This document shows positions 1 to 64,000 of a DNA stretch of 64,000 bases, piece after piece. Positions within the stretch are counted from its first letter, which is position 1. The number at the start of each line of letters is the position of its first letter. The DNA lies in assembly GCA_947486575.1 (NCBI GenBank), contig CANKUB010000011.1, forward strand, positions 4,030 to 68,029. The letters run 5' to 3'. Below the pieces are notes generated by a model, which worked only from the letters and a program-made list of their open reading frames with translations, searched no databases and was not told the origin of the DNA. This stretch comes from Betaproteobacteria bacterium (lineage in GTDB: Bacteria; Pseudomonadota; Gammaproteobacteria; Burkholderiales; SG8-41). The translations under genes were made by a program, and so were the position numbers.

Positions 1-2
1 CA

Positions 3-2774
3 GTTCAGAAGAAAGCAAAAGCAACCAAGGCGCCGCAAAAGTCCAAGAACGCAAAGAATAATCTGGTCGATATAAAAGGCCAGCTCGCCGCCATCAGCAA
101 GGCTCAGGCGCTGATTGAATTCAAACTCGACGGCACGATAATAACGGCGAACGAAAAATTCTGTGGCACGCTGGGGTACCCGCTGGAAGACATTCAGGGC
201 AAGCATCACAGCATGTTCTCCGAGACTTCATACACCAGCAGCCCGGAGTATCGCGCGTTCTGGGAAAAACTCGGCCGCGGTGAAAGCGAAACAGGCCAGT
301 ACAAGCGCCTGGGCAAAGGCGGCAAGGAATTTTGGTTCCAGTCAACCTGCGTGCCGGTACTCGGCACCGATGGGCGGCCAACGAAAATCATCGAACTCGC
401 AACCGACATTGCCGCATTGCGCGCTGAACTCGAAGAAGTCCGTGACGAACTCAAGGTTCGCACAGACATCATGAACGTAACCAGCATCGTGTCGGAAGCC
501 GATCTCAAGGGCGACATTGTTTCGATCAACGATAAGTTCATTGAGGTGTCGAAGTATTCAAAGGAAGAGTTGCTGGGCAAACCGCACAACACTACGCGTC
601 ATCCCGACATGTCGAAGGAGACCTTCAAGAAGGTTTGGTCCACCATCGGCCACGGCGAAATCTTCCGTGGCGTGATCAAGAACCGCGCCAAGGACGGCAA
701 CCCGTATTACGTCGATGCGGTCATTGCGCCGATACTCGGCAAAAACGGCAAGCCGCGCAAATACCTCGGCGTGCGCTACGACATTACCAAGGTCGAATTG
801 GAGCGTCAGGACGCCACCGGGCAGCTAGCTGCAATCAGTAAAGCGCAGGCAGTCATCGAGTTCTCGCTCGATGGCAAGATATTGAAAGTAAATGATAATT
901 TTCTGGCGGCGCTGGGCTACACGCTGGAAGAGATCAAGGGTCAGCACCATAGCCTGTTCGTGGATCCGGCCTACCGCTCCACGAATGAATACCGCATGTT
1001 CTGGGACAAGCTCGGGCGTGGTGAATTTGACGCTGGCCAATATAAGCGTATTGCTAAAGGTGGCCGTGAAATCTGGATTCAGGCTTCCTACAACCCTATT
1101 TTCGACGAAATGGGCCGTCCGTTTAAGGTGGTGAAGTACGCCACGGATATCACCACAGAAAAGATGAAGGCAGCCGATTTCGAAGGCCAGTTGAACGCGA
1201 TCAGCAAGGCGCAAGCTGTGATCGAGTTCACGATGGAAGGTAAGATATTGAGTGCGAATGATAATTTCTGCAATGCGCTTGGCTACACGCTGAACGAAAT
1301 CAAGGGCCAGCACCACAGCCTGTTCATTGATCCGGCCTATCGCGCCACGGCGGAATACCGCATGTTCTGGGAAAAGCTCGGGCGCGGCGAATACGATGCC
1401 GGCCAATACGCGCGCTTGGGCAAGGGCGGCAAGGAAATCTGGATTCAGGCTTCCTACAACCCGATCATGGACATGAACGGCAAACCGTTCAAGGTGGTCA
1501 AGTACGCTGTCGACGTGACCGAGCAGGTCAGGGCCACTGCAGCGATGAAGCTGGCGGTCGAGCAGACGCAGGACGTCGTGGAGGCCGCGAAAGTAGGCGA
1601 CCTGACGCGCCGCGTGCCGTTGGAAGGCAAGTCGGGAATGATCATGGCGCTCGCTGAAGGCATCAACGGTGTCATGCAGACGACCGAAGCCAGCATGACC
1701 GACCTGGTGCGTGTGCTGGGCGCGCTCTCCAAGGGCGACTTGACCGAGAAAATCGCCACCGATTATCAGGGCACCTTCGGCAAGCTCAAGGACGATGCCA
1801 ACATGACGGTGGACAAGCTGACAGAAATTGTCCGCCAAATCAGGGAAGCTAGCGAGACCATCAAGACCGCCTCGGGGGAGATATCCCAAGGCAACACCGA
1901 CCTCTCGCAGCGAACCGAGGAGCAGGCGAGTTCGTTGGAAGAGACGGCCAGCTCGATGGAAGAGCTGACCTCGACGGTAAAGCAGAACGCCGAGAATGCG
2001 CGCCAGGCCAACCAGCTCGCGGTCAGCGCGTCCGACGTGGCGGTGAAGGGCGGTGGTGTGGTTAAGCAGGTGGTCACCACCATGTCCGGGATCTCCGAGT
2101 CCTCCAAGAAAATCGCCGACATTATCGGCACCATCGACGGCATCGCGTTCCAGACCAACATCCTAGCGTTGAACGCCGCAGTGGAAGCAGCGCGTGCGGG
2201 TGAGCAAGGCCGTGGATTTGCGGTGGTGGCGACGGAAGTACGTAATCTCGCGCAACGCTCGGCCAATGCTGCCAAGGAAATCAAGGGACTGATCGGCGAC
2301 TCAGTCGACAAAGTCGGCGCTGGCACCAAGCTGGTGGACGAAGCGGGCCAGACCATGGACGAGATCGTCAATTCGGTGAAGCGCGTAACCGACATCATGG
2401 CCGAGATCACCGCAGCATCGCAGGAACAGAGTTCCGGCATTGAGCAGGTGAATACGGCGATCACGCAGATGGACGAGGTGACGCAGCAGAACGCGGCGCT
2501 GGTGGAACAAGCTGCGGCGGCAGCCGAGTCGATGCAGGAGCAGGCAGGCACCTTGGTACAGACCGTTGGCACCTTCAAGCTGTCTGATGCGCTTTATACC
2601 GCTGTACCGGCGGAACGCCGCACACCGGGTCGTCCGGCCAATGTATCGCGCCTGCCTGCCAAGCCTGCTGCACGTGCCGCGCAACCCGCAGTACCGCGCA
2701 AGGCCGTGGCCGCAAATGGCAGCGCGTCGCGGGCAAAAGCCGTGGGTGTCGAAGATAATTGGCAGGAGTTTTAA
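3..2774 (+). CDS. Cytoplasmic methyl-accepting chemotaxis protein with four tandem PAS/PAC modules, a HAMP-like linker and an MCP signalling domain; the 5' end lies outside the window
   Basis: The frame is open from nt 3, with no stop before the first ATG at 213. Nt 81-400 already encode a PAS module ([14 protein letters not shown]...GKHHSMF...[12 protein letters not shown]) that recurs twice downstream. The C-terminal half has the conserved MCP hairpin ([28 protein letters not shown]; [40 protein letters not shown]). There is no TM segment and the protein ends NWQEF. Confidence 0.9.
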
Positions 2775-2985
2775 GCGTCTGATCCGTACCCTCCCGCAAT
2801 CTGCGCGAGCAATGATGGTCCCCTCCATCGCTTGCGGGAGAGCATGATGATGCAATGGCTCCCTACCTTGCGCGCAGTTTGCGCGGGGCAAGGGCGCACT
2901 TGTAGCAGAGCAGTGGGTTGGAGTGAGCCTGCGTAGCAGGAGAGGGGCAGGGCGACGCTAGTACCACGGCTCGCCACCATCCCAA

Positions 2986-3009
2986 CCTTCCCCCGCAGGC
3001 AGGGGAAGG
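2986..3009. repeat. GC-rich REP-like hairpin in the MCP-cheR spacer
   Basis: CCTTCCCC-N8-GGGGAAGG with perfect 8-bp arms. The same spacer also has a 9-bp inverted repeat, CTCCCGCAA (2791-2799) / TTGCGGGAG (2832-2840). Confidence 0.5.
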
Positions 3010-3089
3010 AGCCGTTTCGTGGCGATGTGTAGTAGATCGTCCTTAGATATCAGTTTGAATAACACCCGGCATCACTAGCGAGAGAAAAA

Positions 3090-3938
3090 ATGTCAGCCAG
3101 TGCCGCAGTAGAAGATTCCCGCCTACACGATTTCGATATCACAGATCATGATTTCGAGCGCGCACGCAAAATGATTTATGATTTTGCCGGCATCGCGTTG
3201 TCGTCCGCCAAGCGTGACATGGTGTACAGCCGCCTTGCGCGGCGGTTGCGTGAATTAGGTGTGGATAATTTTGATGCGTATCTCGATATTGTTGCTTCAG
3301 GCGATGCCGCTGAAATCGAAGCTTTCACCAATGCACTGACCACCAATCTCACGGCGTTTTTCCGCGAGGGGCATCACTTTCCGATCTTCGCAGATCACCT
3401 GACGCGTAACGGCCAGCCGCAAACGGTGTGGTGTTCTGCAGCCTCTACCGGCGAAGAGCCTTACACCATTGCCATGACGGCGGTGGAAGCGTTCGGCAGT
3501 TTCGATCCACCAGTACGCATCCTTGCCAGCGACGTGGATACCAACGTGCTCGCGGCGGCACAGGCGGGCATCTATACCGATGATCGCATTGCCAAGCTGG
3601 AACCGGAGCGCCTAGAACGCTTTTTCAAACGTGGCAGCGGCGTCAATGCCGGCAAGGTGCGTGTGCGCGAGGAATTGCGCCGCCTGATCAGCTTCCGGCA
3701 AATCAATCTGCTGGAAGACGGTTGGCCCGTGCGCGGCCCGCTGGATACGATCTTTTGCCGTAACGTGATGATTTATTTCGACAAACCAACACAGTTGGCG
3801 ATACTTGAACGATTCGCGCCGCTGCTGCGCGGCGATGGCTTGCTTTTCGCCGGACACTCGGAAAGTTTTCACAACGCGGCGCATTTGTTCAAGCCGCGCG
3901 GTAAAACGGTTTACGGGCTGGCACGAGGCAAGCAATGA
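3090..3938 (+). CDS. cheR: Chemotaxis protein methyltransferase CheR
   Basis: 282 aa with TNLTAFFREGHHF and the SAM-binding stretch VWCSAASTGEEPYTIAM. It sits directly after an MCP gene and has an ATGA overlap with cheD. Confidence 0.93.
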   Translation: MSASAAVEDSRLHDFDITDHDFERARKMIYDFAGIALSSAKRDMVYSRLARRLRELGVDNFDAYLDIVASGDAAEIEAFTNALTTNLTAFFREGHHFPIFADHLTRNGQPQTVWCSAASTGEEPYTIAMTAVEAFGSFDPPVRILASDVDTNVLAAAQAGIYTDDRIAKLEPERLERFFKRGSGVNAGKVRVREELRRLISFRQINLLEDGWPVRGPLDTIFCRNVMIYFDKPTQLAILERFAPLLRGDGLLFAGHSESFHNAAHLFKPRGKTVYGLARGKQ

Positions 3939-4612
3939 TGATTTCTGCTCCCGATTCCGCCGCACGCCAGGTACTGGGCAGGCGGCAAACCGTACCGGAT
4001 GAACTTTCCAGCTCACCGGCGCAGGAATGTTTTGCGCGTAATCTCTATTTTGACCGTAGTCACGATATTGATGCCGCAAAATTATTGCCCGGCGAATATT
4101 TTGTGTGCACTCGCGACATGCTGTTGGTGACGGTGCTGGGCTCCTGCGTGGCGGCCTGCATACGTGATGCGCGGCTGGGCATCGGTGGCATGAATCACTT
4201 TATGTTGCCCGATAGCGAGGCCGCGCAAACCGAAGCCAAAGGCGCGCGTTATGGCACCTACGCGATGGAAGTGTTGATCAATCACCTGCTGAAGCTCGGT
4301 GCGCGGCGCGAGCATCTGGAGGCTAAGGTATTTGGCGGCGGCAATGTGCTGCCCGGTTTGGTGCAGGCCAACGTGGGATCCAAGAACGCAGCTTTTGTAG
4401 AAAGTTTTCTGAAGATTGAAAACATCCGCATCGTTGCGCGCGATCTCGAAGACATATTTCCGCGCAAGGTTTACTTTTTCCCCGCGAACGGCAAGGTGCT
4501 GGTGAAACGGTTGCGCACGGCGAACAACGGCACTGTGGCCGAGCGTGAAATTGAGTACCGCCGTCGTTTGACCAACGCGCCGGAGAGTGGCGAGGTGGAG
4601 TTGTTTGGTTGA
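3935..4612 (+). CDS. cheD: Chemoreceptor glutamine deamidase CheD
   Basis: 225 aa with the CheD core VTVLGSCVAACIRD...GGMNHFMLP. It lies between cheR and cheB. Confidence 0.9.
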   Translation: MMISAPDSAARQVLGRRQTVPDELSSSPAQECFARNLYFDRSHDIDAAKLLPGEYFVCTRDMLLVTVLGSCVAACIRDARLGIGGMNHFMLPDSEAAQTEAKGARYGTYAMEVLINHLLKLGARREHLEAKVFGGGNVLPGLVQANVGSKNAAFVESFLKIENIRIVARDLEDIFPRKVYFFPANGKVLVKRLRTANNGTVAEREIEYRRRLTNAPESGEVELFG

Positions 4613-4669
4613 TTGTGGATATTGAGCCGTGCTACCCAAAGTAACGTAGCGAGAAAAAGTTCCTTTCCC

Positions 4670-4695
4670 GTCATTCCCGCGTAGACGGGAATGAC
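4670..4695. repeat. Perfect 10-bp-stem hairpin (REP-like) between cheD and cheB
   Basis: GTCATTCCCG-cgtaga-CGGGAATGAC. The core has the form ATTCCC-N8-GGGAAT. Confidence 0.6.
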
Positions 4696-4739
4696 AGAGT
4701 GGAGTATACGACTCGCGTGAAAACCGGAAAATAAAAACC

Positions 4740-5837
4740 GTGCAAAATCAAATACTTACACAACCCGCAGCAACAATCCGTACCAAGGTGCTGATCGTCG
4801 ATGACTCCGCGCTGATCCGCAGTCTGCTGACTGCCATCATCAATCGTCAGCATGACATGGTGGTGGTCGGCGCAGCACCTGATCCGATTGTGGCACGCGA
4901 CATGATTCGCAATCTCAACCCTGACGTGCTCACACTGGACGTGGAAATGCCGCGTATGGACGGCATCGATTTTCTGGAAAAGTTGATGCGCCTGCGGCCG
5001 ATGCCGGTGGTGATGGTGTCGACCATGACGCAGCAGGGTGCGGAAGTGACCATGCGTGCGCTGGAATTGGGCGCGGTGGATTTTGTCGCCAAGCCCAAGC
5101 TGGACGTGAGCAAGGGCATGGAAGCGGGCGCCGGGGAGATCATCGAAAAAATCCGCATGGCAGCGACCGCGCGCGTGCGCAAGGTAGCGCCACCGCAGGC
5201 TGCCGGCGCAAGGCCTGTGTTGGCGTTGAATTCCCGTGCCAGCACCGAGAAGCTCATCATCATTGGCGCATCCACGGGCGGCACCGAGGCGATCAAAGAG
5301 GTGTTGTTGCCCATGCCGCCCGACGCGCCGGGCATTCTGATTACGCAGCACATGCCGCCGGGTTTTACCCAAAGCTTCGCGCAGCGGCTCGACGGCCTGT
5401 GCAAGATCCGCGTAAAAGAGGCGGTGGATGGTGAGCGTATCCTGCCCGGCCACGCGTATATCGCTCCCGGCGACTTTCACCTGGCGGTTAGAAAAAGCGG
5501 TGCGAATTACGTGACTCAACTATCGGACAGTGAGCCGGTGAACCGCCACCGGCCATCGGTGGAAGTTTTGTTCAAATCGGCCGCGGCCTGTGTCGGTGCT
5601 AACGCTATCGGCGTCATGCTCACCGGCATGGGTAAGGATGGCGCCACCGCCATGCTGGATATGAAACGCGCGGGCGCATTTAACCTGGCGCAGGATGAAG
5701 CCTCCTGCGTGGTATTCGGCATGCCCAAAGAGGCGATTGCAGCGGGCGGTGTGGATGAAGTGTGCCCACTGACCGCCATTGCCGCACGCGTGCTCACGCA
5801 ATTGCGCAATAGTGGCGGCGTGCGGCATCGGATTTAA
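4740..5837 (+). CDS. cheB: Chemotaxis response regulator protein-glutamate methylesterase CheB
   Basis: GTG start. N-terminal receiver ([23 protein letters not shown]) plus methylesterase domain ([21 protein letters not shown]). Confidence 0.93.
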
Positions 5838-5866
5838 CGCGACTACGGGTTTTCACGCACAAATAT

Positions 5867-5894
5867 TCAAGAATTGTCAAAGTCTTGCCGATGA
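5867..5894 (+). promoter_or_regulatory. Putative FliA (sigma-28)-type promoter of the HDOD gene
   Basis: TCAAGAAT-N12-GCCGATGA, ending 25 nt before the ATG at 5919. The same -35 octamer precedes motA and the repeat-protein gene. Confidence 0.5.
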
Positions 5895-5918
5895 TAAGTA
5901 CGGAGCGAAACCGACATC

Positions 5919-7277
5919 ATGAGCAAGCCCATACTAATTGCGAATGGCGATGTGCTGGAGGCGAAAGCCCTGGCGGCTGCACTGGCGTCGCAATTTCCAA
6001 CAGAGCCGGTCAGTGATCTTGCAGCACTCAGGCGTAACGCCAAATCTGCCGGGGCAGTAGTCCTCGATACCAATTTCTCCGCTTCGCAAGGTGTTGATTC
6101 CTTGTTGGAATTACTGGCACTGGCGCAATTGCCGGTACTGATGATTACGCCACCAGAAGATGCGGCTTGCGCCATTAAAGCGTTGCGCTACGGCGCAACC
6201 AGTTATCTGGTCAAAACCGGCACCTATGTCGAATTGCTGCCGATGGCGTTACGCGAAGCGATCGAACGTGCTGATGGGTTGCTCAGTCTCAAGGTCCAGC
6301 TTGCTGAACTGCGCAGCCGTAACACAGATCTCGAAAAGCGTTTAACCAACACCAACCGCATCAAGCGCGCGAACACCACCACTCAGATAATCAATAAACG
6401 CAGCGTTACAGCAGTTAGGCAGGTGGAATCGCACCTGCCACTTGAAGAAATGCTTGCGGTGCGGTTGCGCAGCGGCAATATGCAACTGCCTGCCTATCCG
6501 TTGGTAGCAATGAAATTGCGTCAGATCATGAATGCCGAAGTGGGCATGAGCGAGGTCGCGCAACTGCTGTCGCAAGACGCGGCCATCAGCGTCAAACTCC
6601 TGAGGGCTGCCAACGCGGCGCAGTACAGCAACCTGCGCAAAGTGGAAACGATAGACGGCGCAGTAGGTCGCATTGGCATGAACATGACCTGCAATATTGC
6701 CGAGTTGGTAACCAACCGGTCGCTCTATGCCACGCGCAACGCCACTTATCGCACCATTCTGGATGATCTGTGGCTGCACAGCGTGGCGAGCGCGCACGCC
6801 AGCGAAATTATTGCACGGCAGATCGGCAAAGGGTCATGGGAAAAAATGTTTTCCATCGGCCTGCTACACGACGTAGGCAAGCTCGCGCTGCTGCAAGCAG
6901 TTGCCCAATCCGACCCGGAGGGCAAACGTCTGGGGGGCGAAGACAACTGCAATTCGTTCGGCGCGTTTCTTGAGGCCAACCATGTGAAATGCGGCGTGAG
7001 CCTGATGCAACAATGGAATTTTCATCAGGATTTTCACACCGCGGCGCGTTACCACGAAGACCTCTCCGGCGCGGACAAAACCTTTCGCACCCTGCTCATC
7101 GTGCATCTGGCTAATCTGGTGGCACACGCCATCGGTTACGGTTCCGTCATGCAAACGCCCGACGAACTCGATCAAGCGCCTTCAAAGAAGCTGTTGTTCT
7201 CAGAGGAAATGGATTTGACGCCCATCGCGGAAGAAACCAAGCTTGCGGTGGAGGCTACGCAGCAGTTGCTGGCGTAG
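5919..7277 (+). CDS. Receiver-like domain + coiled coil + HDOD domain protein
   Basis: The N-terminus folds like REC but the acidic pair is NGD instead of DD (ILIANGD; VVLDTNF; MIT; LVK). The C-terminal half has an HDOD signature (LPAYPLVAMKLRQIM...LLSQDAAISVKLLRAANAA...GLLHDVGKLAL). Confidence 0.8.
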   Translation: MSKPILIANGDVLEAKALAAALASQFPTEPVSDLAALRRNAKSAGAVVLDTNFSASQGVDSLLELLALAQLPVLMITPPEDAACAIKALRYGATSYLVKTGTYVELLPMALREAIERADGLLSLKVQLAELRSRNTDLEKRLTNTNRIKRANTTTQIINKRSVTAVRQVESHLPLEEMLAVRLRSGNMQLPAYPLVAMKLRQIMNAEVGMSEVAQLLSQDAAISVKLLRAANAAQYSNLRKVETIDGAVGRIGMNMTCNIAELVTNRSLYATRNATYRTILDDLWLHSVASAHASEIIARQIGKGSWEKMFSIGLLHDVGKLALLQAVAQSDPEGKRLGGEDNCNSFGAFLEANHVKCGVSLMQQWNFHQDFHTAARYHEDLSGADKTFRTLLIVHLANLVAHAIGYGSVMQTPDELDQAPSKKLLFSEEMDLTPIAEETKLAVEATQQLLA

Positions 7278-7294
7278 CCACGATCCACAAATTC

Positions 7295-7380
7295 GTAGCC
7301 CGGAAAAGCACAGCGTATTCCGGGGGACGCTATGGATATCACCACCGCTCCCCGGAATACGCTGCGCTTTTCCGGGCTAC
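7295..7380. repeat. Long inverted repeat (31-bp arms, one mismatch, 24-nt loop) between the convergent HDOD and amtB genes; REP/MITE-like or a bidirectional terminator
   Basis: GTAGCCCGGAAAAGCACAGCGTATTCCGGGG (7295-7325) pairs with CCCCGGAATACGCTGCGCTTTTCCGGGCTAC (7350-7380). Confidence 0.7.
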
Positions 7381-7476
7381 AGGGTCTGCAAAAAACAGGG
7401 CGCTCAATCTTTCGAAGGAGCGCCCCAGAGTAACAGCGTGGGGGAGGGCCACGCTGCCACCAACTACGCGTTACAA

Positions 7477-9015
7477 CTACACGTGATAGGCGGTCTCGCC
7501 GTGAGAATTAATGTCGAGGCCTTCGCGCTCTTCTTCTTCAGACACGCGCAGCCCTACGATGATATCGGCGATTTTGAAAGCGACGAGGGCAACCACGGCT
7601 GTCCACAGCACGGTTACACCCACCGCTTGCGCCTGGATCCAAACTTGCGCAGCAATGCTCTCAAAGCCCGGCTTCATTTCAAACCAGTTGTTGGGGAAGC
7701 CGGGGCCACCCAAAGCCGGTGAGTTGAAGACGCCGGTGAGCAACGCACCCAGTATGCCACCCACGGCGTGCACGCCGAACACATCCAGTGAATCGTCAGC
7801 CTTGAGTATCTTTTTCAGACCGTTGACACCCCACAGGCAAACGATACCCGCTACCGAGCCAATGACGAAGGCCCCCGCTACACCGACGTTGCCCGCGGCC
7901 GGTGTGATGGCAACCAGGCCTGCCACTGCACCCGAAGCTGCACCCAGCATGGAGGGTTTGCCTTTAAACATCCACTCGGCGAAAGTCCAGGTCAGCACGG
8001 CGCACGCTGTGGCGAGGAAGGTGTTGAGGAATGCCAGCGCGGCGGTGTTATTGGCTTCGAGTGCGGAGCCCGCGTTAAACCCGAACCAGCCCACCCACAG
8101 TAGCGCGGCGCCAATCATGGTCATGGTCAGGTTGTGCGGCTTCATCGCTTCTTTGCCGAAGCCAAGGCGTGGGCCGACAATGTATGCGCCGATCAAGCCC
8201 GCTACGCCCGCGTTGATATGCACCACAGTGCCGCCGGCAAAATCCAGCGCGCCCCACTGCCACAACAAGCCTGCGGTTGCGTTCAGTTTATCCACGACTT
8301 TGGCGTCAACGTAAGCATCCGGACCTTGCCAGAACCACACCATGTGCGCAATCGGCAAATAGGCGAAGGTGAACCAGATGACGGTGAATATCAGCACTGC
8401 CGAGAACTTGATGCGCTCGGCAAACGCACCGAGGATCAGGCAGCAGGTGATGGCGGCGAACGTTGCCTGGAAGGCAACAAACACCAGCTCCGGCAGAACC
8501 ACGCCTTTGCTGAAGGTGCCGACCGTGGCGAAATCGCCTTTCACCGCGTCAATCACTGCGCCTTTCAGGAATAATCGGTCAAAGCCGCCGATGAATGCGT
8601 TGCCCTCGGTGAACGCCAGACTGTAGCCGTAAATACACCACAGCACGGTGACCAGCGAAAACACCACGAACACCTGCATCAGCACTGACAGCATGTTTTT
8701 GGCGCGTACCATGCCACCATAAAACAGCGCCAGCGCGGGGATGCTCATCATCAGCACCAGTGCGGTGGACATCAGCATCCACGCGATATCACCTTTATTG
8801 GTGGTGGATTTCGGCGCGGCAGCTGCGGCCGGCGCGGGCGTTGCTGCTGCAGCCGGTGCAGCCGCTGGCGCAGCTGGTGCGGCGACCGGGGTAGCAGCAG
8901 GCGCCGCCGCTGCGGGTTCTGCTGCTTTTTCGGCGGGCTTGTCCTGGGCGTGCGACGCAAAGTTGGCGCAGACCAGCAATGCCAGGGTGGACAGAATAAG
9001 GCTCAGTCGTTTCAT
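7477..9015 (-). CDS. amtB: Ammonium transporter AmtB with signal peptide and a long Ala/Pro-rich N-terminal linker
   Basis: 512 aa with Amt signatures (DFAGGTVVHINAGVAGL, multiple TM helices). It is downstream of glnK. Residues about 22-70 are low complexity (AAEPAAAAPAATPVAAPAAPAAAPAAAATPAPAAAAAP). Confidence 0.93.
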   Translation of the reverse strand: MKRLSLILSTLALLVCANFASHAQDKPAEKAAEPAAAAPAATPVAAPAAPAAAPAAAATPAPAAAAAPKSTTNKGDIAWMLMSTALVLMMSIPALALFYGGMVRAKNMLSVLMQVFVVFSLVTVLWCIYGYSLAFTEGNAFIGGFDRLFLKGAVIDAVKGDFATVGTFSKGVVLPELVFVAFQATFAAITCCLILGAFAERIKFSAVLIFTVIWFTFAYLPIAHMVWFWQGPDAYVDAKVVDKLNATAGLLWQWGALDFAGGTVVHINAGVAGLIGAYIVGPRLGFGKEAMKPHNLTMTMIGAALLWVGWFGFNAGSALEANNTAALAFLNTFLATACAVLTWTFAEWMFKGKPSMLGAASGAVAGLVAITPAAGNVGVAGAFVIGSVAGIVCLWGVNGLKKILKADDSLDVFGVHAVGGILGALLTGVFNSPALGGPGFPNNWFEMKPGFESIAAQVWIQAQAVGVTVLWTAVVALVAFKIADIIVGLRVSEEEEREGLDINSHGETAYHV

Positions 9016-9034
9016 TTCATTTCCCCTTTGTTAC

Positions 9035-9391
<357 letters not shown>

Positions 9392-9411
9392 TTACAGTTA
9401 CTTATATTGGA

Positions 9412-10317
9412 TCAAAAGGTTTTCTTCAGGAACACGGTGCCGGTAGTTTTGGCCACGTTACGCGGGAACGGGCCATTGGGAAGACCAGCAATGCCGGTGA
9501 CTTCGCCTATTCCGCCCCAGCCCGCGACCGATGCGCCACTGGTGCCCGAAGCAAATGCGCCAATGCTGAAATCTTTCGGTAGCGCGTAAGTCACACCGGC
9601 TTTCCAGTCTGAATAGGTAAACTGCGCACTGTTGCTGATAGGATTGCCAAAGTTCTGGCCCTTGAACTTTTGCCTGCCGACGTGCAGATTAGCGGTAAAG
9701 CCAGATTCACCTATTGGCACATCAGCGTTCAGTTCAATGTAACCCGTGCCCGACGAATTGGGTACGCCGAAAGTCTTGTTGTCGATGCTGTGCGAATACT
9801 TAAGCGTGACCCATTTCCAGCCCAACGCACCGTAGAGTTCCGTAGTGTTGGCTTTGGGGCATGCCACAACACCAAATACACAACCTTGCGCAGTCGATTT
9901 GACTGAACCGGGATAATAGTAATAGAGCAAACCAAGGTCGTAGGTGAAATCGGATTTACCGAAATTGGCTTTGTAGCCGCCGTAGAAATCCCACTCCAGA
10001 CTGCCGCCATCCTGATATTGCCCGGTAATGGTGGCAGGCGGCGTGCTGAAGTTTTCTTTCAGCCAGCTGATATTCGATGCCCACGTACCCAGATAAAAAC
10101 CGCTGGAATGAGCATAATCAAAGCCGCCTTGCAGCGCAGGTTGGCGGTTGGTTTGCGTCAGGCCGCGAAAAATATACTGGCTGTATAAACCCACGTTACC
10201 CGTAAAGGTGTGGTCCGATGCCGGCGCCGCGGGTGCTGCTGCCGGTGTTTGCGCCAGGGCAGACCCGGCTACCAGGGCTGCTGCAACTACGCCCGAAATG
10301 ACTGTCTTCTTAAACAT
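9412..10317 (-). CDS. Outer-membrane beta-barrel protein of the TorF/Gcw_chp putative-porin type
   Basis: 301 aa with a signal peptide (MFKKTVISGVVAAALVAGSALAQ), alternating aromatic/Gly beta-strand pattern (YSQYIFRGLTQTN, GFDYAHSSGFYLGTWASN) and a C-terminal F. It is the first gene of the glnK-amtB operon. Confidence 0.7.
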   Translation of the reverse strand: MFKKTVISGVVAAALVAGSALAQTPAAAPAAPASDHTFTGNVGLYSQYIFRGLTQTNRQPALQGGFDYAHSSGFYLGTWASNISWLKENFSTPPATITGQYQDGGSLEWDFYGGYKANFGKSDFTYDLGLLYYYYPGSVKSTAQGCVFGVVACPKANTTELYGALGWKWVTLKYSHSIDNKTFGVPNSSGTGYIELNADVPIGESGFTANLHVGRQKFKGQNFGNPISNSAQFTYSDWKAGVTYALPKDFSIGAFASGTSGASVAGWGGIGEVTGIAGLPNGPFPRNVAKTTGTVFLKKTF

Positions 10318-10365
10318 TTACTACCTCCCGATGAAAAGTGTGTGTTGGGTTATGTCGAGTTAATG

Positions 10366-10382
10366 AGCACATACCGTGCCAA
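10366..10382 (-). promoter_or_regulatory. Sigma-54 promoter of the porin-glnK-amtB operon
   Basis: The minus strand reads TTGGCACGgtatGTGCT, with GG and GC at the canonical -24/-12 spacing. It lies about 50 nt upstream of the ATG at 10317. Confidence 0.7.
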
Positions 10383-10399
10383 TCGAATTATGTCTTAAT

Positions 10400-10412
10400 A
10401 ATCAATTAGTTA
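10400..10412. promoter_or_regulatory. IHF-consensus site between the NtrC sites and the sigma-54 promoter
   Basis: AATCAAttagTTA is an exact match to WATCAANNNNTTR, inside an AT-rich tract. Confidence 0.5.
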
Positions 10413-10436
10413 ATACTTAATGCCACCCTCATGCTA

Positions 10437-10485
10437 CGCACTTAAGTGGTGCTGTTTTAAGTGGTGTTGGCACTATTGTGGTGCA
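10437..10485. promoter_or_regulatory. Two tandem NtrC-type enhancer sites
   Basis: cGCACTtaagTGGTGCt (10437-10453) and gGCACTattgTGGTGCa (10469-10485). Both are GCAC-N9-GTGC dyads and their centres are 32 bp apart. Confidence 0.6.
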
Positions 10486-10665
10486 CACAAATTGGGCTAT
10501 TCGCGTTGCGGCTACGCTTGTCACGGGTTGGAAAAGCGCCGCCAGGCACGACAATTTGCGGCAAACTCAGCTTTCCGGCGCGGCTCATGCAGACCAAGGC
10601 AAACTTAGGGTGGCCGCTGCCGCCGTGCAGTTTGTTAGACTAGCGGCTCATTGTGAAAGCATCTT

Positions 10666-10905
10666 ATGAACAAGCAAATATTTGAAGATTTATCTAATAA
10701 AATCAATGGGTTGTTAAAGAACACCCCCGCTGCCGACGTGGAAAAAAATCTGCGCGCCCTGCTCTCGGCCACGTTTGCCAAGCTTGATCTCGTAACACGC
10801 GAGGAGTTTGACGTGCAGCGTGAGGTGCTGCTGCGCGCGCGCGAGAAAATCACCCAACTCGAAACGCGCCTGGCGGAATTGGAGCGGAGCACGCGCGCAC
10901 CGTGA
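10666..10905 (+). CDS. ubiK: UbiK/YqiC-family accessory factor (small coiled-coil protein)
   Basis: 79 aa: [73 protein letters not shown]. Confidence 0.75.
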
Positions 10906-11063
10906 TGCACCGAATCTAGGCACCGCGTCGTACTACAGTATTGCTGCCGAGCCGCCGATAACCCTCATGCGGACGGCGAAATTGATGCAAAAGTCCCTCG
11001 GCTTTTGCCGAGTTAAATTCGCCGTTGCCGCCCGTGGCGCAGAAACGACAGCGAGAATTCAAC

Positions 11064-12266
11064 ATGCTAGTAGAAGACGTGAGTGTGATGGTGGTGGAAG
11101 ATGATGCCTTTCAGCGAAGGATGCTGGTGAGGATACTCACGGATATGGGCGTGAAAAAAATCGATCAAGCACCAGAGGGGAATAGCGCACTGAATATGCT
11201 GCTGGATCGCATTGAGCCGATTGATATCGTGATTTCCGATCTCGATATGCCGACGATGGATGGCATGGAGTTGATTCGCCATCTGGGCGCGCAGCAGTCC
11301 GTCGGTTCGGTGATCGTCACCAGCGGGCTTGATCCCAGCCTGATCAACTCGGTGGAAACCATGGCGCGCGCCTATGGCATTGATTTGCTCGGCGGCATCG
11401 AAAAGCCCGTCACGCAACCCAAGCTCGGTCGCCTCTTCAAACGATTTCTGCTCGAGGGCGCCAGCAAACAAGTGGGCGAAAGTGGCCCCACGTTCACGCT
11501 GGATGAAATTCGAGAAGGCATCGAATCGCTGGAATTTTATCCGTACTACCAGCCGAAAGTGGAGATTGCCACCGGCCGTGTGGTGGGCGCTGAGGCGCTG
11601 GTGCGCTGGCTACACCCGAAACACGGCGTAATTCTGCCCGCACATTTCATCCCGCAAATTGAAGAAGCGGATCTGGTGGATGAACTAACGTGGAATATTC
11701 TGGCCGGTGCGGCCACCCATTGCCGTCGCCTGCGCGAGCACGGTTTTGATATGAGCGTCGCGGTGAATCTATCGCTGAAATCGCTCACCAACACCGGCAT
11801 TGCCGAACGGGTGATGGAGATTCTGCGAGGCGCTGGCATAGAGCCGTGCCACATTATTCTTGAGGTGACCGAAACAGCGGCGATATCCAACGTCGGCCAC
11901 GTGCTGGAAAATCTTGCGCGGTTGCGCATGAAGGGTCTGGGCCTCGCGATTGATGACTACGGCACCGGGTACTCGTCGATGCAGCAGTTGTCACGCATTC
12001 CGTTTACCGAATTAAAAATTGACCGCTCGTTTGTGGCCGACGCTGCGCGACAGGAGCGGCTCAAAGTGATGGTCAGCGCCAGTCTCGACATGACACGCAA
12101 GCTGGGCCTTAAATCGGTGGCGGAAGGCGTGGAAAACCGCACCGATTGGGAACTGCTGGTGCGCTTGAAATGCGACATCGCGCAAGGTTATTTCATTGCC
12201 AAACCGATGCCGTACGAAGCGCTGTGCGAGTGGGTGCCCAATTGGGTATCGCCGCAGCATCGTTAA
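11064..12266 (+). CDS. Response regulator with EAL (c-di-GMP phosphodiesterase) output domain
   Basis: REC (VMVVEDDAFQRRM, IVISDLDMPTMDG, EKP) followed by EAL (YYQPKVEI...GAEALVRW, ILEVTE, LAIDDYGTGYSS, VAEGVE, QGYFIAKP). The start is uncertain: TTG 11025, ATG 11064 or ATG 11088. Confidence 0.88.
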   Translation: MLVEDVSVMVVEDDAFQRRMLVRILTDMGVKKIDQAPEGNSALNMLLDRIEPIDIVISDLDMPTMDGMELIRHLGAQQSVGSVIVTSGLDPSLINSVETMARAYGIDLLGGIEKPVTQPKLGRLFKRFLLEGASKQVGESGPTFTLDEIREGIESLEFYPYYQPKVEIATGRVVGAEALVRWLHPKHGVILPAHFIPQIEEADLVDELTWNILAGAATHCRRLREHGFDMSVAVNLSLKSLTNTGIAERVMEILRGAGIEPCHIILEVTETAAISNVGHVLENLARLRMKGLGLAIDDYGTGYSSMQQLSRIPFTELKIDRSFVADAARQERLKVMVSASLDMTRKLGLKSVAEGVENRTDWELLVRLKCDIAQGYFIAKPMPYEALCEWVPNWVSPQHR

Positions 12267-12317
12267 GGGTTTTGCCGCAGCTTGCGTTAAATCCAGTGGC
12301 GACAGCCCATCCAGCAT

Positions 12318-12662
12318 TCATGCTGTGGCCGCCTGCAAGTGAATCGTGTCTTGTGGCGTTGCTGGCTTTCCGTGCTTACGGATAGTGATATCCACATCGC
12401 AACCGAGCCGGATCAGCAGCCGCATCAAGCGCTCCAGGGACACTTCACGAAATTGCCCGTTAAGCAGCCGCGACACATCCGGCTGACTGAGCCCCATAGA
12501 CTGAGCTGATGCAACCTGGGTCAACGCCTGCGCAGTGATAGCCACTTGAATGCGGCTTACCAGTTTGGCTTTGAGCAAATGCATCTCGGCGTCGGCGTAG
12601 CCTAAATCCGCAAAAATATTTTTAGTGCCTCGCACGATGGCGGTCTCTTTATTTTTTGTCAT
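12318..12662 (-). CDS. XRE-family helix-turn-helix antitoxin (HigA-type)
   Basis: 114 aa. HTH core LTQVASAQSMGLSQPDVSRLLNGQFREVSLERLMRLL. ATGA overlap with the upstream toxin gene. Confidence 0.75.
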   Translation of the reverse strand: MTKNKETAIVRGTKNIFADLGYADAEMHLLKAKLVSRIQVAITAQALTQVASAQSMGLSQPDVSRLLNGQFREVSLERLMRLLIRLGCDVDITIRKHGKPATPQDTIHLQAATA

Positions 12663-13039
12663 GGTGTTTTACCTTCGACAAGTTGAGTTTTGTAGTCACT
12701 TTCAGCAGCCTTCAATCGCCGCCGAATCAGATCCAGGTCTTCGGTCGGGGTTTTGATTCCCGCTTTTGATTTTTTCTGGAATGCATGCAGCACGTAGATT
12801 GCGGTTGCGAACTTCACCGTATAAACCGCCCGAAACGTGTCGCCGACATGATCGGTAACGACCTCCAGCACACCCGCTCCGCCAAATCCTTTCAGTGGCT
12901 TCGCGCTGCCATGCTTCTCGCCAATCTGCGCTTGATACAGCGCATAGCCCATCGCGTCCTGTACGGGGTCGGGAAAGGCTCGAAAATCCTTATAGCTCGA
13001 AGCCACCCAGCTTACGGGTTTGATAAGGGTATCTGGCAC
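12659..13039 (-). CDS. RelE/ParE-superfamily toxin, phage Gp49-like (HigB-type)
   Basis: KPVSWVASSYKDFRAFPDPVQDAMGYALYQAQIGEKHGSAKPLKGFGGAGVLEVVTDHVGDTFRAVYTVKFATAIYVLHAFQKKSKAGIKTPTEDLDLIRRRLK matches the Gp49/DUF891 pattern. The order is toxin first. The start is uncertain (GTG 13039 chosen; the ORF is open to 13093). Confidence 0.7.
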   Translation of the reverse strand: MPDTLIKPVSWVASSYKDFRAFPDPVQDAMGYALYQAQIGEKHGSAKPLKGFGGAGVLEVVTDHVGDTFRAVYTVKFATAIYVLHAFQKKSKAGIKTPTEDLDLIRRRLKAAESDYKTQLVEGKTP

Positions 13040-13174
13040 GCCTGAAATATGGTGGAAGCACCATAAAAAGTCAAGAGGATCAAGTGGCGGCAAGCGCTGT
13101 GCGATCTCAGCTCGCCGGACTATCGCTGAATGCGTTTTAAAATATTCAATAAAAACAATAGGTTGTGAAACACC

Positions 13175-13930
13175 CTAAAGTGCCGCCAAACTCGCAGACA
13201 ACGCCGCAGACAATGCGGCAATCAGATTCGGCAAAAACACGGCGAACAGCACAATGCCGGTGAGTTCCGTGAGCGGAAAGCCCACGCTGAATAGATTCAG
13301 TTGCGGCGCGGCGCGGCTCATGACACCGAGCGTCAAGTTAATCACCAGCATGGTCGCCAGCACCGGCAACGAAATTTGCAACCCCAGTTGAAACAGCCCG
13401 GTACCAGTTGCAATCAACCGTTCCCAGCCCACGCCGGTGAAAAACTGCGTGCTGATGGGTAGCAGGTCAAAGCTGCGTGTAGCGGCGGCCAGCAACGCCA
13501 GGTGGCCATCCAGCGCAAGAAACAGCAGCGTGGTGAGCAGGTTCAAGAAGCTGCCGATCAGCGGCGTTTGATTCGAATTCACCGGATCAATGAACGAAGC
13601 GAACGAAAGCCCCATCTGCAGGCCAATAACGTTGCCCGCCATATCAACAGCGGCAAACACGACCTTGATGCCAAAGCCTATCAGCACGCCGGCCAGCATT
13701 TGTTGCAGCAGCAGCAAGGGTGCGGCGGCTGAAAAAATCGGCAGTGCTGGTTCCGTGGTGGCTGGCGCAACAATGATGGCTATCGCCAGCGCGAGACCAA
13801 TTTTTACGCGCGCCGGAATAACGCGATTACTCAATACCGGCGCTGACATGAACACGGCCAGCACGCGCACAAACGGCCAGAAGATGGCGGCGAGCCAGAG
13901 TTCCATCTGGCCCAGTGATACGGATAGCAC
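13175..13930 (-). CDS. fliR: Flagellar export gate protein FliR
   Basis: 251-aa polytopic membrane protein following fliQ, with typical FliR sequence (WPFVRVLAVFMSAPVLS). Confidence 0.9.
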   Translation of the reverse strand: MLSVSLGQMELWLAAIFWPFVRVLAVFMSAPVLSNRVIPARVKIGLALAIAIIVAPATTEPALPIFSAAAPLLLLQQMLAGVLIGFGIKVVFAAVDMAGNVIGLQMGLSFASFIDPVNSNQTPLIGSFLNLLTTLLFLALDGHLALLAAATRSFDLLPISTQFFTGVGWERLIATGTGLFQLGLQISLPVLATMLVINLTLGVMSRAAPQLNLFSVGFPLTELTGIVLFAVFLPNLIAALSAALSASLAAL

Positions 13931-13933
13931 GAT

Positions 13934-14203
13934 TCAGCTGACGGCGGTGCCGATACCGTTCAACACGCGCTGTATGTAATCGACAATCAGCGCCAGCATC
14001 CACGGCCCGGCGGCCACCAGCATTAAAAACATCGCCAGCAACTTGGGCAAAAAGCTCAGGGTCATCTCGTTAATCTGTGTAGCCGCCTGCAATACACTGA
14101 CCACCAACCCGACCACCAGCGCGGTAATCAGCAGTGGCGCCGACACCAGCACCGTGACATACAGCGCCTGCTGGCCGATGGTGATGACATCTTGCGCGGT
14201 CAT
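13934..14203 (-). CDS. fliQ: Flagellar export gate protein FliQ
   Basis: 89 aa: ...LVSAPLLITALVVGLVVSVLQAATQINEMTLSFLPKL... Confidence 0.93.
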   Translation of the reverse strand: MTAQDVITIGQQALYVTVLVSAPLLITALVVGLVVSVLQAATQINEMTLSFLPKLLAMFLMLVAAGPWMLALIVDYIQRVLNGIGTAVS

Positions 14204-14592
14204 GGCGCCTCACATCCTGCGGCGTACTGCTTTTGAACGCCCTTCAATGCGTCAAATAACTGATCCGGCGTAATGGGTTTGATCAACAAGCCGTTAAAGC
14301 CCGACGCCAACGGCGCTACTTCGCTGGACGCCAGCGCGGTGTACGCCACGACCCACACGCATTTGAGCGCCGGGTTGGCGCGTATGCGCAGGCATACCTC
14401 GTAGCCTGATATATCGGGCAGGCCGATGTCGAGCAACACAGCGTCAAAACGCGCTGCCGACAATTTGGCGAGGGCTTCTTCACCATTTTCGGCTTCTTCA
14501 CATTCCCAACCCTTTGCGCGCAGCACCCGGGCGGGCAAGCGGCGGTTGATGGGGTGATCGTCCACGATCAGAACACGGGGATTTCCAGACAT
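14200..14592 (-). CDS. Stand-alone CheY-like receiver protein encoded between fliP and fliQ
   Basis: 130 aa with all the receiver (REC) phosphorylation-pocket residues (LIVDDHP, VLLDIGLPDISG, VVAYTA, LLIKP). Its TGA overlaps the fliQ ATG (ATGA) and it starts 24 nt after the fliP stop. Confidence 0.85.
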   Translation of the reverse strand: MSGNPRVLIVDDHPINRRLPARVLRAKGWECEEAENGEEALAKLSAARFDAVLLDIGLPDISGYEVCLRIRANPALKCVWVVAYTALASSEVAPLASGFNGLLIKPITPDQLFDALKGVQKQYAAGCEAP

Positions 14593-14616
14593 CGTGTTGC
14601 TCCGGCTTTGTTTGAG

Positions 14617-15369
14617 TTATCCGCCGAAACTGGCAACCAGCGAGCCGGCGAGTAAATGCCAGCCGTCCGCCAGCACGAACAACATCAGTTTGAACGGCAG
14701 TGAGATCAGCACCGGCGACAGCATCATCATGCCCATCGACATCAACACACTGGCCACCACCAGATCGATAATCAGAAAGGGAATAAAAACCATAAAGCCA
14801 ATCTGAAACGCGGTTTTCAGTTCGCTGGTGACAAACGCTGGCACCACTACTCTTAACGGCAGCTCGCGCGCTTCCATGACTGGTGCTTGTTTCGACAGCC
14901 GCGTGAACAACGCCAGATCGTTCTCGCGCGTTTGCTTGAGCATGAATGACTTGATTGGCGGTTCAGCTTTTTCAAGCGCTTGATTAAACGTGATTTTTTG
15001 TTCGGACAGCGGCAGATAAGCCTGGCTGTAAATTTGATCAAGCACCGGCGACATCACGCTCAGCGTCAGAAATAGAGACAAGCCAATCAGCACCTGGTTC
15101 GGCGGTGATGCCTGAGTGCCCAGCGCCTGTCGCAGCAGCGACAGGACAATGATGATGCGCGTAAAACTGGTCATCAGCAGCAAAGCCGCCGGTAAAAATG
15201 TCAGCGCCGTCAGCGTGAGCAGCGTTTGCACCGGCACCGAGTACACCTGCCCGCCACCGGCTGCGGGTGTCGCGGTAACATCCAGTGCTGCCTGCGCCCA
15301 CGCGGGCTCGGCGGGTATCACTAGAGCAATCAGTGCTGCGAACGCAGCGATTAACTTAGCGTGGCGCAT
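14617..15369 (-). CDS. fliP: Flagellar export gate protein FliP
   Basis: Signal-like N-terminus ([26 protein letters not shown]) and conserved FliP blocks ([49 protein letters not shown]). An internal ATG at 15369 is preferred over the ORF start at 15414. Confidence 0.92.
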
Positions 15370-15775
15370 GACCTGCCCTCGCTTTGTGCAGCAGCGCGGC
15401 AAAGCCACCTGCAAAATTGCTCACTGGCAAATCGGGAAGCTCACCTTTGGGCAGCGTGTGCAGCGTTTGTATGGTCTGCGCGGTAACACCCACCACCAGC
15501 CATGCAGCACCAGCTTCGACAATCATAATGCGTTCGCGCGGACCCACCGGCATCGCGGCGATGCGCCGTAGCATTGGTGTCGCATCGTGCCGTGGCACAC
15601 CCAATCCGATGCGCCGGGCAATCCATGCGGCAGCGAACACCAGCGCAATGACTACCGCGAGGCCGAACAGCATTTGCCCCATGCCGGTAACGGGCGTAGC
15701 GGCGCTTTGCGCGTATGCGGCCTGTGGCGCGTAAGTGAGGCCGCCGAATGCGGCAGTGATAGTCAGCGAACGCAT
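15356..15775 (-). CDS. fliO: Flagellar protein FliO
   Basis: 139 aa with a single TM ([20 protein letters not shown]), positioned between fliN and fliP. Confidence 0.75.
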
Positions 15776-16245
15776 CAGCGTTGCAGCCTGCGTATACGTT
15801 CTGATGGCGTCACGATGTCGGTCAGGCGAATACCGAATTTTTCATTGACTACCACCACTTCGCCCTGCGCGATCAGGCAGCCGTTCACCATCAGATCCAT
15901 CGGCTCACCGGCAAGGCCATCGAGCTCAATCACCGAGCCCTGCGCCATCGACAATACCTGCTTGATAGCCACACGGGTGCGGCCCAGCTCAACGGTCAAC
16001 TGCACCGGAATATCCAGTATTAAATCGATATCATGATGTGCGCCCTGTGTGCCATGGGGGGCGCGCGGCGCGGAAAACTGCTCAAACACCGGTTGCTTGG
16101 CCGCAGCCTGCATGGTCTGCGAAGGGGCATCCGCCGTCGATGTGCCGGACGCTGTAGCTGCAGCTTGTTCTGCCAGTGCTTCAGCCCACGGATCGGCTTC
16201 GGCTGGTGCTTGGACTTCGGCTTCTGTTTCCATGTTCACATCCAT
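15775..16245 (-). CDS. fliN: Flagellar motor switch protein FliN
   Basis: C-terminal SpoA domain: DIPVQLTVELGRTRVAIKQVLSMAQGSVIELDGLAGEPMDLMVNGCLIAQGEVVVVNEKFGIRLTDI. Confidence 0.93.
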   Translation of the reverse strand: MDVNMETEAEVQAPAEADPWAEALAEQAAATASGTSTADAPSQTMQAAAKQPVFEQFSAPRAPHGTQGAHHDIDLILDIPVQLTVELGRTRVAIKQVLSMAQGSVIELDGLAGEPMDLMVNGCLIAQGEVVVVNEKFGIRLTDIVTPSERIRRLQR

Positions 16246-16247
16246 AG

Positions 16248-17246
16248 TCAGGCACTCACGGTTTGTTCGTTCTCAAACGCCATCACGCGCTCGACCTTCA
16301 GCGCGTAGCGGCCATTCGATGTGCCAAAGCGGCACTCCAGAATCGGCACGCCTTCGATTTCAGCGCGTATTTTTCCCGGCACGTCCATTGAAATTACATC
16401 GCCGACCTTCAGCTTCATCAGATCCACCAGCGGTGTGCGCATGTGAGTCAATGGCGCGGTCAGTTGCACTTCGGCTTGTTGTACTTGCTGGGTAAGCATG
16501 CGTAGCCAGCGCTCGCTGGGGCCGGTGTCTCCAGCGGGGCGCGTGGTGGTCAGGGCATCGCGCAGTGGCTCCAGCGCGGAATACGGGACGCAAATATGCA
16601 GCGCCCCTTTGACATTGCCGAGTTCGATATTGAACGTTGAGGTCACCACCAGATCGCCGGGCGCCAGTATGTTGACGAATTGCGTTTGCATTTCCGAGCG
16701 CACGAATTCAAAGCTCAGCGGATGCACCGGCGCCCACGCGCGCTCGTAAACGGTGGTCACGATATTCAGCAGGCGTTCGATGATGCGTTGCTCCACCGGC
16801 GTGAAGTCACGGCCTTCGATTCGCATGTGATAGCGCCCGTCGCCGCCAAACAGGTGATCGACTGCGGTAAAAACCAGTTGCGGCTCCATTACCACCAGCC
16901 CGGTGCACGATAGCGACTTGATGTTGACGATATTCAGATTGATTGGTGTGGTCAGATTACTCAAAAACTCGCCGTACTTTTCCACGCGTGGTGTTTGCGG
17001 AGCGACATCGGGGCTGCGCCGGAGCAAATTCTGAATTTCACTCCGCACCAATCGTGCAAAGCGGTCATTGATAATGTCCAGCGTCGGCATGCGGCCGCGT
17101 ATGGAGCGCGGCGGATTCGCGAGATCGCACGGCCTTACGCCATCAATATCGTTCTGCGACTCGTCTGCCGGCGCGGGTTCGTCTGCACCGCTGTTGAGTA
17201 GCGCATCGACCTCGCTTTGCGACAGAATTTCGTTGGGCTTGGTCAT
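16248..17246 (-). CDS. fliM: Flagellar motor switch protein FliM
   Basis: 332 aa. The N-terminal LSQSEVDALL matches the CheY-binding motif, and a C-terminal SpoA-like region is present. Confidence 0.93.
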   Translation of the reverse strand: MTKPNEILSQSEVDALLNSGADEPAPADESQNDIDGVRPCDLANPPRSIRGRMPTLDIINDRFARLVRSEIQNLLRRSPDVAPQTPRVEKYGEFLSNLTTPINLNIVNIKSLSCTGLVVMEPQLVFTAVDHLFGGDGRYHMRIEGRDFTPVEQRIIERLLNIVTTVYERAWAPVHPLSFEFVRSEMQTQFVNILAPGDLVVTSTFNIELGNVKGALHICVPYSALEPLRDALTTTRPAGDTGPSERWLRMLTQQVQQAEVQLTAPLTHMRTPLVDLMKLKVGDVISMDVPGKIRAEIEGVPILECRFGTSNGRYALKVERVMAFENEQTVSA

Positions 17247-17257
17247 GTCACCTGAGG

Positions 17258-17746
17258 TTACTGAATGACAAATGCCGAAAAATGCATATCGAGCACACTC
17301 TTTTTCTGCGGTTCGCTTAGCGAGGCTCTGGCGTCTTCCAGAATCTCTTCGGTCAGCTTTTGTTTGCCTTCAAGGCTCGTCAGATCCGCCACAGTTTTAG
17401 AGGACAACCGCAGCAACACACGACTGCGAACGGCAGGCAACTGCGCCTTGATCGACTCAAGTATTTCGTTGGTTTCAACAGCGTAAACGACACCTACTTG
17501 CAGGTAGTTTTCGCTGCCGGAGAGATTGACCACAAACGGGTCCAGCGGCAGAAAGACGGGCAGCACTTTTTTCGCCGGTTCGGCATGACTTTCAGCCGCT
17601 TTGCCACGCATGCCGAAGTACCAGGCGGCCCCACCGCCGCCGCTGGCCAGCACCAGTGCTATGCCGACGATGAGCAGAAGTTTGCCCTTTTTCTTGGGTG
17701 CCGCCGCTTCTTTCTTGGGTGCTGCCGCCTCTTTTGCGCCTGACAT
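17258..17746 (-). CDS. fliL: Flagellar basal-body-associated protein FliL
   Basis: 162 aa with a Lys-rich N-terminus, one TM, then VFLPLDPFVVNL...YLQVGVVY. Confidence 0.88.
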   Translation of the reverse strand: MSGAKEAAAPKKEAAAPKKKGKLLLIVGIALVLASGGGGAAWYFGMRGKAAESHAEPAKKVLPVFLPLDPFVVNLSGSENYLQVGVVYAVETNEILESIKAQLPAVRSRVLLRLSSKTVADLTSLEGKQKLTEEILEDARASLSEPQKKSVLDMHFSAFVIQ

Positions 17747-17913
17747 GGGTGAACTCCGTGAGTGGTTGGAAAATCGCTGCTTCAGTCAACGGAATTATGG
17801 ATTTCCCTTGAGCCTGTTCATGCCCTGAGAAGGCAGGAAAAAGTCACGCACTTCGTCGCAGCGCGGTACTCGGGCACGTACCGCGGGCGCTATCGACGAC
17901 GGTGCTTCAGTGA

Positions 17914-19422
17914 TCAGGCGTAGAAATCGATTTGATTCGACGAGCGCAACGCAACGGGTGGCAGCGGCTGATTTGCCGCCAGGGTAGCGCTACCCTGGGC
18001 GTACGCGCGAGCGCGCGGCTGAGGTAAAGGCATGGGCGCTTGCTGTGCATCCTGGCCGTTACTGCCCACCGACGTGTGCCCCAGATGGATGCCGCCGCGC
18101 GCCAACTGCTCACGCAACTCCTGCAAGGCAGACCGAATGGCCGCACCGGCATCCGCATTGGCGACGGCAAAGGAAATGTCGGCGCGCTGATCAACCACTT
18201 GGATGCGAACGTCGACCGGCCCCAACTCGGCTGGGTTCAGTTGCAAAGCCGCGTTCGTGACGCCGTTGTTCAGCAACATTTGTACGCTGCCATTGAAAGC
18301 GGGTTTCCATTCGGCGCTGCCCAGTTGCGGCGTGATGTCCAGCGTAGGTATCCGGTTGTCGCTCGACGCGATCAGCCCCGGCGTGGTGGTTGCCAGCCCA
18401 AGGGTTTCACCCGCGCGATCCACCGCCGGCGGGCGCGCGAAGGAGCGGGCGTGCATGGAGAGTGCGGCGACCGCAGGCGTGATTTCCAACGCCTGCGCAT
18501 CGCCTTCCTCAGTCGCCGACATATCCTGGGGCGCGGCTGCGCGCTGGATTACTGGCGGCTTTATACCAATTCCAGTAAGCGCCTTTTCTGCGACAGGTAG
18601 CGCTACGCTGGCCGAGGCTGCTACACCGGCAGGCACGCTGTTGCGTGACGTATCTTCAGCGGGGCTACTTGCAGCGCTTGATTCTACTTCGGTAACATAT
18701 TGTTTATATTGCTTTTTTTCAATGCTTCTAGTCGGCGACACCTGTGCTTCTTTTAAGGATGGGGCGGTGATGACACCGGCCGCCGGGTTTACGCTGATGT
18801 TGCTTTCAGGGAGCGTCTGGTTCGCACTCACATCTATGCCTGGCGTGGGCGGCGTTTTGGCTGCCATGCGCTGAACATCGGCGTTAACGGCAGGTGCCGC
18901 CTGCCCTTGCGTCGTATCTTGCAGTGCTGACGCCGGTGTATCCGCCACAACAACAGGCAAGCCAGATGTAGCTGCGATTGCGTCGGACGGAACTGCTGTG
19001 TCAACAGCATCGGTGCTGCTGCGGATTGCCGATTCAGACGCAGCATCCAGAGCGCTATTGGCGACGGGCCGAACCTGCAGTTGTGCAAGCACCGACGCAA
19101 TAAGTGCCGTATCCACAGGTGCTTCGGCATCCTCACCGGGTGTGTCTGGTTCGCGTTCAGTATCGGCAGGTTTTGCGGTGCCATCAATGGGCGTCAGCAT
19201 GGGCGCGACACCGAATAGCCCCGCTTTATCATCAGGCGCGATCTCTTGCTTCAACGCCTGCTTCAACGTGCGGCCCTCCGCAGGCGGCTCTTGCGGCGCG
19301 GTGAGTTTACCCAGCACCAGTGCAAACGTGCCTGCGTCGGACGCAGGTTGGCCTTGACTGCTGGCAGGATTGTTTGTGGACGTTCCACGTGTCGCGTCGA
19401 GCGACTTAAGCGATGGGGTCAT
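17914..19422 (-). CDS. fliK: Flagellar hook-length control protein FliK
   Basis: Pro/Ala/Thr-rich disordered body and a C-terminal Flg_hook-type domain (LQLNPAELGPVDVRIQVVDQRADISFAVANADAGAAIRSALQELREQLARGGIHLG). The ATG at 19422 lies 1 nt after the fliJ stop. The longer ORF to 19620 would overlap fliJ. Confidence 0.85.
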   Translation of the reverse strand: MTPSLKSLDATRGTSTNNPASSQGQPASDAGTFALVLGKLTAPQEPPAEGRTLKQALKQEIAPDDKAGLFGVAPMLTPIDGTAKPADTEREPDTPGEDAEAPVDTALIASVLAQLQVRPVANSALDAASESAIRSSTDAVDTAVPSDAIAATSGLPVVVADTPASALQDTTQGQAAPAVNADVQRMAAKTPPTPGIDVSANQTLPESNISVNPAAGVITAPSLKEAQVSPTRSIEKKQYKQYVTEVESSAASSPAEDTSRNSVPAGVAASASVALPVAEKALTGIGIKPPVIQRAAAPQDMSATEEGDAQALEITPAVAALSMHARSFARPPAVDRAGETLGLATTTPGLIASSDNRIPTLDITPQLGSAEWKPAFNGSVQMLLNNGVTNAALQLNPAELGPVDVRIQVVDQRADISFAVANADAGAAIRSALQELREQLARGGIHLGHTSVGSNGQDAQQAPMPLPQPRARAYAQGSATLAANQPLPPVALRSSNQIDFYA

Positions 19423-19423
19423 G

Positions 19424-19873
19424 TCAGGTGTAACGCCGGTTATGCTGCACGCTGCGCGTGGCGAATTCGTCGGATTGTTTTTGCTCCTGCCGCTTCGCGT
19501 GCGCCTGGGCCACTGAAGCGCGCCGATTGCGCAACAGCTCCACGGCCTTGAGTTTGCGTAGCGACTCAAAGCAGTCCTTCTGCTGTAGCTCGACCGCCTT
19601 GCCCGCTTGCACAATGTCATGCTTCTGGCTGTGCAGCGCGAGCGACAATCGGCCCAGAAAGCGGTGGTAATTGCCCAGTGAGTCGGTACGAAAATGCGTT
19701 ACGCCGCGCAGCTTGTTGGCGTATTCGCCGCGATAATTGTCCAGTGTGGAAAACGTCGCTTCAGCCGACTGCAATCGCGCACGCGCACGCACCAGTTCCT
19801 GCTCCGCCGCCTGATGATTTTCAGCCGCACGCGCAATAACGATATCCAGCGCTGCCTGGTCAAGGGCACTCAT
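19424..19873 (-). CDS. fliJ: Flagellar export chaperone/stalk protein FliJ
   Basis: 149-aa coiled-coil protein between fliI and fliK, with a 4-nt overlap with fliI. Confidence 0.8.
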
Positions 19874-21285
19874 GCCGCACCCAGTTCAGTCAGGCGTGAT
19901 AGCCCGGATGACGCATCGCTGGCTTCGTTCATGCCCTGGCACAAAAATTTCTCGATCTGCGGATAGGCGGCGATCGCCCTATCGAGCAACGCGTCGCTAC
20001 CCGCAGCATAAGCGCCCACGGTAATGAGATCACGCGAGCGCTGATATTTCGAATACAGTTGTTTGACGCGGATCGCCGCCGACATATGCTTCTCGCTGAC
20101 CACGCCATGCATGACGCGGCTGATCGATTGCTCGATATCAATCGCCGGGTAATGCCCCTGCTCGGCCAGCGGGCGCGACAGCACGATGTGTCCATCCAGT
20201 ATGGCGCGCGCGCTATCGGCCACCGGATCCTGCTGATCGTCGCCTTCGGTCAAAACGGTATAAAACGCGGTGATCGATCCGCCGCCCGGCTTGCCATTCC
20301 CCGCGCGCTCCACCAGCGTGGGCAGCTTGGCAAATACAGAGGGCGGATAGCCCTTGGTTGCCGGTGGTTCGCCGATTGCCAGCGCGATTTCACGCAAGGC
20401 CATTGCGTAGCGTGTGAGCGAATCCATGATCAGCAGCACATGTTTGCCCTGATCGCGAAAGTACTCGGCAATCGCACACGCATACAGCGCGCCCTGTATA
20501 CGGGCCAGCGGCGAGATGTCAGCAGGCGCCGCCACCACAGCGGCACGTGCGAGACCATCGGCCCCGAGTATTTGTTCAACGAATTCCTTGACTTCGCGCC
20601 CGCGCTCCCCGATTAGCCCCACCACAACCACGTCTGCCTGCGTGTAGCGTGCCATCATGCCCAGCAAGACACTTTTACCGACACCGGATCCGGCAAATAG
20701 TCCAACGCGCTGGCCGCGCCCGACAGTAAGGAGCGTATCGATGGCACGCACACCGACATCCAGTGTCGTGCGCACCGGTTCGCGTAGCATCGGATTGCGC
20801 GGCCGACCAATCAGCGGGCGTGTTGCCGAAAAACCAATGTTGCCTAAACCATCGAGTGGCTTGCCACTGGCATCGACTACGCGTCCCAGCAGTTGCTCGC
20901 CCACCGGCAAGTGACGCGTCTGATCGAGTGTGCGGCGCCACGGGTGCCGGGGCGATGACCATATCGGAACAACGCGTGGTGGCTCAAGCGCCACAACCGT
21001 GGCGCCCGGGCGCATGCCATGCGTCTCGCCCGACGGCATTAATAGTAAGGCGTCGCCGTCAAAACCCACTACTTCGGCTTCGACATAGCGGCCATCTTCC
21101 TGTTCGATACGCGCGGTTGCACCTATCGGCAAACGCGGCCCGCTCGCCTGCAGCACCATGCCGGTAGCGCGCAGCAGACGACCGTTAATGGTGCAGGTCT
21201 GTACATTCGTTACGCACGCGCGGACATCGTCGAGATACCTTTCGAGCTGACCGGTAATCGGATCAGCTTGCAGTAGTTGCATCAT
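19870..21285 (-). CDS. fliI: Flagellum-specific ATPase FliI
   Basis: 471 aa. Walker [18 protein letters not shown], Walker [13 protein letters not shown]. Confidence 0.95.
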
Positions 21286-21997
21286 GCGATTCTCCCGGTA
21301 AGTTCCCGCTGGTGTTTTCTATGGCGTTCTCGATTGAATTCCCAATAGCATCCATCAACCGGCCCCAGCGCGTTTCGAGTGTCGCGTCGATGTCCCCGCA
21401 GGGCGCGGTAATTCGACACCCTCCCCGTTTAACTTCGGGTGACGCGATCACGGTGCAGGCGGGTGTAGCCGGACTCTCCGCGAGGTACTGACGCACCACG
21501 TCCATATCTGCCACGTTTATTATCAGACGTGCGCGCTCAGCGGCTTCCGGCAGTAACGCCAGTGCTTCACGCACGATCGGGATGATGCTGTCGGGTTGAA
21601 AATCAATTTCTCTTTGCAGCATTTTCTGCGCGATTGCGCTGGCCAGTGCGACGGTCTTTGCCGATAGCGTATTGCCGAGTTCCTGCAGAGAATGCGTGGC
21701 GGCAATAGCTACCTGATGCATCGTGGCCGCATCGGCTAGTCCGACTGCCCGTCCCTCGACGCGCCCCTCCGCCTGACCCGCCAGAAAACCGGCGCGCTGA
21801 CCTTCCGCAAATCCGGCGGCGTAGGCGCGGCTGCGCATGGCCTCGATGGTTTCAGGGCCTGGTTCGTGATTCCCCATGCCAGCTAGCGCGGAATCACCCG
21901 CCAGCACGCCCGGATGCCAGCGTTCCCATGCCATGAAGTTTTCTTTGGGGATAATACGATTAGATGAAGCCGTCAGCACCGCCGCCTCCCAATACAA
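21263..21997 (-). CDS. fliH: Flagellar assembly protein FliH
   Basis: Lies between fliG and fliI, with an N-terminal SNRIIPKE motif typical of FliH. The start is uncertain: TTG 21997, GTG 21979 or ATG 21934. Confidence 0.8.
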
Positions 21998-22952
21998 TTT
22001 GGCCGTCGTCGGCCAGAGTGCGCGCGACTTTCAGCATTTCCTTTTGCGCGCCCTCAACCTGAGACAAACGCACCGGACCCATCGAAGACAAGTCGTCACG
22101 CAACGTTTCCGCTGCGCGCGACGACATGTTCTTGAGTATCTTGTCGCGCAGCGCGCCATCCGCCCCTTTCAGCGCCAGCACCAGGCTTTCGGACTGCACG
22201 TCGCGCAGTATCATCTGGATGCCCTTGTCGTCGATCTCCATGAGATTCTCAAACAGGAACATTTCATCCACGATTTTCTGGCTCAGCACTTCGTCACCGG
22301 CTTTGATCGCCTCAACGATGGCCATATCTGCGCCGTCACCGAGGAAGTTCAGAATTTCCGCCGCGGCACGCGCGCCGCCGAGCGACTTTTTCTTGCCCTC
22401 TTTGCCGCTGAGCAACTTAGACAGCACTTCATTTAATTCGCGCAATGCCACTGGCTGAATGCCATCCAGCGTGGCGATACGCTGCGTAGCGTCCGCACGC
22501 AAACGCTCGGGCAGGCGCTTTAATACATCGGCTGCGGTTTCACGTTCCAGATGCACCAGTATCGAGGCGATGATCTGCGGGTGTTCATTCTGAATCAGCT
22601 CGGACACCATCTCTGAATCCATCCAGTTCAGCGTGTCAATGCCCAGATCGCCTTTGTCCTTGACAATGTGCGACAGCAAAAATCCCCCCTTGTCTTCGCC
22701 CAAGGCGCGGGTAATGACGTTGCGTATGTATTCATGGTTACTGGCGCCGAATGACGAATGGGCACTGGCTTCAGTTTCATATGTGCCCAGCACGGCGTCG
22801 ATCTGCTCTTTACTGACATTACCCAGCTTGGCCATTGCGCTGCCCAGCTTGCGCGCTTCCTTTGGGTCCAGTTGCTTGAAGACCTCCGCTGCAAGCGCTT
22901 CGCCGACACTGAATAGCAGAATCGCGCTGTTGGTCAGTCCTTCCGCGCTCAT
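21960..22952 (-). CDS. fliG: Flagellar motor switch protein FliG
   Basis: 330 aa: GLTNSAILLFSVGEALAAEVFKQLDPKEARKL... and a C-terminal torque helix region. Confidence 0.95.
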   Translation of the reverse strand: MSAEGLTNSAILLFSVGEALAAEVFKQLDPKEARKLGSAMAKLGNVSKEQIDAVLGTYETEASAHSSFGASNHEYIRNVITRALGEDKGGFLLSHIVKDKGDLGIDTLNWMDSEMVSELIQNEHPQIIASILVHLERETAADVLKRLPERLRADATQRIATLDGIQPVALRELNEVLSKLLSGKEGKKKSLGGARAAAEILNFLGDGADMAIVEAIKAGDEVLSQKIVDEMFLFENLMEIDDKGIQMILRDVQSESLVLALKGADGALRDKILKNMSSRAAETLRDDLSSMGPVRLSQVEGAQKEMLKVARTLADDGQIVLGGGGADGFI

Positions 22953-24571
22953 TTCTGGGCCACCCAGTTACGAATAACGTTGGCGATGATGCGCGGGTCG
23001 CCCTGCGTAATCTGCCGCGGCGCGCCGAGTTGCTGCGTTGCACCGTTGCCATTGAGGGATTCTGCGGCGCTGGCATCCGCTGTGCCGGTCGTGTTATTCG
23101 CGGGCCCGGCAGCGCCACTGTGGCCAGCCGCGTCCAGTGACAGCGCGGGTTCCACCTGCATGACCACCGGCGCAGACATTTGCCGCAACAGGGGGCGCAA
23201 GATGCCAAACAGGATGTAGAGCACCAGCAGCAGCATGCCGGTAACTTTGCCGCCTTCCTTGGCAAGCGAGATGGTTTCGGGATTGCGCCACAGCGGGACT
23301 TCGATAGCGGTCGCAGGCTCCTCGGTGGTGAATGCTGCATTGGCCACATTGAGCGAGTCGCCACGCTCCTTGGTAAAGCCCATGGCCTCGCGTGTCAGTG
23401 CCGTAATTTGCTCGATCTGCTCGGCGGATAGCGGTGTCAGCACCGCTTTGCCGTCGGCGCCGACGCTGCGGCGGTGATTCACCACCACCGCAGCGGACAA
23501 ACGCCGCACCACGCCAACCGGGCTTTTCAAATGCCGGATCGTTTTATCAACTTCGTAGTTCACCACACTTTCTTTTTTGCCATTGCCGGTTGCGGTAGTG
23601 GTTTGCGCAGTGGCGGCACCGGCCTGATTGGACGCAGCGCCCGGCACGCCTTGCGCCTGCGCGGCGCCCCCGTTGGTGACTTCGTTGATCGATTGGCTGC
23701 GGATCGCCGCCTGATCGGCGGCTGGATTGGGCTTATAGGATTCAGCAGTGGATTCCTGGATGGAAAAATCAATGTCCGCCGTAACACGCGCACGCACATT
23801 GCCTGCGCCAACGATGGGCTCTAGCAGGTCGAGAATGCGTTTGTTGTAGCCGTTTTCCAGCGACTGCACATGGTTCATCTGCTGCGGGTCCAGATTTGAG
23901 CCGCTACTTTGGTTGGACAACAGATTGCCCGATTGATCGAGCACGCTGACATTCCTGGGCGGCAAATCGGGCACGGATGACGCCACCAGATGCACGATGC
24001 CCGCCACCTGAGCGCGATCCAGCGTGCGTCCCCCATGCAATGTGAGCAGCACCGAAGCCGTGGGTTTTTGCTGATCACGCAGGAACACCGACGTTTTGGG
24101 CATGGCCAGATGCACGCGCGCCGACTCTACCGCGGCAACGGACTGTATCGAGCGTGCGAGTTCGCCTTCGAGCCCGCGCTGATAATTGATCTGCTCCTGA
24201 AACTGGGTAGCGCCGAGTTTTTGCGATTCGAGCACCTCAAACCCGACTACCGAGCCTTTGGGCAGGCCTTGCGAGGCAAGGCGCAGCCGCGCGTCATGCA
24301 CCTTTTCTGCGTCCACCAGTATCGCGCCGCTGCCCTCCTGAAACTTGTAGGCGACGTTCATCTGCGTCAGCGCCGCAACTATTGCGCCGCCGTCGCGATC
24401 AGACAGATTGGTGTAGAGCACTTTGTAATCCGGGGTGCGGCTCCACAGCATTGCGCCAACAACCAGCGCGATCAATCCGGCCAGCCCGAAAATAATGCCG
24501 GTCTTGTTGCGGGCAGGCAATTGAATGAAATTGCTTACCACGTTTGGGACATTCTGAGTTACGCCAGCCAT
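22949..24571 (-). CDS. fliF: Flagellar MS-ring protein FliF
   Basis: About 540 aa with an N-terminal TM (GIIFGLAGLIALVVGAMLW), a periplasmic ring-building region and a C-terminal TM. The ATG at 24571 is preferred over the upstream ORF start. Confidence 0.92.
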   Translation of the reverse strand: MAGVTQNVPNVVSNFIQLPARNKTGIIFGLAGLIALVVGAMLWSRTPDYKVLYTNLSDRDGGAIVAALTQMNVAYKFQEGSGAILVDAEKVHDARLRLASQGLPKGSVVGFEVLESQKLGATQFQEQINYQRGLEGELARSIQSVAAVESARVHLAMPKTSVFLRDQQKPTASVLLTLHGGRTLDRAQVAGIVHLVASSVPDLPPRNVSVLDQSGNLLSNQSSGSNLDPQQMNHVQSLENGYNKRILDLLEPIVGAGNVRARVTADIDFSIQESTAESYKPNPAADQAAIRSQSINEVTNGGAAQAQGVPGAASNQAGAATAQTTTATGNGKKESVVNYEVDKTIRHLKSPVGVVRRLSAAVVVNHRRSVGADGKAVLTPLSAEQIEQITALTREAMGFTKERGDSLNVANAAFTTEEPATAIEVPLWRNPETISLAKEGGKVTGMLLLVLYILFGILRPLLRQMSAPVVMQVEPALSLDAAGHSGAAGPANNTTGTADASAAESLNGNGATQQLGAPRQITQGDPRIIANVIRNWVAQK

Positions 24572-24762
24572 GATTGCTCTTGGTTGATGAGTGCGATACG
24601 GCAATGAATGAGTAGGGGTTACGCGTCGCATTTTGCCGATAACCTTCCGCGGCGAAACGGGGATTAGTCGGCTTTAACAGCCCTAATTCCGTTGTCGGCG
24701 GCTTCGGCCACGATGCTAGGATGGCGTTCATTCCGCATCGATAACATATCGAGGAAATACCC

Positions 24763-25077
24763 ATGGACCCGATCTCTGGCAGCATTGGCGCTGCATCCAG
24801 TACGCTACCGCTGGCGCTGACGCCGCCAGGCGGCAACGTGGCCGCTGGCAAAAAAGGCGATTTCAGCGCTGCATTGAATCAGGCGCTGGAGCAAGTCAGC
24901 CTCAAGCAGGATCAGGCGGACGACTACGCGAAGCGCTTTCAGATGGGCGACAGCAATGTCAGCCTGGAAAAGACCATGGTGGCGCTGCAAACCGCGAACA
25001 TTTCCTTTCAGGCGATGGTGCAAGTACGCAATCGCGTTGTTTCTGCCTATCAGGACATCATGAATATGCAGGTGTAA
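24763..25077 (+). CDS. fliE: Flagellar hook-basal body protein FliE
   Basis: 104 aa with C-terminus SFQAMVQVRNRVVSAYQDIMNMQV. It is divergent from fliF. Confidence 0.92.
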   Translation: MDPISGSIGAASSTLPLALTPPGGNVAAGKKGDFSAALNQALEQVSLKQDQADDYAKRFQMGDSNVSLEKTMVALQTANISFQAMVQVRNRVVSAYQDIMNMQV

Positions 25078-25843
25078 ACGCATTTCCATGCAGATGCGCG
25101 AGCCGTTTGCGCTCAAGTTCCAGGATGTATTTTTGCATTAGCGTTCCTGCCGATCCAGTGGGCTGCACGAACTCACAGCCTATCAACAACCGGCGCTTTC
25201 CCGCCTGCGTATCTTCCATCACGCGCACCACGTTTGCACTGCAAAACACCACCCCGGCGTCGGGAAGATCAATGCGGCAATCCTTGAGGATTTTGCCCGC
25301 CTGCGCCTGCCATTGCTCAGGATCGCCAATAATGCGCATACCCTGCACACTAAATTCTGCCACACGCCATGTCAACACCTTGCGTGGCAACGCCGGTGGC
25401 GCGAAGCGACAGTTTACAATTTCGTTTGGCGGTGTATCAATGCGATAGGCGTCGCGTCGCTGAATTCGCAGAATATATTCAGGCAACGGAATGCCCAGCG
25501 CAGGGCGGCCTTCGTGCGTCATTGCTGCTGCGCGCCCCGTGTCAAAGTGGATACGGATGCGCCTCACTTCGGTTTCGACCGTCACGCTATGTGCCGAGGT
25601 CACTTTAGCGGTCATTTCGGCGTCGGCACACGCATTGAGTACCAGCAGTTTTTCCGCCGCGTCCACTTCAAGCAAGGTGGTAATGGTGGCGTCGTTTGTG
25701 TCACGACTGGTGTCACGGTGTACGCTGGCACGCAGCGTGAGCAATGCGCCCTGCGCCTGCGCATCGCGCAACGCACTCAATATCTCCACCGGCGAGGTGA
25801 TGCGAAAGCGTTCTTCGTTTTGATTCATTGAGGTTGCGCTCAT
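25058..25843 (-). CDS. ycgR: Flagellar brake protein YcgR (PilZN + PilZ, c-di-GMP receptor)
   Basis: 261 aa. The N-terminal YcgR-type domain is followed by PilZ motifs RIQRRDAYR and AEFSVQGM. Its 3' end overlaps the 3' end of convergent fliE by 20 nt. Confidence 0.8.
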   Translation of the reverse strand: MSATSMNQNEERFRITSPVEILSALRDAQAQGALLTLRASVHRDTSRDTNDATITTLLEVDAAEKLLVLNACADAEMTAKVTSAHSVTVETEVRRIRIHFDTGRAAAMTHEGRPALGIPLPEYILRIQRRDAYRIDTPPNEIVNCRFAPPALPRKVLTWRVAEFSVQGMRIIGDPEQWQAQAGKILKDCRIDLPDAGVVFCSANVVRVMEDTQAGKRRLLIGCEFVQPTGSAGTLMQKYILELERKRLAHLHGNAFTPAYS

Positions 25844-26220
25844 GATATTTTTTCACGTTGGCTGGCGTGTGGCGGCAGCGCGGGACGCTCCAGTCGGTGC
25901 AGCCACGCCAGAATTTCGGCCACCGCGAGATACAGGGTTTGCGGGATATGCTCATCCAGATCAACGCGCATCAGCAGCCGCACCAGATCCGCCGATTGAT
26001 GTACATAAATGCCCGCCTCGTTGGCACGACGGATGATTTCTTCGGCAATGGCGCCGTTGCCCCTGGCGACCACTTTGGGCGCGTACAGGCCACTATGGCC
26101 CCCATGGCCGTCCTGCCCGCCGTGATACGCCAGCGCCACGCATTGCGCAGGGCGTACTGCAACCGGAAGTGTCGGTCTAGGCATGTGCGGCCACGCGTAT
26201 CGAATGCGCTTCAAGGCCAT
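25840..26220 (-). CDS. FlhB C-terminal-domain-only protein (EscU/YscU/HrcU family, YlqH-like)
   Basis: VALAYHGG...APKVVARGNGAIAEEIIRRANEAGIYVHQSADLVRLLMRVDLDEHIPQTLYLAVAEILAWLHRLE aligns with the post-NPTH part of FlhB (compare flhB in this window). It has no TM region and no NPTH. An alternative start is ATG 26184. Confidence 0.75.
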   Translation of the reverse strand: MALKRIRYAWPHMPRPTLPVAVRPAQCVALAYHGGQDGHGGHSGLYAPKVVARGNGAIAEEIIRRANEAGIYVHQSADLVRLLMRVDLDEHIPQTLYLAVAEILAWLHRLERPALPPHASQREKIS

Positions 26221-27205
26221 GCGCGGACAGTGCCTGCATCAGTTGCGTACGTGCTTCGTCATTGCGCAATACCAGCGTACTGGCAGCGGGCGCCTGCAGA
26301 TGCACATCCAGCGCCTGACCGGTCAATAGCAGGCGGGCTTGCACCGCGCCCAGTACGGGCAAATCCAGATTGAGTCGTACCTGCCACGACCGTGGGGCGG
26401 CTGCACGGTCAGGCTCACCATCAGCATCATCGCCGATGTCGTCGGCACTCAGGGTGATTTCTGCTGCCTGGTGTGGCCACACAAAGCCGCGCCACGACAC
26501 GGTTTGCTGCGCATAGGTATCGAGCTGCTGCCGCACCAGCGGGGCCAACTGCGAAGGCATGATGTCGAGCGCTTCGCCCACAGCACTTTCATACCCGGCG
26601 GCGTACTCCGCGGCAAGCATCAGGGCCTGCGGTTCTTCCAGCAAATCCTCGAGTGCAAAACGACCGTTCAACCAACGCTGCAGGTGCGATTCATAAAACA
26701 AGCCCGAGCTGCGTACAGTCTGCTGCAACGCCTGCGCCAGAGCGGCGCTGGGCTGCGGTGAGGCGGTCAGGGGCGGCGTTGACATGTATTTCGTAACTAT
26801 TTGTTTATTAACAGGTTTTAGCAAATCCTGGATCAGTTGTGCAGAACCGCTTAACTTGACCTCAGGCGCGCTCACCGCGTGTTTCAGGGCTTCATCGAGG
26901 GTAACGATCAGCACATCGTCAGCAGCATGCATACCTGCCAGCCGTAATGCGAGATGCTGGGTTGACCCCGCGTGGGCAATTTCGACTGATTGCGTGCCAT
27001 CCGGTCGCACCTCCGCTATTCGCGCCGTAACGGCTTTGACATCACGCAACAGCATCAGCAAATCCTGTTGTTCACGCGCGCTAGTACCCGATCCGCGCAG
27101 GAGTTCTGCGAGGCTGATGCGCGTTACGCGCACAGGGGCGCGCACCGGCGCGCTGCGATCTGCGATGCGCCCGGGTGCGGGCGGCGTTGTGGACGGCACA
27201 AACAT
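26177..27205 (-). CDS. FliK-like protein (second hook-length-control-type C-terminal domain)
   Basis: The C-terminal block SWQVRLNLDLPVLGAVQARLLLTGQALDVHLQAPAASTLVLRNDEARTQLMQALSAHGLEAHSIRV resembles the Flg_hook domain. It lies downstream of fliT. The start is uncertain (ATG 27205 or 27238). Confidence 0.6.
   Translation of the reverse strand: MFVPSTTPPAPGRIADRSAPVRAPVRVTRISLAELLRGSGTSAREQQDLLMLLRDVKAVTARIAEVRPDGTQSVEIAHAGSTQHLALRLAGMHAADDVLIVTLDEALKHAVSAPEVKLSGSAQLIQDLLKPVNKQIVTKYMSTPPLTASPQPSAALAQALQQTVRSSGLFYESHLQRWLNGRFALEDLLEEPQALMLAAEYAAGYESAVGEALDIMPSQLAPLVRQQLDTYAQQTVSWRGFVWPHQAAEITLSADDIGDDADGEPDRAAAPRSWQVRLNLDLPVLGAVQARLLLTGQALDVHLQAPAASTLVLRNDEARTQLMQALSAHGLEAHSIRVAAHA
26792..26806 (-). 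repeat. Copy C of the exact 15-mer AAACAAATAGTTACG (inside the fliK-like CDS)
   Basis: The plus strand reads CGTAACTATTTGTTT. It is embedded in an AT-rich patch of about 45 nt encoding LKPVNKQIVTKYMST, in an otherwise GC-rich gene. Confidence 0.9.
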
Positions 27206-27218
27206 GGGCGTGGCTTGG

Positions 27219-27581
27219 TTACTGTGCGTACGCGCCATGCACGCGACGGCTATTGCCACGCCCGTGCAGAAAGCTCTCAAGTTTGAGCAGCCGCGGCTCC
27301 ACCAGATTGCGTATTTCGGCGTCGTGGGCCAGCACACAGCGTATGACGTGCATGCGCCGCACATTGCCCGATGCGCTGATCGCAGCGCGCTGACTCAATG
27401 CAGCTACTTTGCTGATGAGCTCCGCGCACGTCATCTCGGCTACCACCAGACCATCCCAGTCGGACGCGCGTGCGGCATTGAGCATCCGGGCGCTGGCCGC
27501 CGAAATCTGCTCATAGCAGCTCAGCACAACCTCTTCAGAAATCTCATCAACGTTGACTGGGTTCAATGGCATGCCACGCAT
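27219..27581 (-). CDS. fliT: Flagellar chaperone FliT
   Basis: About 118 aa, positioned after fliS. VLSCYEQISAASARMLNAARASDWDGLVVAEMTCAELISKV fits the FliT pattern. An alternative start is ATG 27572. Confidence 0.7.
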   Translation of the reverse strand: MRGMPLNPVNVDEISEEVVLSCYEQISAASARMLNAARASDWDGLVVAEMTCAELISKVAALSQRAAISASGNVRRMHVIRCVLAHDAEIRNLVEPRLLKLESFLHGRGNSRRVHGAYAQ

Positions 27582-27999
27582 CCTTCAGTTCGGTAAGCAA
27601 ACGGGTTACTTCGTCGAGCGCAGTCGGGTCATTTTTAAGGCTCGCCAACAACAGACGGCGGGCCATGTAGTCGTAGAGCGCGCGTAAATTGCCCGCGAGC
27701 CCATTCGTGCTGTTACTGCTACTTCCGCCAGGGTTATTGCCATCGTTATCGACAATGGCGGCCTTCAGACCCTCGTCAATGATCTGAATCGCCTTGGATA
27801 TCGATTGCCCTCTGATCGCAATGGCAGAAATTTCACTCGCATGCATCGCGCCGTGTGCACGCGCGATGGCCAGTATCGCCCCCTCAAACAGCATGTGTAT
27901 CAGGCGGTGCGGGTGTGCCGAGGCGATGGCGGATTCGAGCCCCACATTGGCATAGGCGCGTGCTGCCGAGTTGGACGTTGTGTTGGAATACCCTGCCAT
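27547..27999 (-). CDS. fliS: Flagellin chaperone FliS
   Basis: 150 aa: AYANVGLESAIASAHPHRLIHMLFEGAILAIARA... Confidence 0.9.
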   Translation of the reverse strand: MAGYSNTTSNSAARAYANVGLESAIASAHPHRLIHMLFEGAILAIARAHGAMHASEISAIAIRGQSISKAIQIIDEGLKAAIVDNDGNNPGGSSSNSTNGLAGNLRALYDYMARRLLLASLKNDPTALDEVTRLLTELKDAWHAIEPSQR

Positions 28000-28039
28000 G
28001 GTTTCAATCTCGCGTAGTTACTGGTACAGGTTTTATCGG

Positions 28040-29440
28040 CTATTTATTCGAATTATTGAGCTGCGAAGTGAGAAAGCTCCCCGTCGCATTCATGCTGGTC
28101 ATCAGTTGATCCAGTGCGGCGAACTGAGTGCGGTAGCGCGCCTCTATTGACGACATGCGATCTTCCAGGCGCGTTTGCTGATCTGCAATACGTTGAATAT
28201 TCGACTGAATGCCGTCGGTACGTGCAGTCAGCGTGCCGCTGCTGCTCAATGCGGAATCGAGCGAACTGGTCAGCGCACGCGCGAATGAACCCATCATGCT
28301 GCTGGCAGCCGCCGGATTTGCGGCGACCGCTGCATCGTATTTGGCGCTGTTTACCGATAGCGTGCCATTGCTTTGCACAGTAATGCCCAGCGACGACAGA
28401 TTGCGGTAGGTATCGCCGTCCACACCGTAATTGCTGGTAACCGTGCGCCGCAATTGCGCCTGCACGCCACGGATCGACGATTCGCCGTTGAGCGGACCGC
28501 CGCTGCGCGCCGCTGCGTCGTAACTCGACTGACTTTTCATGGTGCCACTGGCCGTGTTATAGGATTTGACCAGTTCGTCCAGCGTGGTACGCATAGCCGC
28601 CGTATCGCGCGTCACGGCCACATTAGTGCTGCCAACACTGGCCAGTTTGAACGTTATGCCGCCAACCGCGTCGGAGACATCGTTGGACGGCCGCGTCATC
28701 GGCAGACCATCCACTTCGAATACAGCGTCGCGCCCGACGCGCGCCTCGGTCATGTTGCGTCCGGCGCTGCCAGCGGCGATTTCGGGATCGAAGGCCAGCA
28801 GCGATAGTCCCGCAGCATCCGTGTTGTTGCCATCATCATCCGTGGTACGTATGCGCATGCCTTGCGCTGCGCCGGTGTCATTGGCGCCGATTACCAGGCG
28901 AAATCCGCTGCCATCGTTCACGACCGAGGCGGTGACACCGGCCTTTGCGTTGTTGATGGCATCGCGCATGCCGGTGAGCGTTGTGTTGGCAGGAATCGTG
29001 ATGGTTACAGCCGGTATGTCGACGTTGGCAGTAAAAGTCGTGCCATCGAAACTGCCACGGTCTATGGCAATAGCGCCGCTGCCGACAATGGAATCAGCTG
29101 CCGTAAACGCGCTGGTGTAGATGCGATGCGCGGTTGCGAGGGATTGCACACTTAAGCCATACACAGCCGGTGTAGCGCCGGATTGAACCGTAGCGGCGGC
29201 AACCCCAGGCATACTGTTCGTTACCGTGGCCGGAATGGACGACATGGCATCGCTCAATGCGCGCGATGCCGTTTGCAATGTCGAGAGCACGCCTTTGGTC
29301 ACACCGAAAGCAGAGAGATTCGCCTGGAATTTCGCCGTCTTTGCGGTTAATGCCCTGATCGGCGCGCGCTCAACCTCCATCAGGCTGGCAACCAGCGTGT
29401 TGGCGTCTATATTACTACCGAGACCAGCAAGGGGATTCAT
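28040..29440 (-). CDS. fliD: Flagellar filament cap protein FliD
   Basis: The N-terminus MNPLAGLGSNIDANTLVASLMEVERAPI and the C-terminus RYRTQFAALDQLMTSMNATGSFLTSQL are typical of FliD. The ATG at 29440 has an AGGTG SD 8 nt upstream. Confidence 0.9.
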   Translation of the reverse strand: MNPLAGLGSNIDANTLVASLMEVERAPIRALTAKTAKFQANLSAFGVTKGVLSTLQTASRALSDAMSSIPATVTNSMPGVAAATVQSGATPAVYGLSVQSLATAHRIYTSAFTAADSIVGSGAIAIDRGSFDGTTFTANVDIPAVTITIPANTTLTGMRDAINNAKAGVTASVVNDGSGFRLVIGANDTGAAQGMRIRTTDDDGNNTDAAGLSLLAFDPEIAAGSAGRNMTEARVGRDAVFEVDGLPMTRPSNDVSDAVGGITFKLASVGSTNVAVTRDTAAMRTTLDELVKSYNTASGTMKSQSSYDAAARSGGPLNGESSIRGVQAQLRRTVTSNYGVDGDTYRNLSSLGITVQSNGTLSVNSAKYDAAVAANPAAASSMMGSFARALTSSLDSALSSSGTLTARTDGIQSNIQRIADQQTRLEDRMSSIEARYRTQFAALDQLMTSMNATGSFLTSQLNNSNK

Positions 29441-29546
29441 AAGGGATTCACCTGTTATCGCTTCGTGAAATGCAGATGCCGTGGCGAGGGAATCCCCCGC
29501 CACGGCGCTGCTAACGCGTGTTTCTGCTGATCACTGCCGTTGCGGA

Positions 29547-30368
29547 TTAACGCAGCAGCGCCAACACTTGCTGTGGCAACTGGTTGGCTTGCGTCAGCAT
29601 GGCCATGCCGGCTTGTTGCAGAATCTGTCCGCGTGACAGGCTCGCCGTTTCCGTCGCAAAGTCTGCGTCGGTGATACGTCCGCGCGCCGCGGTTTGATTT
29701 TCAACCGACACCTGCAGGTTGGCAATCACCGAATCAAAGCGGTTTTGATCCGCACCATAGTTACCACGCTCTTGCGCAATGGCGATCAAGGCCGCGTCGA
29801 TGTTGTCCATCGCCGTGGTGGAGTTCGCCACAGCGGTGATGTCGCCGGCAGTGACGGCCGTCACGTTAGCATCACTGGACATATCAATGGTGGTGATGTC
29901 GATGGTGTCAGTCGAATTCGCGCCCACCTGAAAGGTCAGCGTACCCGCATCACTGCCGAGAATATTCTGGCCGTTGAATTTTGTATCGGTCAGTATGCGG
30001 GTAATTTCCGCACCCAATTGTTGATATTCCGCGTCCAGATTCAAGCGGTCGTCAGAGCTGTTAGTGACGTTGGCCGATTGCACCGCGAGTTCGCGCATGC
30101 GTTGCAGCGAATCCGTTACTTTGGCGAGCGAGCCTTCCGCCACGGCGGCGAGAGAAATCGCATCGTTTGAGTTGCGGATGCCGACGCTCATGCCGCGAAT
30201 CTGCGAAGTCATGCGATCGGAGATCGCCATGCCCGCAGCGTCATCCTTGGCGCTGTTGACACGCAAGCCCGAAGACAAACGTTGCATGGATGTACTGAGC
30301 GCCATCTGGGTAGCGCCGATATTGCGTTGGGCATTGAGTGAAGATATGTTGGTGTTGACTGAAAGCAT
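29547..30368 (-). CDS. fliC: Flagellin (short, 273 aa)
   Basis: MLSVNTNISSLNAQRNIGATQMALSTSMQRLSSGLRVNSAKDDAAGMAISDRMTSQIRG ... SLSRGQILQQAGMAMLTQANQLPQQVLALLR. Confidence 0.95.
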   Translation of the reverse strand: MLSVNTNISSLNAQRNIGATQMALSTSMQRLSSGLRVNSAKDDAAGMAISDRMTSQIRGMSVGIRNSNDAISLAAVAEGSLAKVTDSLQRMRELAVQSANVTNSSDDRLNLDAEYQQLGAEITRILTDTKFNGQNILGSDAGTLTFQVGANSTDTIDITTIDMSSDANVTAVTAGDITAVANSTTAMDNIDAALIAIAQERGNYGADQNRFDSVIANLQVSVENQTAARGRITDADFATETASLSRGQILQQAGMAMLTQANQLPQQVLALLR

Positions 30369-30459
30369 TTTGAATCTCCTGTTGTATGACTATCGATTGA
30401 AAACCCAGTTTTTTCCCGGAACTGATTTCCGGGACGGTGCGTAAACCACCGATAGCTGC

Positions 30460-30487
30460 TTAACGGACTGCGTTGCGGAAAACTTTA
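30460..30487 (-). promoter_or_regulatory. Sigma-28 (FliA) promoter of fliC
   Basis: The minus strand reads TAAAGTTT-N12-TCCGTTAA (consensus TAAAGTTT-N11/12-GCCGATAA), about 90 nt upstream of the fliC ATG. Confidence 0.6.
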
Positions 30488-30880
30488 ATCATCACGAAAA
30501 CTTTTCAAAGTGCCTCCATGAATAAATCAAGTAATGCATGGCAGTGTATCGGCACAATTTGCGCCGCAAGCAGGGAGCATCGCGGAAATTCCATCGCACT
30601 CTGCCCGCTTAAGGCGTGAGGTTGCCTGCGTCCGTATCGTGATTGTCAGTGGTATGTGAATTCGGAATTACGCTAGGCAATTGTTTTTATTCAATAAAGT
30701 GTTTTCATAGTGAAAAGCCCTACAAAGCGTGCGGGCGCCGCCCTACGTGTTTCGTGGTGCTAATCGGATTCAAGTTATCCGTTGACGCGACGATCATGGC
30801 CCCACGTTGAACGGCCCGACTTGGGCGGCATGAATGACACAACCGACCTGCACAATTTGCGCAATTTGAAAGGGGATCAC

Positions 30881-31195
30881 ATGAACACGGACAATCTGCT
30901 GGATGAAATTCGCGAGACGAATCTGGCGTATCTGATGCTGGCGCAGCACATGATTCGCAAGGATCGGACGCAGGCACTGTACCGCCTGGGCATCAATAGC
31001 GAAGTGGCCGATATCATTAATGGCCTGACCCCCGGGCAATTGCTCAAGGTGGCGGCGGCAAACCTGATGATGTGCCGCTTTCGCTTTGACGACAAAATGG
31101 TGTGGGAATTGATTACCAGCCACGGCAGCGATGTGCAGGCCAAGCGCACGCACGCGGGCATATTGATGTCGGGCAACCTGGCAGAGGTGATCTAA
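30881..31195 (+). CDS. flhD: Flagellar master regulator subunit FlhD
   Basis: 104 aa from the ATG at 30881 (GGGGA 6 nt upstream): MNTDNLLDEIRETNLAYLMLAQHMIRKDRTQALYRLGINSEVADII. It follows a 512-bp AT-rich divergent control region. Confidence 0.92.
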   Translation: MNTDNLLDEIRETNLAYLMLAQHMIRKDRTQALYRLGINSEVADIINGLTPGQLLKVAAANLMMCRFRFDDKMVWELITSHGSDVQAKRTHAGILMSGNLAEVI

Positions 31196-31747
31196 ATGAT
31201 GCGCTCAAAGAGTATTGAAGGTGAAGGCCGTGAAATCGAACGCGCTGCAGCGCTGGTAAAACTGGGCGCCCGGCTGCAACTGCTGGAGTGTGAAACCAAA
31301 CTCTCGCGCGAACGACTGCTGCGCCTGTATAAAGAGGTGCACAAGAAATCGCCACCCAAAGGCATGCTGCCATTTTCAACCGACTGGTTCATGAGCTGGC
31401 AGCCCAACACACACGCCTCGATGTTTTTGAATATCTATGAATATCTGACCAAGGCGTCTGATGTCGACGAGGTGGATGCGCTGGTAAAAAGCTACCAGTT
31501 GTATCAGGAGCAACTCAAGGTGCTGGATTTGCCCGAAGTGCTGTCGGTTACGCGGGCGTGGCGGCTGATTAAATTCGTCGACTCCGGCATGCTCACGCTC
31601 AAACCGTGTACCCATTGCGCCGGGATGTTTGTCGTACATACGCTGGATTTGCATGAGCACTTTGTCTGCGGCTTGTGTCACATGCCGGCGCGCGCGGGCA
31701 AGAGCGCGCACGCGTTGGCGAGTGAGCGTTCCGAGAGACTTAACTGA
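31196..31747 (+). CDS. flhC: Flagellar master regulator subunit FlhC
   Basis: 183 aa with GARLQLLECETKLSRERLLRLYKEV...PPKGMLPFSTDWFMSWQPNTHASMF and the Zn-Cys cluster CTHCAGMF...CGLC. Confidence 0.93.
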   Translation: MMRSKSIEGEGREIERAAALVKLGARLQLLECETKLSRERLLRLYKEVHKKSPPKGMLPFSTDWFMSWQPNTHASMFLNIYEYLTKASDVDEVDALVKSYQLYQEQLKVLDLPEVLSVTRAWRLIKFVDSGMLTLKPCTHCAGMFVVHTLDLHEHFVCGLCHMPARAGKSAHALASERSERLN

Positions 31748-31821
31748 GTGGTTGAATGGCGATTTAAAACCGAACGACATCACCGCAAAGGCGCAAAGCA
31801 CAGCAGCAACCCTTAGCCCAC

Positions 31822-31848
31822 TCAAGAATCCGCCCTGCCTGCCGTAAA
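31822..31848 (+). promoter_or_regulatory. Putative FliA-type promoter of motAB
   Basis: TCAAGAAT-N11-GCCGTAAA, 54 nt before the motA ATG. Confidence 0.5.
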
Positions 31849-31901
31849 TAAGGCATTCCCGCAATTCATAGCGGAAAACGGCGATTTGGAAAGGACAACC
31901 C

Positions 31902-32762
31902 ATGCTAGTAATCGTGGGCTATCTGGTGGTGTGTGGTTCGGTATTCGGTGGCTACGCGCTGGGCGGCGGCCATTTGGGTGCGCTGTTTCAACCGCTTGAA
32001 CTGTTGATGATCGGCGGTGCCGGGGCCGGCGCTTTTGTCGTGGGCAATTCGCCCAAAGTGCTTAAGGCAACGCTGGTTGCGTTGCCTTCCGTGCTGAAAG
32101 GCTCCAAGTACACCAAGGCGCGCTACATGGAGCTGTTGGGCATGATGTTCGCCATCCTCACCAAAATTCGCAAGGAAGGGTTGGTGTCGGTCGAGAAAGA
32201 CGTGGATAAACCGGAAGAAAGCGCGCTGTTTACGCAATATCCCGCCTTGCTCGCGGACCATCACTTGATCGAATTTATTACCGACTACCTGCGCTTGATG
32301 GTCAGCGGCAATCTGAATTCACACGAAATATCCGATTTGATGGATGGCGAGATGGATGCGCACCACCATGAAGGCGGGATACCGGCTTCGGTGGTTGCCA
32401 AAACAGCCGATGGTTTGCCGGCGTTTGGCATTGTGGCGGCAGTAATGGGCGTGGTGCATACCATGGGTTCCGTTGGGCGCCCGCCTTCTGAGTTGGGTGA
32501 AATGATTGCCCATGCGCTGGTGGGAACATTCCTCGGCATTCTGCTGGCGTATGGCTTTGTCGGCCCGCTGGCGAGCTTGCTGGAACAAAAATTGGATGAG
32601 GCCAGCAAGGAGTTTGAATGCGTCAAGGTCACGCTGCTGGCATCACTCAATGGTTATGCTCCTTCGCTGGCGGTGGAGTTTGGCCGCAAGGTGCTGCTGT
32701 CCACCGAACGTCCGGGCTTTTCCGAACTGGAAGAACAGCTACGTCAGGCCAAGGCAAAATAA
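31902..32762 (+). CDS. motA: Flagellar stator protein MotA
   Basis: 286 aa with four TM segments and typical MotA sequence (MLVIVGYLVVCGSVFGGYALGGGHLGALFQPLELLMIGG). Confidence 0.93.
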   Translation: MLVIVGYLVVCGSVFGGYALGGGHLGALFQPLELLMIGGAGAGAFVVGNSPKVLKATLVALPSVLKGSKYTKARYMELLGMMFAILTKIRKEGLVSVEKDVDKPEESALFTQYPALLADHHLIEFITDYLRLMVSGNLNSHEISDLMDGEMDAHHHEGGIPASVVAKTADGLPAFGIVAAVMGVVHTMGSVGRPPSELGEMIAHALVGTFLGILLAYGFVGPLASLLEQKLDEASKEFECVKVTLLASLNGYAPSLAVEFGRKVLLSTERPGFSELEEQLRQAKAK

Positions 32763-32774
32763 GGGGCGCGCATC

Positions 32775-33704
32775 ATGGCTGCGGCTAAAGGCAAGGGCGA
32801 GAAACAGCCCATCATTATCAAGAAGATCAAGAAAGGCGGCCACGGCGGCCATCACGGCGGCGCCTGGAAAATCGCCTACGCTGACTTCGTGACGGCCATG
32901 ATGGCGTTCTTTTTGCTGATGTGGTTGCTGGGCTCCACCACCAAGGGCGATCTTCAGGGCATTTCCGACTACTTTCAAACGCCGCTGAAAGTGGCGATGG
33001 CCGGCGGGTCAGGCTCTGGCGACGCCAACTCCATTCTCAAGGGCGGCGGCACCGACATTACACGCGTCACCGGCCAGGTGCGTAACGGCTCCGAGCCGGA
33101 AAAGCGCAATCTGATGAAGGCCGCCAAGGCGGAAATCGAGCGCAGCGAGCGTGTGCAACTCGAAAAACTCAAGACCAAAGTCGAAGCCTTGCTCACAGGC
33201 AATCCCAATCTGGAGGCGTTCAAGTCGCAGATTCGCCTGGACATTACCAACGAAGGCCTGCGCATACAGATTGTTGATGCGCAGAATCGGCCGATGTTTG
33301 ATTCCGGCAGTTCGCATGTCAAAGATTACACCCGCGAGTTGTTGCACGCGATTGGGCGTGTGCTGGCCGAAGGCGATAGCAAACTATCCCTGGCAGGCCA
33401 TACCGACGCCCAACCGTTTGTGGGTGGCGAAAAGGGTTACAGCAACTGGGAATTGTCTTCCGAGCGCGCCAACGCCTCGCGCCGTGAATTAATGGCCGCC
33501 GGTGTGGACGAAGGAAAAATCGTGCGCGTTGTCGGTCTCGCATCGTCAGTGCAGTTGGTGAAAGAGAATCCCAACGACCCGGCTAACCGCCGCATCAGCA
33601 TCGTGGTGCTCAATCGCAAAACCGAACGCGCGCTAACGCGGGATGGCAATACGCTGGATGTGAGTGATGCTGCCGAGGTCGAGGCCGCCGTATCACGACG
33701 CTGA
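32775..33704 (+). CDS. motB: Flagellar stator protein MotB
   Basis: 309 aa with AWKIAYADFVTAMMAFFLLMWL (conserved Asp) and an OmpA-like C-terminus (GHTDAQPF...NRRISIVV). Confidence 0.93.
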   Translation: MAAAKGKGEKQPIIIKKIKKGGHGGHHGGAWKIAYADFVTAMMAFFLLMWLLGSTTKGDLQGISDYFQTPLKVAMAGGSGSGDANSILKGGGTDITRVTGQVRNGSEPEKRNLMKAAKAEIERSERVQLEKLKTKVEALLTGNPNLEAFKSQIRLDITNEGLRIQIVDAQNRPMFDSGSSHVKDYTRELLHAIGRVLAEGDSKLSLAGHTDAQPFVGGEKGYSNWELSSERANASRRELMAAGVDEGKIVRVVGLASSVQLVKENPNDPANRRISIVVLNRKTERALTRDGNTLDVSDAAEVEAAVSRR

Positions 33705-33740
33705 AAACCGATGGCAGAAACGAAAGCAACAGGAGACAGT

Positions 33741-33971
33741 ATGAACGCAAATCCAACGCTTGCCATGGCGCAATCCGGCCTTGAGCATCAGGTCAGGCTG
33801 GCGGCTCACGCCCGTACGCTGGCGCAATGCTGGCGCGGTGTTGATTGTGCCGATGACGGCAGTGATGATGATCTGATTGCGCAGACACACATATTTCTGG
33901 ATGACGTGATACTGCATGCAGAAAGCACTGCGGATTGTTTTGCGAAAATCTTGCGGGCGCAAGACAAATAA
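33741..33971 (+). CDS. Hypothetical 76-aa acidic protein downstream of motB (weak call)
   Basis: The ATG is preceded by AGGAG at a 5-nt spacing. I see no recognisable family. Third-position GC is only about 54 percent by my count, lower than in neighbouring genes. Confidence 0.35.
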   Translation: MNANPTLAMAQSGLEHQVRLAAHARTLAQCWRGVDCADDGSDDDLIAQTHIFLDDVILHAESTADCFAKILRAQDK

Positions 33972-33979
33972 TTGTTTAA

Positions 33980-33994
33980 AAACAAATAGTTACG
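33980..33994 (+). repeat. Copy A of the exact 15-mer AAACAAATAGTTACG
   Basis: It sits in the AT-rich spacer between convergent motB and the methyltransferase gene, 9 nt after the small ORF stop. Confidence 0.9.
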
Positions 33995-34023
33995 ATAATA
34001 TCTCTTATGGCACACAACCAACA

Positions 34024-34037
34024 CTAAAAATTTTTAG
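34024..34037. repeat. Perfect 14-bp palindrome CTAAAAATTTTTAG
   Basis: Read directly from the sequence; it lies 30 nt downstream of 15-mer copy A. Confidence 0.8.
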
Positions 34038-34151
34038 CCAACGATTTACACAAATGAACACAGATTACCTTCAACACCGCAGTCGGGTTTTAATCGGTGA
34101 AAATCTGCGTAAATCTGTGGCAAATGAATTGTGCTTGGGGCGGCATGACGC

Positions 34152-34913
34152 CTACCGTAATCGAAATGGCATCTGATACAGCCACACCTGCCGCCCATCA
34201 ACGCAATTCAGCACCCGCTGCGGTTTGAGCGTAGTTACTTCAAACTCAAGACTCGCCATCCACGCGCCATGCCGCAATTCGCGTGCCGCTTTTTCCGCAG
34301 CACGCGGCATGCTCTCCGGGCGCTGGAATAGATAAACCATATCGCAGGCGGACCAGTCAGCGGCCCAAATGTCCGCACGCCGGACGCGCGCAAATCGGCA
34401 TCGCCACGCGCAGGCGATGCGCAGCGGCCAGCTCCACTCCAGTCCCTCAATGCGGGCTGTTGGATATTCGCGATGCAGTTCGCGCAAGCCGTCGCCTAAA
34501 CCGCAGCCTGCATCGACAACCAGTGATTGTGCTGGCAACGGCGCCAACGCCGCCAAGCCGCGCAATGCACTCACAGGCGTAGGGAACAACGGCGCATCGC
34601 GCCACGTGTTGATCGGGTAAAGCAGCGCCAGCAGCGCCAGCGGCAAAAGCCACGCCACACCAGGTACGTTTGCCATGCCGCTCATCAGTAACGACAGCGG
34701 AAAGCCGGCCGCCATGAACACGCGCCGCCACGGCGTGCTGCCCCATAGGCTCATCACTGCGCCTGACGCACAGGCGATTAACAGTGTGAGCCAACCCACC
34801 ACGGCAAGCGACGACAGTGCCGTGAACACGAGCCATGCCGCACCCCACACCAGCAATGCGGGTAGCGGCCACTTCAGCGAGATGGATCGATTGCGCGTTG
34901 CGGTTGCCAACAT
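34152..34913 (-). CDS. Membrane-anchored class I SAM-dependent methyltransferase
   Basis: N-terminal TM helices (WPLPALLVWGAAWLVFTAL, VVGWLTLLIACASGAV...) followed by VVDAGCGLGDGLRELHREYP (SAM motif I). It is divergent from flhB. An internal ATG at 34913 is preferred over the ORF start at 35054, which would overlap flhB. Confidence 0.7.
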   Translation of the reverse strand: MLATATRNRSISLKWPLPALLVWGAAWLVFTALSSLAVVGWLTLLIACASGAVMSLWGSTPWRRVFMAAGFPLSLLMSGMANVPGVAWLLPLALLALLYPINTWRDAPLFPTPVSALRGLAALAPLPAQSLVVDAGCGLGDGLRELHREYPTARIEGLEWSWPLRIACAWRCRFARVRRADIWAADWSACDMVYLFQRPESMPRAAEKAARELRHGAWMASLEFEVTTLKPQRVLNCVDGRQVWLYQMPFRLR

Positions 34914-35039
34914 GATGTGCGGGACTTTGAACCAGTCGTCCTGCGCGTAATCACGGAACACCGCCCGAAAAAGCGGTTTCCTCCGGGGCTTGCGGCCCTC
35001 AAGTGCCATCAATAATGGCAGCTCTACGAGAGAGTGTGC

Positions 35040-36203
35040 ATGGCCAACGAACAAGATCAGGAACGCAATTTACCCGCAACCGCCAAGCGGCTGGAAGAAG
35101 TCCGCGAGGAAGGCCGCACCGCGCGCTCAACCGAGCTGGCCGGTGCTGCGGTGCTGGCGGTGCTGGCGGGTGCTACATGGATGGCCGGCCCGGCGTGGAT
35201 AGCACAGTGGCGGCTGTTTGTACGCACGGGCTTGCGCATTGAGCGCGCTGATGTACTGGATGGCGCCTCGCCTACCTTGCGGCTGGCCGAAATGGCGTGG
35301 CAGGCGGCAGGCGTATTCCTGCCCGTTGCGGGCATTGCAGCGATTGCCGCACTGGCCGGTACGCTGGCGGTAGGCGGTTGGCTATTCAGCCCCGGCGCAC
35401 TGTCATTTAAATTTGAGCGCATGAGTCCGCTCGCCACCTTCGAGCGCGTGTTTTCACTGCAAGGATTGGGCGAACTAGGCAAAACCCTGTTCAAGGTGCT
35501 GGTGCTGGGTGTGGCCGGTGCGTGTTCGGCGTGGTATTTCAAAGACGCGGCAGCGGGATTGGTACTCACGGCATTACCCGATGCCCTGCGCGGTACCGGC
35601 CATATTCTATTGGGCGCACTTTGCACGCTGGTGGCTGCAATGGTTTTGATCGCGGCCCTTGATGTGCCGTTCCAGTTGTGGCGTTTTCATTCGGGCCTGC
35701 GCATGAGTGCGGAGGAAGTGCGTCGCGAACAACGCGAGTCCGATGGTGACCCCCAAGTCAAGGGGCGTATCCGCGCCCAGCAACGCGAGATGGCACGTCG
35801 CCGCATGATGTCGGACGTGCCCAAGGCCGATGTCATCGTCACCAATCCTACGCACTACGCCGTCGCGCTTCAGTATCTCGAAGGCAAAATGGGTGCGCCA
35901 CGCGTACTCGCCAAAGGCGCTGATGACGTGGCACAGGCCATACGGGTGTTGGGCCTGCAACACGGCATACCGCTGCTGGAGGCGCCGCCGCTGGCACGCG
36001 CCCTGTATACGCATGGCGAAATTGGCGCCGAGATTCCGGCTGAACTGTACGGTGTGGTGGCACAAGTACTGGCCTGGGTATTCCAGTTGCGGCGTCATAT
36101 GCAGGGCGAAGCCGGATTCAGTGAACGACCCGAAGCGCCGCGCGTGCTGGATGTGCCTGCAGGTCTTGATCCGGCAACACCATTGGCAGGAGCCACCTCA
36201 TGA
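35040..36203 (+). CDS. flhB: Flagellar export switch protein FlhB
   Basis: MANEQDQERNLPATAKRLEEVREEGRTARSTEL, four TM segments, and the autocleavage site VTNPTHYAVALQY. Confidence 0.95.
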   Translation: MANEQDQERNLPATAKRLEEVREEGRTARSTELAGAAVLAVLAGATWMAGPAWIAQWRLFVRTGLRIERADVLDGASPTLRLAEMAWQAAGVFLPVAGIAAIAALAGTLAVGGWLFSPGALSFKFERMSPLATFERVFSLQGLGELGKTLFKVLVLGVAGACSAWYFKDAAAGLVLTALPDALRGTGHILLGALCTLVAAMVLIAALDVPFQLWRFHSGLRMSAEEVRREQRESDGDPQVKGRIRAQQREMARRRMMSDVPKADVIVTNPTHYAVALQYLEGKMGAPRVLAKGADDVAQAIRVLGLQHGIPLLEAPPLARALYTHGEIGAEIPAELYGVVAQVLAWVFQLRRHMQGEAGFSERPEAPRVLDVPAGLDPATPLAGATS

Positions 36204-38269
36204 ACACGCTCGTTGACCGCCTCGGATTGAGCATGCCACGGCTTAAGCCGCTGACCGTGCCGCTGGTCATCATTCTCATTCTGGCGATGATGATATTGCC
36301 GCTGCCAACGTTGCTGCTCGACGTGTTGTTCACCTTCAACATTGCCGTGGCGATGCTGGTGTTGCTGGTCACTGTATACACCGTAAAACCGCTGGATTTT
36401 GCCGCATTTCCCTCGATATTGTTGTTGACTACCTTGATGCGCCTGTCGCTCAACGTCGCGTCAACGCGCGTGGTGTTGATGAATGGCCACACCGGGCCGG
36501 AGGCAGCAGGAAAGGTGATTGAATCCTTCGGGCATTTTGTGGTGGGCGGCAATTTTGCTGTGGGCCTGGTGGTGTTTATTGTGTTGGTGGTGATCAACTT
36601 TGTGGTGATCACCAAGGGCGCCGGACGAATCGCGGAAGTCAGCGCGCGCTTCACGCTGGATGCCATGCCCGGCAAGCAAATGGCGATTGATGCGGACCTC
36701 AACGCGGGTTTGATTGGCGAGGCTGATGCGCGCCGCCGCCGTACTGAGGTAACGGAGGAAGCACAATTTTTCGGCTCCATGGATGGCGCCTCAAAGTTTG
36801 TGCGGGGTGATGCTATCGCGGGCATTCTGATTCTGGTGGTCAACATAATCGGCGGCCTGGCCATCGGCATCATTGCGCATGATCTGCCGCTGGCGGTGGC
36901 GGCACGTAACTACGTGTTGCTGGCGATAGGCGATGGCCTGGTCGCGCAAATTCCTGCACTGGTGATTTCAACTGCAGCGGCATTGATCGTCACCCGCGTG
37001 GGTAAGGAAGAAGACGTCGGCGCGCAACTAACGAATCAATTGTTTTCCACACCCAATGCACTGACCATCACGGCCGGCATTCTGTTGATGCTGGGCATGG
37101 TACCGGGCATGCCCCACACACCGTTTCTGCTATTGGGCGGAGGTTGTGCCGTACTGGGTTGGCATTTACGTAAGAAAGCCGCTCTCGTTAAAGAATCCAC
37201 GGCAGCAGAGCCGCCACCTGCGCCGGAAAATCAGGAAGCGAGCTGGGACGACATCGTGCCGGTGGACATGCTCGCGCTTGAAGTGGGATACCGGCTGATT
37301 CCGCTGGTCGACACACGACAGGATGGCGATTTGCTGCGGCGCATTCGTGCGATACGCAAACGGTTTGCGCAGGATGCTGGCTTCCTGCCAGCGCTGGTTC
37401 ACATCCGCGACAACCTCGAATTGAAGCCCAACGGTTATCGCATCTTGCTGAAGGGCGTAGTGGTGGGCGAAGGCGAATCGGTGCATGGCATGTTCCTCGC
37501 CATTGATCCGGGCCAGGCCAGCGTGGCGCTGGTCGGCACCAAGACCCACGATCCGGCATTTGGCTTGCCTGCGGTATGGATAGAGTCAGCCATGCGCGAG
37601 CAGGCGCAGATCGGTGGGCATACCGTAGTGGATGCCAGCACCGTGGTAGCTACGCATATCAATCAGCTTATGCAAAACCATTCGGCTGCGTTGCTCGGGC
37701 GGCAGGAAGTGCAAAGCCTGCTGGAACATTTCGGCAAAAACGGCGGCAAATTGATTGAAGACCTGGTGCCCAAGCTGCTGCCGGTTGCGACGCTGCAAAA
37801 GGTGCTGCAAAACCTGCTTGAAGAAGGCGTGGGTATCCGTGATCTGCGCACCATACTTGAAACGCTGGCTGAACACGCCGCGCGTACGCAGGACGCTATC
37901 GAGCTGACGGCCCGTGTGCGCGTGGCACTTGGCGCAGCAATTACGCAACAGCAATTTGGTCATGCCAATGAATTACCGGTGATGGTGTTCGATCCGGAAC
38001 TGGAAAAGTTGCTGGCGCAGGCCGCCAGCGGTGGCGTATTTGCGCTGGAACCGGGTCTCGCCGATACCCTGTCGCGCGAAGTCCAGCAAGCCGTGCGCGC
38101 GCAGGAATTGCGCGGCGAGCCAACCGTATTACTCGCGCCCGACGGTCTGCGTCAGGCGCTGGCGCGCCTGCTGCGTCGCGGCCTGCCGCAATTGCGAATT
38201 CTTGCCCACAGTGAAATCCCCGATAACCGCGCGATACGCGTAACTACCCTTGTTGGAGCACCCTCATGA
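36200..38269 (+). CDS. flhA: Flagellar export gate protein FlhA
   Basis: 689 aa with conserved FHIPEP region (ARFTLDAMPGKQMAIDADLNAGLI...FFGSMDGASKFVRGDAIAGI). Confidence 0.96.
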   Translation: MNTLVDRLGLSMPRLKPLTVPLVIILILAMMILPLPTLLLDVLFTFNIAVAMLVLLVTVYTVKPLDFAAFPSILLLTTLMRLSLNVASTRVVLMNGHTGPEAAGKVIESFGHFVVGGNFAVGLVVFIVLVVINFVVITKGAGRIAEVSARFTLDAMPGKQMAIDADLNAGLIGEADARRRRTEVTEEAQFFGSMDGASKFVRGDAIAGILILVVNIIGGLAIGIIAHDLPLAVAARNYVLLAIGDGLVAQIPALVISTAAALIVTRVGKEEDVGAQLTNQLFSTPNALTITAGILLMLGMVPGMPHTPFLLLGGGCAVLGWHLRKKAALVKESTAAEPPPAPENQEASWDDIVPVDMLALEVGYRLIPLVDTRQDGDLLRRIRAIRKRFAQDAGFLPALVHIRDNLELKPNGYRILLKGVVVGEGESVHGMFLAIDPGQASVALVGTKTHDPAFGLPAVWIESAMREQAQIGGHTVVDASTVVATHINQLMQNHSAALLGRQEVQSLLEHFGKNGGKLIEDLVPKLLPVATLQKVLQNLLEEGVGIRDLRTILETLAEHAARTQDAIELTARVRVALGAAITQQQFGHANELPVMVFDPELEKLLAQAASGGVFALEPGLADTLSREVQQAVRAQELRGEPTVLLAPDGLRQALARLLRRGLPQLRILAHSEIPDNRAIRVTTLVGAPS

Positions 38270-39675
38270 TTCCCAAGCGATTTGTCGCAGCCAATGCCCG
38301 CGTAGCCTTAAAACAAGTCAGGGCCGAATTGGGCATGGATGCCGTGATTCTTTCCAATCGCAGCATTGCCGAAGGCGCTGAAATTGTCGCGGTATCGATG
38401 GCCGACATCGAGCCCCTTACTGCGTCAGCCGCCAGCTTTACCACAGCGGCGACTACGCAAGCCACTACAACAGTGATGCCGGCGTCGCCCATGCCCCATG
38501 CGCCATCACCAACAATGCTCGCACCGATGCCGCAGTACAACGCGCCTCCGTTGCGCCACGCGCTACGCACAACCCCTTCGTTGTCCGTTGCCAATCCATC
38601 CTCTGGCACCTGGCGCACGCCAGTCGCAGCGGCTGAAGTGTCGGCGCAAAGCGCCCCCGCGCAAGGCGGCTTTGATCCGCAAGCGGCCCGCGCGCAGGAA
38701 GCCACCATGCTGGCAGAAATCCGCGCCATGAAAAGCATGTTGTCCGAGCAGGTATCCAGTTTTAACTGGAGTGAAACGCTGCGGCTGCGACCATTGCGTG
38801 GCCGCATGCTGCGCACTTTACTGGATTCCGGCTTCAGCGTGTCGCTTGCACGCAGCGTGGTTGAACACATGCCCGACGACTACTCACCTGATTCTGCACG
38901 GCACTGGGTGATACAGGTACTGGCACGTAATCTGCTGACCTCCGCTGCCGGCGACCTGACCGACCGTGGTGGCGTGTATGCGCTGGTGGGGCCAACGGGC
39001 GTGGGCAAAACCACCACTACCGCCAAGCTCGCAGCGCGCTGCGTGATGAAGCATGGCCCGTCACGGCTGGGTTTGGTAATGACCGACGACTATCGGGTCG
39101 GCGCACAGGATCAATTACGCATCTATGGACGACTGCTCGGCGTGCCCGTTTATGTGGCGCAAACGCCAGACGATCTGAAGCAGGCGCTGGCCGCAATGGG
39201 CGATAAGCATCTGGTGTTGATCGACACCGTGGGCATGAGCCAGAACGATGAGCGTGTGGCGGCGCAGCATGATTTGCTGATCAGCGCTGGCGTGCAGCGT
39301 TTGCTGCTGCTCAATGCGACTGCACAAGCCGAAACACTCGAGCAGGTGGCGAAGGTGTATTGCACCCACCAGAATCGTGCGGCGCCGGTAGCGGGCGCCA
39401 TACTCACCAAGCTTGATGAGGCCGCACGGCCCGGCTGTGCGCTGGATGTGATTATTCGCCGCAAACTGGCGCTGCACTTTTGCTCCTCTGGCCAGCGCGT
39501 GCCGGAAGACCTGGAACTCGCCAATCCCGCTGCACTCGCACGACTATCGTTGCAAAAGGACATTGCGGCGGGTGGCAGCCCGATATTTTCACTGGGCGAT
39601 AACGAGGCCGGCCTGTTTATGACGCGCCCGCAATCGCTGTCGCACCCTGAGCATCTGATTGAGGTGCGCACATGA
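38266..39675 (+). CDS. flhF: Flagellar GTPase FlhF (SRP-type)
   Basis: 469 aa with G motifs LVGPTGVGKTTTTAKLAA, DTVGMSQ and LTKLDE. Confidence 0.9.
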   Translation: MIPKRFVAANARVALKQVRAELGMDAVILSNRSIAEGAEIVAVSMADIEPLTASAASFTTAATTQATTTVMPASPMPHAPSPTMLAPMPQYNAPPLRHALRTTPSLSVANPSSGTWRTPVAAAEVSAQSAPAQGGFDPQAARAQEATMLAEIRAMKSMLSEQVSSFNWSETLRLRPLRGRMLRTLLDSGFSVSLARSVVEHMPDDYSPDSARHWVIQVLARNLLTSAAGDLTDRGGVYALVGPTGVGKTTTTAKLAARCVMKHGPSRLGLVMTDDYRVGAQDQLRIYGRLLGVPVYVAQTPDDLKQALAAMGDKHLVLIDTVGMSQNDERVAAQHDLLISAGVQRLLLLNATAQAETLEQVAKVYCTHQNRAAPVAGAILTKLDEAARPGCALDVIIRRKLALHFCSSGQRVPEDLELANPAALARLSLQKDIAAGGSPIFSLGDNEAGLFMTRPQSLSHPEHLIEVRT

Positions 39676-40544
39676 TGTCGACAGCCTTGGATCAGGCCGC
39701 TGGATTGCGGCGCATGTACCTTGCGCCTGGCACGCGCGTATTGCCGGTGTTTGGCGCGCCAGAGCGGGTGCAGGTGATGGTGAATCTGGCCACAGCGCTT
39801 GCGCGCATGGAGCAGCAGGTGCTTGCGCTGGACGCGTCGCGCGGTGAAATTGCACCCGCGTTCGGTCTTTCAGCGCGGTATGAATTGAAGCACGTGCTGG
39901 ATCGCGACATTTCGTTTCAGCGGGCGACCCTGCACACCCGTTTTGGCGTGCAGGTGCTGCCTGCAGGACGCGGTATGCGCTTGCTTGCTGCGTCTGGTGT
40001 TAGTGCGTTGGATCTCTTTGAATCGCTGGCACAGATGGCGGCGCCGGTGGACCTGATCCTCGTCAACGGCGAAGCCGAAGTACGCACGGCGCGACTGCTG
40101 CCTTCGCACGGCGAGGCTTTGATGGTTTTGCCGCGTGGCGCTGAGGCCGTGCTTGAGGCCGCAGCCCGCATGAAAGCGCTGCATGCACAGTACGGATTTG
40201 AGCGTTTTCGCGTGATGATGACGCGTGCAACGTACGATGACGCGCAGGCTGCTGTCGATTTGCTGGCGCGATCAATGTTCGACCACGCCGGTATTGAAGT
40301 CGAGTTCGGCGGCAACATCCCGCCAGACCGACGGTTGTGGGAGGCCGCGCGTGCGCGCCGTACCATCTTCGATGTTGACCCCACCGGCCCGGTAGCACGC
40401 GCGTATCAGAACACAGCGACCGCCATGACCGGCTGGAATCTGACCGTGGTGACACCGGTGGTTTCACCCGAAGACGCTGGGGCGGCTGCGGCCCCCGCGG
40501 CTGCGTTTCCGGCAATGTTTCCCGCCATCACAAAACTTCACTAG
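39672..40544 (+). CDS. flhG: FlhG/FleN (MinD/ParA-family) homologue with degenerate nucleotide-binding motifs
   Basis: Its position (flhF-X-fliA) and alignable blocks (VNLATALA, VLALDA, VQVLPAG, FRVMMTRA) support the call. Where the deviant Walker A GKGGVGKT is expected, the sequence is FGAPERVQV, and the Walker B Asp position reads LILVNGE. Confidence 0.6.
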   Translation: MMSTALDQAAGLRRMYLAPGTRVLPVFGAPERVQVMVNLATALARMEQQVLALDASRGEIAPAFGLSARYELKHVLDRDISFQRATLHTRFGVQVLPAGRGMRLLAASGVSALDLFESLAQMAAPVDLILVNGEAEVRTARLLPSHGEALMVLPRGAEAVLEAAARMKALHAQYGFERFRVMMTRATYDDAQAAVDLLARSMFDHAGIEVEFGGNIPPDRRLWEAARARRTIFDVDPTGPVARAYQNTATAMTGWNLTVVTPVVSPEDAGAAAAPAAAFPAMFPAITKLH

Positions 40545-40553
40545 GACATAATC

Positions 40554-41294
40554 ATGTATACCGAAAACGGGACGTTGGATCGCAAGCAGTGCATCGAGAA
40601 ATTCTCGCCGATGGTCAAGCGCATTGCGCACCATCTGATGGCGCGCCTGCCGGCCAGTGTGCAATTGGGCGACATGGTGCAGGCGGGACTGATCGGACTG
40701 GTGGATGCCGCAGGCCGCTATGAAAACAGTCAGGGCGTGCAATTTGAAACCTATGCCGCGCAACGCATACGCGGCGCCATGCTCGATGAGCTGCGCACCA
40801 ATGATTGGGTGCCACGCGGCGTGCGCAAGGCGCAACGCAAAATAGATACCGCGCAATCGCAACTGGAGCAAATGCTCGGCCGTGCGCCGCTCGAAGCCGA
40901 AATCGCCGAGCATATGGAAATCCCGCTCGACGACTACCGCGACATGCTGAACGACACCTACGGCTTTCAATTGGTGCACGTCGACGATTTTGATCATGGT
41001 GGGGACGGCGGCGACCGCGGTGAATTTATGGATCGCCATTGTCCACCCGATCACGCCGATCCGTTTGCCATGCTGTCCGATGCGCACTTCAAAAAAGCCT
41101 TGGTCGGGGCGATTGAATTGCTGCCCGAACGTGAAAAACTGCTGATGGGGCTGTATTACGAAAAAGAGTTAAATTTCAAAGAGATAGCCGCAGTACTCGG
41201 TGTAACAGAATCGCGCGTGTGCCAGTTGCACAGTCAGGCGGTGACGCGGCTGCGCGGCAAGCTTAAGGATTGGAAAGGGCAGTGGAATAATTGA
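40554..41294 (+). CDS. fliA: Flagellar sigma factor FliA (sigma-28)
   Basis: 246 aa with region 2 (GDMVQAGLIGLVDAAGRYE...FETYAAQRIRGAMLDELR) and region 4 (ELNFKEIAAVLGVTESRVCQLHSQAVTRLR). Confidence 0.95.
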   Translation: MYTENGTLDRKQCIEKFSPMVKRIAHHLMARLPASVQLGDMVQAGLIGLVDAAGRYENSQGVQFETYAAQRIRGAMLDELRTNDWVPRGVRKAQRKIDTAQSQLEQMLGRAPLEAEIAEHMEIPLDDYRDMLNDTYGFQLVHVDDFDHGGDGGDRGEFMDRHCPPDHADPFAMLSDAHFKKALVGAIELLPEREKLLMGLYYEKELNFKEIAAVLGVTESRVCQLHSQAVTRLRGKLKDWKGQWNN

Positions 41295-41329
41295 GGCTGG
41301 GCACAATCACTGCGGCGCCGTTACAACCT

Positions 41330-41589
41330 TCAGTCCGGCGCTTTCCGCTGCTGTAGCAAGCCGCCTATCGAACACCGGAACACCGCGAAATCGATGGATG
41401 AAACGGCACCAGCATTCAACCGCAATGCACTCGCCAGATGAATGGCATCGAGTCCACGCAATGTTGCCAATGCTTTGTCCTTGGAGACACGGCTTTGCAT
41501 TGCCGCCCCGTGCCCGCTTCGCGCACGTAATGCTTGACCAGCGCCGGGGTATCGAGATGCAGAATCAATGGCGGCCTTGTTTGACCCAC
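41330..41589 (-). pseudogene. Degraded PIN-domain (VapC-like) toxin gene
   Basis: The N-terminal PIN motif ILHLDTPALVKHYVREAGT is in one frame and the C-terminal motif LRGLDAIHLASALRL is in another. The total span of about 87 codons is too short for a PIN domain, so a frameshift plus an internal deletion is inferred. Confidence 0.5.
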
Positions 41590-41671
41590 ATGGAGAGCGA
41601 CACGCCTTACGATTCGATTCGCCCTGCGGCAGGCCGACGGGCTTGCCGCCATTCCAGCGGATGCCAAACAA

Positions 41672-41816
41672 TTACGCCAGCGATGCAAGTGATGCGCTGG
41701 CTTCAAACGGCACAATGCGCGCTATAGGGAGTTTATGCGCTTTGGCCGTCACGGCTTGGCCCTCAACGGCCCTTTTGACGTAGCTACGGAGACTGGCTTG
41801 CCTGCGTGCCCATCAT
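41672..41816 (-). pseudogene. Remnant of a Phd/YefM-type antitoxin gene
   Basis: The frame encodes ...SLRSYVKRAVEGQAVTAKAHKLPIARIVPFEASASLASLA*, resembling the (GKPVARLVP) antitoxin core. The only SD-preceded ATG (41816) is in a different frame, so a 5' frameshift is apparent. Confidence 0.4.
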
Positions 41817-41991
41817 CAAAGTGCCCACACCTTTCTATTGGTGAACGCATTAGTAGCGCAGCACTGATCCGCGTAAATTTATGGGGCGCGACGCAAGTGT
41901 TCCCATGCCGCCGCCACTGTCAATCGGGTGACAGCTAAAATGTAGAAGTTGCGCGCCGATCTGACAGTTACTGATTGGTCGTGCTGGGTTG

Positions 41992-42293
41992 TCAGATCAA
42001 TTCAGTTGCGTAACGTTGGTGTCGTAGCCCTCCTTTCCGGCAATCAGAATCGGCTTGCAGTTGCATGAGTGGCTCGTAAATCTTCTTTCTGAATGGCATC
42101 TGATAGAACTCCTGCGAGATCGTCTTGTGGAAACGCTCGCAGACGCCGTCGGTTTGCGGTTGACGCATTGGCTCTTGGTATGCTCGACCCTCTCCTTTGT
42201 GGTCCGGCTTGCGCCGGAATCATGTACTAGTTTCTCCAATATGGGCCCGCTTCGAATGTTTTGAGGCTGCTGCCCAAAATGGAGGAGCATCAA
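41992..42293 (-). mobile_element. Frameshifted C-terminal fragment of a DDE (rve/integrase-core) transposase, IS481-like
   Basis: The minus strand encodes ...RVEHTKSQ / (frameshift) / PQTDGVCERFHKTISQEFYQMPFRKKIYEPLMQLQAD, the hallmark PQTNGxxERF region. The N-terminal two thirds of the transposase are absent. A 9-bp inverted repeat GATCTGACA/TGTCAGATC lies at 41959-41999. Confidence 0.55.
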
Positions 42294-42318
42294 GTGCGGG
42301 GTTCAACCATCACCAATT

Positions 42319-45234
42319 TTACATATTCAAATACTGTATCTGTGTCGTCGTGAACTGCGATATCTGCGTCGTCGTCAGTGCTCCCACTTGCGGGGCCGTC
42401 AGCGCGCCCACCTGGCTGGTCGTCAACTGTGCTACGGGCAGTGCCGTCACCTGGGTGGTGGATAGTGCTGCTATTTCCAAGGCTGAGATCGACTGGATTT
42501 GCGCCGTGCTCAAGGCACCCAGCACTGTGGTGGTCAACCCCGACACCTGCGCGGTGGTCAATGCCCCAATCTGCGCGGTGGTTAAAGTGGCTCCCAAGCC
42601 GCTGATCTGCGTGTAAATCATAGCCGCGACTTGGCTGGTTGTGATGCCTGTGACCTGCGTGGTAGATAAGGCACCCAACTGCGTGGTCGTGAGTGAGCCG
42701 ATTTCCTTGGTCGATATGGCCTGCAACTGCACCGTGCTCAAGCCGCCCAGCGTGGTGGTGCTCAGTCCCGACGCTTGCGCGGTAGTCAATGCGCCTATCT
42801 GCGAGGTGGTGAAGGCCGTACCCAGTGCGCCGATCTGGGCCGTTGTCAGCGAGGCAATTTCGCTCGTCGAGATGGCCTGCAACTGGGCTGTGCTCAAGGT
42901 TCCCAGCACCGTGGTTGTCAGACCAGCGGCTTGCGCTGTGGTCAATGCGCCAATCTGCGTGGTGGTTAAACTGGCTCCCAGGCCGCTGATCTGCGTGTAA
43001 ATCATGGCCGCGACCTGGCTGGTTGTGATGCCTGTGACCTGCGTGGTCGAAAATCCGCCCAACTGCGTGGTGGTCAGTGCGGCAATTTCCTTGGTCGAGA
43101 TCGCCTGTAACTGTGCGGTGCTCAAGCCCCCCAGCGTGGTGGTGCTCAGTCCCGATGCCTGCGCGGTGGTCAACGCGCCGATCTGCGCGGTGGTGAAGGC
43201 GGTACCCAATGCGCCAACCTGGGCCGTTGTCAGTGAGGAGATATCACTGGCTGAGATCGCCTGCAATTGAGCTGTGCTCAAGGTTCCCAGCACCGTGGTT
43301 GTCAGTCCTGAGGATTGCGCTGCGATCAGCGCATCCACTTGCGTAGTGGTGAATTTTGCCGCCAGCGTTCCAACCTGGGCGGTCGTCAGTGCCGCCACCT
43401 GACTGGTCGTGATGCCTGTGACCTGGGTGGTCGATAAGGCGCCCAACTGGGTGGTCGTCAGTGAGCCGATTTCCTTGGTGGATATCGACTGTAATTGTGC
43501 CGTGCTCAAGCTGCCCAGCGTGGTGGTGCTCAATCCTGAAGCTTGCGCCGTGGTCAGTGCACCAATCTGGCTGGTGGTGAAAGTGGTTCCCAACGCGCCG
43601 ACCTGAGCTGTCGTCAGCGAGGCAATTTCGCTCGTCGAGATGGCCTGCAACTGGGCCGTGCTCAGGGTACCCAACACGGTAGTGGTCAGTCCTGAAGCCT
43701 GCGCGGTGGTTAATGCGCCAATCTGTGTGGTGGTCAAATTGGCTGCCAATGAACTCACCTGGGCGGTCGTCAGCGCTGCTACCTGGCTGGTTGTGATGCC
43801 AGTAGCCTGTGTGGTCGATAAGGCGCCCAACTGCGTGGTCGTGAGTGAGCCGATTTCCTTGGTCGATATGGCCTGCAACTGGGCCGTGCTCAAGCTGCCC
43901 AGCGTGGTGGTGCTCAATCCTGAAGCTTGCGCCGTCGTCAGTGCGCCGATCTGCGCGGTGGTGAAAGCGGTAGTCAATGCGCCGACTTGAGCCGTTGTCA
44001 GTGCAGCGATCTCATTCGTCGAGATGGCTTGCAACTGCGCTGTAGTCAGAGTGCCTATCACCGTGGTCGTCAGTCCAGCGGCTTGCGCTGTGGTCAATGC
44101 GCCAATCTGTGTGGTGGTCAAATTGGCCGCCAATGAACTCACCTGGGCGGTCGTGAGTGCTGCCACCTGGCTGGTCGTGATTCCGGTGACCTGCGTGGTC
44201 GATAAGGCGCCCAACTGCGTGGTCGTCAGTGAACCGATTTCCTTGGTCGATATGGCCTGCAATTGCGCCGTGCTCAAGCTGCCCAGCGTGGTGGTGCTCA
44301 ATCCTGAAGCCTGCGCCGTGGTCAGTGCGCCAATTTGCGCGGTGGTGAAGGCGGTAGTCAATGCACCGACTTGAGCCGTTGTCAGTGCAGCGATTTCCTT
44401 GGTGGAGATCGCCTGCAATTGCGCCGTGCTCAGGGTTCCCAGCACCGTGGTTGTCAGTCCAGCGGCTTGCGCTGTGGTCAATGCGCCAATCTGCGTGGTG
44501 GTTAAATTAGCTGCGAGGGATCCAACCTGAGCGGCTGTGAGTGCTGCCACCTGACTGGTCGTGATGCCTGTGACCTGCGTGGTCGATAAGGCGCCCAACT
44601 GTGTGGTCGTCAGTGAGCCGATTTCCTTGGTGGATATCGACTGTAATTGTGCCGTGCTCAAGCTGCCCAGCGTGGTGGTGCTCAATCCTGAAGCTTGCGC
44701 CGTCGTCAGTGCGCCGATCTGCGCGGTGGTGAAGGCGGTAGTCAATGCACCGACTTGAGCCGTTGTCAGTGCAGCGATTTCCTTGGTGGAGATCGCCTGC
44801 AATTGCGCCGTGCTCAGGGCACCCAGCACCGTGGTTGTCAGTCCAGCGGCTTGTGCTGTGGTCAATGCGCCAATCTGTGTGGTGGTTAAATTGGCTGCCA
44901 GTGTCCCGGCCTGGCTGACCGTCAGCGCGGATACCTGACTCGTAGTCAGGGCGGCAATCTGGCTGGTTGACAAGGCCGAAACCTGTGCCGTTGTCAGAAC
45001 CGCTATGTCTGCTTTGCTGATCGCATCCAGCTGCGAGTTACTGAACAGGGCAAGTGCAGCCGTGCTGATCTGGACAATGTTTACGGTAGAGATTGCCCCG
45101 ATCTGGGCCGTCGTCAATTGCTGTGCCTGAGTCGTACTCAGGGCCTGAATATCGCTAGTGGATAGTGACGATATCTGCTTGGTGCTCAGAGCCGCGATTT
45201 GCGTCGGCGACAGGGACGATATGATGGAAGTCAT
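42319..45234 (-). CDS. 971-aa Thr/Ala/Ser/Gln-rich octapeptide-repeat protein of no family I can name
   Basis: The ATG at 45234 has AGGAG 9 nt upstream. The whole protein is a run of about 120 octads of the type L-[ST]-T-[AT]-Q-[IVL]-x-[AGS]. I see no signal peptide, TM segment, Cys or Trp, and K/E occur almost only in the ISTKEI octad. It ends inside repeat-like sequence (TTTQIQYLNM). Confidence 0.8.
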   Translation of the reverse strand: MTSIISSLSPTQIAALSTKQISSLSTSDIQALSTTQAQQLTTAQIGAISTVNIVQISTAALALFSNSQLDAISKADIAVLTTAQVSALSTSQIAALTTSQVSALTVSQAGTLAANLTTTQIGALTTAQAAGLTTTVLGALSTAQLQAISTKEIAALTTAQVGALTTAFTTAQIGALTTAQASGLSTTTLGSLSTAQLQSISTKEIGSLTTTQLGALSTTQVTGITTSQVAALTAAQVGSLAANLTTTQIGALTTAQAAGLTTTVLGTLSTAQLQAISTKEIAALTTAQVGALTTAFTTAQIGALTTAQASGLSTTTLGSLSTAQLQAISTKEIGSLTTTQLGALSTTQVTGITTSQVAALTTAQVSSLAANLTTTQIGALTTAQAAGLTTTVIGTLTTAQLQAISTNEIAALTTAQVGALTTAFTTAQIGALTTAQASGLSTTTLGSLSTAQLQAISTKEIGSLTTTQLGALSTTQATGITTSQVAALTTAQVSSLAANLTTTQIGALTTAQASGLTTTVLGTLSTAQLQAISTSEIASLTTAQVGALGTTFTTSQIGALTTAQASGLSTTTLGSLSTAQLQSISTKEIGSLTTTQLGALSTTQVTGITTSQVAALTTAQVGTLAAKFTTTQVDALIAAQSSGLTTTVLGTLSTAQLQAISASDISSLTTAQVGALGTAFTTAQIGALTTAQASGLSTTTLGGLSTAQLQAISTKEIAALTTTQLGGFSTTQVTGITTSQVAAMIYTQISGLGASLTTTQIGALTTAQAAGLTTTVLGTLSTAQLQAISTSEIASLTTAQIGALGTAFTTSQIGALTTAQASGLSTTTLGGLSTVQLQAISTKEIGSLTTTQLGALSTTQVTGITTSQVAAMIYTQISGLGATLTTAQIGALTTAQVSGLTTTVLGALSTAQIQSISALEIAALSTTQVTALPVAQLTTSQVGALTAPQVGALTTTQISQFTTTQIQYLNM
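42598..44901 (-). repeat. Six tandem, near-identical 384-bp (128-aa) higher-order units inside the repeat-protein gene, plus a partial seventh extending to about 42440
   Basis: Unit boundaries were counted from the protein (units start at aa 112, 240, 368, 496, 624, 752). Antisense ORFs recur at 384-bp and 768/1152-bp offsets (43640/44024; 42641/43409/44561). Confidence 0.9.
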
Positions 45235-45337
45235 GAGTCATTGCTCCTATATTAATTGTCTATGGTCGGTTGCTTCACCGCCAATCGCGCCACCATTTTG
45301 GAAGTCGCGACACAACGCTCCGTTGAGCCTACACACA

Positions 45338-45364
45338 TCAACGGCGCTGCTTTTAAATTCTTGA
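45338..45364 (-). promoter_or_regulatory. Putative FliA-type promoter of the repeat-protein gene
   Basis: The minus strand reads TCAAGAAT-N11-GCCGTTGA, about 100 nt upstream of the ATG. The -35 octamer is identical to those upstream of motA and the HDOD gene. Confidence 0.5.
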
Positions 45365-45667
45365 GGCTCACGTAAATCGTCGCCAGGATTCTGGACGCGA
45401 ACGGCTGCGGGGGCGTATGCAACGACAATCGGCTCAAGCGACTGGCCTTGCAGAACGTCCTGCGCAAGAAACAACTAAGGAAGCACTAAAGAAACGACTG
45501 ACCGAGTCGCTACTGAAGAATGCTGCGCAGAAAACCTGCGTACCTCATCAATACGGCGGGTGCTGGCGCGGGACAGGCCATGCAAAGCGTCAAAGCAAAG
45601 GGGCAAAGATGCGTCAGTTAGAGGCCCCCGTTCGGATCGCAGTTTTTGCGCCCGACTGATTCAGCCC

Positions 45668-48436
45668 TTATTGACGTATTGCGTAAAGCGCCATGTGGGC
45701 GTGCTGCTGGTCGGACAGGGCAAGATCGATCATTTCAAAACCGCTGGCGCGCACAAGCTTGATGATTCGCTCGCGGCTGAAATTGTGACAGCGTTCCATT
45801 TGTGACCAATACGGGTTGGCGTTGGCAGCATCCATGGCTTTCCAGCTTGAGGACATGAGGTCAGGCATGCCTATGACCATCAGGCCACCGGGTCGCAGCA
45901 CTTGCGCCGCTTTGCGTAAAGCTTCCAGCGGATACGGAATATGGTCCAGAACATCCATCAGGGACAGCACATCGACCACGATTTTGAATTGCAGGGTTAT
46001 AAAATCGTGCTGCATCGCATTGAAACCCAATGCCTGAACGTTCTTAACCGCATCAAGTCGTGTGTCCAGTCCGACAGCGGCAAAGCCATAATCTGCGGCG
46101 GTCATGACTAATGCACCGTCGCCGCATCCGGCATCCACCCAGACCGGTCGGCTGGGCTGGTTGATAAAGTTCGGGTAGCCACCAAGGTGAGTGACTGCTT
46201 TTCCCACCACCTTAGTCCATGTCGCCCGCCTCGCACCGTAAATACCATTGGCGTCCGCAATCGATCTTGCACTGGCGTCGCGGAATACTTCGGTCAAACC
46301 GGCTGGCGTCCAGTAATGACGTTTATATACGTGATCGCACGACGCGCACCGCATCCATTCGGCGGAAAGCGGCAAAGGTGTGTGCCACAAATCCTGTTTA
46401 GAACAATCTGCGAAACCTAACGTCGCGCTGGCACCGTCGCACAGGGGGCAGGCTGCGAAGGCGGCCTGCCATTCTGGCGCAGGTTCCGCAATGATGGCAT
46501 CGGCCTTCGGTGCGTCAGCCGGGGGCCGCACTACCGACCCGCAGTCGGGTACGTCGATAGGTCCATGTGGTGCGCCGCTGTCATGCCGCTGCACCATTAA
46601 CTCGATCGCCGTTTCAAAATTCTGGGTAAACCGCAAGGTATCGAACAGCGGTGCTGTTGTGCGGTTCGCCGCAATTTTATTTCGCAGCGCCAGTCGATAG
46701 TCTGTTTCAGTGCCCATGCGTTTTGCGATACGCACCATATCGTCATGGTTTGCGCCAACCAGCTCCGGCAAATCAATCGCATTCAGCAGACTTTCGCTGA
46801 CGCGCGAGGGAAAATGCCCGCCTCGGCAGGTAATTACAGGAATGCCTGCCCATAGCGCATCCGACGTAGTGGTATGTCCATTGCAGGTCAGCGTATCAAG
46901 GACCGCGTCGGCAAGCTGCAAGCGCGCCAGATGTGCCTGCGGGGCGGCAAACGGTGCGAAGATCAGTCTATCCGGCGCAATTCCGGCTAGCTGTGCGTAA
47001 CGCGACAGATTCTCAACAGCAGCCGGGCTTTGACCCAACATCCAAAGTACACTGTTTGGCACCTCATTCAAAATGCGCATCCAGACGGCAAAACTGGTGC
47101 GATCAACCTTGTAAGACTGGTTGAAGGCACCGAATATGAACTTGTCGTCCGGGAGTCCGTGCAAGGCGCGAGTACCGGGATACGCTGCAAGAAAGCGCCT
47201 GCTGTCGTTGCACTGGTAGGTGTGGGGCAGGCGACAGAATGCCTCGGTGTAAAACGGCGCGCTGCTGTCGGGTGTAACGAACCGGTCCGACACGATGTAG
47301 TCAATGTCAGCGTTCGCCGCACTGCCGGGGTAACCCAGGTAAGCCACTTGCAGCGGCGCGGGCCGGTAGGCCATGATGCCCGGACGACCGCCACCCGTGT
47401 AAAGCTTCAAATCAAACAGAATGTCCAGTTGATCTTCCGCGATGCGGGCGGCAGCCTGCCTGTCGCTCAGCGAGTGGATTTCAACGTGATGTTCGACAGC
47501 ATTGAGAAAACGTTGCCGGTAGTCGGAAACATCGAAACTGCTGTAGTCATACGCAAAGACTTCGAAGCGATCCCGATCATGGGATTCAAAAATGCCCGCC
47601 ATCAGATACATGGTTGCATGGTTGCGAAAATCGCATGACACGTAGCCTACACGAATACGTTTTCCCTGGGGCCGGACAGCTTTGGCCTTATGCGGTTCAT
47701 TACGTGGTTCAACTTGCGGCACCATACGTTTTACATAATCGCGGGTCACGCCCAGGTTGTAGGCTTCGTCCATGCACCAAGTCAGGTGCGTCAACGGATA
47801 TTCATGGGGTGCGTCAAAGTTGCCGCGCTCGTACCACGCGCCGATTTTTTGCTGCAGCGATTCAACCCATTCCCACTCGCAGGTGAAGCGTGCCGGCACC
47901 AAGGCAGCCCCGACCAGCGCAGGATCGTCGGGCGATAGCGTGACAATCTTTTTGAAAGCAGCTGAAGATTCTTCATACAAATCAACACTTTGCAGTAGCA
48001 ATGCCGCACGCGAGAGAAGCTGGGGATTGCTACTGACCAGCAGTTGGCGTCGGGCAAATTCAAGCGCCTCACTGTGGCGGTTGGCATTGAAAAGCGTGGT
48101 AATCAGCGCGTCTAATATCACCTCGCTATCCGAGTCTTCACCGAGGGCGGTTTGCAGGCATCTGACGGCTTCATCTGTGTTGCGCTCGGCCGCCAGCAAT
48201 ACTCCCGCCGCCAGCCAGTTGCGTGCGCCGCCACCTTTTGCGCCAGCTTCCTGGAATGCCTCAATGGCTTCGGCCAGACGCCCGGACTGCCGCAATGCCT
48301 CAGCTTTCAGTGCCAGCACCGCAGGGTGCTTGGGCTGTTGCGCCAGCAATTTATCGAGTTTGGGCAAGGCCTTGGCGGCGTACCCGTTGTTAACCTGCTT
48401 AAGCAGCGTAGCCAACTGCTCTGCCTGGATTATCAT
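45668..48436 (-). CDS. Tri-domain enzyme: N-terminal TPR + GT41 (O-GlcNAc-transferase-like) glycosyltransferase + C-terminal class I SAM methyltransferase
   Basis: 922 aa. The TPR-like first ~200 aa are followed by a central region with RIRVGYVSCDFRNHATMYL, LQVAYLGYPGSAANADIDYIV, FGAFNQSYKV and CNGHTTTSDALWAGIPVITCRGGHFPSRVSESLL, which closely resembles the OGT catalytic C-terminus (CNGHTTGMDVLWAGTPMVT). The last ~270 aa have a Cys4 motif and VWVDAGCGDGALVM...LRPGGLMVIGMP. Confidence 0.85.
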   Translation of the reverse strand: MIIQAEQLATLLKQVNNGYAAKALPKLDKLLAQQPKHPAVLALKAEALRQSGRLAEAIEAFQEAGAKGGGARNWLAAGVLLAAERNTDEAVRCLQTALGEDSDSEVILDALITTLFNANRHSEALEFARRQLLVSSNPQLLSRAALLLQSVDLYEESSAAFKKIVTLSPDDPALVGAALVPARFTCEWEWVESLQQKIGAWYERGNFDAPHEYPLTHLTWCMDEAYNLGVTRDYVKRMVPQVEPRNEPHKAKAVRPQGKRIRVGYVSCDFRNHATMYLMAGIFESHDRDRFEVFAYDYSSFDVSDYRQRFLNAVEHHVEIHSLSDRQAAARIAEDQLDILFDLKLYTGGGRPGIMAYRPAPLQVAYLGYPGSAANADIDYIVSDRFVTPDSSAPFYTEAFCRLPHTYQCNDSRRFLAAYPGTRALHGLPDDKFIFGAFNQSYKVDRTSFAVWMRILNEVPNSVLWMLGQSPAAVENLSRYAQLAGIAPDRLIFAPFAAPQAHLARLQLADAVLDTLTCNGHTTTSDALWAGIPVITCRGGHFPSRVSESLLNAIDLPELVGANHDDMVRIAKRMGTETDYRLALRNKIAANRTTAPLFDTLRFTQNFETAIELMVQRHDSGAPHGPIDVPDCGSVVRPPADAPKADAIIAEPAPEWQAAFAACPLCDGASATLGFADCSKQDLWHTPLPLSAEWMRCASCDHVYKRHYWTPAGLTEVFRDASARSIADANGIYGARRATWTKVVGKAVTHLGGYPNFINQPSRPVWVDAGCGDGALVMTAADYGFAAVGLDTRLDAVKNVQALGFNAMQHDFITLQFKIVVDVLSLMDVLDHIPYPLEALRKAAQVLRPGGLMVIGMPDLMSSSWKAMDAANANPYWSQMERCHNFSRERIIKLVRASGFEMIDLALSDQQHAHMALYAIRQ

Positions 48437-48822
48437 AAGACTCCAATTTATCAGTGGTATTCACTATGTCGCGGCACATAGCGGCTTTAGGCTGGAAAAG
48501 CGAAGCGCGTGCTACGATGACCTTTGCAAAATGAATACGCAATATTTTCATCGAATCATTTGATTTGAATCTGCAAAATAGGCGGTAGAAACCCCGTCTG
48601 TAGACTAAATTGCCACCTAAATTCTAGATCGAGTAAGCAGAATTTAAGTAGGTCAACCTTTCAAGCAGAGATTGCTATGGAAGGTATCGTGTGAAAGGCC
48701 CATGCCCTTGCAGGCATTGGAGACATTGCCAGACTTGGTCGCTAGATTGAGCCGGTCGAGCTTGCGCAAGCGCCGCACGCCAAATGCAGATTTGCCTTGT
48801 ATGCGCGTTGAATTGCGTTGCG

Positions 48823-49212
48823 CTAAATCCCCAAATACCCATTCGCGCGGTATAACGTATTCGCGCGATGATCACCGCCGCGCAGCAGACGCAGGCGGCT
48901 TTCGCAGGCGGTGCGGTGCATGGCCAGCATGGTGGCATTGATGGCGTTAAGGCGTTGCGCACGACGGGCCAGCGCGGGCACTTCCGGCTCAATTGCGCTG
49001 GCGCTGTCGGTAGCATAGTGGGTGCCGCCGCACAGCACGTGCAGATCGTTGACGAGCACCTGCTTTGCTGCAGCGATGGCTTCCAGCACTTCGACTTGCG
49101 GATTGCCCAATGCTTGCCGTTCATGCTCCAGCAGCGCGATAAAGGTGGTGAGCGCCTGGTGCTTAGGCCCCGGTTTCAAAGCAGCGGTCGCCTGCGGTGT
49201 GAGGTCATGCAT
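48823..49212 (-). CDS. flgN: Flagellar chaperone FlgN
   Basis: 129 aa following flgM with an 8-nt overlap: LTTFIALLEHERQALGNPQVEVLEAIAAAKQVLVNDL. Confidence 0.8.
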   Translation of the reverse strand: MHDLTPQATAALKPGPKHQALTTFIALLEHERQALGNPQVEVLEAIAAAKQVLVNDLHVLCGGTHYATDSASAIEPEVPALARRAQRLNAINATMLAMHRTACESRLRLLRGGDHRANTLYRANGYLGI

Positions 49213-49516
49213 ACTGGCGACCCATCAATTCGCCGATGCTCTGGATCACTTTGTCGGCGACGGCTTCTGCATTAACCTTGTAGCTGCCGTCGCGTATGGC
49301 GGCCTTGATTTGCTCTACACGCGTGGCATCGAATTCGGGTTCGCGGCTCAGTTTGGTCTCCAGTTGATGTATTTGCGTGGATAAATCCGATAGCCGGATT
49401 GATCCGCTGCCCTCGTCCGCAGTGGCCGTGCCGGCTTTGGCGGAAGCGCTGGATGCCGCAGGAGTGGCCTGCGTTAACGGGGCATTAATTTTATATAAGT
49501 TATTGATTACATTCAT
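49205..49516 (-). CDS. flgM: Anti-sigma-28 factor FlgM
   Basis: 103 aa with C-terminal DATRVEQIKAAIRDGSYKVNAEAVADKVI. Confidence 0.9.
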   Translation of the reverse strand: MNVINNLYKINAPLTQATPAASSASAKAGTATADEGSGSIRLSDLSTQIHQLETKLSREPEFDATRVEQIKAAIRDGSYKVNAEAVADKVIQSIGELMGRQYA

Positions 49517-49590
49517 AATATTCTCCTTGGCCCAAGACGGTTGCGAATGCTGCTAGCGGGCACCGTTACTGCTGATCGTACACATACTGC

Positions 49591-49617
49591 TTTTCGGCAG
49601 TGTTTTCGCAAACTTTA
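49591..49617 (-). promoter_or_regulatory. Sigma-28 promoter of flgMN
   Basis: The minus strand reads TAAAGTTT-N11-GCCGAAAA, about 75 nt upstream of the flgM ATG. Confidence 0.7.
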
Positions 49618-49657
49618 GGGCTGTCATGATTTAAAGGATTTAAAGCGGTTAAAACGG

Positions 49658-50413
49658 TTAGAGACGCACTTCCACAATTTTTCCTGCGCGGGCTACCCCG
49701 CTCATGGTGCGTCCCGAGTCGGCCTGCACGCGCACCATTTGACCGTCTGCGCCCGCCGACAACGCCTTGCCGTAGCTGGATACCGCGAAGCCTGCCCCGC
49801 TGGCGATCAGTTTTACCATGTCGCCTATTACAACAACCGGCCGCGCGCGCAGATGTTCGCGGCGCAGTGCCTGACCCTGCGCAATGTTGCGTGACAGAAT
49901 GGTGTCGCCAATTTGCGCGAGATCAGTGAGCACGCCGGGCGCTTCACGCGTTAATTCGATTTCCTGCAACGTCAGGCCATCCTCACCCGGGGTTTCGCCA
50001 GCCGCCAGTGCGCGCGCCGCTACCAGCCCCAGGCCATAAACTTTTATTTGCACCGGTATCAGCACGCTCCAACCCGTGCCGCCGCCTGATGCGCCGTCCT
50101 GGCAACGCACGCCGAGCATGGTGCGCCCCCACAGGCGCGCGCCCGCAGGCATGAAAGGTGTCATATTGGTACAGGGTGCGAGCCGCAAGCGATCGTCCAT
50201 TGCGCCGATCACCACTTCCACACGGCCTGGCAATCCGGTGGTTTCAGCGTCCAGATACAGCTTGAGCAGTCTGGAGGGGTCTTGCGGCTGTGCTGCGGGT
50301 GCAGTGGGTGCGGTGCGCGCCACAGGCGGGATATTTTGTCCGTGAGTTTGTCCGTGACTGTCGGTGATAAACCACATCGCCACTGCCAGTATTACTACGA
50401 AGCGAGCTTCCAT
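49658..50413 (-). CDS. flgA: Flagellar P-ring assembly chaperone FlgA
   Basis: 251 aa with a signal peptide and a C-terminal SAF-like region (GDMVKLIASGAGFAVSSYGKALSAGADGQMVRVQ). It is divergent from flgB. Confidence 0.85.
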   Translation of the reverse strand: MEARFVVILAVAMWFITDSHGQTHGQNIPPVARTAPTAPAAQPQDPSRLLKLYLDAETTGLPGRVEVVIGAMDDRLRLAPCTNMTPFMPAGARLWGRTMLGVRCQDGASGGGTGWSVLIPVQIKVYGLGLVAARALAAGETPGEDGLTLQEIELTREAPGVLTDLAQIGDTILSRNIAQGQALRREHLRARPVVVIGDMVKLIASGAGFAVSSYGKALSAGADGQMVRVQADSGRTMSGVARAGKIVEVRL

Positions 50414-50609
50414 TTACGCCTCCCGATCAAGAAGAATTGGTGGCCAGAATAATCCGCTACGCGCGAGGCAGTCCCCTGAACAACGCGCGGAAATCGCCCC
50501 TTTTCGCACTACTTGCCGTGTGTCGTCTGCGGATAATCCGATGCGTGGCACATCACAACTTCACCGGACGCAAACCGGCACCAATGGGGCAATCGCAGGG
50601 GCAACAGCG

Positions 50610-51002
50610 ATGATAGACCGAATAGAACAGACCCTGCGCTTTCAGAGCGATGCGTTGCAGTTGCGCGCGCAGCGCCAGCAGGTACTGTCCGCGAATATCG
50701 CCAATGCCGACACGCCTGGCTACAAGGCGCTGGACTTCGACTTTGCGCGCGCCATGCGCGACACCCAAAGCGGCGCGCGCGTGACACAGCACATCAGCGC
50801 CCCCGCCCACATGAGGCCGCAGTTTTTGACGGCAACCTCTGCCGAGGAAAGCGATGCCATACAGCCCGCGCAAGACGGCAACACCGTGGACATGGATCGC
50901 GAACGTGCTCGCTTTGCCGACAATGCGGTGCGCTATGAAGCCACACTTAAATTCCTTAACGGCCAGATTCGCACACTCTTGAGTGCCATCCAGGGACAAT
51001 AG
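50610..51002 (+). CDS. flgB: Flagellar proximal rod protein FlgB
   Basis: 130 aa from the ATG at 50610: ...LRAQRQQVLSANIANADTPGYKA... Confidence 0.92.
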   Translation: MIDRIEQTLRFQSDALQLRAQRQQVLSANIANADTPGYKALDFDFARAMRDTQSGARVTQHISAPAHMRPQFLTATSAEESDAIQPAQDGNTVDMDRERARFADNAVRYEATLKFLNGQIRTLLSAIQGQ

Positions 51003-51004
51003 TC

Positions 51005-51409
51005 ATGTCACTCTCACAAATTTTTGATATTGCCGGTTCTGCGGTGTCAGCGCAGAGCCAGCGCCTGAATGCGGTGGCCAGCAATATCGCCAATGCCGAT
51101 ACCGCAGCCGCACCCGGCACGCAGCCGTATCGCGCGAAACAAGTGGTGTTTCAGAGCGTCCCCGTCACCGGCAGCCTGGGCCAGGGCGTGCGCGTCACGC
51201 AGGTTACCGACGACAGCGCACTGCCACGCAGCATCTACGACCCGCGTCATCCCTATGCGGATAGCGAAGGCCACGTCAGCCTGTCAAACGTCAACGTGGT
51301 GGAAGAAATGGTCAACATGATTGCCGCCTCACGCTCTTATCAGAACAACATTGAAGCCATGAACACTGCAAAAAGCCTGATGCTGAAAACGCTGCAACTG
51401 GGTTCCTGA
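51005..51409 (+). CDS. flgC: Flagellar rod protein FlgC
   Basis: 134 aa: RLNAVASNIANADT ... [40 protein letters not shown]. Confidence 0.95.
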   Translation: MSLSQIFDIAGSAVSAQSQRLNAVASNIANADTAAAPGTQPYRAKQVVFQSVPVTGSLGQGVRVTQVTDDSALPRSIYDPRHPYADSEGHVSLSNVNVVEEMVNMIAASRSYQNNIEAMNTAKSLMLKTLQLGS

Positions 51410-51455
51410 TCGACGTGACTACATTAAACGCAATGATTTTTAAGAGGAGGTTTTC

Positions 51456-52133
51456 ATGATTGCATCCCTGGCAACAGCCGCCACCGGCAGCAGTAGCACA
51501 GCCGGCACGGAGTCAACCAACAATCTCAATGAAGCGCAAGACCGCTTCTTGAAGCTTTTGGTAACGCAGATGAAAAATCAGGATCCGATGAATCCGATGG
51601 ATAACGCCGCAGTCACCACGCAAATGGCACAGATCAGCACTGTGAGCGGCATCGCCCAATTGAATGACACGCTCAAATCACTGCTCGGTCAAGGCTCTGG
51701 CGCGCAAGCCCTGCAAGGCGCAGCGCTGGCCGGGCATCAAGTGCTGGTGCCGGGTAATGCGCTCGAACTGGCCAGTAGCGCGGGAGGCGCCAGCAGTGTG
51801 GCGAGTGCGGGCTTTGAATTGGCGGCGGCGGCAGACCGCGTGACATTGACCGTGCAAGACAGCGCGGGCCGCACGTTAAAACAAAGTGAATTGGGTGCGC
51901 AATCAGCAGGCGTGCACGCGATCACCTGGGATGGCTTGACAACCAGCGGCGAGCGCGCGGCGGATGGCCGCTACACCTTCAAGATCGACGCTGTGGCTGC
52001 GAACAAGGCATTGCCCGTTACAGCGCTGGCTCTGGGCCGTGTCAACGGTGTGTCGCCGGGCGGTAGCGGGCTGCAACTGGATTTGGGCGCGCTGGGGCTG
52101 CGCGCTTACAGCGATGTGAAACGCATTCAATAA
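51456..52133 (+). CDS. flgD: Flagellar hook capping protein FlgD
   Basis: 225 aa: FLKLLVTQMKNQDPMNPMDNAAVTTQMAQIS. Confidence 0.93.
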   Translation: MIASLATAATGSSSTAGTESTNNLNEAQDRFLKLLVTQMKNQDPMNPMDNAAVTTQMAQISTVSGIAQLNDTLKSLLGQGSGAQALQGAALAGHQVLVPGNALELASSAGGASSVASAGFELAAAADRVTLTVQDSAGRTLKQSELGAQSAGVHAITWDGLTTSGERAADGRYTFKIDAVAANKALPVTALALGRVNGVSPGGSGLQLDLGALGLRAYSDVKRIQ

Positions 52134-52145
52134 AAAGGAAGCATC

Positions 52146-53354
52146 ATGAGTTATGCGAACGGATTGAGTGGCATTAGCATTGCCTCAAAGAAAATCGAAA
52201 TCACCAGCAACAATATTGCCAACGCCAACACCGTAGGGTTCAAGGCCGGGCAACTGTATTTTTCGCAGGTGCTGGCAAGCTCGCAGTCGTCATCCAATGG
52301 GGGCAACGTATCATTCGGTGTAGGTTCGCCGCTCGTATTGCCGCAGTTTACGCAGGGCACCCTGAAGTCCACCAACAATCCGCTGGATCTGGCGGTCAAC
52401 GGCGACGGATTCTTCAGGCTGCGCAACGGCGACTCCACCGCCTACACGCGCGACGGCCAGTTCATACTGGACGGAGAAGGTTACGTTGGTACACCCTCGG
52501 GCGCACGGCTGCAGGGTTTTGCCGTGGATATAAGCGGAGCGGTATCCACGGCGATTCCGGTGGATCTGCAGATTGGCAATACCACCATGCCGGCGAAGGC
52601 TACCACCACCGCAAAACTGAACGTGAGTCTGGATTCACGTAAACCCACGGGCGTGCCAGCAGCGTTCGATCTGACCGATTCGTCCACGTACCAAAGCGCA
52701 ACGTCTATCCCGGTGCATGACTCGCTCGGTGGTGAGCATGTGGTATCCGTGTACTACGTAAAGAGCGCCGCCAGCCAATGGGACGTGTTCGTTGCCTCCG
52801 ACGGTATACAGGTTGGCGCTGGTTCGGTCGCCACACTTAACTTCATGCCGGACGGCCAGTTAAATCTGGCAGCCAGCCCGCAACCGGTGGGTCTAACGAT
52901 TCCGTTGACCAACCCATTGACCTTTGATCTTGACCTGACCGGCACTACCGCGCTAAGCAAGAACTTTGCGGTAGTTAATTCCACAGACAATGGCATCGCC
53001 AGCGGCAGCCTTACCGGCTATTCCGTGGACAGCGGCGGATTCATCGTCGGCGCCTTCTCCAATGGCACGTCTCGCCAATTGGCGCAAGTCGCATTGGCCA
53101 CCTTCAATAACACGCAGGGGCTGCGTGCGGTGGGCTCGAACGCGTTCGCTGCAACGGGTGAATCGGGCGCTGCTAGGCTGGGTCAGCCAAACGCAGGCAC
53201 GGCGGGCTCCATTCAGGCCGGCTCGCTGGAGATGTCGAATATCGATCTGACCAGCGAACTTGTCTACATGATCGAAGCGCAGCGCATCTTCCAGGCCAAT
53301 GCGCAGTCGATCAAAGCACAGGACATGATGTTGCAGACGATCACCAACCTGTAA
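52146..53354 (+). CDS. flgE: Flagellar hook protein FlgE
   Basis: 402 aa with N-terminus SNNIANANTVGFK and C-terminus GSLEMSNIDLTSELVYMIEAQRIFQANAQSIKAQDMMLQTI. Confidence 0.95.
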   Translation: MSYANGLSGISIASKKIEITSNNIANANTVGFKAGQLYFSQVLASSQSSSNGGNVSFGVGSPLVLPQFTQGTLKSTNNPLDLAVNGDGFFRLRNGDSTAYTRDGQFILDGEGYVGTPSGARLQGFAVDISGAVSTAIPVDLQIGNTTMPAKATTTAKLNVSLDSRKPTGVPAAFDLTDSSTYQSATSIPVHDSLGGEHVVSVYYVKSAASQWDVFVASDGIQVGAGSVATLNFMPDGQLNLAASPQPVGLTIPLTNPLTFDLDLTGTTALSKNFAVVNSTDNGIASGSLTGYSVDSGGFIVGAFSNGTSRQLAQVALATFNNTQGLRAVGSNAFAATGESGAARLGQPNAGTAGSIQAGSLEMSNIDLTSELVYMIEAQRIFQANAQSIKAQDMMLQTITNL

Positions 53355-53387
53355 CCCGCCGCCCTTTGACCCAATAGCCCCAGCATC

Positions 53388-54131
53388 ATGGATAAACTGA
53401 TCTTCACCGCAATGACCGGCGCGAAGCATACGCAGCAGCGGCAGGATACGCTGGCGCAGAACATCGCGCACGTGTCTACCGCTGGCTATCGCGCAGCGAC
53501 GTACGCGGCGCGCGCGATTCCTGTACCGGGCGCAGGCGCCGCGACACGCGCATTTGCGCTGGAATCCACCACCGGTGCGGATTTATCACCGGGGCCGGTA
53601 CAGCGCACCGGGCGTGAACTGGATGTCGCGGTGGAAGGTAAATCCTGGCTGACGGTACAGGGCCGCGATGGGCGCGAGGCCTACACGCGTTCAGGCTCAA
53701 TACGGGTTGATGACAATGGCGCACTACTGGCGCCCGGCGGATTTCCGCTGATGGGCGACGGTGGCCCATTGGTAATTCCGCCGGAAAGCACCATCAGCAT
53801 CGCACGCGACGGCACCATTTCCGCGATACCGGATAGCGGATCGCAGAGTGCCGTGACCGTCGTGGGGAGAATCAAGCTGGTGACGCTTGAACCCAGGGAT
53901 GCGGTGCGTGGCGATGACGGATTATTTCGTACCGCGAATGGCAATCCGGCGCCTGCGGATGAACGTGGCACGTTGATTTCGGGTGCGCTGGAAGGCTCTA
54001 ACGTCAATCCTGCTGAAGCGATGGTCGCGATGATCGGCGTATCGCGTGACTTCGAATTACAAATGCGCTTGTTGACCACGGCTGAAAACAATGCCCGCTC
54101 TGCCGCGCAATTATTATCCGTAACCAATTGA
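53388..54131 (+). CDS. flgF: Flagellar rod protein FlgF
   Basis: 247 aa: MDKLIFTAMTGAKHTQQRQDTLAQNIAHVSTAGYR ... GALEGSNVNPAEAMVAMIGVSRDFE. Confidence 0.93.
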   Translation: MDKLIFTAMTGAKHTQQRQDTLAQNIAHVSTAGYRAATYAARAIPVPGAGAATRAFALESTTGADLSPGPVQRTGRELDVAVEGKSWLTVQGRDGREAYTRSGSIRVDDNGALLAPGGFPLMGDGGPLVIPPESTISIARDGTISAIPDSGSQSAVTVVGRIKLVTLEPRDAVRGDDGLFRTANGNPAPADERGTLISGALEGSNVNPAEAMVAMIGVSRDFELQMRLLTTAENNARSAAQLLSVTN

Positions 54132-54159
54132 TTTTATTGAATAAACAGGATTCAATGTG

Positions 54160-54939
54160 ATGCGATCTCTGTGGATAGCCAAAACCGGACTGGACGCCCA
54201 GCAGACCCAGCTCGACGTGGTGTCGAACAATCTGGCGAATGTCAGCACCAACGGCTTCAAGCGTTCGCGCGCGGTGTTCGAGGATTTGCTGTATCAAACG
54301 CTACGTCAACCGGGCGCGCAGTCGTCACAACAAACGCAGGTGCCGGAAGGTTTGCAGGTGGGCACCGGCGTGCGCATGATTGCCACCGCACGCTTGCATA
54401 CGCAGGGCAACTTGCAGCAGACCGGCAACCAGTTTGATCTGGCCATCAACGGCGCGGGCTTTCTGCATATACAAATGCCCGATGGCACTGCGGCTTATAC
54501 CCGTGATGGCTCCCTGCACATGGATGCACAAGGGCAGTTGGTGACCTCCAACGGTTATGCAATATCGCCAGCGATCACGATTCCGGCGAACGCACTGTCC
54601 GTGACGATAGCGCCGGACGGTACCGTTTCAGCGACACTGCAAGGCACGGCCGCACCGGTGCAAGTCGGCAGCATTCAACTATCGAATTTCATTAATGCGG
54701 CGGGCCTGCGCGCGCTCGGACAGAATCATTACGCCGAAACTGCCGCCAGCGGAACCGCAACCACGGGTGCGCCCGGTATCAGTGGCCTCGGCGTCATCAG
54801 TCAAGGCTACGTGGAAACCTCCAATGTCAACGTAGTGGAAGAAATGGTCAACATGATACAGACGCAGCGTGCCTACGAAATTAACTCCAAGGCGATACAG
54901 GCTGCGGATCAGATGTTGCAAAAGCTGTCGCAGGTGTAA
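54160..54939 (+). CDS. flgG: Flagellar distal rod protein FlgG
   Basis: [47 protein letters not shown] ... [40 protein letters not shown]. The ORF track starts one codon earlier at GTG 54157. Confidence 0.96.
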
Positions 54940-54946
54940 CGTGAAA

Positions 54947-55633
54947 ATGACATTGATCATGAAGCAGTATTTCTATTTTTTGCTGGCGATCGCGTCAGCC
55001 CTGCTCGGCGGTTGCGCCGGCTTTGATAACAAGGTGAAGATCGCCGAGCCCACCACCATGCGTCCCAAACCGCAGGTGACAGCGCCTGCGGTGACCGGCG
55101 GCATTTATCACGCCACCAGCTATCGCCCGCTATTTGAGGACCGACGTGCGCGCTTCGTCGGCGATACTCTGATCATCGTGATCAACGAAAAAACCAGTGC
55201 ATCGAATCAGATTTCCAACAGCAACAGTCGCAGCGCCAGCACCAGCTTTGGCATCCCTACCATTGCCGGTTTGCCCGGCAAGGGATTGCAAGGCACATCT
55301 CTCGCCGCCAACGCGGACAGCAAGGCTGAGGATGCCAATGCGGCCAAAAACGACAATCTGTTTACCGGCTCGGTCAGTGTCACAGTGATCGAAGTGCTCG
55401 CCAATGGCAATCTGCTGGTAGCTGGTGAAAAGCAGGTGGGCGTGAACGGCGACACGGATACCTTGCGTTTTTCCGGCGTAGTCACGCCGTCGACGATACA
55501 GCCGGGCAATACAGTCACATCCACACAAATTGCCGATGCACGCATTGAAACGATCTCGCGCGCAAGTATTGATGGCGCACGCGTCGCGGGATTTCTCGCA
55601 CGGTTTTTTCTGTCCTTCATCCCCTTCCGGTAA
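54947..55633 (+). CDS. flgH: Flagellar L-ring lipoprotein FlgH
   Basis: Lipobox LLGGCAG, then LFEDRRARFVGDTLIIVINEKTSAS. The start was chosen just after the flgG stop (GTG 54941 is also possible). Confidence 0.92.
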   Translation: MTLIMKQYFYFLLAIASALLGGCAGFDNKVKIAEPTTMRPKPQVTAPAVTGGIYHATSYRPLFEDRRARFVGDTLIIVINEKTSASNQISNSNSRSASTSFGIPTIAGLPGKGLQGTSLAANADSKAEDANAAKNDNLFTGSVSVTVIEVLANGNLLVAGEKQVGVNGDTDTLRFSGVVTPSTIQPGNTVTSTQIADARIETISRASIDGARVAGFLARFFLSFIPFR

Positions 55634-55639
55634 TTCGCC

Positions 55640-56758
55640 ATGAACCTGCATCCCTTGTTGCGCCTGATATTTTCGCTGTGGCTTGCCATCACTGTTCTGG
55701 GCGTTGTCCCGGCGCAGGCCGAGCGCATAAAAGACCTCGCCACGCTACAAGGCGTGCGGCCCAACCAGTTATTCGGTTACGGCCTGGTGGTCGGTCTGGA
55801 TGGCAGCGGCGATCAAACCACGCAAACGCCGTTTACCGTGCAAAGCATGACCAGCATGCTGATGCAGCTGGGTATTACCTTGCCTGCGGGCGTGAATCCG
55901 CAACTAAAGAACGTCGCAGCGGTAATGATTACTGCGGCGTTACCAGCGTTCGCCAAGCCCGGGCAACAACTCGACATTACGGTGTCGTCAATGGGCAACG
56001 CCAAAAGCCTGCGTGGCGGCACCTTGTTACTAACCCCACTTAAGGGCGCGGACGGCCAGGTATATGCGATGGCGCAAGGCAACGTGGTTATCGTTGGCGC
56101 AGGTGCTTCGGCCAACGGCAGCAGCGTGCAGATTAACCAGCTTAATTCCGGGCGCGTACCCAACGGCGCTACGGTGGAGCGGGCGGTGGCCTCGCCGTTT
56201 GCGACGGGCGACAAAGTCACGCTGGAACTCTCGGTTACAGATTTCGGCACCGCGCAACGCGTGGCGGAAGCAATTAACAACAAGTACGGCGTGGGCACCG
56301 CCAATCCGCTCGATGGCCGTGTGATTGAAGTGCATGCGCCCTCGGAACCTGCCGAACGGGTGGCGTTTGTCTCGGAACTGGAAGGCTTGCAGATCAAGGT
56401 GGAAGGCGCGCCCGCCAAGGTGATTGTCAATGCCCGCACCGGCTCCATTGTGATGAACGGTGCTGTGACGCTGGAACCCTGCGCCGTAGCGCACGGCAAT
56501 CTTACGGTTTCCATCAGCACTGAAACAACCGTGAGTCAGCCCAACGCGCTGGCATCGGGGCAGACGGTGGTGACACAGAAATCCGATGTCAAAATCAAGC
56601 AGGATAACAATGCGCTGATGGTGGTGCCCGGTGGGGTCAAACTGGCCGAGGTGGTTAAGGCACTGAATGCGCTGGGGGCGTCGCCACAGGATTTACTGGC
56701 GATATTGCAGGCGATGAAAGCGTCTGGCGCGCTACGCGCCGAGCTGGAGGTGATCTGA
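55640..56758 (+). CDS. flgI: Flagellar P-ring protein FlgI
   Basis: 372 aa with a signal peptide, then ERIKDLATLQGVRPNQLFGYGLVVGLDGSGDQT. Confidence 0.96.
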   Translation: MNLHPLLRLIFSLWLAITVLGVVPAQAERIKDLATLQGVRPNQLFGYGLVVGLDGSGDQTTQTPFTVQSMTSMLMQLGITLPAGVNPQLKNVAAVMITAALPAFAKPGQQLDITVSSMGNAKSLRGGTLLLTPLKGADGQVYAMAQGNVVIVGAGASANGSSVQINQLNSGRVPNGATVERAVASPFATGDKVTLELSVTDFGTAQRVAEAINNKYGVGTANPLDGRVIEVHAPSEPAERVAFVSELEGLQIKVEGAPAKVIVNARTGSIVMNGAVTLEPCAVAHGNLTVSISTETTVSQPNALASGQTVVTQKSDVKIKQDNNALMVVPGGVKLAEVVKALNALGASPQDLLAILQAMKASGALRAELEVI

Positions 56759-57639
56759 TGTTGCCCACACCAACCGCACCACTGATGGGTTCTGGCGCTG
56801 CCGGTCTTGCCATTGATGCACAGTCGCTAACGGCATTGAAACGCCAGGCCAAAGACGCGCCGCAGGAGGCCACACGCAAAGCCGCCACGCAATTTGAAGC
56901 GCTGTTCATGGGCATGCTGCTTAAGAGCATGCGTGAAACGTTGCCGGGTAGCGATCCGCTGAGCTCGGAATCGGCCAAAACCTATACCGGCATGCTCGAT
57001 ACGCAGTTGTCCCAGAAGCTCGCCGACAAGGGGCTGGGATTGGCGGACATGATCGTCAAACACCTGGAACGCAGCCAGAGCAAAACGCCTACAGCCGAGA
57101 TTTCGCCAGCTTCTGCGGCAGCGACAACAGCCGGGGGCGTGTCGCCATCGGCTGCCACACCGGTCGCAGGCACTCCCCAGGATTTTGTCACACGCATGCG
57201 CTCGCAGGCACAGGAGGCGGCGCGCACGCTGGGCGTGCCCGCTGATTTTATCGTGGGTCAGGCTGCGCTGGAAACAGGCTGGGGCAAGCACGAAATCAAG
57301 GGCGCTGACGGCACCAATTCGCGTAATCTTTTTGGCATCAAGGCCGGTGGTAATTGGGCGGGCAAAACCGTCGATGTGCTGACCACGGAATACATCAACG
57401 GCGTGCCGCGCAAATTGGTGGATAAATTCCGCGCCTACGATTCGTACGCGGATGCGTTCCGTGACTACGCCAAGTTGATTGGCGGCAGCGCGCGTTATGT
57501 GGCGGCGACCCAGGCGGGACAGGATGCTGGCACTTTCGCACGACGACTGGCTGCCGGCGGCTACGCCACCGACCCCCGCTACGCCGACAAGCTCACACGC
57601 GTGATTCAGCATACGCAGCAAATGCGCGCGAATGCGTAA
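56758..57639 (+). CDS. flgJ: Flagellar rod assembly protein/muramidase FlgJ
   Basis: N-terminal rod-binding region (AATQFEALFMGMLLKSMRE) plus a C-terminal glucosaminidase domain (VGQAALETGWGKHEI...NLFGIKA). Confidence 0.93.
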   Translation: MLPTPTAPLMGSGAAGLAIDAQSLTALKRQAKDAPQEATRKAATQFEALFMGMLLKSMRETLPGSDPLSSESAKTYTGMLDTQLSQKLADKGLGLADMIVKHLERSQSKTPTAEISPASAAATTAGGVSPSAATPVAGTPQDFVTRMRSQAQEAARTLGVPADFIVGQAALETGWGKHEIKGADGTNSRNLFGIKAGGNWAGKTVDVLTTEYINGVPRKLVDKFRAYDSYADAFRDYAKLIGGSARYVAATQAGQDAGTFARRLAAGGYATDPRYADKLTRVIQHTQQMRANA

Positions 57640-57675
57640 CCCGATTAATAGTCGTCATCCAATTCGCTAACTGCC

Positions 57676-59547
57676 ATGACTGGTTCACTATTGCAGGTTG
57701 CGCTCAGTGGCATTCAAGCCGCGCAGTTGGGCTTGAATACTACCAGCCACAACATTGCCAACGTTAACACGCCAAACTATAACCGGCAGGTCACCAGCCA
57801 GTCATCAACGCCACCGGTGTATTTTGGCGCGGGTTTTGCGGGATCGGGGGTGCGCGTCGACGCAATTACCCGCTCGTACAGCGACCTGCTGACCGGGCAG
57901 TTGCGCGCCGCTGAGTCGCAATCGACACGTTCAACCGTCTACGCACAAACTGTGGATCAGCTCAATTCGTTTGTGGGCGATTCCAATGGCAGCGTCACCG
58001 GAGCCATGTCAGATTTTTTTGGGGCATTGCAATTGGTGACGACCAGTCCGGGCGATGCGGCCGCACGACAGGCGGTATACGCCAGCGCGCAATCAGTGGT
58101 GCAACGCTTTCGTGGCGTGGATCGCAATCTGACGCAATTGCGCGATGACATCAATCAGCGCGCGGAAAATCTTGTGACCGACATTAACAGCCGCACGCAG
58201 GAGATCGCCGATCTCGGTACGCGCATTGTGGCTGCAACTGCCAGCGGTCGGCCACCGAATGATTTACTTGATCAACGCGACGCCATGTTGGGCGAACTCA
58301 ATCGCTTGGCTCGCATCAGCGTTACCGCACAGGCTGACGGCTCGATCAGTGTTTATCTGGGTAATGGTCAGGCGCTACTCAATGGCAGTATCGCTCAAAA
58401 GCTGGCTATGGCTGAAAATCCGCTGGAGACTGCCGCACCGACATTGGGCGTGAAATCGGGGAGTATCGTGGTGTCACTTGCCGGCAATGGGGAAGTCGGT
58501 GGCGAACTGGGCGGATTACTGTCAGCCCGCGATGAAGCGCTTACGTCAGTGACGGTAGCAGTGGGTCGCATGGCGCGGGTGTTTACCGATGCCATTAACG
58601 AGCGCAATCATCTGGGCATCGACCCAGCGGGAAATGCCGGTGGCGATATATTCGCCATTGACCCACCAGTGGCGGCCGCAGCCGCCTCGACCAGTGGTTC
58701 GGCCAGTATCGCCGTGACGATAATCGACGCGCACGCGCTCAAAGCGAGCGACTACCGCGTTGACGCAACCGCCAGCGGCTATACCGTGACGCGTTTGTCA
58801 GACAGTCAGCAGCAAGCCTTTGCCAGCGCGCCGATTACGATTGACGGTTTGCGTTTTGATGTCACCGGTGCGCCGACGACCGGCGACCGTTTCGGCGTAC
58901 GCGCAGTCAGCGACGCTGTAAGCACATTGCGTCTGGCGATAGGTGACGCTACGAAAATTGCCTCGGCCTCGTCGTTGCGCATCGATTCATTGTCGGCCAA
59001 TAAAGGCACCGGCGTTGCTTCGGTCGCCATTGATAGCGACGATCCGGCGCTGCACGATGCCGCGCAACTGGTTTTTGACGGAGCCGGGCAGGTAACCATT
59101 ACCACCGCAGCAGGATCCACGGTGCTTGCGTATACAGCCGGAACGCCGATTGTCATGAACGGATGGAGCGTATACATGCGCGGCACACCGGCGGCTGGAG
59201 ATACATTCCAGCTCGACGCCAATACCAATACCGATGGCGACAATCGCAATGCCGTCGCGCTGGCCGCGCTTGAAACCAGCGAAATGGTACCGGGCATGTC
59301 ATTTAACGGCATGTATGCCGCACTGGTGGTTGACATAGGCACCAAAGGCCGCGAAGCCACCGCCGCACGTGATGCGAATGAAGGTCTGGCCACTTCGGTG
59401 GGTGCTGCACGAGAAGCGATTTCCGGTGTCAACCTTGACGAGGAAGCACTGAACCTAATGAGTTATCAGCAGGCCTATCAGGCGGCGGGACGCATGATCG
59501 GTATTGCCAACAACCTGTTTGACACCATCCTGTCGATATCCAGCTAG
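57676..59547 (+). CDS. flgK: Flagellar hook-filament junction protein FlgK
   Basis: 623 aa with N-terminus SGIQAAQLGLNTTSHNIANVNTPNYNRQ and C-terminus GVNLDEEALNLMSYQQAYQAAGRMIGIANNLFDTIL. Confidence 0.94.
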   Translation: MTGSLLQVALSGIQAAQLGLNTTSHNIANVNTPNYNRQVTSQSSTPPVYFGAGFAGSGVRVDAITRSYSDLLTGQLRAAESQSTRSTVYAQTVDQLNSFVGDSNGSVTGAMSDFFGALQLVTTSPGDAAARQAVYASAQSVVQRFRGVDRNLTQLRDDINQRAENLVTDINSRTQEIADLGTRIVAATASGRPPNDLLDQRDAMLGELNRLARISVTAQADGSISVYLGNGQALLNGSIAQKLAMAENPLETAAPTLGVKSGSIVVSLAGNGEVGGELGGLLSARDEALTSVTVAVGRMARVFTDAINERNHLGIDPAGNAGGDIFAIDPPVAAAAASTSGSASIAVTIIDAHALKASDYRVDATASGYTVTRLSDSQQQAFASAPITIDGLRFDVTGAPTTGDRFGVRAVSDAVSTLRLAIGDATKIASASSLRIDSLSANKGTGVASVAIDSDDPALHDAAQLVFDGAGQVTITTAAGSTVLAYTAGTPIVMNGWSVYMRGTPAAGDTFQLDANTNTDGDNRNAVALAALETSEMVPGMSFNGMYAALVVDIGTKGREATAARDANEGLATSVGAAREAISGVNLDEEALNLMSYQQAYQAAGRMIGIANNLFDTILSISS

Positions 59548-59560
59548 GAGAGCATCGCAC

Positions 59561-60700
59561 ATGCGCATCAGTACCGCAGGTACCTTTTCCAGCGCCGCTA
59601 CTTACATGATGGGGCGGCAGTCCGATCTCGCAAAACTCTCCACGCAGATTTCCAGCGGGCAGCGCATATTAACGCCGTCAGACGATCCGGCAGGCGCAGC
59701 GCGCGTCATCGAGCTCGAAAATACCAAAGCACGCGGCGATCAGTTGCGCATTAATCAAACCAGTTCGATCAACACGCTGTCGCAAGCGGAGTCGTTTCTG
59801 GGCAACATCGGCGATGCCTACGCCGACATGCAAGATATCCTGGCGCAGGCGGGCAACGCGACGTATTCCGATAGCGACCGCAAAATACTGGCTGCGGAAC
59901 TGGCGGCGCGGCGCGACGCCTTGTCAGGATTATCCATCAGCCGCGACGCGGATGGACAGCCGCTGTTCGGCAGCCGACTGGTGCGCGTGAGCAACTCGCG
60001 TGAACTGGATGTTTCGCTGAACAGCAATGCGCTTTTCGGACGCGTGCGCGATGGCAACGGCGTGTTTGCCGCCAGTGCGGATAGTGCTAACGCTGGCGCG
60101 ACCTCCATTAGTGCCGGTACCGTTGCCGATGCTGCTGCTCTGGATGGCAACAGCTACGACATCGTTGTTCACGATAATGTGGGCGTACTGACTTACGACA
60201 TCATCAACACCGCCACCACGGCAACGGTGTCGAGCGGCAACGCGTTCAGCAACGGCGGCACTATTAGCGTTGCGGGCATGAGCGTAAAAATCACCGGTAG
60301 CCCGGCCGACGGCGACAGCTACCACTTGATGGCGTCAACCACGCGCAGCGTCTTTCAAACGCTGGACGACATGATTCAGGCATTGAAAGCACCCGTTAGC
60401 GATGACGTATCGCGCGCGCAGCTGAGTGCAAATATCGCAGCAGGATTGGCGCAACTGGATCAGGCAGCAGAAACGGCACACCTCACGCGTGCCAGTGCGG
60501 GCGCCGCGCTTAAGGAAATCGATACCCTGCAAGCGGTAAACGCCGTGCAGGACGAGCAGTTGCAGATTCAAATCGCGGGCGTGCGCGATCTGGATTACAC
60601 CAAAGCCGTGACGGATTTGTCACAGCGTCAACTGGTACTAGATGCGGCACAACGCGCTTATTCGAAAACGCTGGGCCATTCTCTGTTTGAATACCTGTGA
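59561..60700 (+). CDS. flgL: Flagellar hook-filament junction protein FlgL
   Basis: 379 aa from the ATG at 59561 (AGGAG 10 nt upstream): MRISTAGTFSSAATYMMGRQSDLAKLSTQISSGQRILTPSDDPAGAA. Confidence 0.92.
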   Translation: MRISTAGTFSSAATYMMGRQSDLAKLSTQISSGQRILTPSDDPAGAARVIELENTKARGDQLRINQTSSINTLSQAESFLGNIGDAYADMQDILAQAGNATYSDSDRKILAAELAARRDALSGLSISRDADGQPLFGSRLVRVSNSRELDVSLNSNALFGRVRDGNGVFAASADSANAGATSISAGTVADAAALDGNSYDIVVHDNVGVLTYDIINTATTATVSSGNAFSNGGTISVAGMSVKITGSPADGDSYHLMASTTRSVFQTLDDMIQALKAPVSDDVSRAQLSANIAAGLAQLDQAAETAHLTRASAGAALKEIDTLQAVNAVQDEQLQIQIAGVRDLDYTKAVTDLSQRQLVLDAAQRAYSKTLGHSLFEYL

Positions 60701-60724
60701 TCAATAGCAACTAAAAATCAATAT

Positions 60725-60739
60725 AAACAAATAGTTACG
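60725..60739 (+). repeat. Copy B of the exact 15-mer AAACAAATAGTTACG
   Basis: It lies in the 73-bp spacer between convergent flgL and the NarL-type regulator gene. Confidence 0.9.
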
Positions 60740-60773
60740 TTGAGGACGATGCGCCAGATACCGCACCGAATAA

Positions 60774-61421
60774 TCAACCCGAGGACGCACCGTCCAGCAG
60801 GTTGTGGGTGATCGCATAACGCGCCAGATCGACGTTACCAGCGAGATGCATTTTCTCCATGATGCGTGCACGATAGACGCTGACCGTCTTGGGCGAAAGC
60901 GCCAGTGTCTCGGCGATTTCAGACAATTTTTTGCCGTGAGCAATCAGTTTCAGAACCTGAAACTCCCGGTCTGACAAACTCTGGTGCGGCAATTCCGGCG
61001 CCTCACCGGCCACAGCGTCCGCCAGCGCCTGCGAAACCTCGACGCTGATGAACTTGCGCCCGCTGGCGACCTGGCGTACGGCATCGATGACCTTGTCGGG
61101 CGCGCTGGTCTTGTTGATATAGCCCGATGCACCCGCCCGCAAGGCACGCACCGCGTATTGGTCTTCCGGGTAGATGCTCAACACAATCGCGCGCAGCTTG
61201 GGCCATTCTTTTTTGAGCAGTGCCACGACTTCAATGCCGTTTTTGCCCGGCATCTCAATATCAATCAGCACGACATCGCAGGGAGTATCGCGCAAGCGCT
61301 GGCGCAAATCGCCGCCATGAGACGCCTCAATCACCACGCTGATGTCTCCCACCTCGGATAAAATCTGCGTCAGGCCCTTGCGCACAATCGCATGGTCATC
61401 GCATACCGCCACACGAATCAT
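60774..61421 (-). CDS. NarL/FixJ-family response regulator (REC + LuxR-type HTH)
   Basis: 215 aa: MIRVAVCDDHAIVRKGL, VLIDIEMPGKNG, and C-terminal LSDREFQVLKLIAHGKKLSEIAETLALSPKTVSVYRARIMEKM. Confidence 0.9.
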   Translation of the reverse strand: MIRVAVCDDHAIVRKGLTQILSEVGDISVVIEASHGGDLRQRLRDTPCDVVLIDIEMPGKNGIEVVALLKKEWPKLRAIVLSIYPEDQYAVRALRAGASGYINKTSAPDKVIDAVRQVASGRKFISVEVSQALADAVAGEAPELPHQSLSDREFQVLKLIAHGKKLSEIAETLALSPKTVSVYRARIMEKMHLAGNVDLARYAITHNLLDGASSG

Positions 61422-62533
61422 GATGCCTCTCCCACTTCGAACACCCGCTCGATCAATGGCAGCGAAAGCATGATGCTGGTGCCGCGTCCGGGCGCGCTAC
61501 TGACCTCCAGCCAACCGTCCAGACTTGCCGCACGCTCGCGCATGCCGAGCAGTCCGTAAGAGCCCGCCTTTAGCTGATTTTCGTCGGAGAAACCAAAGCC
61601 GTCATCGATGACTTCCAGTGCCACGCTGTCGTTGTCGGCGAACATTTCAATACGAATCGTTTTGGCACCCGCATGGCGCGCGACATTGGACAGCGATTCC
61701 TGGCAGATGCGGAACATGGCGGCTGAATATTCCTCACGCATGGTGATGACTTCGCGGTTGGTGGTGAAATGGCAGGGCGTACCATAGCGCCGCGAAAACT
61801 CGCGCGCCTGCCATTCTACCGCCGCCACGATGCCCAGTTCGAGTATGGGCGGACGTAACTCGCGCATGATGTGCTCTATGCTGGCGCTGGCTTGCATCAG
61901 CGTGCCCTGCATGCTATTGAGCCGATCCTTCACGGCATCGCTGGCAGCGTTACTGCGCAGCCACGATAGATCAAATGCCATCCCTGTGAGCAAACCACCC
62001 AGATCGTCATGAATTTCGCGCGCAATGGATTTACGCTCCATCTCCTTGACCAGCTCCAGGTGCGACGACAGCAGTCGCAGACGCGCCTGTGCCGCACGTT
62101 CGGCGCGCCGTGTCGCCGCCGCCGCGAGGCTTCTGCGCAGCGCGGGCACCAGTCGTGGCAAGCGTGATTTAAGGATGTAGTCGTCAGCCCCCGCAATCAT
62201 TGCCTCGACAGCGATATCTTCACCGATTGCACCTGACACTATGATGAAGGGCACGTCCACCCCCGTCTCCTTGAGTATCTGGAGCGCCGCAGTGGACGAA
62301 AAATCCGGCATATTGTGATCCGAAATCACCGCGTCCCACGATTTCTCAGCCAGCGCCTCGCGCATGGCTTCTGCCGTTTCGACACGCTTCGGATCCACCG
62401 TGTAGCCCGCCACGCCGAGCAACCGCACCAGCAACCCGTAGTCCATGTAGGAGTCTTCCACTATCAAGACACGCAACGACGGCAGGGTTGAGGTTTCCGA
62501 TTTTTTCACGTTGTGACAATCAATGCTGAACAC
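61418..62533 (-). CDS. Cytoplasmic histidine kinase with N-terminal receiver (REC + HisKA_3 + HATPase_c)
   Basis: 371 aa. REC (VLIVEDSYMDYGLL, AVISDHNMPDFS), H-box SIAREIHDDLGGLLTG, ATPase blocks (SNVARHAGAK, DDGFGF, GLLGMRERA). There is no TM or sensor domain. ATGA overlap with the regulator gene. Confidence 0.88.
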   Translation of the reverse strand: MFSIDCHNVKKSETSTLPSLRVLIVEDSYMDYGLLVRLLGVAGYTVDPKRVETAEAMREALAEKSWDAVISDHNMPDFSSTAALQILKETGVDVPFIIVSGAIGEDIAVEAMIAGADDYILKSRLPRLVPALRRSLAAAATRRAERAAQARLRLLSSHLELVKEMERKSIAREIHDDLGGLLTGMAFDLSWLRSNAASDAVKDRLNSMQGTLMQASASIEHIMRELRPPILELGIVAAVEWQAREFSRRYGTPCHFTTNREVITMREEYSAAMFRICQESLSNVARHAGAKTIRIEMFADNDSVALEVIDDGFGFSDENQLKAGSYGLLGMRERAASLDGWLEVSSAPGRGTSIMLSLPLIERVFEVGEAS

Positions 62534-63103
62534 GGCCCCATGACCATTGCGCAGATCATGGCTGTGTTGCCAATCCCGAAAGCTGACGGCAAAAACGGTT
62601 GATGTTCATTCGCTATTTTGTCGGCCACTATTTAATAATTCAAGGCATGGCAATCATCTGCACACTCATCTGCGATCACGTAATTGGCGCGATGAATACT
62701 AGCATGCCGCTTCTTGCGCGCATGGGTGAACTGCGCGACATTGAGGAATTTCAGGCATGAAGTGGAAACCCTATTTGACCGGCTCTCGTTTGAGCAAATG
62801 GTATTTTCGCGCAAGCTGGTGGCGCACGGTTTCACGACGGGGTGTTTGCCTGCGGCGCTATCTTTCACACACCGTGTCACATGCTGGTACGCCAGAACGC
62901 GCAACTCGGCGTGCAGCGCCGCATCGATTCGTGAGTGTCTGAGATTCATTTGTAGTCGGGTTAGAAACGGCATACTTTTTACGCGTGCCAACGTATTCTG
63001 CTGCGCCTTATACTGTGCCTTATGCCTGGGCTGCGCAGAGACCCGGCCACCCAGTCCATCCACGCTGCTCCGGCAAGCAAGATTCTGTTACGCGCTATCA
63101 CTG

Positions 63104-64000
63104 TTATGAGTTTGCGCCGGTTTGTGCCATCAGGTAGCTGACCAGTCGCGCGTGTTCGCGCTCGAAGGCGGGTACGCACTTTTGTATCGCACTCAACGTG
63201 CCCTTGCGTGCCGCGCGTTCAATGCTTTCTGCCGTTTCAGAAAATAAGGTAGCGCCGATCATGCGGCTGGCGCCTTTTACACGGTGCGACCAGCGTACGA
63301 TCGACGCAACATCATTCTGCGCAAGCGCGCTACGGAGTGACTCCGTGTCATTGCGATTGGCCTCAAGGAAGTCGCTGAGTATTTCGATGCGCTCAGTTTC
63401 GCTCCCGCCCGTAAACTGGGTCAGTGCGGTCGGATCGAGTACCGCGTAGGCACTGACGGGTTTTTCACTGCCGGGGCCTTCGGCGGCATTGGTCGGCAGG
63501 ATTTGCCCAGCAGGCGCCTCACCGATCCAGCGATCAAGCTTGCTCTTTAACCCGGGAAGGGTAATGGGTTTGGGCAAGTAGTCATTCATGCCGGCCACCA
63601 GGCACAGCTCGGCGTCACTCGCCAGTGCATTGGCGGTGCAGGCGATAATCGGCACAGCGTTCTTCCCGCCCAAGGATGTTTCAAGTTTACGTATTTCGCG
63701 CGCAAGTTGATAGCCGTCCATGCGCGGCATCTGGCAATCCGTCAATACCAACGCATAACTTTCGCGGCGCCACTTTTCGAGACCCTCGACACCATCGCTG
63801 GCGACATCCGAAAGATAGCCGAGCAGATTGATCTGACGTTTGAGCAGTTTCAGATTGACCGGATGATCTTCCACGATCAGTACACGCGGTGCGTGTGCTG
63901 ACGGCGCGGGCGGATTGGCAGATGAATCGATATGGCTCAGGCGTTCCAGACGTGGCGTCTGCCGCGCCGGAATCACACTGACTTCAGTTACCGGCAGGCG
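63104..64000 (-). CDS. C-terminal REC + Hpt portion of a (probably hybrid) sensor kinase; the 5' end lies outside the window
   Basis: The frame stays open from the listed GTG (63976) to the window edge. REC (VLIVEDHPVNLKLL, LVLTDCQMPRMDG, IIACTANA, YLPKP) is followed by Hpt (SHRVKGASRMIGATLFSETAESIE). Confidence 0.8.
   Translation of the reverse strand, partial: RLPVTEVSVIPARQTPRLERLSHIDSSANPPAPSAHAPRVLIVEDHPVNLKLLKRQINLLGYLSDVASDGVEGLEKWRRESYALVLTDCQMPRMDGYQLAREIRKLETSLGGKNAVPIIACTANALASDAELCLVAGMNDYLPKPITLPGLKSKLDRWIGEAPAGQILPTNAAEGPGSEKPVSAYAVLDPTALTQFTGGSETERIEILSDFLEANRNDTESLRSALAQNDVASIVRWSHRVKGASRMIGATLFSETAESIERAARKGTLSAIQKCVPAFEREHARLVSYLMAQTGANS

Follow-up and report, generated by a model that had tools for sequence, protein, structure and literature searches.

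Several described systems couple a cytoplasmic glycosyltransferase with a large repetitive protein coded by an adjoining gene: the HMW1C-HMW1, the Aah-AIDA-I/TibC-TibA and the GtfA/B-serine-rich repeat adhesin pairs. The HMW1C, Aah/TibC and GtfA/B-type enzymes are thought to modify their repetitive partners many times prior to export, and HMW1C is a GT41 enzyme. Eukaryotic OGT and XcOGT of Xanthomonas are characterized by a TPR superhelix combined with a GT-B catalytic domain; OGT acts on thousands of substrates, and we know of no substrate for XcOGT. Fusions of a COG3914/GT41 domain to an AdoMet methyltransferase are found in enterobacterial flagellar clusters, often with further glycan-building genes, and were assigned in silico to flagellin, with no repeat protein being reported (De Maayer and Cowan, 2016; PMC4875605). 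Such fusions in flagellin islands are hence already known. What was not noted before, and what we report here, is a partner protein and its regulation; the original prediction of an undescribed system stands for these two aspects, but not for the fusion itself or for the repeat family, which is named in Pfam (PF20080).

The stretch of DNA analysed (henceforth the window; 64,000 nucleotides) has the gene order flhB-flhA-flhF-fleN-fliA (plus strand), the pair (minus strand) and flgN-flgM-flgA (minus strand). Both ORFs of the pair were recovered on the minus strand, and together with the neighbouring genes they agree with the predicted placement of two large same-strand genes between fliA and flgMN. 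The enzyme gene (45668..48436, minus strand) codes for a TPR-GT41-Cys4-methyltransferase protein of 922 aa, as delineated by its ORF, Pfam matches and alignment to OGT. It sits between the sigma-28-driven flgMN operon (48823..49617, minus strand; flgM and flgN by Pfam matches) and the ALTTAQ-repeat gene (42319..45234, minus strand), which codes for a 971-aa protein recognized by its ORF, PF20080 match, AlphaFold2 model and sequence match to PDB 9ZEM. The predicted AGGAG Shine-Dalgarno of the latter can be read from the sequence 9 nt before the ATG (45244..45248, minus strand). A weak terminator-like hairpin found 3' of the enzyme gene by a consensus scan (45493..45511, minus strand; 7-bp stem with 3 GC pairs) does not exceed the regional chance level.

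In Pfam searches the enzyme matches TPR families, Glyco_transf_41 (E=2.7e-93) and Methyltransf_23 (E=5e-18), and it aligns with human OGT (E=2e-80) and XcOGT (E=4e-65); these matches bear out the predicted closeness of its GT41 core to OGT and the presence of a C-terminal class I SAM methyltransferase. Its orthologues (1173 matches) are ~915 aa long with 60-85% identity. The TPR region (~aa 10-175; 47912..48409, minus strand), with matches to TPR_19, TPR_14, TPR_2, TPR_8, TPR_16 and ANAPC3 at aa 13-125, aligns to the TPRs of XcOGT from aa 118 and presumably forms a substrate-docking superhelix. The GT41 catalytic domain (~aa 250-619; 46580..47689, minus strand) is covered by two blocks (155-413 and 421-619) that align to the catalytic lobes of human OGT and, like XcOGT, lacks the metazoan intervening domain. 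The enzyme motifs SCDFRNHATMYLM, FNQSYKVD and CNGHTTTSDALWAGIPVIT line up with the OGT catalytic motifs SDFGNHPTSHLM, FNQLYKID and CNGHTTGMDVLWAG, and contain H273, K443 and T522/T523, which are invariant in 14 orthologues. The sequence thereby displays the TPR N-terminus, catalytic His, UDP-binding Lys and Thr-Thr of the GT41/O-GlcNAc-transferases. The enzyme also matches SPY (O-fucosyl; 1e-38) and an NGT model (N-glucosyl; 7.6e-4, against a cut-off of 1000 bits), both types being included in the GT41 family; its chemistry is predicted to be O-linked and OGT-like, in contrast to the N-linked HMW1C.

Beyond the catalytic domain is a zinc-ribbon-like linker (46337..46450, minus strand) with four cysteines, C663, C666, C697 and C700, which are invariant in the orthologue alignment A1; a Pfam search with this linker recovered no match. 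The C-terminal class I SAM-dependent methyltransferase domain (~aa 760-904; 45725..46159, minus strand) is UbiG/Methyltransf_11-like, with matches to Methyltransf_23, _11, _12, _25 and _31 and with UbiG as its best PDB match (1e-5). Its motif I, VDAGCGDG, and a GLD motif are invariant among the aligned orthologues, and the GxGxG motif I and the acidic residue after beta-2 that typify this class are both present in the sequence. The Cys4 linker, the methyltransferase, the sigma-28 linkage and a single candidate cognate substrate set the enzyme apart from OGT and XcOGT.

The repeat protein consists almost wholly of L-[ST]-T-x-Q-[IVL]-x-A octads and, although it had at first seemed to belong to no nameable family, it is a clear member of the Pfam family PF20080, "ALTTAQ repeat" (ALTTAQ_rpt; E=1.8e-154, 501.6 bits against a cut-off of 26.4 bits, 35 stretches). 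It is rich in Thr (24.2%), Ser (10.9%) and Gln (10.6%), has only 28 charged residues and is devoid of Cys, His, Trp and Arg. Tandem Repeats Finder detects 6.4 copies of a 384-bp higher-order period in the gene (42464..44914, minus strand; score 3018), corresponding to a 128-aa unit of 52+76 aa, within which a single 10-residue helix and a single 7-residue loop break the octad register. The protein is thus mostly, rather than only, made of octads as had been predicted, and each full unit contains 30-35 Thr and 11-17 Ser, close to the 32 and 12 originally counted. The number of copies varies between strains or assemblies, with identically flanked contigs lacking exactly 1, 2 or 3 units. The array is preceded by an N-terminal module (aa 1-107; 44914..45234, minus strand) and followed by a conserved C-terminal end (...TTQISQFTTTQIQYLNM) with the stop codon (42319..42465, minus strand). 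While no signal peptide or TM segment was detected in the protein (max KD19 1.62), as predicted, the termini do not conform to the claim that they are indistinct: they are repeat-like, yet the best conserved parts among orthologues, the centre being variable. The N-terminal ~80 aa are 45-62% identical and nearly gap-free relative to 17 gamma- and betaproteobacterial orthologues, and the C-terminal ...STTQIPYLNL recurs in the orthologues as ...STTQ[IV]PYL[NT][LVI].

AlphaFold2 predicts, with a pLDDT of 93.5, one capped mini-helix of 5-6 residues per octad, with helical octads throughout, no strands, and structure from residue 2 onward. An ice-nucleation/antifreeze-type Thr-ladder beta-solenoid was ruled out on the basis of this all-helical model. 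The protein resembles the crystallised designed HeliScrew4 (PDB 9ZEM; E=4.4e-11, 34-38% identity in register), a likeness of sequence only: screws of this type are marked by a tightly wound superhelix with 2.5-4 units per turn, and a Foldseek search of the PDB with the AlphaFold2 model recovered neither 9ZEM nor 7QLR, its top match being mesothelin (TM 0.3-0.4). The two share an 8-residue repeat (L-[ST]-x-x-[QEK]-[IVF]-A-A in HeliScrew4), the N-cap Ser/Thr and the hydrophobic core; however, HeliScrew4 is a designed protein of 120 aa that has a charged surface and carries Pro at N1, whereas the window protein, which is natural and 971 aa long, is almost uncharged and has Thr at N1 and a 128-aa higher-order period. 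The preprint on helical screws (bioRxiv 10.64898/2025.12.04.691947) describes the same N-cap/N1 logic and gives a single natural PDB example, 7QLR. Position 2 is Ser/Thr in 85% of the octads, and positions 1 and 6 are hydrophobic; in the model and the octad statistics we hence find the single short helix per repeat, the N-cap and the apolar core of an 8-mer helical screw. As the octad is predicted to be a capped mini-helix like that of HeliScrew4, a structural role, that of the helix capping box, is assigned to the Ser/Thr of position 2 together with the invariant Gln, which leaves only the position-3 Thr free as an acceptor.

An ALTTAQ ORF directly adjoins a full-length enzyme orthologue in 36 of 40 species-level loci (36 of the 38 for which both flanks could be judged), and when metagenome loci are anchored on the N-terminus of the ALTTAQ protein instead, all 10 that can be evaluated have the enzyme. 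The pairing is therefore reciprocal and near-universal, in line with the co-occurrence anticipated in the original prediction; unlike the fusions of De Maayer and Cowan (2016), the enzyme is tied to the ALTTAQ gene rather than to fliC. The pair is found in Pseudomonas, Steroidobacteraceae, Burkholderiaceae, other Burkholderiales and Azonexus. It occupies at least four flagellar syntenic contexts, namely: fliA|pair|flgNM; fliC-fliD-fliS-pair; flgB..|pair|cheR-cheV-flgA; and flgA-flgM-pair. GT41-only relatives with <45% identity have no ALTTAQ neighbour, and in Ca. Burkholderia humilis (L047) the enzyme gene is degraded and the ALTTAQ neighbour is absent. Among more distant giant ALTTAQ proteins, 14 of 64 loci feature a TPR-GT41 or TPR-GT41-GT2-MT neighbour, even though contigs are truncated. 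Additional GT2, GT9, GT10, GT11, GT25, DUF4422+Glf and DUF5672 genes often occur beside or fused to the enzyme, and in its gene content the locus behaves like a protein-glycosylation island. Beta-barrel and TpsB genes were found neither in the window nor in ~60 related loci; together with the absence of a signal peptide this rules out an HMW1C/HMW1-type or autotransporter-heptosyltransferase-type system. The pair further differs from the adhesin pairs in its candidate substrate, a predicted alpha-helical screw as opposed to a beta-helix or disordered Ser-rich region, in having no Sec signal and no two-partner, autotransporter or accessory-Sec genes, and in its flagellar regulation.

A sigma-28 (FliA)-type promoter, TCAAGAAT-N11-GCCGTTGA, is located 130 nt upstream of the ATG of the repeat gene (45338..45364, minus strand; 11/13). 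By itself this site is weak, and it is convincing only via its positional conservation. In a search for promoters of the type TAAAG-N14-GCCGATAA, with the fliC and flgM promoters of the window as positive controls, sites scoring at least 11/13 were recovered in 21 of 23 orthologous regions upstream of the repeat gene, about 125 nt from it (mostly at ~112-134 nt with a few at -174/-190); among the controls, 1.8% of the random windows and 2.3% of the shuffles reach this threshold. The site is conserved also at loci outside flagellar clusters, such as that of P. japonica. This conservation supports the predicted production of the repeat protein along with the flagellum, and on its strength the pair can be assigned to the flagellar regulon. 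The flgMN operon has a strong sigma-28 promoter, TAAAGTTT-N11-GCCGAAAA (49591-49617, minus strand; 15/16). Upstream of the enzyme gene the best sigma-28 score is only 9/13, so that no separate promoter was matched for this gene; a consensus scan detected no terminator-like site within 48437-48822, and transcription of flgMN may extend into the enzyme gene by read-through.

On balance, we lean towards a late-flagellar two-gene module, wherein the enzyme O-glycosylates the ALTTAQ protein, which is then exported and acts extracellularly. Active FliA (sigma-28) would direct transcription of the ALTTAQ gene and, in most lineages, of the enzyme gene just downstream too. The ALTTAQ protein would, at this stage or later, form a long alpha-helical screw with one mini-helix per octad: Leu1 and Ile/Val6 would furnish the core, Ser/Thr2 the N-cap and Gln5, at N3, the closure of the capping box, with Thr3 at N1. 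The cytoplasmic enzyme would grip this protein by its TPR superhelix and transfer a sugar, most likely a HexNAc or hexose, from a UDP-sugar to the hydroxyls of Ser/Thr; the likeliest acceptors would be the position-3/4 Thr, which are predicted to be dispensable for the fold. The fused UbiG-like methyltransferase might then methylate the glycan, and in other lineages the additional glycosyltransferases might lengthen it. Finally, the ALTTAQ protein would probably be exported late via the flagellar type III apparatus and act outside, at or near the flagellum.

The original prediction equated Thr-richness with a massively modifiable protein. This may hold for the position-3 Thr; however, helix capping probably accounts for all of the Gln and a large part of the Ser/Thr, and giant ALTTAQ proteins with and without a GT41 neighbour show no difference in hydroxyl content. 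ALTTAQ repeats are also common in proteins without a nearby GT41. PF20080 proteins fused to calpain, SPM, G8, RTX or Ig-like domains share the repeat family and presumably the fold but carry enzymatic or adhesive domains, whereas the window subfamily is repeat-only, with its own conserved termini and the GT41-methyltransferase and sigma-28 linkage. Position 3 is Thr/Ser in 84% of the octads of paired proteins, as against predominantly Ala/Pro in the calpain- and G8-fused ones. SPM-fused ALTTAQ proteins, of which the one checked has no GT41 neighbour, likewise have Thr at this position, an observation that goes against the substrate reading. Known OGT-type enzymes act on extended peptides, and the tight predicted fold would also count against modification of this kind. 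Nevertheless, among natural proteins that a bacterial OGT homologue might modify, we consider the repeat protein the best candidate so far; if it is indeed a substrate, it would be the first cognate one for such an enzyme.

A different, rather unlikely, explanation is that the enzyme is a flagellin glycosyltransferase and the ALTTAQ protein a co-regulated late flagellar non-substrate, or at most a second substrate. Flagellin glycosylation islands of enterobacteria do commonly contain methyltransferase-fused GT41 enzymes (PMC4875605), and OGT-annotated genes in flagellar clusters of Magnetospira were taken as flagellin glycosyltransferases (PMC7175107); yet the published flagellin assignment is itself in silico. 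At many loci, across several lineages, the pair directly follows fliC-fliD-fliS, and at two others (L010 and L043) the enzyme lies in a flagellar cluster with no adjoining ALTTAQ gene. In the window, however, fliC is 15 kb from the pair, and the enzyme retains its ALTTAQ neighbour far from any flagellin gene in P. japonica and at L007, L011, L015, L022, L037, L038 and L045. Moreover, L030 and L031 possess the pair and also, beside fliC, a second and different TPR-glycosyltransferase, which fits one enzyme per substrate.

It is likewise doubtful that the ALTTAQ protein is glycosylated by its neighbour without being a type III substrate, whether as a cytoplasmic scaffold or binding partner, or as a general fibre or adhesin of the cell surface that is produced together with motility and leaves the cell by another route such as type I secretion. 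ALTTAQ repeats do occur in RTX, metalloprotease, calpain, Ig-like and G8 proteins, as is typical of secretion, and the non-repeat C-termini of the giant relatives have weak EF-hand/dockerin matches; but neither an RTX nor a C-terminal domain is present in the window protein, and genes for type I secretion or other transporters were not seen beside the pair in any of ~60 loci, the linked secretion genes being flagellar only. The predicted structure from residue 2, as opposed to a disordered N-terminus, and the occasional location of the pair outside flagellar clusters favour a non-type III role. Conversely, the sigma-28 promoter, the lack of Cys and the conserved termini flanking a variable centre are reminiscent of late substrates of flagellar export. 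The protein also lacks a signal peptide and TM segment, and neither an export signal nor a chaperone could be recognised for it by sequence. That the repeat ORF is a mere by-product of tandem DNA repeats is effectively refuted: several long antisense ORFs cross the array and copy number differs among assemblies, but the protein family match is strong, the termini are conserved over proteobacterial classes, the promoter and RBS are conserved, the AlphaFold2 model is confident and the copy-number variants are whole-unit and always in frame.

Returning to the two-gene module, one specific and speculative version, which we would not expect to hold in full, is that the subfamily is a hitherto unrecognised extracellular flagellar part: long, sigma-28-made, O-glycosylated helical-screw fibres that their own OGT-like enzyme would modify in the cytoplasm, and that would be exported by the type III apparatus and coat, bundle or sheath the filament. 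If so, the "dark-matter" helical-screw fold would be abundant in nature. The flagellar sheath of Magnetococcus massalia MO-1, as cited in PMC7175107, is a glycoprotein of >350 kDa with Ca-dependent assembly. It offers a precedent, by analogy only, for a very large glycoprotein assembling around flagella; Magnetococcales encode ALTTAQ-containing secreted proteins.

Two genes lie between fliA (40554-41294, + strand) and flgN/flgM/flgA (48823-50413, - strand): one codes for an enzyme of 922 aa (45668-48436, -) and the other for a repeat protein of 971 aa (42319-45234, -). The enzyme combines TPR repeats with a GT41 glycosyltransferase domain, at Pfam E=2.7e-93, and a methyltransferase domain of SAM class I, which matches Methyltransf_23 at E=5e-18. 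Among solved structures it matches human OGT (2e-80) and XcOGT (4e-65), with SPINDLY weaker at 1e-38. Its motifs SCDFRNHATMYLM, FNQSYKVD and CNGHTTTSDALWAGIPVIT align to the OGT motifs around the catalytic His, the Lys that binds UDP and the Thr-Thr pair; the enzyme has no intervening domain. The cysteines of a Cys4 linker (C663, C666, C697, C700) and a VDAGCGDG motif are invariant among the orthologues. Judged by sequence matching, this family of ~915 aa is widespread and well conserved (1173 matches at 60-85% identity in Pseudomonas, Paucimonas, Paraburkholderia and many MAGs). P. aeruginosa FgtA, a GT2 enzyme, was for that reason discarded as a possible relative. Pilin is reportedly the substrate of a Synechococcus OGT homologue; beyond this case we know of no physiological substrate for any bacterial OGT homologue.

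The repeat protein is rich in Thr (24%), Ser (11%) and Gln (11%), has only 28 charged residues and is devoid of Cys, His, Trp and Arg; its gene is a 384-bp repeat in 6.4 copies. The original prediction described both ORFs correctly, since the Pfam and structure matches, the composition and the 384-bp repeat all agree with it. It had further held that the repeat protein consists of octads only and lacks a distinct terminal domain, and it had named no family for the protein. These points need revision: the 128-aa unit is made up of 52+76 aa and its octad register is broken in places, orthologues have conserved termini, and the protein matches the Pfam family PF20080, the ‘ALTTAQ repeat’, with E=1.8e-154. 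The ALTTAQ orthologues range from 256 to ~1,680 aa, and all begin with MTSI(V/I)xS(M/L)SxxQ... as part of ~80 common, nearly gap-free N-terminal residues, and end in ...STTQ(I/V)PYL(N/T)(L/V/I). In a profile search with the N-terminus, repeat matches predominated, and the hits were confined to small fragments and a single apparent FlgG-ALTTAQ chimera where a contig ends. Across contigs of the window's species with identical flanks there are versions of 971, 843, 715 and 587 aa (window 42464-44914; loci L001, L003, L004 and L006), the shorter ones arising by exact in-frame loss of one to three whole 128-aa units; in two further contigs (L002, L005) the protein is split into two overlapping ORFs. 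Variation between strains, phase variation and collapse during assembly could each account for the differences in unit number.

The two genes co-occur across genomes, as the original prediction had expected. A forward scan with one genome per species recovered 52 loci, 40 with a full-length enzyme orthologue; in 36 of these 40 an ALTTAQ ORF directly adjoins the enzyme gene, usually upstream and co-directional, with a gap of tens to hundreds of bases. Of the remaining four, two are cut by contig ends and two (L010 and L043), both inside flagellar clusters, are without a repeat gene. The same scan found no ALTTAQ neighbour for distant GT41-only relatives. In a reverse search of metagenome loci, anchored on the conserved ALTTAQ N-terminus by a narrow alignment, all close-orthologue loci on long enough contigs (10/10) carry the enzyme. 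Giant ALTTAQ ORFs, the longest of 6,445 aa, came up in the reverse search as well: the neighbour in 14 of 64 such loci is a TPR-GT41 (~620 aa) or TPR-GT41-GT2-MT (1,087 aa) protein, several of them in flagellar clusters. Some ALTTAQ proteins have no GT41 link. The giant ORFs of three metagenome loci (L116:659-19993, 6,445 aa; L099:2114-15961, 4,616 aa; L138:3944-13933, 3,330 aa) show repeats from the very start and no signal peptide; that of L138 lies between fliM/N/P/R-like genes and flgL/K/J/I, and that of L099 is followed by a TPR-GT41-GT2-MT enzyme. In Candidatus Burkholderia humilis (L047), which we take to be a genome-reduced symbiont, the enzyme gene is reduced to two overlapping partial ORFs (55% identity, aa 208-652 only), with neither an ALTTAQ gene nor flagellar genes nearby, which would fit a decaying module in this lineage.

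The pair is found in at least four different flagellar contexts: fliA / pair / flgNM in the window; flgA-flgM-enzyme-ALTTAQ in L017; fliC-fliD-fliS-ALTTAQ-(GT2)-enzyme in Steroidobacteraceae, other Gammaproteobacteria and Burkholderiaceae; and flgBCDE / ALTTAQ-enzyme / cheR-cheV-flgA-flgM in Pseudomonas. In some genomes it lies outside flagellar clusters, e.g. beside a PAS-MCP gene in P. japonica. The strongest evidence for the flagellar link is regulatory conservation in the upstream sequences, scored for the sigma-28 motif T[AC]AAG-N13-15-GCCGATAA. A score of at least 11/13 is reached by 21 of 23 ALTTAQ upstream regions, nearly always 112-134 nt before the ATG and also at genes outside flagellar clusters, against 1.8% of random windows from the same loci and 2.3% of shuffled upstream regions (0.14% at 12 or more). 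The window's own site, TCAAGAAT-N11-GCCGTTGA (45338-45364), is weak alone and lies at the conserved distance, 130 nt from the ATG. The positive-control promoters of fliC (30460-30487) and flgM (49591-49617) are clear, and the whole-window scan taken alone (92 matches vs 57 in shuffles) leaves the repeat gene's site at noise level. Only the cross-species positional comparison is informative. In the window the pattern CAAG-N13-GCCGAT shows no enrichment, and a sigma-70/terminator consensus scan of 41200-49000 gave nothing above chance. The enzyme gene lies behind flgMN, the consensus scan shows no terminator-like site in the stretch between, and the gene has no upstream sigma-28 match of its own; read-through from flgMN is therefore plausible. 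The leader between sigma-28 site and ATG measures ~100 nt in most lineages (window 45235-45337; L007-L078). RNAalifold found neither consensus structure nor covariation in ten such 5' leaders; clade-specific hairpins can be seen (GGCTCAAC...GTTGAG after the -10; GGCGG...CCGCC before the RBS). A further sigma-28-like site, TAAAATGT-N11-GCCGATCT (41936-41962, +; 12/16), faces the 3' end of the repeat gene in antisense direction and, at this score, may be due to chance.

Structure prediction of the repeat units, which the original prediction had proposed, gave confidently all-helical octads: an AlphaFold2 model of residues 1-363 (pLDDT 93.5, pTM 0.79) folds each octad into one helix of 5-6 residues and a link of 2-3 residues, with one 10-residue helix and one 7-residue loop per 128 aa. 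A β-solenoid or ice-nucleation-like reading of the Thr-rich octads was rejected on this all-helical prediction. The modelled register puts Thr3 at N1, and the Ser/Thr2 of the N-cap forms a classical capping box with Gln5 at N3. A Foldseek comparison of the model with the PDB returned mesothelin and ARM repeats as best hits, none convincing (TM <=0.4). A sequence search recovered PDB 9ZEM, ‘HeliScrew4’, with E=4.4e-11 and 34-38% identity in register. The 2.2 Å crystal structure of this designed 8-mer repeat serves to define the ‘alpha-helical screw’, in which the core is apolar, the N-cap is Ser/Thr/Asp/Asn and N1 is Pro; the authors report only one natural example in the PDB and pose the fold's rarity in nature as a question, the ALTTAQ family going unmentioned (bioRxiv 10.64898/2025.12.04.691947). 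The window protein has Thr rather than Pro at N1, whereas the capping and apolar-core logic is common to both. Because the modelled octad helices and the 9ZEM match agree in this logic, the protein looks like a natural helical screw of ~120 octads. Of 8,000 candidates scored in a single search, 430 proteins match PF20080 at E <=0.001, some of them with thousands of residues; the fold would seem to be amply represented in nature by this family.

The fold also bears on the original argument that the protein is a substrate on account of its Thr content. This argument is weakened because the fold needs the Ser/Thr at position 2 and the Gln; position 3 is dispensable to it. Position 3 is T/S in 84% of the octads of GT41-paired proteins, whereas Ala/Pro prevail there when the ALTTAQ protein is fused to calpain or G8. 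SPM-fused proteins also have T/S there, in 76% of octads, and the single one of them that was checked has no GT41 neighbour. Among giant ALTTAQ proteins, Ser/Thr at positions 2-4 does not differ with GT41 adjacency.

From the observed pairing, promoter conservation, fold prediction and catalytic-residue conservation we infer the biochemical and cell-biological steps of a dedicated, late-flagellar O-glycosylation pair, a reading towards which we lean slightly. FliA would drive the ALTTAQ gene; the cytoplasmic enzyme would dock via its TPRs, glycosylate exposed Ser/Thr of the ALTTAQ protein, most plausibly at positions 3 and 4, and methylate the glycan, which other lineages would extend. The product would probably be exported, most simply by the flagellar type III system, and act at or near the flagellum. 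Its conserved ends with a variable centre, the lack of Cys and of a Sec signal, and the sigma-28 control are reminiscent of proteins exported late by the flagellum, a resemblance that is analogy and not evidence. As in a glycosylation island, the enzyme of other lineages has additional glycan genes after it, fused to it or between it and the ALTTAQ gene: a GT2 gene in ~10 loci, GT9 in L034, a fucosyltransferase of GT10-like type in L024, GT25 and GT11 with an extra methyltransferase in L020, DUF4422 with a UDP-galactopyranose mutase in L031, and fusions to DUF5672 in L019 and GT2 in L043.

One rival holds that the enzyme acts on flagellin and is not dedicated to the ALTTAQ protein, as has been assumed for GT41-MT fusions in enterobacterial islands (PMC4875605) and OGT-annotated genes in Magnetospira (PMC7175107). 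It fits L010 and L043, the flagellar loci without a repeat gene, but leaves unexplained why the enzyme tracks the ALTTAQ gene rather than fliC. Two pair-bearing loci have a separate TPR-glycosyltransferase directly beside fliD/fliC, namely a TPR-GT41 N-lobe-GT2 protein (1,125 aa; L030:4447-7821, -) and a TPR-GT9-like protein (818 aa; L031:16275-18728, -), which fits one docking enzyme per substrate. Alternatively, the ALTTAQ protein might be modified and remain cytoplasmic, or leave by another route, related ALTTAQ proteins bearing RTX and other secreted-protein domains; no transporter genes, however, lie alongside the pair in the ~60 loci covered. That the repeat ORF is an artefact is effectively excluded.

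Already known are the occurrence of the fusion enzyme in flagellar islands, the Pfam entry for ALTTAQ and, since a preprint of December 2025 (bioRxiv 10.64898/2025.12.04.691947), the helical-screw fold. The literature searched yielded no mention of ALTTAQ or of the enzyme-ALTTAQ pairing. What comparative sequence analysis and modelling add are the near-obligate pairing, the predicted control by sigma-28 in both Gamma- and Betaproteobacteria, and ALTTAQ proteins as candidate natural helical screws. A near-obligate gene partner offers a concrete candidate physiological substrate for a bacterial OGT homologue in culturable hosts, such as Pseudomonas japonica (isolate 66C3), P. izuensis and Paraburkholderia panacisoli (DCY113). 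If the proposal is true, a large, conserved, FliA-controlled gene pair joins the late flagellar regulon of several well-studied genera, and a fold just reported as near-absent from nature (9ZEM) would be tied to a large natural family, whose longest proteins reach ~6,400 residues. The pair also cautions against naming every GT41-methyltransferase gene of a flagellar island a flagellin glycosyltransferase by default.

Several minor observations concern the surroundings of the pair. The ~1 kb from the fliA stop to the repeat gene stop (window 41295-42318) has no convincing gene and no Rfam match, as is the case for Rfam across the whole window; the same 1,025-bp gap is without a called gene in all related contigs. 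ORFs at 41330-41715 (-) seemed PIN/VapC-like by eye, a reading dropped when Pfam found nothing. The window flagellin (273 aa; 29547-30368, -), with fliD (28040-29503) after its gene, comprises N- and C-terminal helical domains with almost no variable region, and has little exposed surface for glycosylation compared to the 400-490-aa flagellins of other pair-bearing loci. In two Burkholderiaceae loci a Na+/Ca2+ exchanger gene is situated between fliC and the pair (L027:4995-6089, -; L031:14965-16155, +), and the non-repeat C-termini of four giant ALTTAQ proteins (L079, L083, L086, L099) give weak EF-hand/dockerin-like matches. These may hint at a calcium link, resembling the Ca-dependent glycoprotein flagellar sheath of strain MO-1. 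The same flagellar region of the window codes for a YcgR-like PilZN-PilZ flagellar brake protein (25058-25843, -) and a response-regulator-EAL phosphodiesterase (11025-12266, +), and in L036, L045, L046 and L078 the pair itself is flanked by EAL/GGDEF-type or MCP genes.

Follow-up and report, generated by a model that had tools for sequence, protein, structure and literature searches.

A minus-strand open reading frame (ORF) in the 64,000-nucleotide stretch of DNA analysed here (hereafter, the window) encodes a 971-aa protein built from a hierarchical array of octapeptides, and the gene beside it encodes a GT41 glycosyltransferase fused to a methyltransferase. We consider that the repeat protein is a late product of the flagellar regulon that its partner enzyme O-glycosylates and that may leave the cell through the flagellar apparatus, and we give this reading about even odds (probability roughly 0.5). 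The repeats belong to the Pfam ALTTAQ family, and the protein is referred to below as the ALTTAQ protein.

The entire array is contained in this one ORF. Against a background of about 0.08‒0.14, the autocorrelation of residues amounts to 0.345 for a lag of 8, to 0.45‒0.46 for lags of 52 and 76, and to 0.785 for a lag of 128; these values bear out the hierarchy of 8, 52+76, and 128 aa proposed in a preliminary description of this DNA. The six complete 128-aa units counted there were located precisely: they start at aa 112, 240, 368, 496, 624, and 752, fill window positions 42598‒44901 exactly, and are followed by a partial seventh unit from aa 880 (Table 1). Each unit consists of 4 aa (LAAN) and six octads, followed by 4 aa (LTTA) and nine octads. 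As described earlier, the two halves are related and each holds an ISTKEI-type octad, and units 5 and 6 have a common variant closing junction, AAMIYTQISGLGA. In units 3‒6, the octad of the first half has turned into ISTNEI, ISTSEI, or ISASDI. The octad consensus is L-[ST]-T-x-[QE]-[LIV]-x-[AGS]. Positions 1 and 6 are hydrophobic as claimed, with Leu, Ile, Phe, or Met in 90/90 octads and Leu, Ile, Val, or Ala in 89/90, respectively; position 2 is Ser or Thr in 87/90, position 3 is Thr in 85/90, and position 5 is Gln or Glu in 77/90. Thr and Ser make up 35% of the protein, which carries nearly no charge. Its N-terminal region shares 46‒61% identity with those of nine orthologues (mean column identity 66%), and no signal peptide was found in it by inspection. 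The motif of the C-terminal tail, xQIxYL(N/T)(L/M/V), also occurs in the orthologues of loci L003, L007, L008, L011, and L024, and those of L001, L005, and L006 end differently.

Table 1 Features of the ALTTAQ locus and its surroundings in the window.
Feature	Position	Strand	Basis or remark
ALTTAQ-repeat protein CDS, 971 aa	42319..45234	-	ORF call; stop codon included
Conserved N-terminal region, aa 1-111 (MTSIISSLSPTQIAALSTKQI...)	44902..45234	-	octad-built itself
Super-units U1-U3, 384 bp / 128 aa	U1 44518-44901, U2 44134-44517, U3 43750-44133	-	
Super-units U4-U6, 384 bp / 128 aa	U4 43366-43749, U5 42982-43365, U6 42598-42981	-	
Partial seventh unit (first 52-aa half) and C-terminal tail ...TTQIQYLNM	42322..42597	-	
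101-bp tract	44603..44703		identical copy at 43451-43551 (offset 1152 bp); junction of 3-unit version
100-bp tract	44336..44435		identical copy at 44720-44819 (offset 384 bp)
83-bp tract	43883-43965		identical copy at 44651-44733
Shine-Dalgarno-like AGGAG, 9 nt 5' of ATG	45244..45248	-	read from sequence
Sigma-28 (FliA)-type promoter TCAAG-N14-GCCGTTGA, ~100 nt 5' of ATG	45336..45365	-	orthologue matrix
Partner gene, TPR-GT41-methyltransferase, 922 aa	45668..48436	-	Pfam and OGT matches
flgN (48823-49212) and flgM (49205-49516)	48823..49516	-	directly upstream of partner gene, same strand
flgM sigma-28-type promoter, TAAAGTTT-N11-GCCGAAAA	49589..49618	-	
fliA, sigma-28 gene	40554..41294	+	NCBIfam NF005413, 298.7 bits; convergent with ALTTAQ gene
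Flagellin, 273 aa, separate gene	29547-30368		

The Pfam model of the ALTTAQ repeat (PF20080, ALTTAQ_rpt) matches the protein over 24 stretches at 501.6 bits (gathering cut-off 26.4, E = 1.8e-154), which makes it a direct member of a family without a described function. The weak co-hits CAAP1, LRR_EndoS, DUF4351, and RRM_2, none with a stretch passing alone, were discarded as composition or repeat artefacts. PF20080 comprises 1498 representatives of 50%-identity clusters (E ≤ 1e-3), many of 2000‒4500 aa, and a literature search returned no paper on the structure, regulation, or partners of the repeat. The subfamily described here is set apart from the family at large by its conserved N- and C-termini, its GT41 partner, and its sigma-28-type promoter.

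AlphaFold2 predicts a repeating five-residue helix and three-residue linker from the single sequence (pLDDT 78), and with an alignment the prediction reaches pLDDT 94.9 and pTM 0.83, all five models exceeding 92 pLDDT. The models contain one helix of 5‒6 residues in every octad, also in the conserved N-terminal region, and no strand, suggesting that the array, the body of the protein, forms an alpha-helical screw and not a beta-solenoid. The designed protein HeliScrew4, known from a crystal structure (PDB 9ZEM), is similar in sequence to the protein (E = 1.5e-10) and to the orthologue profile (E = 4.4e-20, 101 ungapped residues in octad register). The HeliScrew preprint describes an 8-residue alpha-helical screw in which Ser/Thr cap the helix N-termini and the core is hydrophobic, gives 7QLR as the only natural example in the PDB, and leaves the ALTTAQ family unmentioned (bioRxiv 10.64898/2025.12.04.691947). 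The natural and designed proteins have in common the 8-residue period, the single short helix per repeat, the N-cap Ser/Thr, and the hydrophobic core. However, HeliScrew4 has 120 residues, a charged surface, and helices that open with Pro, whereas the ALTTAQ protein has 971 residues and helices that open with Thr, is almost uncharged, and is interrupted by regular 4-residue stutters. By prediction, the ALTTAQ protein can thus be classed as a HeliScrew-type screw with an 8-residue repeat. Foldseek searches of the PDB with both models returned neither 9ZEM nor 7QLR but only weak alpha-solenoid matches (mesothelin at TM 0.4, armadillo; TM at most 0.46), and the fold assignment therefore relies on prediction together with sequence likeness to one designed protein.

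In the predicted structure, threonines occupy the helix N-cap and the first helical positions; the Ser/Thr at position 2 directly precedes the helix and would cap it, with the Gln/Glu at position 5 completing the capping box. The residues at positions 1 and 6 would pack into a continuous hydrophobic core. With one helix per octad and this core packing, the ~119 octads are expected to wind into a long, uncharged alpha-helical screw covered with Thr and Ser, in which the 4-residue stutters, the source of the 52+76 and 128-aa periods, would lengthen the helices. The ALTTAQ repeat thereby gains a predicted fold. If the prediction is right, about 1500 cluster representatives, some longer than 4000 residues, are built from the alpha-helical screw, which was recently deemed near-absent in nature.

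The preliminary description had instead envisaged a solenoid with Thr ladders and pointed to ice-nucleation proteins. A beta-solenoid acting like ice-nucleation or antifreeze proteins would accord with the octapeptide-based hierarchy, the abundant threonine, the uncharged surface, and the apparently environmental metagenomic source. We regard it as highly improbable, given the absence of strand from the models and the similarity to a crystallised helical screw, which is the nearest solved structure by sequence. The S/T-x-x-Q/E pattern is that of a helix capping box, and soil Pseudomonas and Paraburkholderia are among the carriers of orthologues. Bacterial ice-nucleation proteins are likewise built on octapeptide-based hierarchical repeats, but these repeat every 16 and 48 residues, the proteins form beta-solenoids, and they show no relationship to the array in sequence or predicted fold. 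The reading of the ALTTAQ protein as an ice-nucleation protein was rejected on the grounds of the periods of 8, 52+76, and 128 aa, the all-alpha prediction, and the lack of any ice-nucleation family among the Pfam matches.

The partner enzyme has TPR repeats (~aa 10‒175), an OGT-like GT41 catalytic domain (~aa 118‒619), and a class I SAM methyltransferase domain (~aa 760‒904). Pfam matches include PF13844 at 313.5 bits, Methyltransf_23, and TPR families, and the enzyme matches human OGT at E = 2e-80 and XcOGT at E = 4e-65. Three of its motifs, FNQxYK with its lysine, GNH, and CNGHTT..D, are conserved and line up with the same residues in human OGT, and we take these to be the sugar-donor-binding residues of OGT. 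Judged by its sequence, with the catalytic domain after N-terminal TPR repeats, the partner belongs to the GT41 O-GlcNAc transferase family. In two orthologous loci, L005 and, by sequence motif only, L002, GT2 genes adjoin the pair.

A close comparison is the HMW1 adhesin of Haemophilus influenzae with its GT41 glycosyltransferase HMW1C (PMC3012730). There, the gene of a big secreted protein lies beside that of its own cytoplasmic GT41 enzyme, which modifies the protein at many sites, and the ALTTAQ pair would resemble this arrangement. However, HMW1C is an N-glycosyltransferase that lacks TPR repeats and works with a two-partner secretion pore, whereas the enzyme in the window is far nearer to O-GlcNAc transferases, with TPR repeats and a methyltransferase fused to it. 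We rejected an HMW1C-type system, since the N-glycosyltransferase equivalog model NF049992 scores the partner at 18.2 bits (cut-off 1000) and no TpsB-like gene was seen among the scanned window ORFs. In the Gram-positive serine-rich repeat glycoproteins Fap1 and GspB, dedicated GtfA/GtfB enzymes O-GlcNAcylate the protein in the cytoplasm before export. These systems also combine a Ser/Thr-rich repeat protein with a dedicated cytoplasmic enzyme, but they rely on GT4 enzymes, accessory SecA2/SecY2, disordered dipeptide repeats, and anchoring to the cell wall. Nothing of this kind was observed here, and the reading as a serine-rich repeat protein was rejected.

The pairing of the two genes is conserved. 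Orthologous loci were located by a genome scan with the partner enzyme; a search with the N-terminal profile gave only short ALTTAQ fragments because its word prefilter saturates on repeat words. In 12/12 genome loci found via the GT41-methyltransferase protein (56‒68% identity), an ALTTAQ orthologue is adjacent on the same strand. These loci span Pseudomonas, Paraburkholderia, Burkholderia, Noviherbaspirillum, and Steroidobacteraceae metagenome-assembled genomes (MAGs), and the orthologues combine conserved termini with variable arrays, ranging from 255 to more than 1900 aa. Of 60 non-redundant metagenomic ALTTAQ loci, 21 lie within 6 kb of a GT41 gene and 16 are near fliC or fliD. The local gene order in the window is flgA-flgM-flgN-GT41-ALTTAQ. 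Elsewhere, fliC or fliD is near the pair in L003, L006, L008, and L009, and no flagellar gene was detected in the 10-kb flanks of L001, L005, or L007 (which is surrounded by housekeeping genes). The neighbours of three non-orthologous ALTTAQ proteins (P0011, P0024, P0009) include neither GT41 nor flagellar genes; the link is therefore a property of this subfamily and not of the whole repeat family. A literature search found nothing describing a GT41-ALTTAQ flagellar module.

The upstream DNA of the ALTTAQ gene points to flagellar control. A promoter matrix made solely from nine orthologue upstream sites ranks the site upstream of the ALTTAQ gene first in the whole window, at 26.4 bits (maximum over 20 shuffles, 17.9), with the flgM promoter second, and the strict pattern has 2 matches in the window versus 0.16 expected. 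The site fits the sigma-28 type TAAAG-N14/15-GCCGATAA and lies at a suitable distance from the gene. All nine orthologues with readable upstream DNA, including that of P. izuensis, in whose 10-kb flanks no flagellar gene was detected, carry T(A/C)AAG-N14-G(C/T)CG(A/T)T about 100 nt upstream, and the matrix also scores the upstream regions of motA and fliS. Of 42 metagenomic genes, 17 score at least 14 bits, versus 0.7% of control segments. These conserved promoters predict that the ALTTAQ gene would be among the late flagellar genes, with transcription driven by a sigma-28 (FliA)-type promoter; the flgM promoter may also drive the GT41 gene by inferred read-through. Another candidate at 45428‒45450(-), CAAG-N13-GCCGAT, was dropped, its spacing being one base short and a one-mismatch scan being at chance (8 found, 6.55 expected). 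One ALTTAQ subfamily is thus tied both to the late-gene programme of the flagellum and to a bacterial homologue of O-GlcNAc transferase.

In the sequence of events that we propose, the ALTTAQ protein would be made when the flagellar export gate accepts late substrates. The cytoplasmic TPR-GT41 enzyme would O-glycosylate its exposed Thr and Ser residues, and the fused methyltransferase would modify the sugar or the protein; the linkage is conserved, and the chemistry of both steps is what we infer. Since bacterial OGT homologues have few known substrates, the two proteins offer a concrete enzyme-substrate pair that can be tested in cultured carriers from Pseudomonas and Paraburkholderia, among them P. 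izuensis, P. japonica, and Paraburkholderia panacisoli.

The enzyme could also act on flagellin instead of, or besides, the ALTTAQ protein, since TPR glycosyltransferases near fliC are known to modify flagellin. Caulobacter FlmG belongs to one such glycosylation system. In B. cenocepacia, FlmQ is a TPR flagellin glycosyltransferase encoded near fliC (PMC4462625). Such systems resemble the present one in that the glycosyltransferase gene lies in flagellar loci, and theirs glycosylates its substrate in the cytoplasm before export. Unlike in these systems, the gene consistently found beside the enzyme encodes not flagellin but a giant repeat protein, in which Pfam finds no Flagellin_N, Flagellin_C, or rod/hook terminal domain. 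The flagellin gene of the window and the proximity of fliC and fliD to the pair in several loci would suit a flagellin glycosyltransferase whose ALTTAQ neighbour is not a substrate but a separate late product, such as a cytoplasmic or polar scaffold or spacer. We think this unlikely, however: the enzyme gene adjoins the ALTTAQ gene in all 12 genomes and is near fliC in only four, the P. izuensis pair is distant from any flagellar gene, and an almost uncharged protein so rich in Thr and Ser is a typical O-glycosylation target.

Export is the least certain step of the mechanism with the ALTTAQ protein as substrate. Since the protein lacks a signal peptide, the window ORFs that were scanned include no genes for type I, type V, or two-partner secretion, and expression of the protein would be late, the glycosylated rod is probably exported via the flagellar type III apparatus. 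The evidence for a flagellar export substrate (the missing signal peptide, the conserved N-terminus, and the late-gene promoter) is circumstantial, and no flagellar export signal is recognisable in the sequence. The last observation would also suit a glycosylated protein that stays in the cell or takes another, general route. ALTTAQ repeats are found in many architectures, with calpain, RTX, Ig-like, and pilin-type N-termini, and this variety implies other export routes for other family members. Yet the protein has no Sec/Tat signal, its N-terminus is conserved across subfamilies, and a sigma-28-type promoter places expression at the time when late substrates are exported, so that we see little likelihood in a non-flagellar fate. 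Type I secretion in particular was rejected, as neither type I secretion genes among the scanned ORFs nor an RTX motif was seen.

A broader and more tentative proposal, which we hold to be possible but doubtful, is that giant ALTTAQ proteins with OGT-like partners are an unrecognised late flagellar cargo of Beta- and Gammaproteobacteria, namely Thr-rich alpha-helical screw rods O-glycosylated in the cytoplasm and exported by the type III apparatus as a glyco-fibre. If this were true, the fold known from design and, according to the preprint, one PDB entry would have its first abundant natural home, and a flagellum-dependent secreted glyco-fibre would extend across both classes.

The preliminary description had called the 384-bp units near-identical in DNA and had taken this to imply recent expansion or ongoing homogenisation. 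The near-identity was not confirmed, and recent expansion is not supported. Tandem Repeats Finder reports 6.4 copies with 84% matches, and pairwise identity between units is 75.8‒93.0% for DNA and 78‒97% for protein. Third codon positions account for 662/955 pairwise differences, and dS between units is 0.24‒1.16 with dN/dS of 0.05‒0.2. The excess at third positions speaks for a coding sequence, and the dN/dS values for selection on the protein. The suggestion of ongoing homogenisation is supported in part. The units are mosaics, the longest exact repeats in the array being 101, 100, and 83 bp, and these identical tracts exceed the permutation expectation in length (p ≤ 0.005). Units within the protein are also more alike (85‒97% identity) than they are to the units of orthologues (59‒70%), and two six-unit MAGs differ by a 35-bp conversion-like patch. 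We propose that units recombine unequally and convert one another over short stretches, and that the array length evolves in this way.

The predicted risk of instability or assembly collapse is supported, but for another reason, namely identical tracts of 83‒101 bp between diverged units. Other public assemblies of the same population have 3 or 4 units with joins exactly at the identical tracts. The 3-unit version equals the window sequence minus exactly 1152 bp at the 101-bp tract, with 0 mismatches, the 4-unit version differs by two 384-bp steps, and seven other contigs or scaffolds stop inside the array or have a 100-N gap there. Since the window derives from a MAG, and assemblies with an identical neighbouring protein show 3 or 4 units or breaks in the array, the six units might be a short-read artefact, with a different true number or a real mixture of lengths. 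We judge this quite improbable. The six-unit structure recurs in a second MAG with its own SNPs, the exact 971-aa protein is found on 3 contigs, the longest exact repeat is only 101 bp, and the short versions resemble loop collapse of the six-unit sequence, without mismatches outside the deletion. The repeat hierarchy, fold, and gene context are in any case independent of copy number. The array provides a worked example of how identical tracts of 80‒100 bp in a diverged repeat lead to differing gene lengths in short-read assemblies.

The whole repeat array is contained in a single open reading frame, whose 971-residue product matches PF20080 (ALTTAQ repeat) in Pfam with 501.6 bits; its membership of the ALTTAQ family is thus strongly supported. 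Since this match is joined by orthologues elsewhere, by an AGGAG 9 nt 5' of the ATG, and by a third-position bias (third codon positions account for 662 of the 955 pairwise differences among the repeat units), we regard the frame as real. The protein contains 24% Thr, 16.5% Ala, 13% Leu, 11% Ser, and 10.6% Gln; charged residues are nearly absent, and the composition count gives zero Arg, His, Cys, and Trp.

Table. Coordinates of the features of the window.
Feature	Coordinates	Strand	Remark
ALTTAQ-repeat gene	42319..45234	minus	971 residues
Six full 128-aa super-units	42598..44901		interval filled exactly; partial unit follows
Patch differing from the second MAG	43771-43805		35 bp
Sigma-28-type site of the repeat gene	45336-45365	minus	26.4 bits
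Second sigma-28-like site	45428-45450	minus	weaker; CAAG-N13-GCCGAT
TPR-GT41-methyltransferase gene	45668-48436	minus	922 aa
Apparent gene remnant	41992-42168	minus	between repeat gene and fliA
Apparent gene remnant	41330-41671	minus	between repeat gene and fliA
Gene with FliK C-terminal domain	17914-19620	minus	hook-length control
Gene with FliK C-terminal domain	26177-27364	minus	hook-length control
Flagellin gene	29547-30368	minus	273 aa
ORF between motB and flhB	34152-35054	minus	300 aa

The repeat hierarchy proposed in the preliminary description is borne out by autocorrelation peaks of 0.345 at lag 8, 0.45‒0.46 at lags 52 and 76, and 0.785 at lag 128, against a background of ~0.1, and the proposed array of six units with a partial seventh was also recovered. 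Each super-unit consists of LAAN, six octads, LTTA, and nine octads, and these two 4-residue stutters explain the 52+76 split. The variant junction noted earlier, AAMIYTQISGLGA, does end units 5 and 6. However, the DNA units are not near-identical as had been claimed: Tandem Repeats Finder reports 84% matches, and pairwise DNA identity is 76‒93%. Synonymous divergence between units is 0.24‒1.16, with dN/dS of 0.05‒0.2. The units are under purifying selection; their DNA sequences are old, and selection on the protein keeps them alike. An N-x-T sequon (AN[LIF]TT) is located at super-unit starts in the window protein (aa 114, 242, 370, and 498) and also marks them in the related loci L001 and L005, with seven evenly spaced copies in L005; in L008 it matches once. 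Since the partner enzyme resembles O-transferases rather than N-transferases, this sequon may be structural.

Protein identity among units within the window protein is 85‒97%, compared with 59‒70% to the best-matching unit in any orthologue, and the 128-aa super-period is common to the window protein, L001, L005, and L008. This is concerted evolution over a long period. The DNA of the units is mosaic, with identical tracts of 101, 100, and 83 bp, which exceed the length expected from the difference count (permutation p ≤ 0.005). Ten places from the same population were recovered in other public assemblies, all encoding an identical neighbouring enzyme. The second MAG (L101) has the same six units and differs from the window by 10 mismatches over 4.8 kb, eight of which cluster in a 35-bp patch. 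Most L101 bases in this patch equal the same-position bases of other units, and the patch resembles a short gene-conversion tract.

Across these assemblies (L098‒L107), the array has 6, 4, or 3 units or is broken. L098, which stands in for nine similar places besides itself, equals the window sequence minus exactly 1152 bp at the 101-bp tract, with zero further mismatches; L100 differs from the window by two 384-bp steps; and seven other places end within the array or have a 100-N scaffold gap there. The deletion junctions of the shorter versions lie exactly within the 83‒101-bp identical tracts. Either alleles of 3, 4, and 6 units exist side by side, or assemblers working from short reads lose loops at the identical tracts and thereby give the short versions. 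We favour loop loss, since the short versions are perfectly identical to the long one. The earlier caution over copy number and assembly was thus justified, but its stated reason, near-identity of the units, was wrong.

Without an alignment, AlphaFold2 predicted a strict pattern of five helical and then three non-helical residues for residues 1‒367 (pLDDT 78), with helices of 8‒10 residues at the stutters. The same pattern was predicted for residues 1‒111 with an alignment of 35 homologues (pLDDT 94.9, pTM 0.83), and all five models exceeded 92 pLDDT. The predicted helices cover octad positions 3‒7; position 2 (Ser/Thr) would therefore be the N-cap, and position 5 (Gln/Glu) would complete the capping box. 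The core of the predicted fold is made up of positions 1 and 6. The sole solved structure with a sequence relationship to the ALTTAQ protein is 9ZEM, the designed protein HeliScrew4 (E = 1.5e-10, and E = 4.4e-20 over 101 ungapped residues against the orthologue profile), and Foldseek found no similar structure in the PDB copy searched. HeliScrew4 is an 8-residue 'alpha-helical screw' with N-cap Ser/Thr and a hydrophobic core, for which its authors give only one natural PDB example (7QLR); the ALTTAQ family is absent from their preprint (bioRxiv 10.64898/2025.12.04.691947). The prediction that the ALTTAQ protein is an alpha-helical screw is strongly supported by these computations. The earlier idea of a solenoid akin to ice-nucleation proteins, read as a β-solenoid, finds no support in the predicted short α-helices or the relationship to 9ZEM.

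The GT41 domain of the adjacent TPR-GT41-methyltransferase enzyme is close to human OGT (E = 2e-80) and to XcOGT. Its motifs FNQxYK, GNH, and CNGHTT..D align with identical residues of human OGT, which we take to be the sugar-donor-binding residues. Scanning genomes with the enzyme as query yielded 12 close relatives (56‒68% identity), carried by Pseudomonas izuensis, P. japonica, another Pseudomonas, Paraburkholderia panacisoli, a Burkholderia, Noviherbaspirillum aridicola, and several gammaproteobacterial MAGs. A same-strand ALTTAQ protein gene adjoins the enzyme gene in all 12 loci; the repeat gene comes first there, whereas it is second in the window. Since the N-terminus MTSIVTSMSTAQIAALTTKQIA...LSTAAIALFNSSQL is common to these proteins and the window protein (mean column identity 66%), they are true orthologues. 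Several share a C-terminal ...TQIxYLNL motif, while the central super-period varies (128, 136, 168, 184, or 198 residues), as does the length, the shortest being 255 aa (L003) and the longest over 1900 aa (L010). The pairing of this ALTTAQ subfamily with an OGT-like enzyme is thus conserved.

fliC and fliD are close by in 4 of the 12 loci; the P. izuensis pair neighbours uvrB, an aminotransferase, and a permease. The minimal orthologue in L003 (9065‒9841), comprising the conserved N-terminus, a few octads, and ...SQIQYLTV, sits between fliD and the GT41 gene. Family 2 glycosyltransferase genes adjoin the pair in L005 (5642‒6496) and in L002 (495‒1256, minus strand; identified by sequence motif only), consistent with a multi-sugar glycan. 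A scan with the N-terminal profile found 78 metagenomic loci whose ALTTAQ proteins range in length from 500 to over 5000 residues. When redundant loci and those with under 3 kb of flank were set aside, 60 remained; a GT41 gene lies within 6 kb in 21 of them, a flagellar gene within 9 kb in 16, and either of the two in 33; neither neighbour was found beside three unrelated ALTTAQ proteins.

The sequence T(A/C)AAG-N14-G(C/T)CG(A/T)T, which has the form of a sigma-28 (FliA) promoter, is located ~100 nt 5' of all nine orthologues with readable upstream DNA. With a matrix built from these nine sites, window excluded, the site before the repeat gene is the top match in the 64-kb window, followed by the flgM promoter and a site before fliS; the maximum over 20 shuffles was 17.9 bits. 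The motA upstream region was also scored by the core matrix. Sites scoring 14 bits or more within 300 nt were found for 17 of 42 metagenomic genes with intact 5' ends, compared with 0.7% of 840 control segments, mostly 83‒100 nt from the start codon. Conservation of a sigma-28-type promoter for the repeat gene is thus strongly supported. Since the gaps between the repeat and enzyme genes of orthologous loci (mostly 139‒316 bp) contain no sigma-28-type motif, the two genes are probably co-transcribed. The weaker second site of the window lies ~85 nt 5' of the main one, and two tandem sigma-28-like motifs are also present in L001 and L005.

The entire window is a flagellar and chemotaxis region with fliC, fliD, and fliS, the fliF-to-fliR genes, flhC and motAB, flhBAFG-fliA, flgA to flgL, and cheR, cheD, and cheB. 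On the minus strand, flgA, flgM, flgN, the enzyme gene, and the ALTTAQ gene follow one another and converge on fliA. The ALTTAQ product may leave the cell through the flagellar export apparatus, as suggested by the lack of a signal peptide on inspection, the lack of other secretion genes nearby, and its predicted timing with late flagellar substrates. The enzyme would glycosylate exposed Thr/Ser of the rod, and its fused methyltransferase would modify the glycan or the protein. The chief alternative has the enzyme acting on flagellin, for which FlmQ offers a precedent (PMC4462625), and gives the repeat protein some other role. Pfam already lists the repeat family, and pairings of a repeat substrate with its own glycosyltransferase are known from other systems. 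The literature searched contains no account of a fold assignment, flagellar late-gene control, or an OGT-like partner for ALTTAQ proteins, or of the extent of the giant ALTTAQ family (1498 cluster representatives).

Two genes with a FliK C-terminal domain occur in this one flagellar region. The flagellin has N- and C-terminal helical regions without a large variable domain, and its gene has a sigma-28-type promoter with a 15-nt spacer. The ORF between motB and flhB has no Pfam family above threshold and a weak methyltransferase match (E = 0.008). One of the two gene remnants is similar to the C-terminal end of an integrase-core (rve_3) transposase (E = 0.0028, under the Pfam cut-off), and the other has a PIN-toxin-like 'LDAIHLASAL' motif without a Pfam match; they suggest mobile DNA where the two-gene module is inserted. 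A distinct subfamily of ~2443 aa lies directly 3' of fliC (L026, L029, L030, L038, L060, L062, L064, and L089), with a non-repeat N-terminus MATINNLSTGFQ... and the C-terminus ...TQLYGLVTAARN. L026, the sole member scanned with Pfam, otherwise contains ALTTAQ repeats only, in 83 stretches. The ALTTAQ proteins of L045, L047, L050, and L078 exceed 4500‒5000 residues, some being clipped by contig ends.

Follow-up and report, generated by a model that had tools for sequence, protein, structure and literature searches.

The ALTTAQ-repeat gene and its predicted promoter

What drives expression of the ALTTAQ-repeat gene, which codes for a protein of an uncharacterised family and lies between fliA and flgM in the flagellar locus of a Betaproteobacteria bacterium? 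The stretch of DNA analysed, referred to as the window, covers 64,000 nucleotides (C11:4030-68029) of a 5.35-Mb draft genome and is identified by Pfam and NCBIfam family matches as a flagellar and chemotaxis super-cluster. It encodes MCP-cheR-cheD-cheB followed by a REC-HDOD gene and, at a greater distance, by a REC-EAL phosphodiesterase gene, as well as fliL with its neighbours, a YcgR-like gene, fliK, fliS, fliD, fliC, flhDC, motAB, flhBAFG and fliA. The ALTTAQ-repeat gene, a TPR-GT41-methyltransferase fusion, flgN, flgM and flgA are found on the minus strand, and flgB-L on the plus strand. The genes of most concern here are:

40554..41294, plus strand: fliA, the sigma-28 factor expected to read the predicted promoters (NF005413, 298.7 bits)
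42319..45234, minus strand: ALTTAQ-repeat gene, coding for protein P0001, 971 aa, Thr/Ser-rich, with 23 Pfam PF20080 repeats
45668..48436, minus strand: TPR-GT41-methyltransferase fusion gene (GT41 gene), directly upstream of the ALTTAQ-repeat gene and without a sigma-28 site of its own
48823..49212, minus strand: flgN, a 129-aa ORF with a Pfam FlgN match that overlaps the flgM stop
49205..49516, minus strand: flgM, the anti-sigma-28 factor (Pfam/NCBIfam)

The sigma factor and its anti-sigma factor are thus both present in the window, and a family search gives this fliA as the single FliA above cut-off in the whole genome. A 149-aa ORF at 48675-49124 (minus strand), in a different frame, has no family match and is not flgN. 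An AT-rich spacer of 386 nt separates flgN from the GT41 gene. The GT41 and ALTTAQ-repeat genes are co-directional and 433 nt apart, and a single, weak terminator-like hairpin (45511-45493) lies in the gap, hairpins of this kind being no commoner in the region than in shuffled sequences.

Upstream of the ALTTAQ-repeat gene lies a two-block element composed of the -35 octamer TCAAGAAT (45364-45357), a spacer of 11 nt and the -10 octamer GCCGTTGA (45345-45338). It is intergenic, oriented towards the ALTTAQ-repeat gene, and the end of its -10 element is 103 nt from the ATG (45234). TCAAGAAT and TAAAGTTT are equal at five of eight positions; TCAAGAAT has C instead of A at position 2, and A instead of T at both 6 and 7. 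GCCGTTGA agrees with GCCGATAA at six of eight, its GCCG core intact and its fifth and seventh letters being T and G. The spacers, of 11 nt at the ALTTAQ-repeat gene and motA and of 12 nt at the HDOD gene, correspond to the sigma-28 range of 11-12 nt. The window has the following predicted sigma-28 promoters:

45338..45364, minus strand: ALTTAQ-repeat gene, TCAAGAAT-N11-GCCGTTGA
5867..5894, plus strand: REC-HDOD gene (5919-7277), TCAAGAAT-N12-GCCGATGA
31822..31848, plus strand: motAB, TCAAGAAT-N11-GCCGTAAA
30460..30487, minus strand: fliC, TAAAGTTT-N12-TCCGTTAA
49591..49617, minus strand: flgM-flgN, TAAAGTTT-N11-GCCGAAAA
28033..28059, minus strand: fliS, within the 3' end of fliD, TCAATAAT-N11-GCCGATAA
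10934..10961, plus strand: weaker sigma-28-like site before the REC-EAL c-di-GMP phosphodiesterase gene (11025-12266), TACAGTAT-N12-GCCGATAA

The pattern TCAAGAAT-N10-13-GCCG has three exact matches in the window, at 5867-5890 (plus strand), 31822-31844 (plus strand) and 45342-45364 (minus strand), for an expectation of 0.06 per window drawn from 100 dinucleotide shuffles, none of which reached three. All three are in intergenic spacers and each points to its downstream gene, the -10 element ending 24 nt short of the HDOD ATG (5919), within the 81-nt cheB-HDOD spacer, and 53 nt short of the motA ATG (31902). These counts bear out the motif by which a preliminary description of this DNA had linked the repeat gene to motA and the HDOD gene. 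The same description had assigned TAAAGTTT-N11/12 elements to fliC and flgM; both are present, with the caveat that the fliC -10 element has T rather than G as first letter and so is not strictly GCCG-initiated. It had also noticed no sigma-28 motif before the GT41 gene, in agreement with our finding of no sigma-28-like site of at least 9 bits between flgN and the GT41 gene.

Distribution of the motif in the genome and in a congener

A crude gene map based on codon statistics assigns 87% of the genome to 4722 genes, leaving 13% as intergenic DNA. The 13 genome-wide matches of TCAAGAAT-N10-13-GCCG are only modestly above a simple expectation of ~8, and eight of them are intergenic (binomial P = 6e-5 relative to the 13% of intergenic DNA). 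Some five of the 13 have the look of chance matches, among them those in the thiC leader, near nusG and inside genes. The matches before thiC, nusG and a CoA-transferase-like gene, together with the intragenic ones, have poor -10 elements and were judged accidental. When TCAAGAAT is combined with the full -10 element (GCCGWWRA, spacer 11-12), four matches are found in the genome and none in the reversed genome, for a chance expectation of about 0.1 (a rough estimate from element counts). All four are upstream of genes: HDOD, motA, the ALTTAQ-repeat gene and a gene coding for an 853-aa MshEN-T2SSE ATPase.

A two-block weight matrix gives nine real matches at 22 bits or more versus 0-0.4 in reversed and Markov-2 controls, and 15 at 20 bits or more versus about 3.5 in controls, so that three to four arise by chance per genome at this threshold; its top scores are partly circular since the matrix was built from sites picked in the same genome. 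The site before the ALTTAQ-repeat gene scores 24.9 bits and exceeds all control matches. The total number of matches to the loose pattern T[AC]AAG-N14-15-GCCGWWRA is not enriched (19 versus 17 in the reversed genome) and only their intergenic placement is, so the total count was dropped as a test in favour of intergenic placement and downstream gene content. The genome-wide enrichment that the preliminary description proposed to look for thus holds for intergenic placement and for motility, chemotaxis and c-di-GMP genes, and fails for the loose-pattern total.

The intergenic high scorers precede genes for PilZN-PilZ (YcgR type), HD-GYP, motA, the ALTTAQ-repeat gene, flgM, REC-HDOD, fliC and fliS, and also a single-domain CheY, a transmembrane sensor, a giant adhesin, the REC-EAL gene and a second HDOD gene. 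Genes downstream of the predicted sites are a typical FliA regulon mix of motor, filament, chemotaxis and c-di-GMP genes, of the kind under FliA control in E. coli, where ycgR and yhjH are among them (PMC4183435). The predicted regulon is rich in c-di-GMP signalling functions, with the YcgR-like PilZ, HD-GYP, REC-EAL, two HDOD proteins and the MshEN-domain T2SSE ATPase, whose 853 residues include a long N-terminus without family match; it also has a stand-alone cheY. Predicted-regulon sites of c-di-GMP and cheY genes outside the window are:

C72:10275-10301
C113:8085-8111
C37:26599-26625
C194:228-254
C80:21296-21322

The closest congener, G002, whose MotA is 89% identical, is syntenic with the window from cheB to flgL. 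Its flanking sequences diverge and sigma-28-like sites are kept at five genes:

HDOD gene of G002: TAAGGTTT-N12-GCCGATGT
fliS of G002: TCAATAAA-N11-GCCGATAA
fliC of G002: TAAAGTTT-N12-TCCGATAA
motA of G002: TCAAGAGG-N11-GCCGTAAA
flgM of G002: TAAAGTTT-N11-GCCGTATC

In both genomes most genes keep a -35 type of their own: fliC and flgM (and flgK in G002) have TAAAGTTT and motA has TCAAGA, a distribution that may reflect tiers of differing promoter strength or timing inside class III. The HDOD promoter has switched its -35 type between TAAAG and TCAAG in G002 relative to this genome. A MotA orthologue (E <= 1e-40) is found in only 8 of 20 congeners (G001-G020), flagellar genes being patchy in the genus. 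A further high-scoring sigma-28-like site of the window, TCAAGAGT-N11-GCCGTTAA at 50956-50982 (minus strand, 22.4 bits), is antisense within the 3' end of flgB and faces flgA-flgM-flgN. It is near-identical in G002 (43336-43362, minus strand, one spacer change). ChIP-seq in E. coli has revealed FliA promoters of internal or antisense type, and this could be another; alternatively, it is just the coding sequence that is conserved here.

No GT41 or ALTTAQ gene is found between fliA and flgM of G002 (C3 38625-41714; L072/L073), an interval of about 3.1 kb versus 7.9 kb here (41295-49204), and the two genes are likewise missing from 40 relatives, 20 of them congeners, among which no ALTTAQ protein was found. 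These absences suggest that the pair entered the flagellar cluster in this lineage, and it looks like an acquired and rearranged insertion. Because the repeat gene is missing from the 40 relatives, footprinting within the genus is impossible and more distant orthologues were compared.

Sites before ALTTAQ-repeat genes of other genomes

The scan of GTDB representative genomes gave four loci with an assessable orthologue, a fifth being a C-terminal fragment at a contig end. A sigma-28-type site precedes the ATG by 85-103 nt in all four, the four orthologues being mutually related and hence not independent samples:

L067, Paraburkholderia panacisoli: TAAAGATT-N11-GCCGTTGA, 103 nt to the ATG, with -10 octamer and distance equal to those here
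L066, Pseudomonadota MAG: TAAAGTTT-N11-GTCGTTAC, about 102 nt to the ATG
L068, Pseudomonas izuensis: TAAAGTAT-N11-GTCGATAA, about 99 nt to the ATG
L069, Pseudomonas sp.: TCAAGTAT-N11-GTCGATAG, about 85 nt to the ATG

Alignment of five upstream regions has a mean column identity of 58%, and its invariant islands CT-AAG--T and G-CG-T are the -35 and -10 blocks. The two Pseudomonas sites differ exactly by A/C at -35 position 2, indicating that TAAAG and TCAAG can stand in for each other within one element. In the predicted leader of about 96 nt of the ALTTAQ-repeat gene, whose single-sequence z-score is -1.3, no conserved structure was detected (RNAalifold energy of only -3.7 kcal/mol, covariation term positive). 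The GT41-methyltransferase gene follows the repeat gene in three of the four orthologous loci and its product is 65-68% identical to the window copy; the gene order here, GT41 then ALTTAQ, is reversed in these three cassettes. In Paraburkholderia panacisoli the repeat gene is about 2.3 kb from fliC-fliD, whose fliC promoter is TAAAGTTT-N11-GCCGATAC. This locus has a second, divergent site, TCAAGCTT-N11-GCCGTTAA, without obvious downstream gene (L067 sites at 7761-7787, minus strand, and 7871-7897, plus strand).

Of 401 genomes sampled from the order, 16 have PF20080 genes. FliA is encoded in 16 of the 18 genomes with a PF20080 match compared with 257 of 401 overall (P = 0.02), and the two exceptions are incomplete assemblies. 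Sites upstream of the repeat gene at the more distant loci are:

L053: TCAAGTTC-N11-TCCGAAAA, 107 nt upstream of the ATG
L057: TAAAGTCC-N11-GCCGTTAC, 81 nt upstream of the ATG
L059: TAAAGTAT-N11-GCCGATAC, 99 nt upstream of the ATG
L063: TAAAGTTT-N11-GCCGACCA, about 59 nt upstream of the ATG
L054 and L061: weaker sites

A site of at least 13 bits, in the right orientation and at most 200 nt upstream, is present in 9 of 15 assessable ALTTAQ loci from other genomes (binomial P about 1e-16, with the other matches in those loci as background and the loci not fully independent). A tenth locus with a site was found by pattern, and at five ALTTAQ loci no sigma-28-type site was found before the repeat gene. 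In most ALTTAQ loci the site before the repeat gene is the sole or best one in 10-23 kb. Among order-level loci the fetched flanks include a GT41 gene in 2 of 13, and among close orthologues in 3 of 4. Flagellar genes adjoin none of the 13 order-level loci and, among all loci fetched, only that of Paraburkholderia panacisoli (beside fliC and fliD). Since the order-level loci are away from flagellar genes, the conserved promoter is not a by-product of location.

Probable FliA control and the ALTTAQ-repeat protein

A consensus TCAAG-t-N12-GCCGATA has reportedly been described in P. putida. Our literature search found no published TCAAG consensus for pseudomonads, and the papers found give a TAAAG type for Pseudomonas. 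P. aeruginosa sigma-28 recognises TCTAAAG (-35, fliC) and GCCGATAA (-10) in a cryo-EM open complex (PMC12784957), and a P. fluorescens study uses TAAAGTTT-N11-GCCGATAA (PMC7286023). The predicted promoters share with Pseudomonas FliA promoters the -10 consensus and the sigma factor family, and the Pseudomonas orthologue sites are TCAAGTAT-N11-GTCGATAG and TAAAGTAT-N11-GTCGATAA. E. coli FliA drives motAB-cheAW, fliC, flgMN, ycgR and yhjH, and its promoters with a TCAAG -35 bound in ChIP-seq are those of flgKL (TCAAGTCC...GCCGATAA) and fliLMNOPQR (TCAAGACG...GCCGATAA) (PMC4183435). The architecture found here is like that of class III promoters of Enterobacteria (TAAAGTTT-N11-GCCGATAA) in its two blocks, its 11-12 nt spacer and its GCCG-initiated extended -10, in the placement of sites before motA, fliC, flgM and c-di-GMP genes, and in the presence of fliA and flgM. 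It differs by a preferred -35 that is TCAAGAAT and not TAAAGTTT, TCAAG being found in E. coli only at flgKL and fliL (PMC4183435). The -10 element GCCGTTGA at the repeat gene and the nature of the regulated gene, which codes for an ALTTAQ-repeat protein, are further differences. We know of no ALTTAQ-repeat protein in a FliA regulon.

The element at 45338-45364 (minus strand) is very probably a working promoter for FliA (sigma-28) RNA polymerase. We infer that FliA holoenzyme would bind 45364-45338 and that transcription would start about 6-8 nt past the -10 element, near 45330, giving the leader of about 96 nt. One sigma factor would read the TCAAGAAT promoters (repeat gene, motA, HDOD) and the TAAAGTTT promoters (fliC, flgM), and since FliA would read those of motA, HDOD, fliC and flgM as well, the ALTTAQ-repeat gene would belong to the class III (late) regulon. 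It would be off while FlgM holds FliA and on only once the finished hook-basal body has let FlgM out of the cell. The GT41-methyltransferase gene is perhaps read through from the flgM promoter, in which case both the GT41 and ALTTAQ-repeat genes may be FliA-controlled. The earlier assignment of the repeat gene as a late, FliA-type flagellar gene is supported by sequence comparison: the single fliA, the motif placement, the congener, the orthologues and the E. coli TCAAG promoters all argue for it.

The co-directional arrangement of the GT41 and repeat genes, 433 nt apart with an intervening hairpin that is weak and not above chance, would also fit a repeat gene transcribed for the most part by polymerases that read through from upstream, started either in the flgM-flgN-GT41 unit or at a GT41 promoter, with the motif minor or silent. 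No GT41-specific promoter was found, which we counted in favour of read-through. In the orthologues, however, the repeat gene comes first with no co-directional gene upstream and yet the site is kept at an equivalent distance, which indicates that the site itself is under selection. Transcription reaching the gene from flgM would, moreover, also depend on FliA. We consider this explanation unlikely.

Still less probable, in our view, is that the site is a functionless chance occurrence. Accidental matches do exist, as about five of the 13 strict matches and the three to four matrix matches of 20 bits or more expected per genome illustrate, but an intergenic, correctly oriented site whose score tops every control, with a position conserved in four orthologues and a counterpart in 9-10 of 15 homologous loci, is hard to account for in this way. 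Equally improbable is a separate, non-FliA regulon composed of the repeat gene, motA and HDOD, with the TCAAGAAT class read by another sigma factor or regulator than the TAAAGTTT class. The gene-specific -35 types of the two congeners (TCAAG at motA, TAAAGTTT at fliC and flgM in both) and the fourfold recurrence of the exact octamer with a full -10 would agree with such a division. It is opposed by the single FliA-family gene above cut-off in the genome, by a -10 element and spacer that are equal in both classes, by orthologous promoters that switch between TAAAG and TCAAG (the two Pseudomonas; HDOD in G002) and by the in vivo binding of E. coli FliA to TCAAG promoters (PMC4183435).

A sigma-28-type promoter is of an ordinary, textbook kind; what is new is the predicted, conserved FliA link for an uncharacterised protein family. 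To our knowledge, PF20080 'ALTTAQ repeat' proteins, which reach up to thousands of residues, have no described function, and a literature search for the name 'ALTTAQ' found no paper. The single PDB sequence match of the protein is 9zem 'HeliScrew4' (E = 1.5e-10), a de novo designed alpha-helical screw of 8-residue repeats, which a 2025 preprint (bioRxiv 10.64898/2025.12.04.691947) introduced as a new super-secondary structure. By this match, natural ALTTAQ proteins appear to be an unrecognised natural counterpart of the designed helical screw. The N-terminus, MTSI(I/V)TS(L/M)S, is conserved in the orthologues and shows no evident Sec-type signal peptide. Together with the late promoter, these features are circumstantial indications of a flagellar type III export substrate, a membership that we do not claim.

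Non-flagellar proteins under sigma-28 control, some of them exported by the flagellar apparatus, include Yersinia YplA, Campylobacter FlaC/FspA and Xenorhabdus XlpA/XhlBA. Like them, the ALTTAQ-repeat gene codes for a non-axial, probably extracellular protein without Sec signal peptide and has a predicted late flagellar promoter. Unlike them, its product is a 971-aa predicted helical repeat rod paired with a GT41 glycosyltransferase, and export by any route is hypothetical here. A bolder idea, which we regard as possible though rather doubtful, is that in Burkholderiales and Pseudomonas the FliA regulon widely includes ALTTAQ-repeat proteins, a membership so far overlooked. They would form a glycosylated helical-screw rod made only after hook-basal-body completion. 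The flagellum would then export this rod or carry it on its surface, as a sheath, fibril or adhesin, and GT41 would be its dedicated modifier. In this genome the flgMN-GT41 and promoter-ALTTAQ arrangements would then put both genes under FliA.

The analysis yields a predicted FliA regulon for this organism. A putative late-flagellar promoter kept in several Burkholderiales families and in Pseudomonas, even far from flagellar genes, would be the first regulatory clue to ALTTAQ biology. It moves ALTTAQ from a repeat protein of unknown role to a testable hypothesis, that of FlgM/FliA-gated expression and of a function at or with the flagellum.
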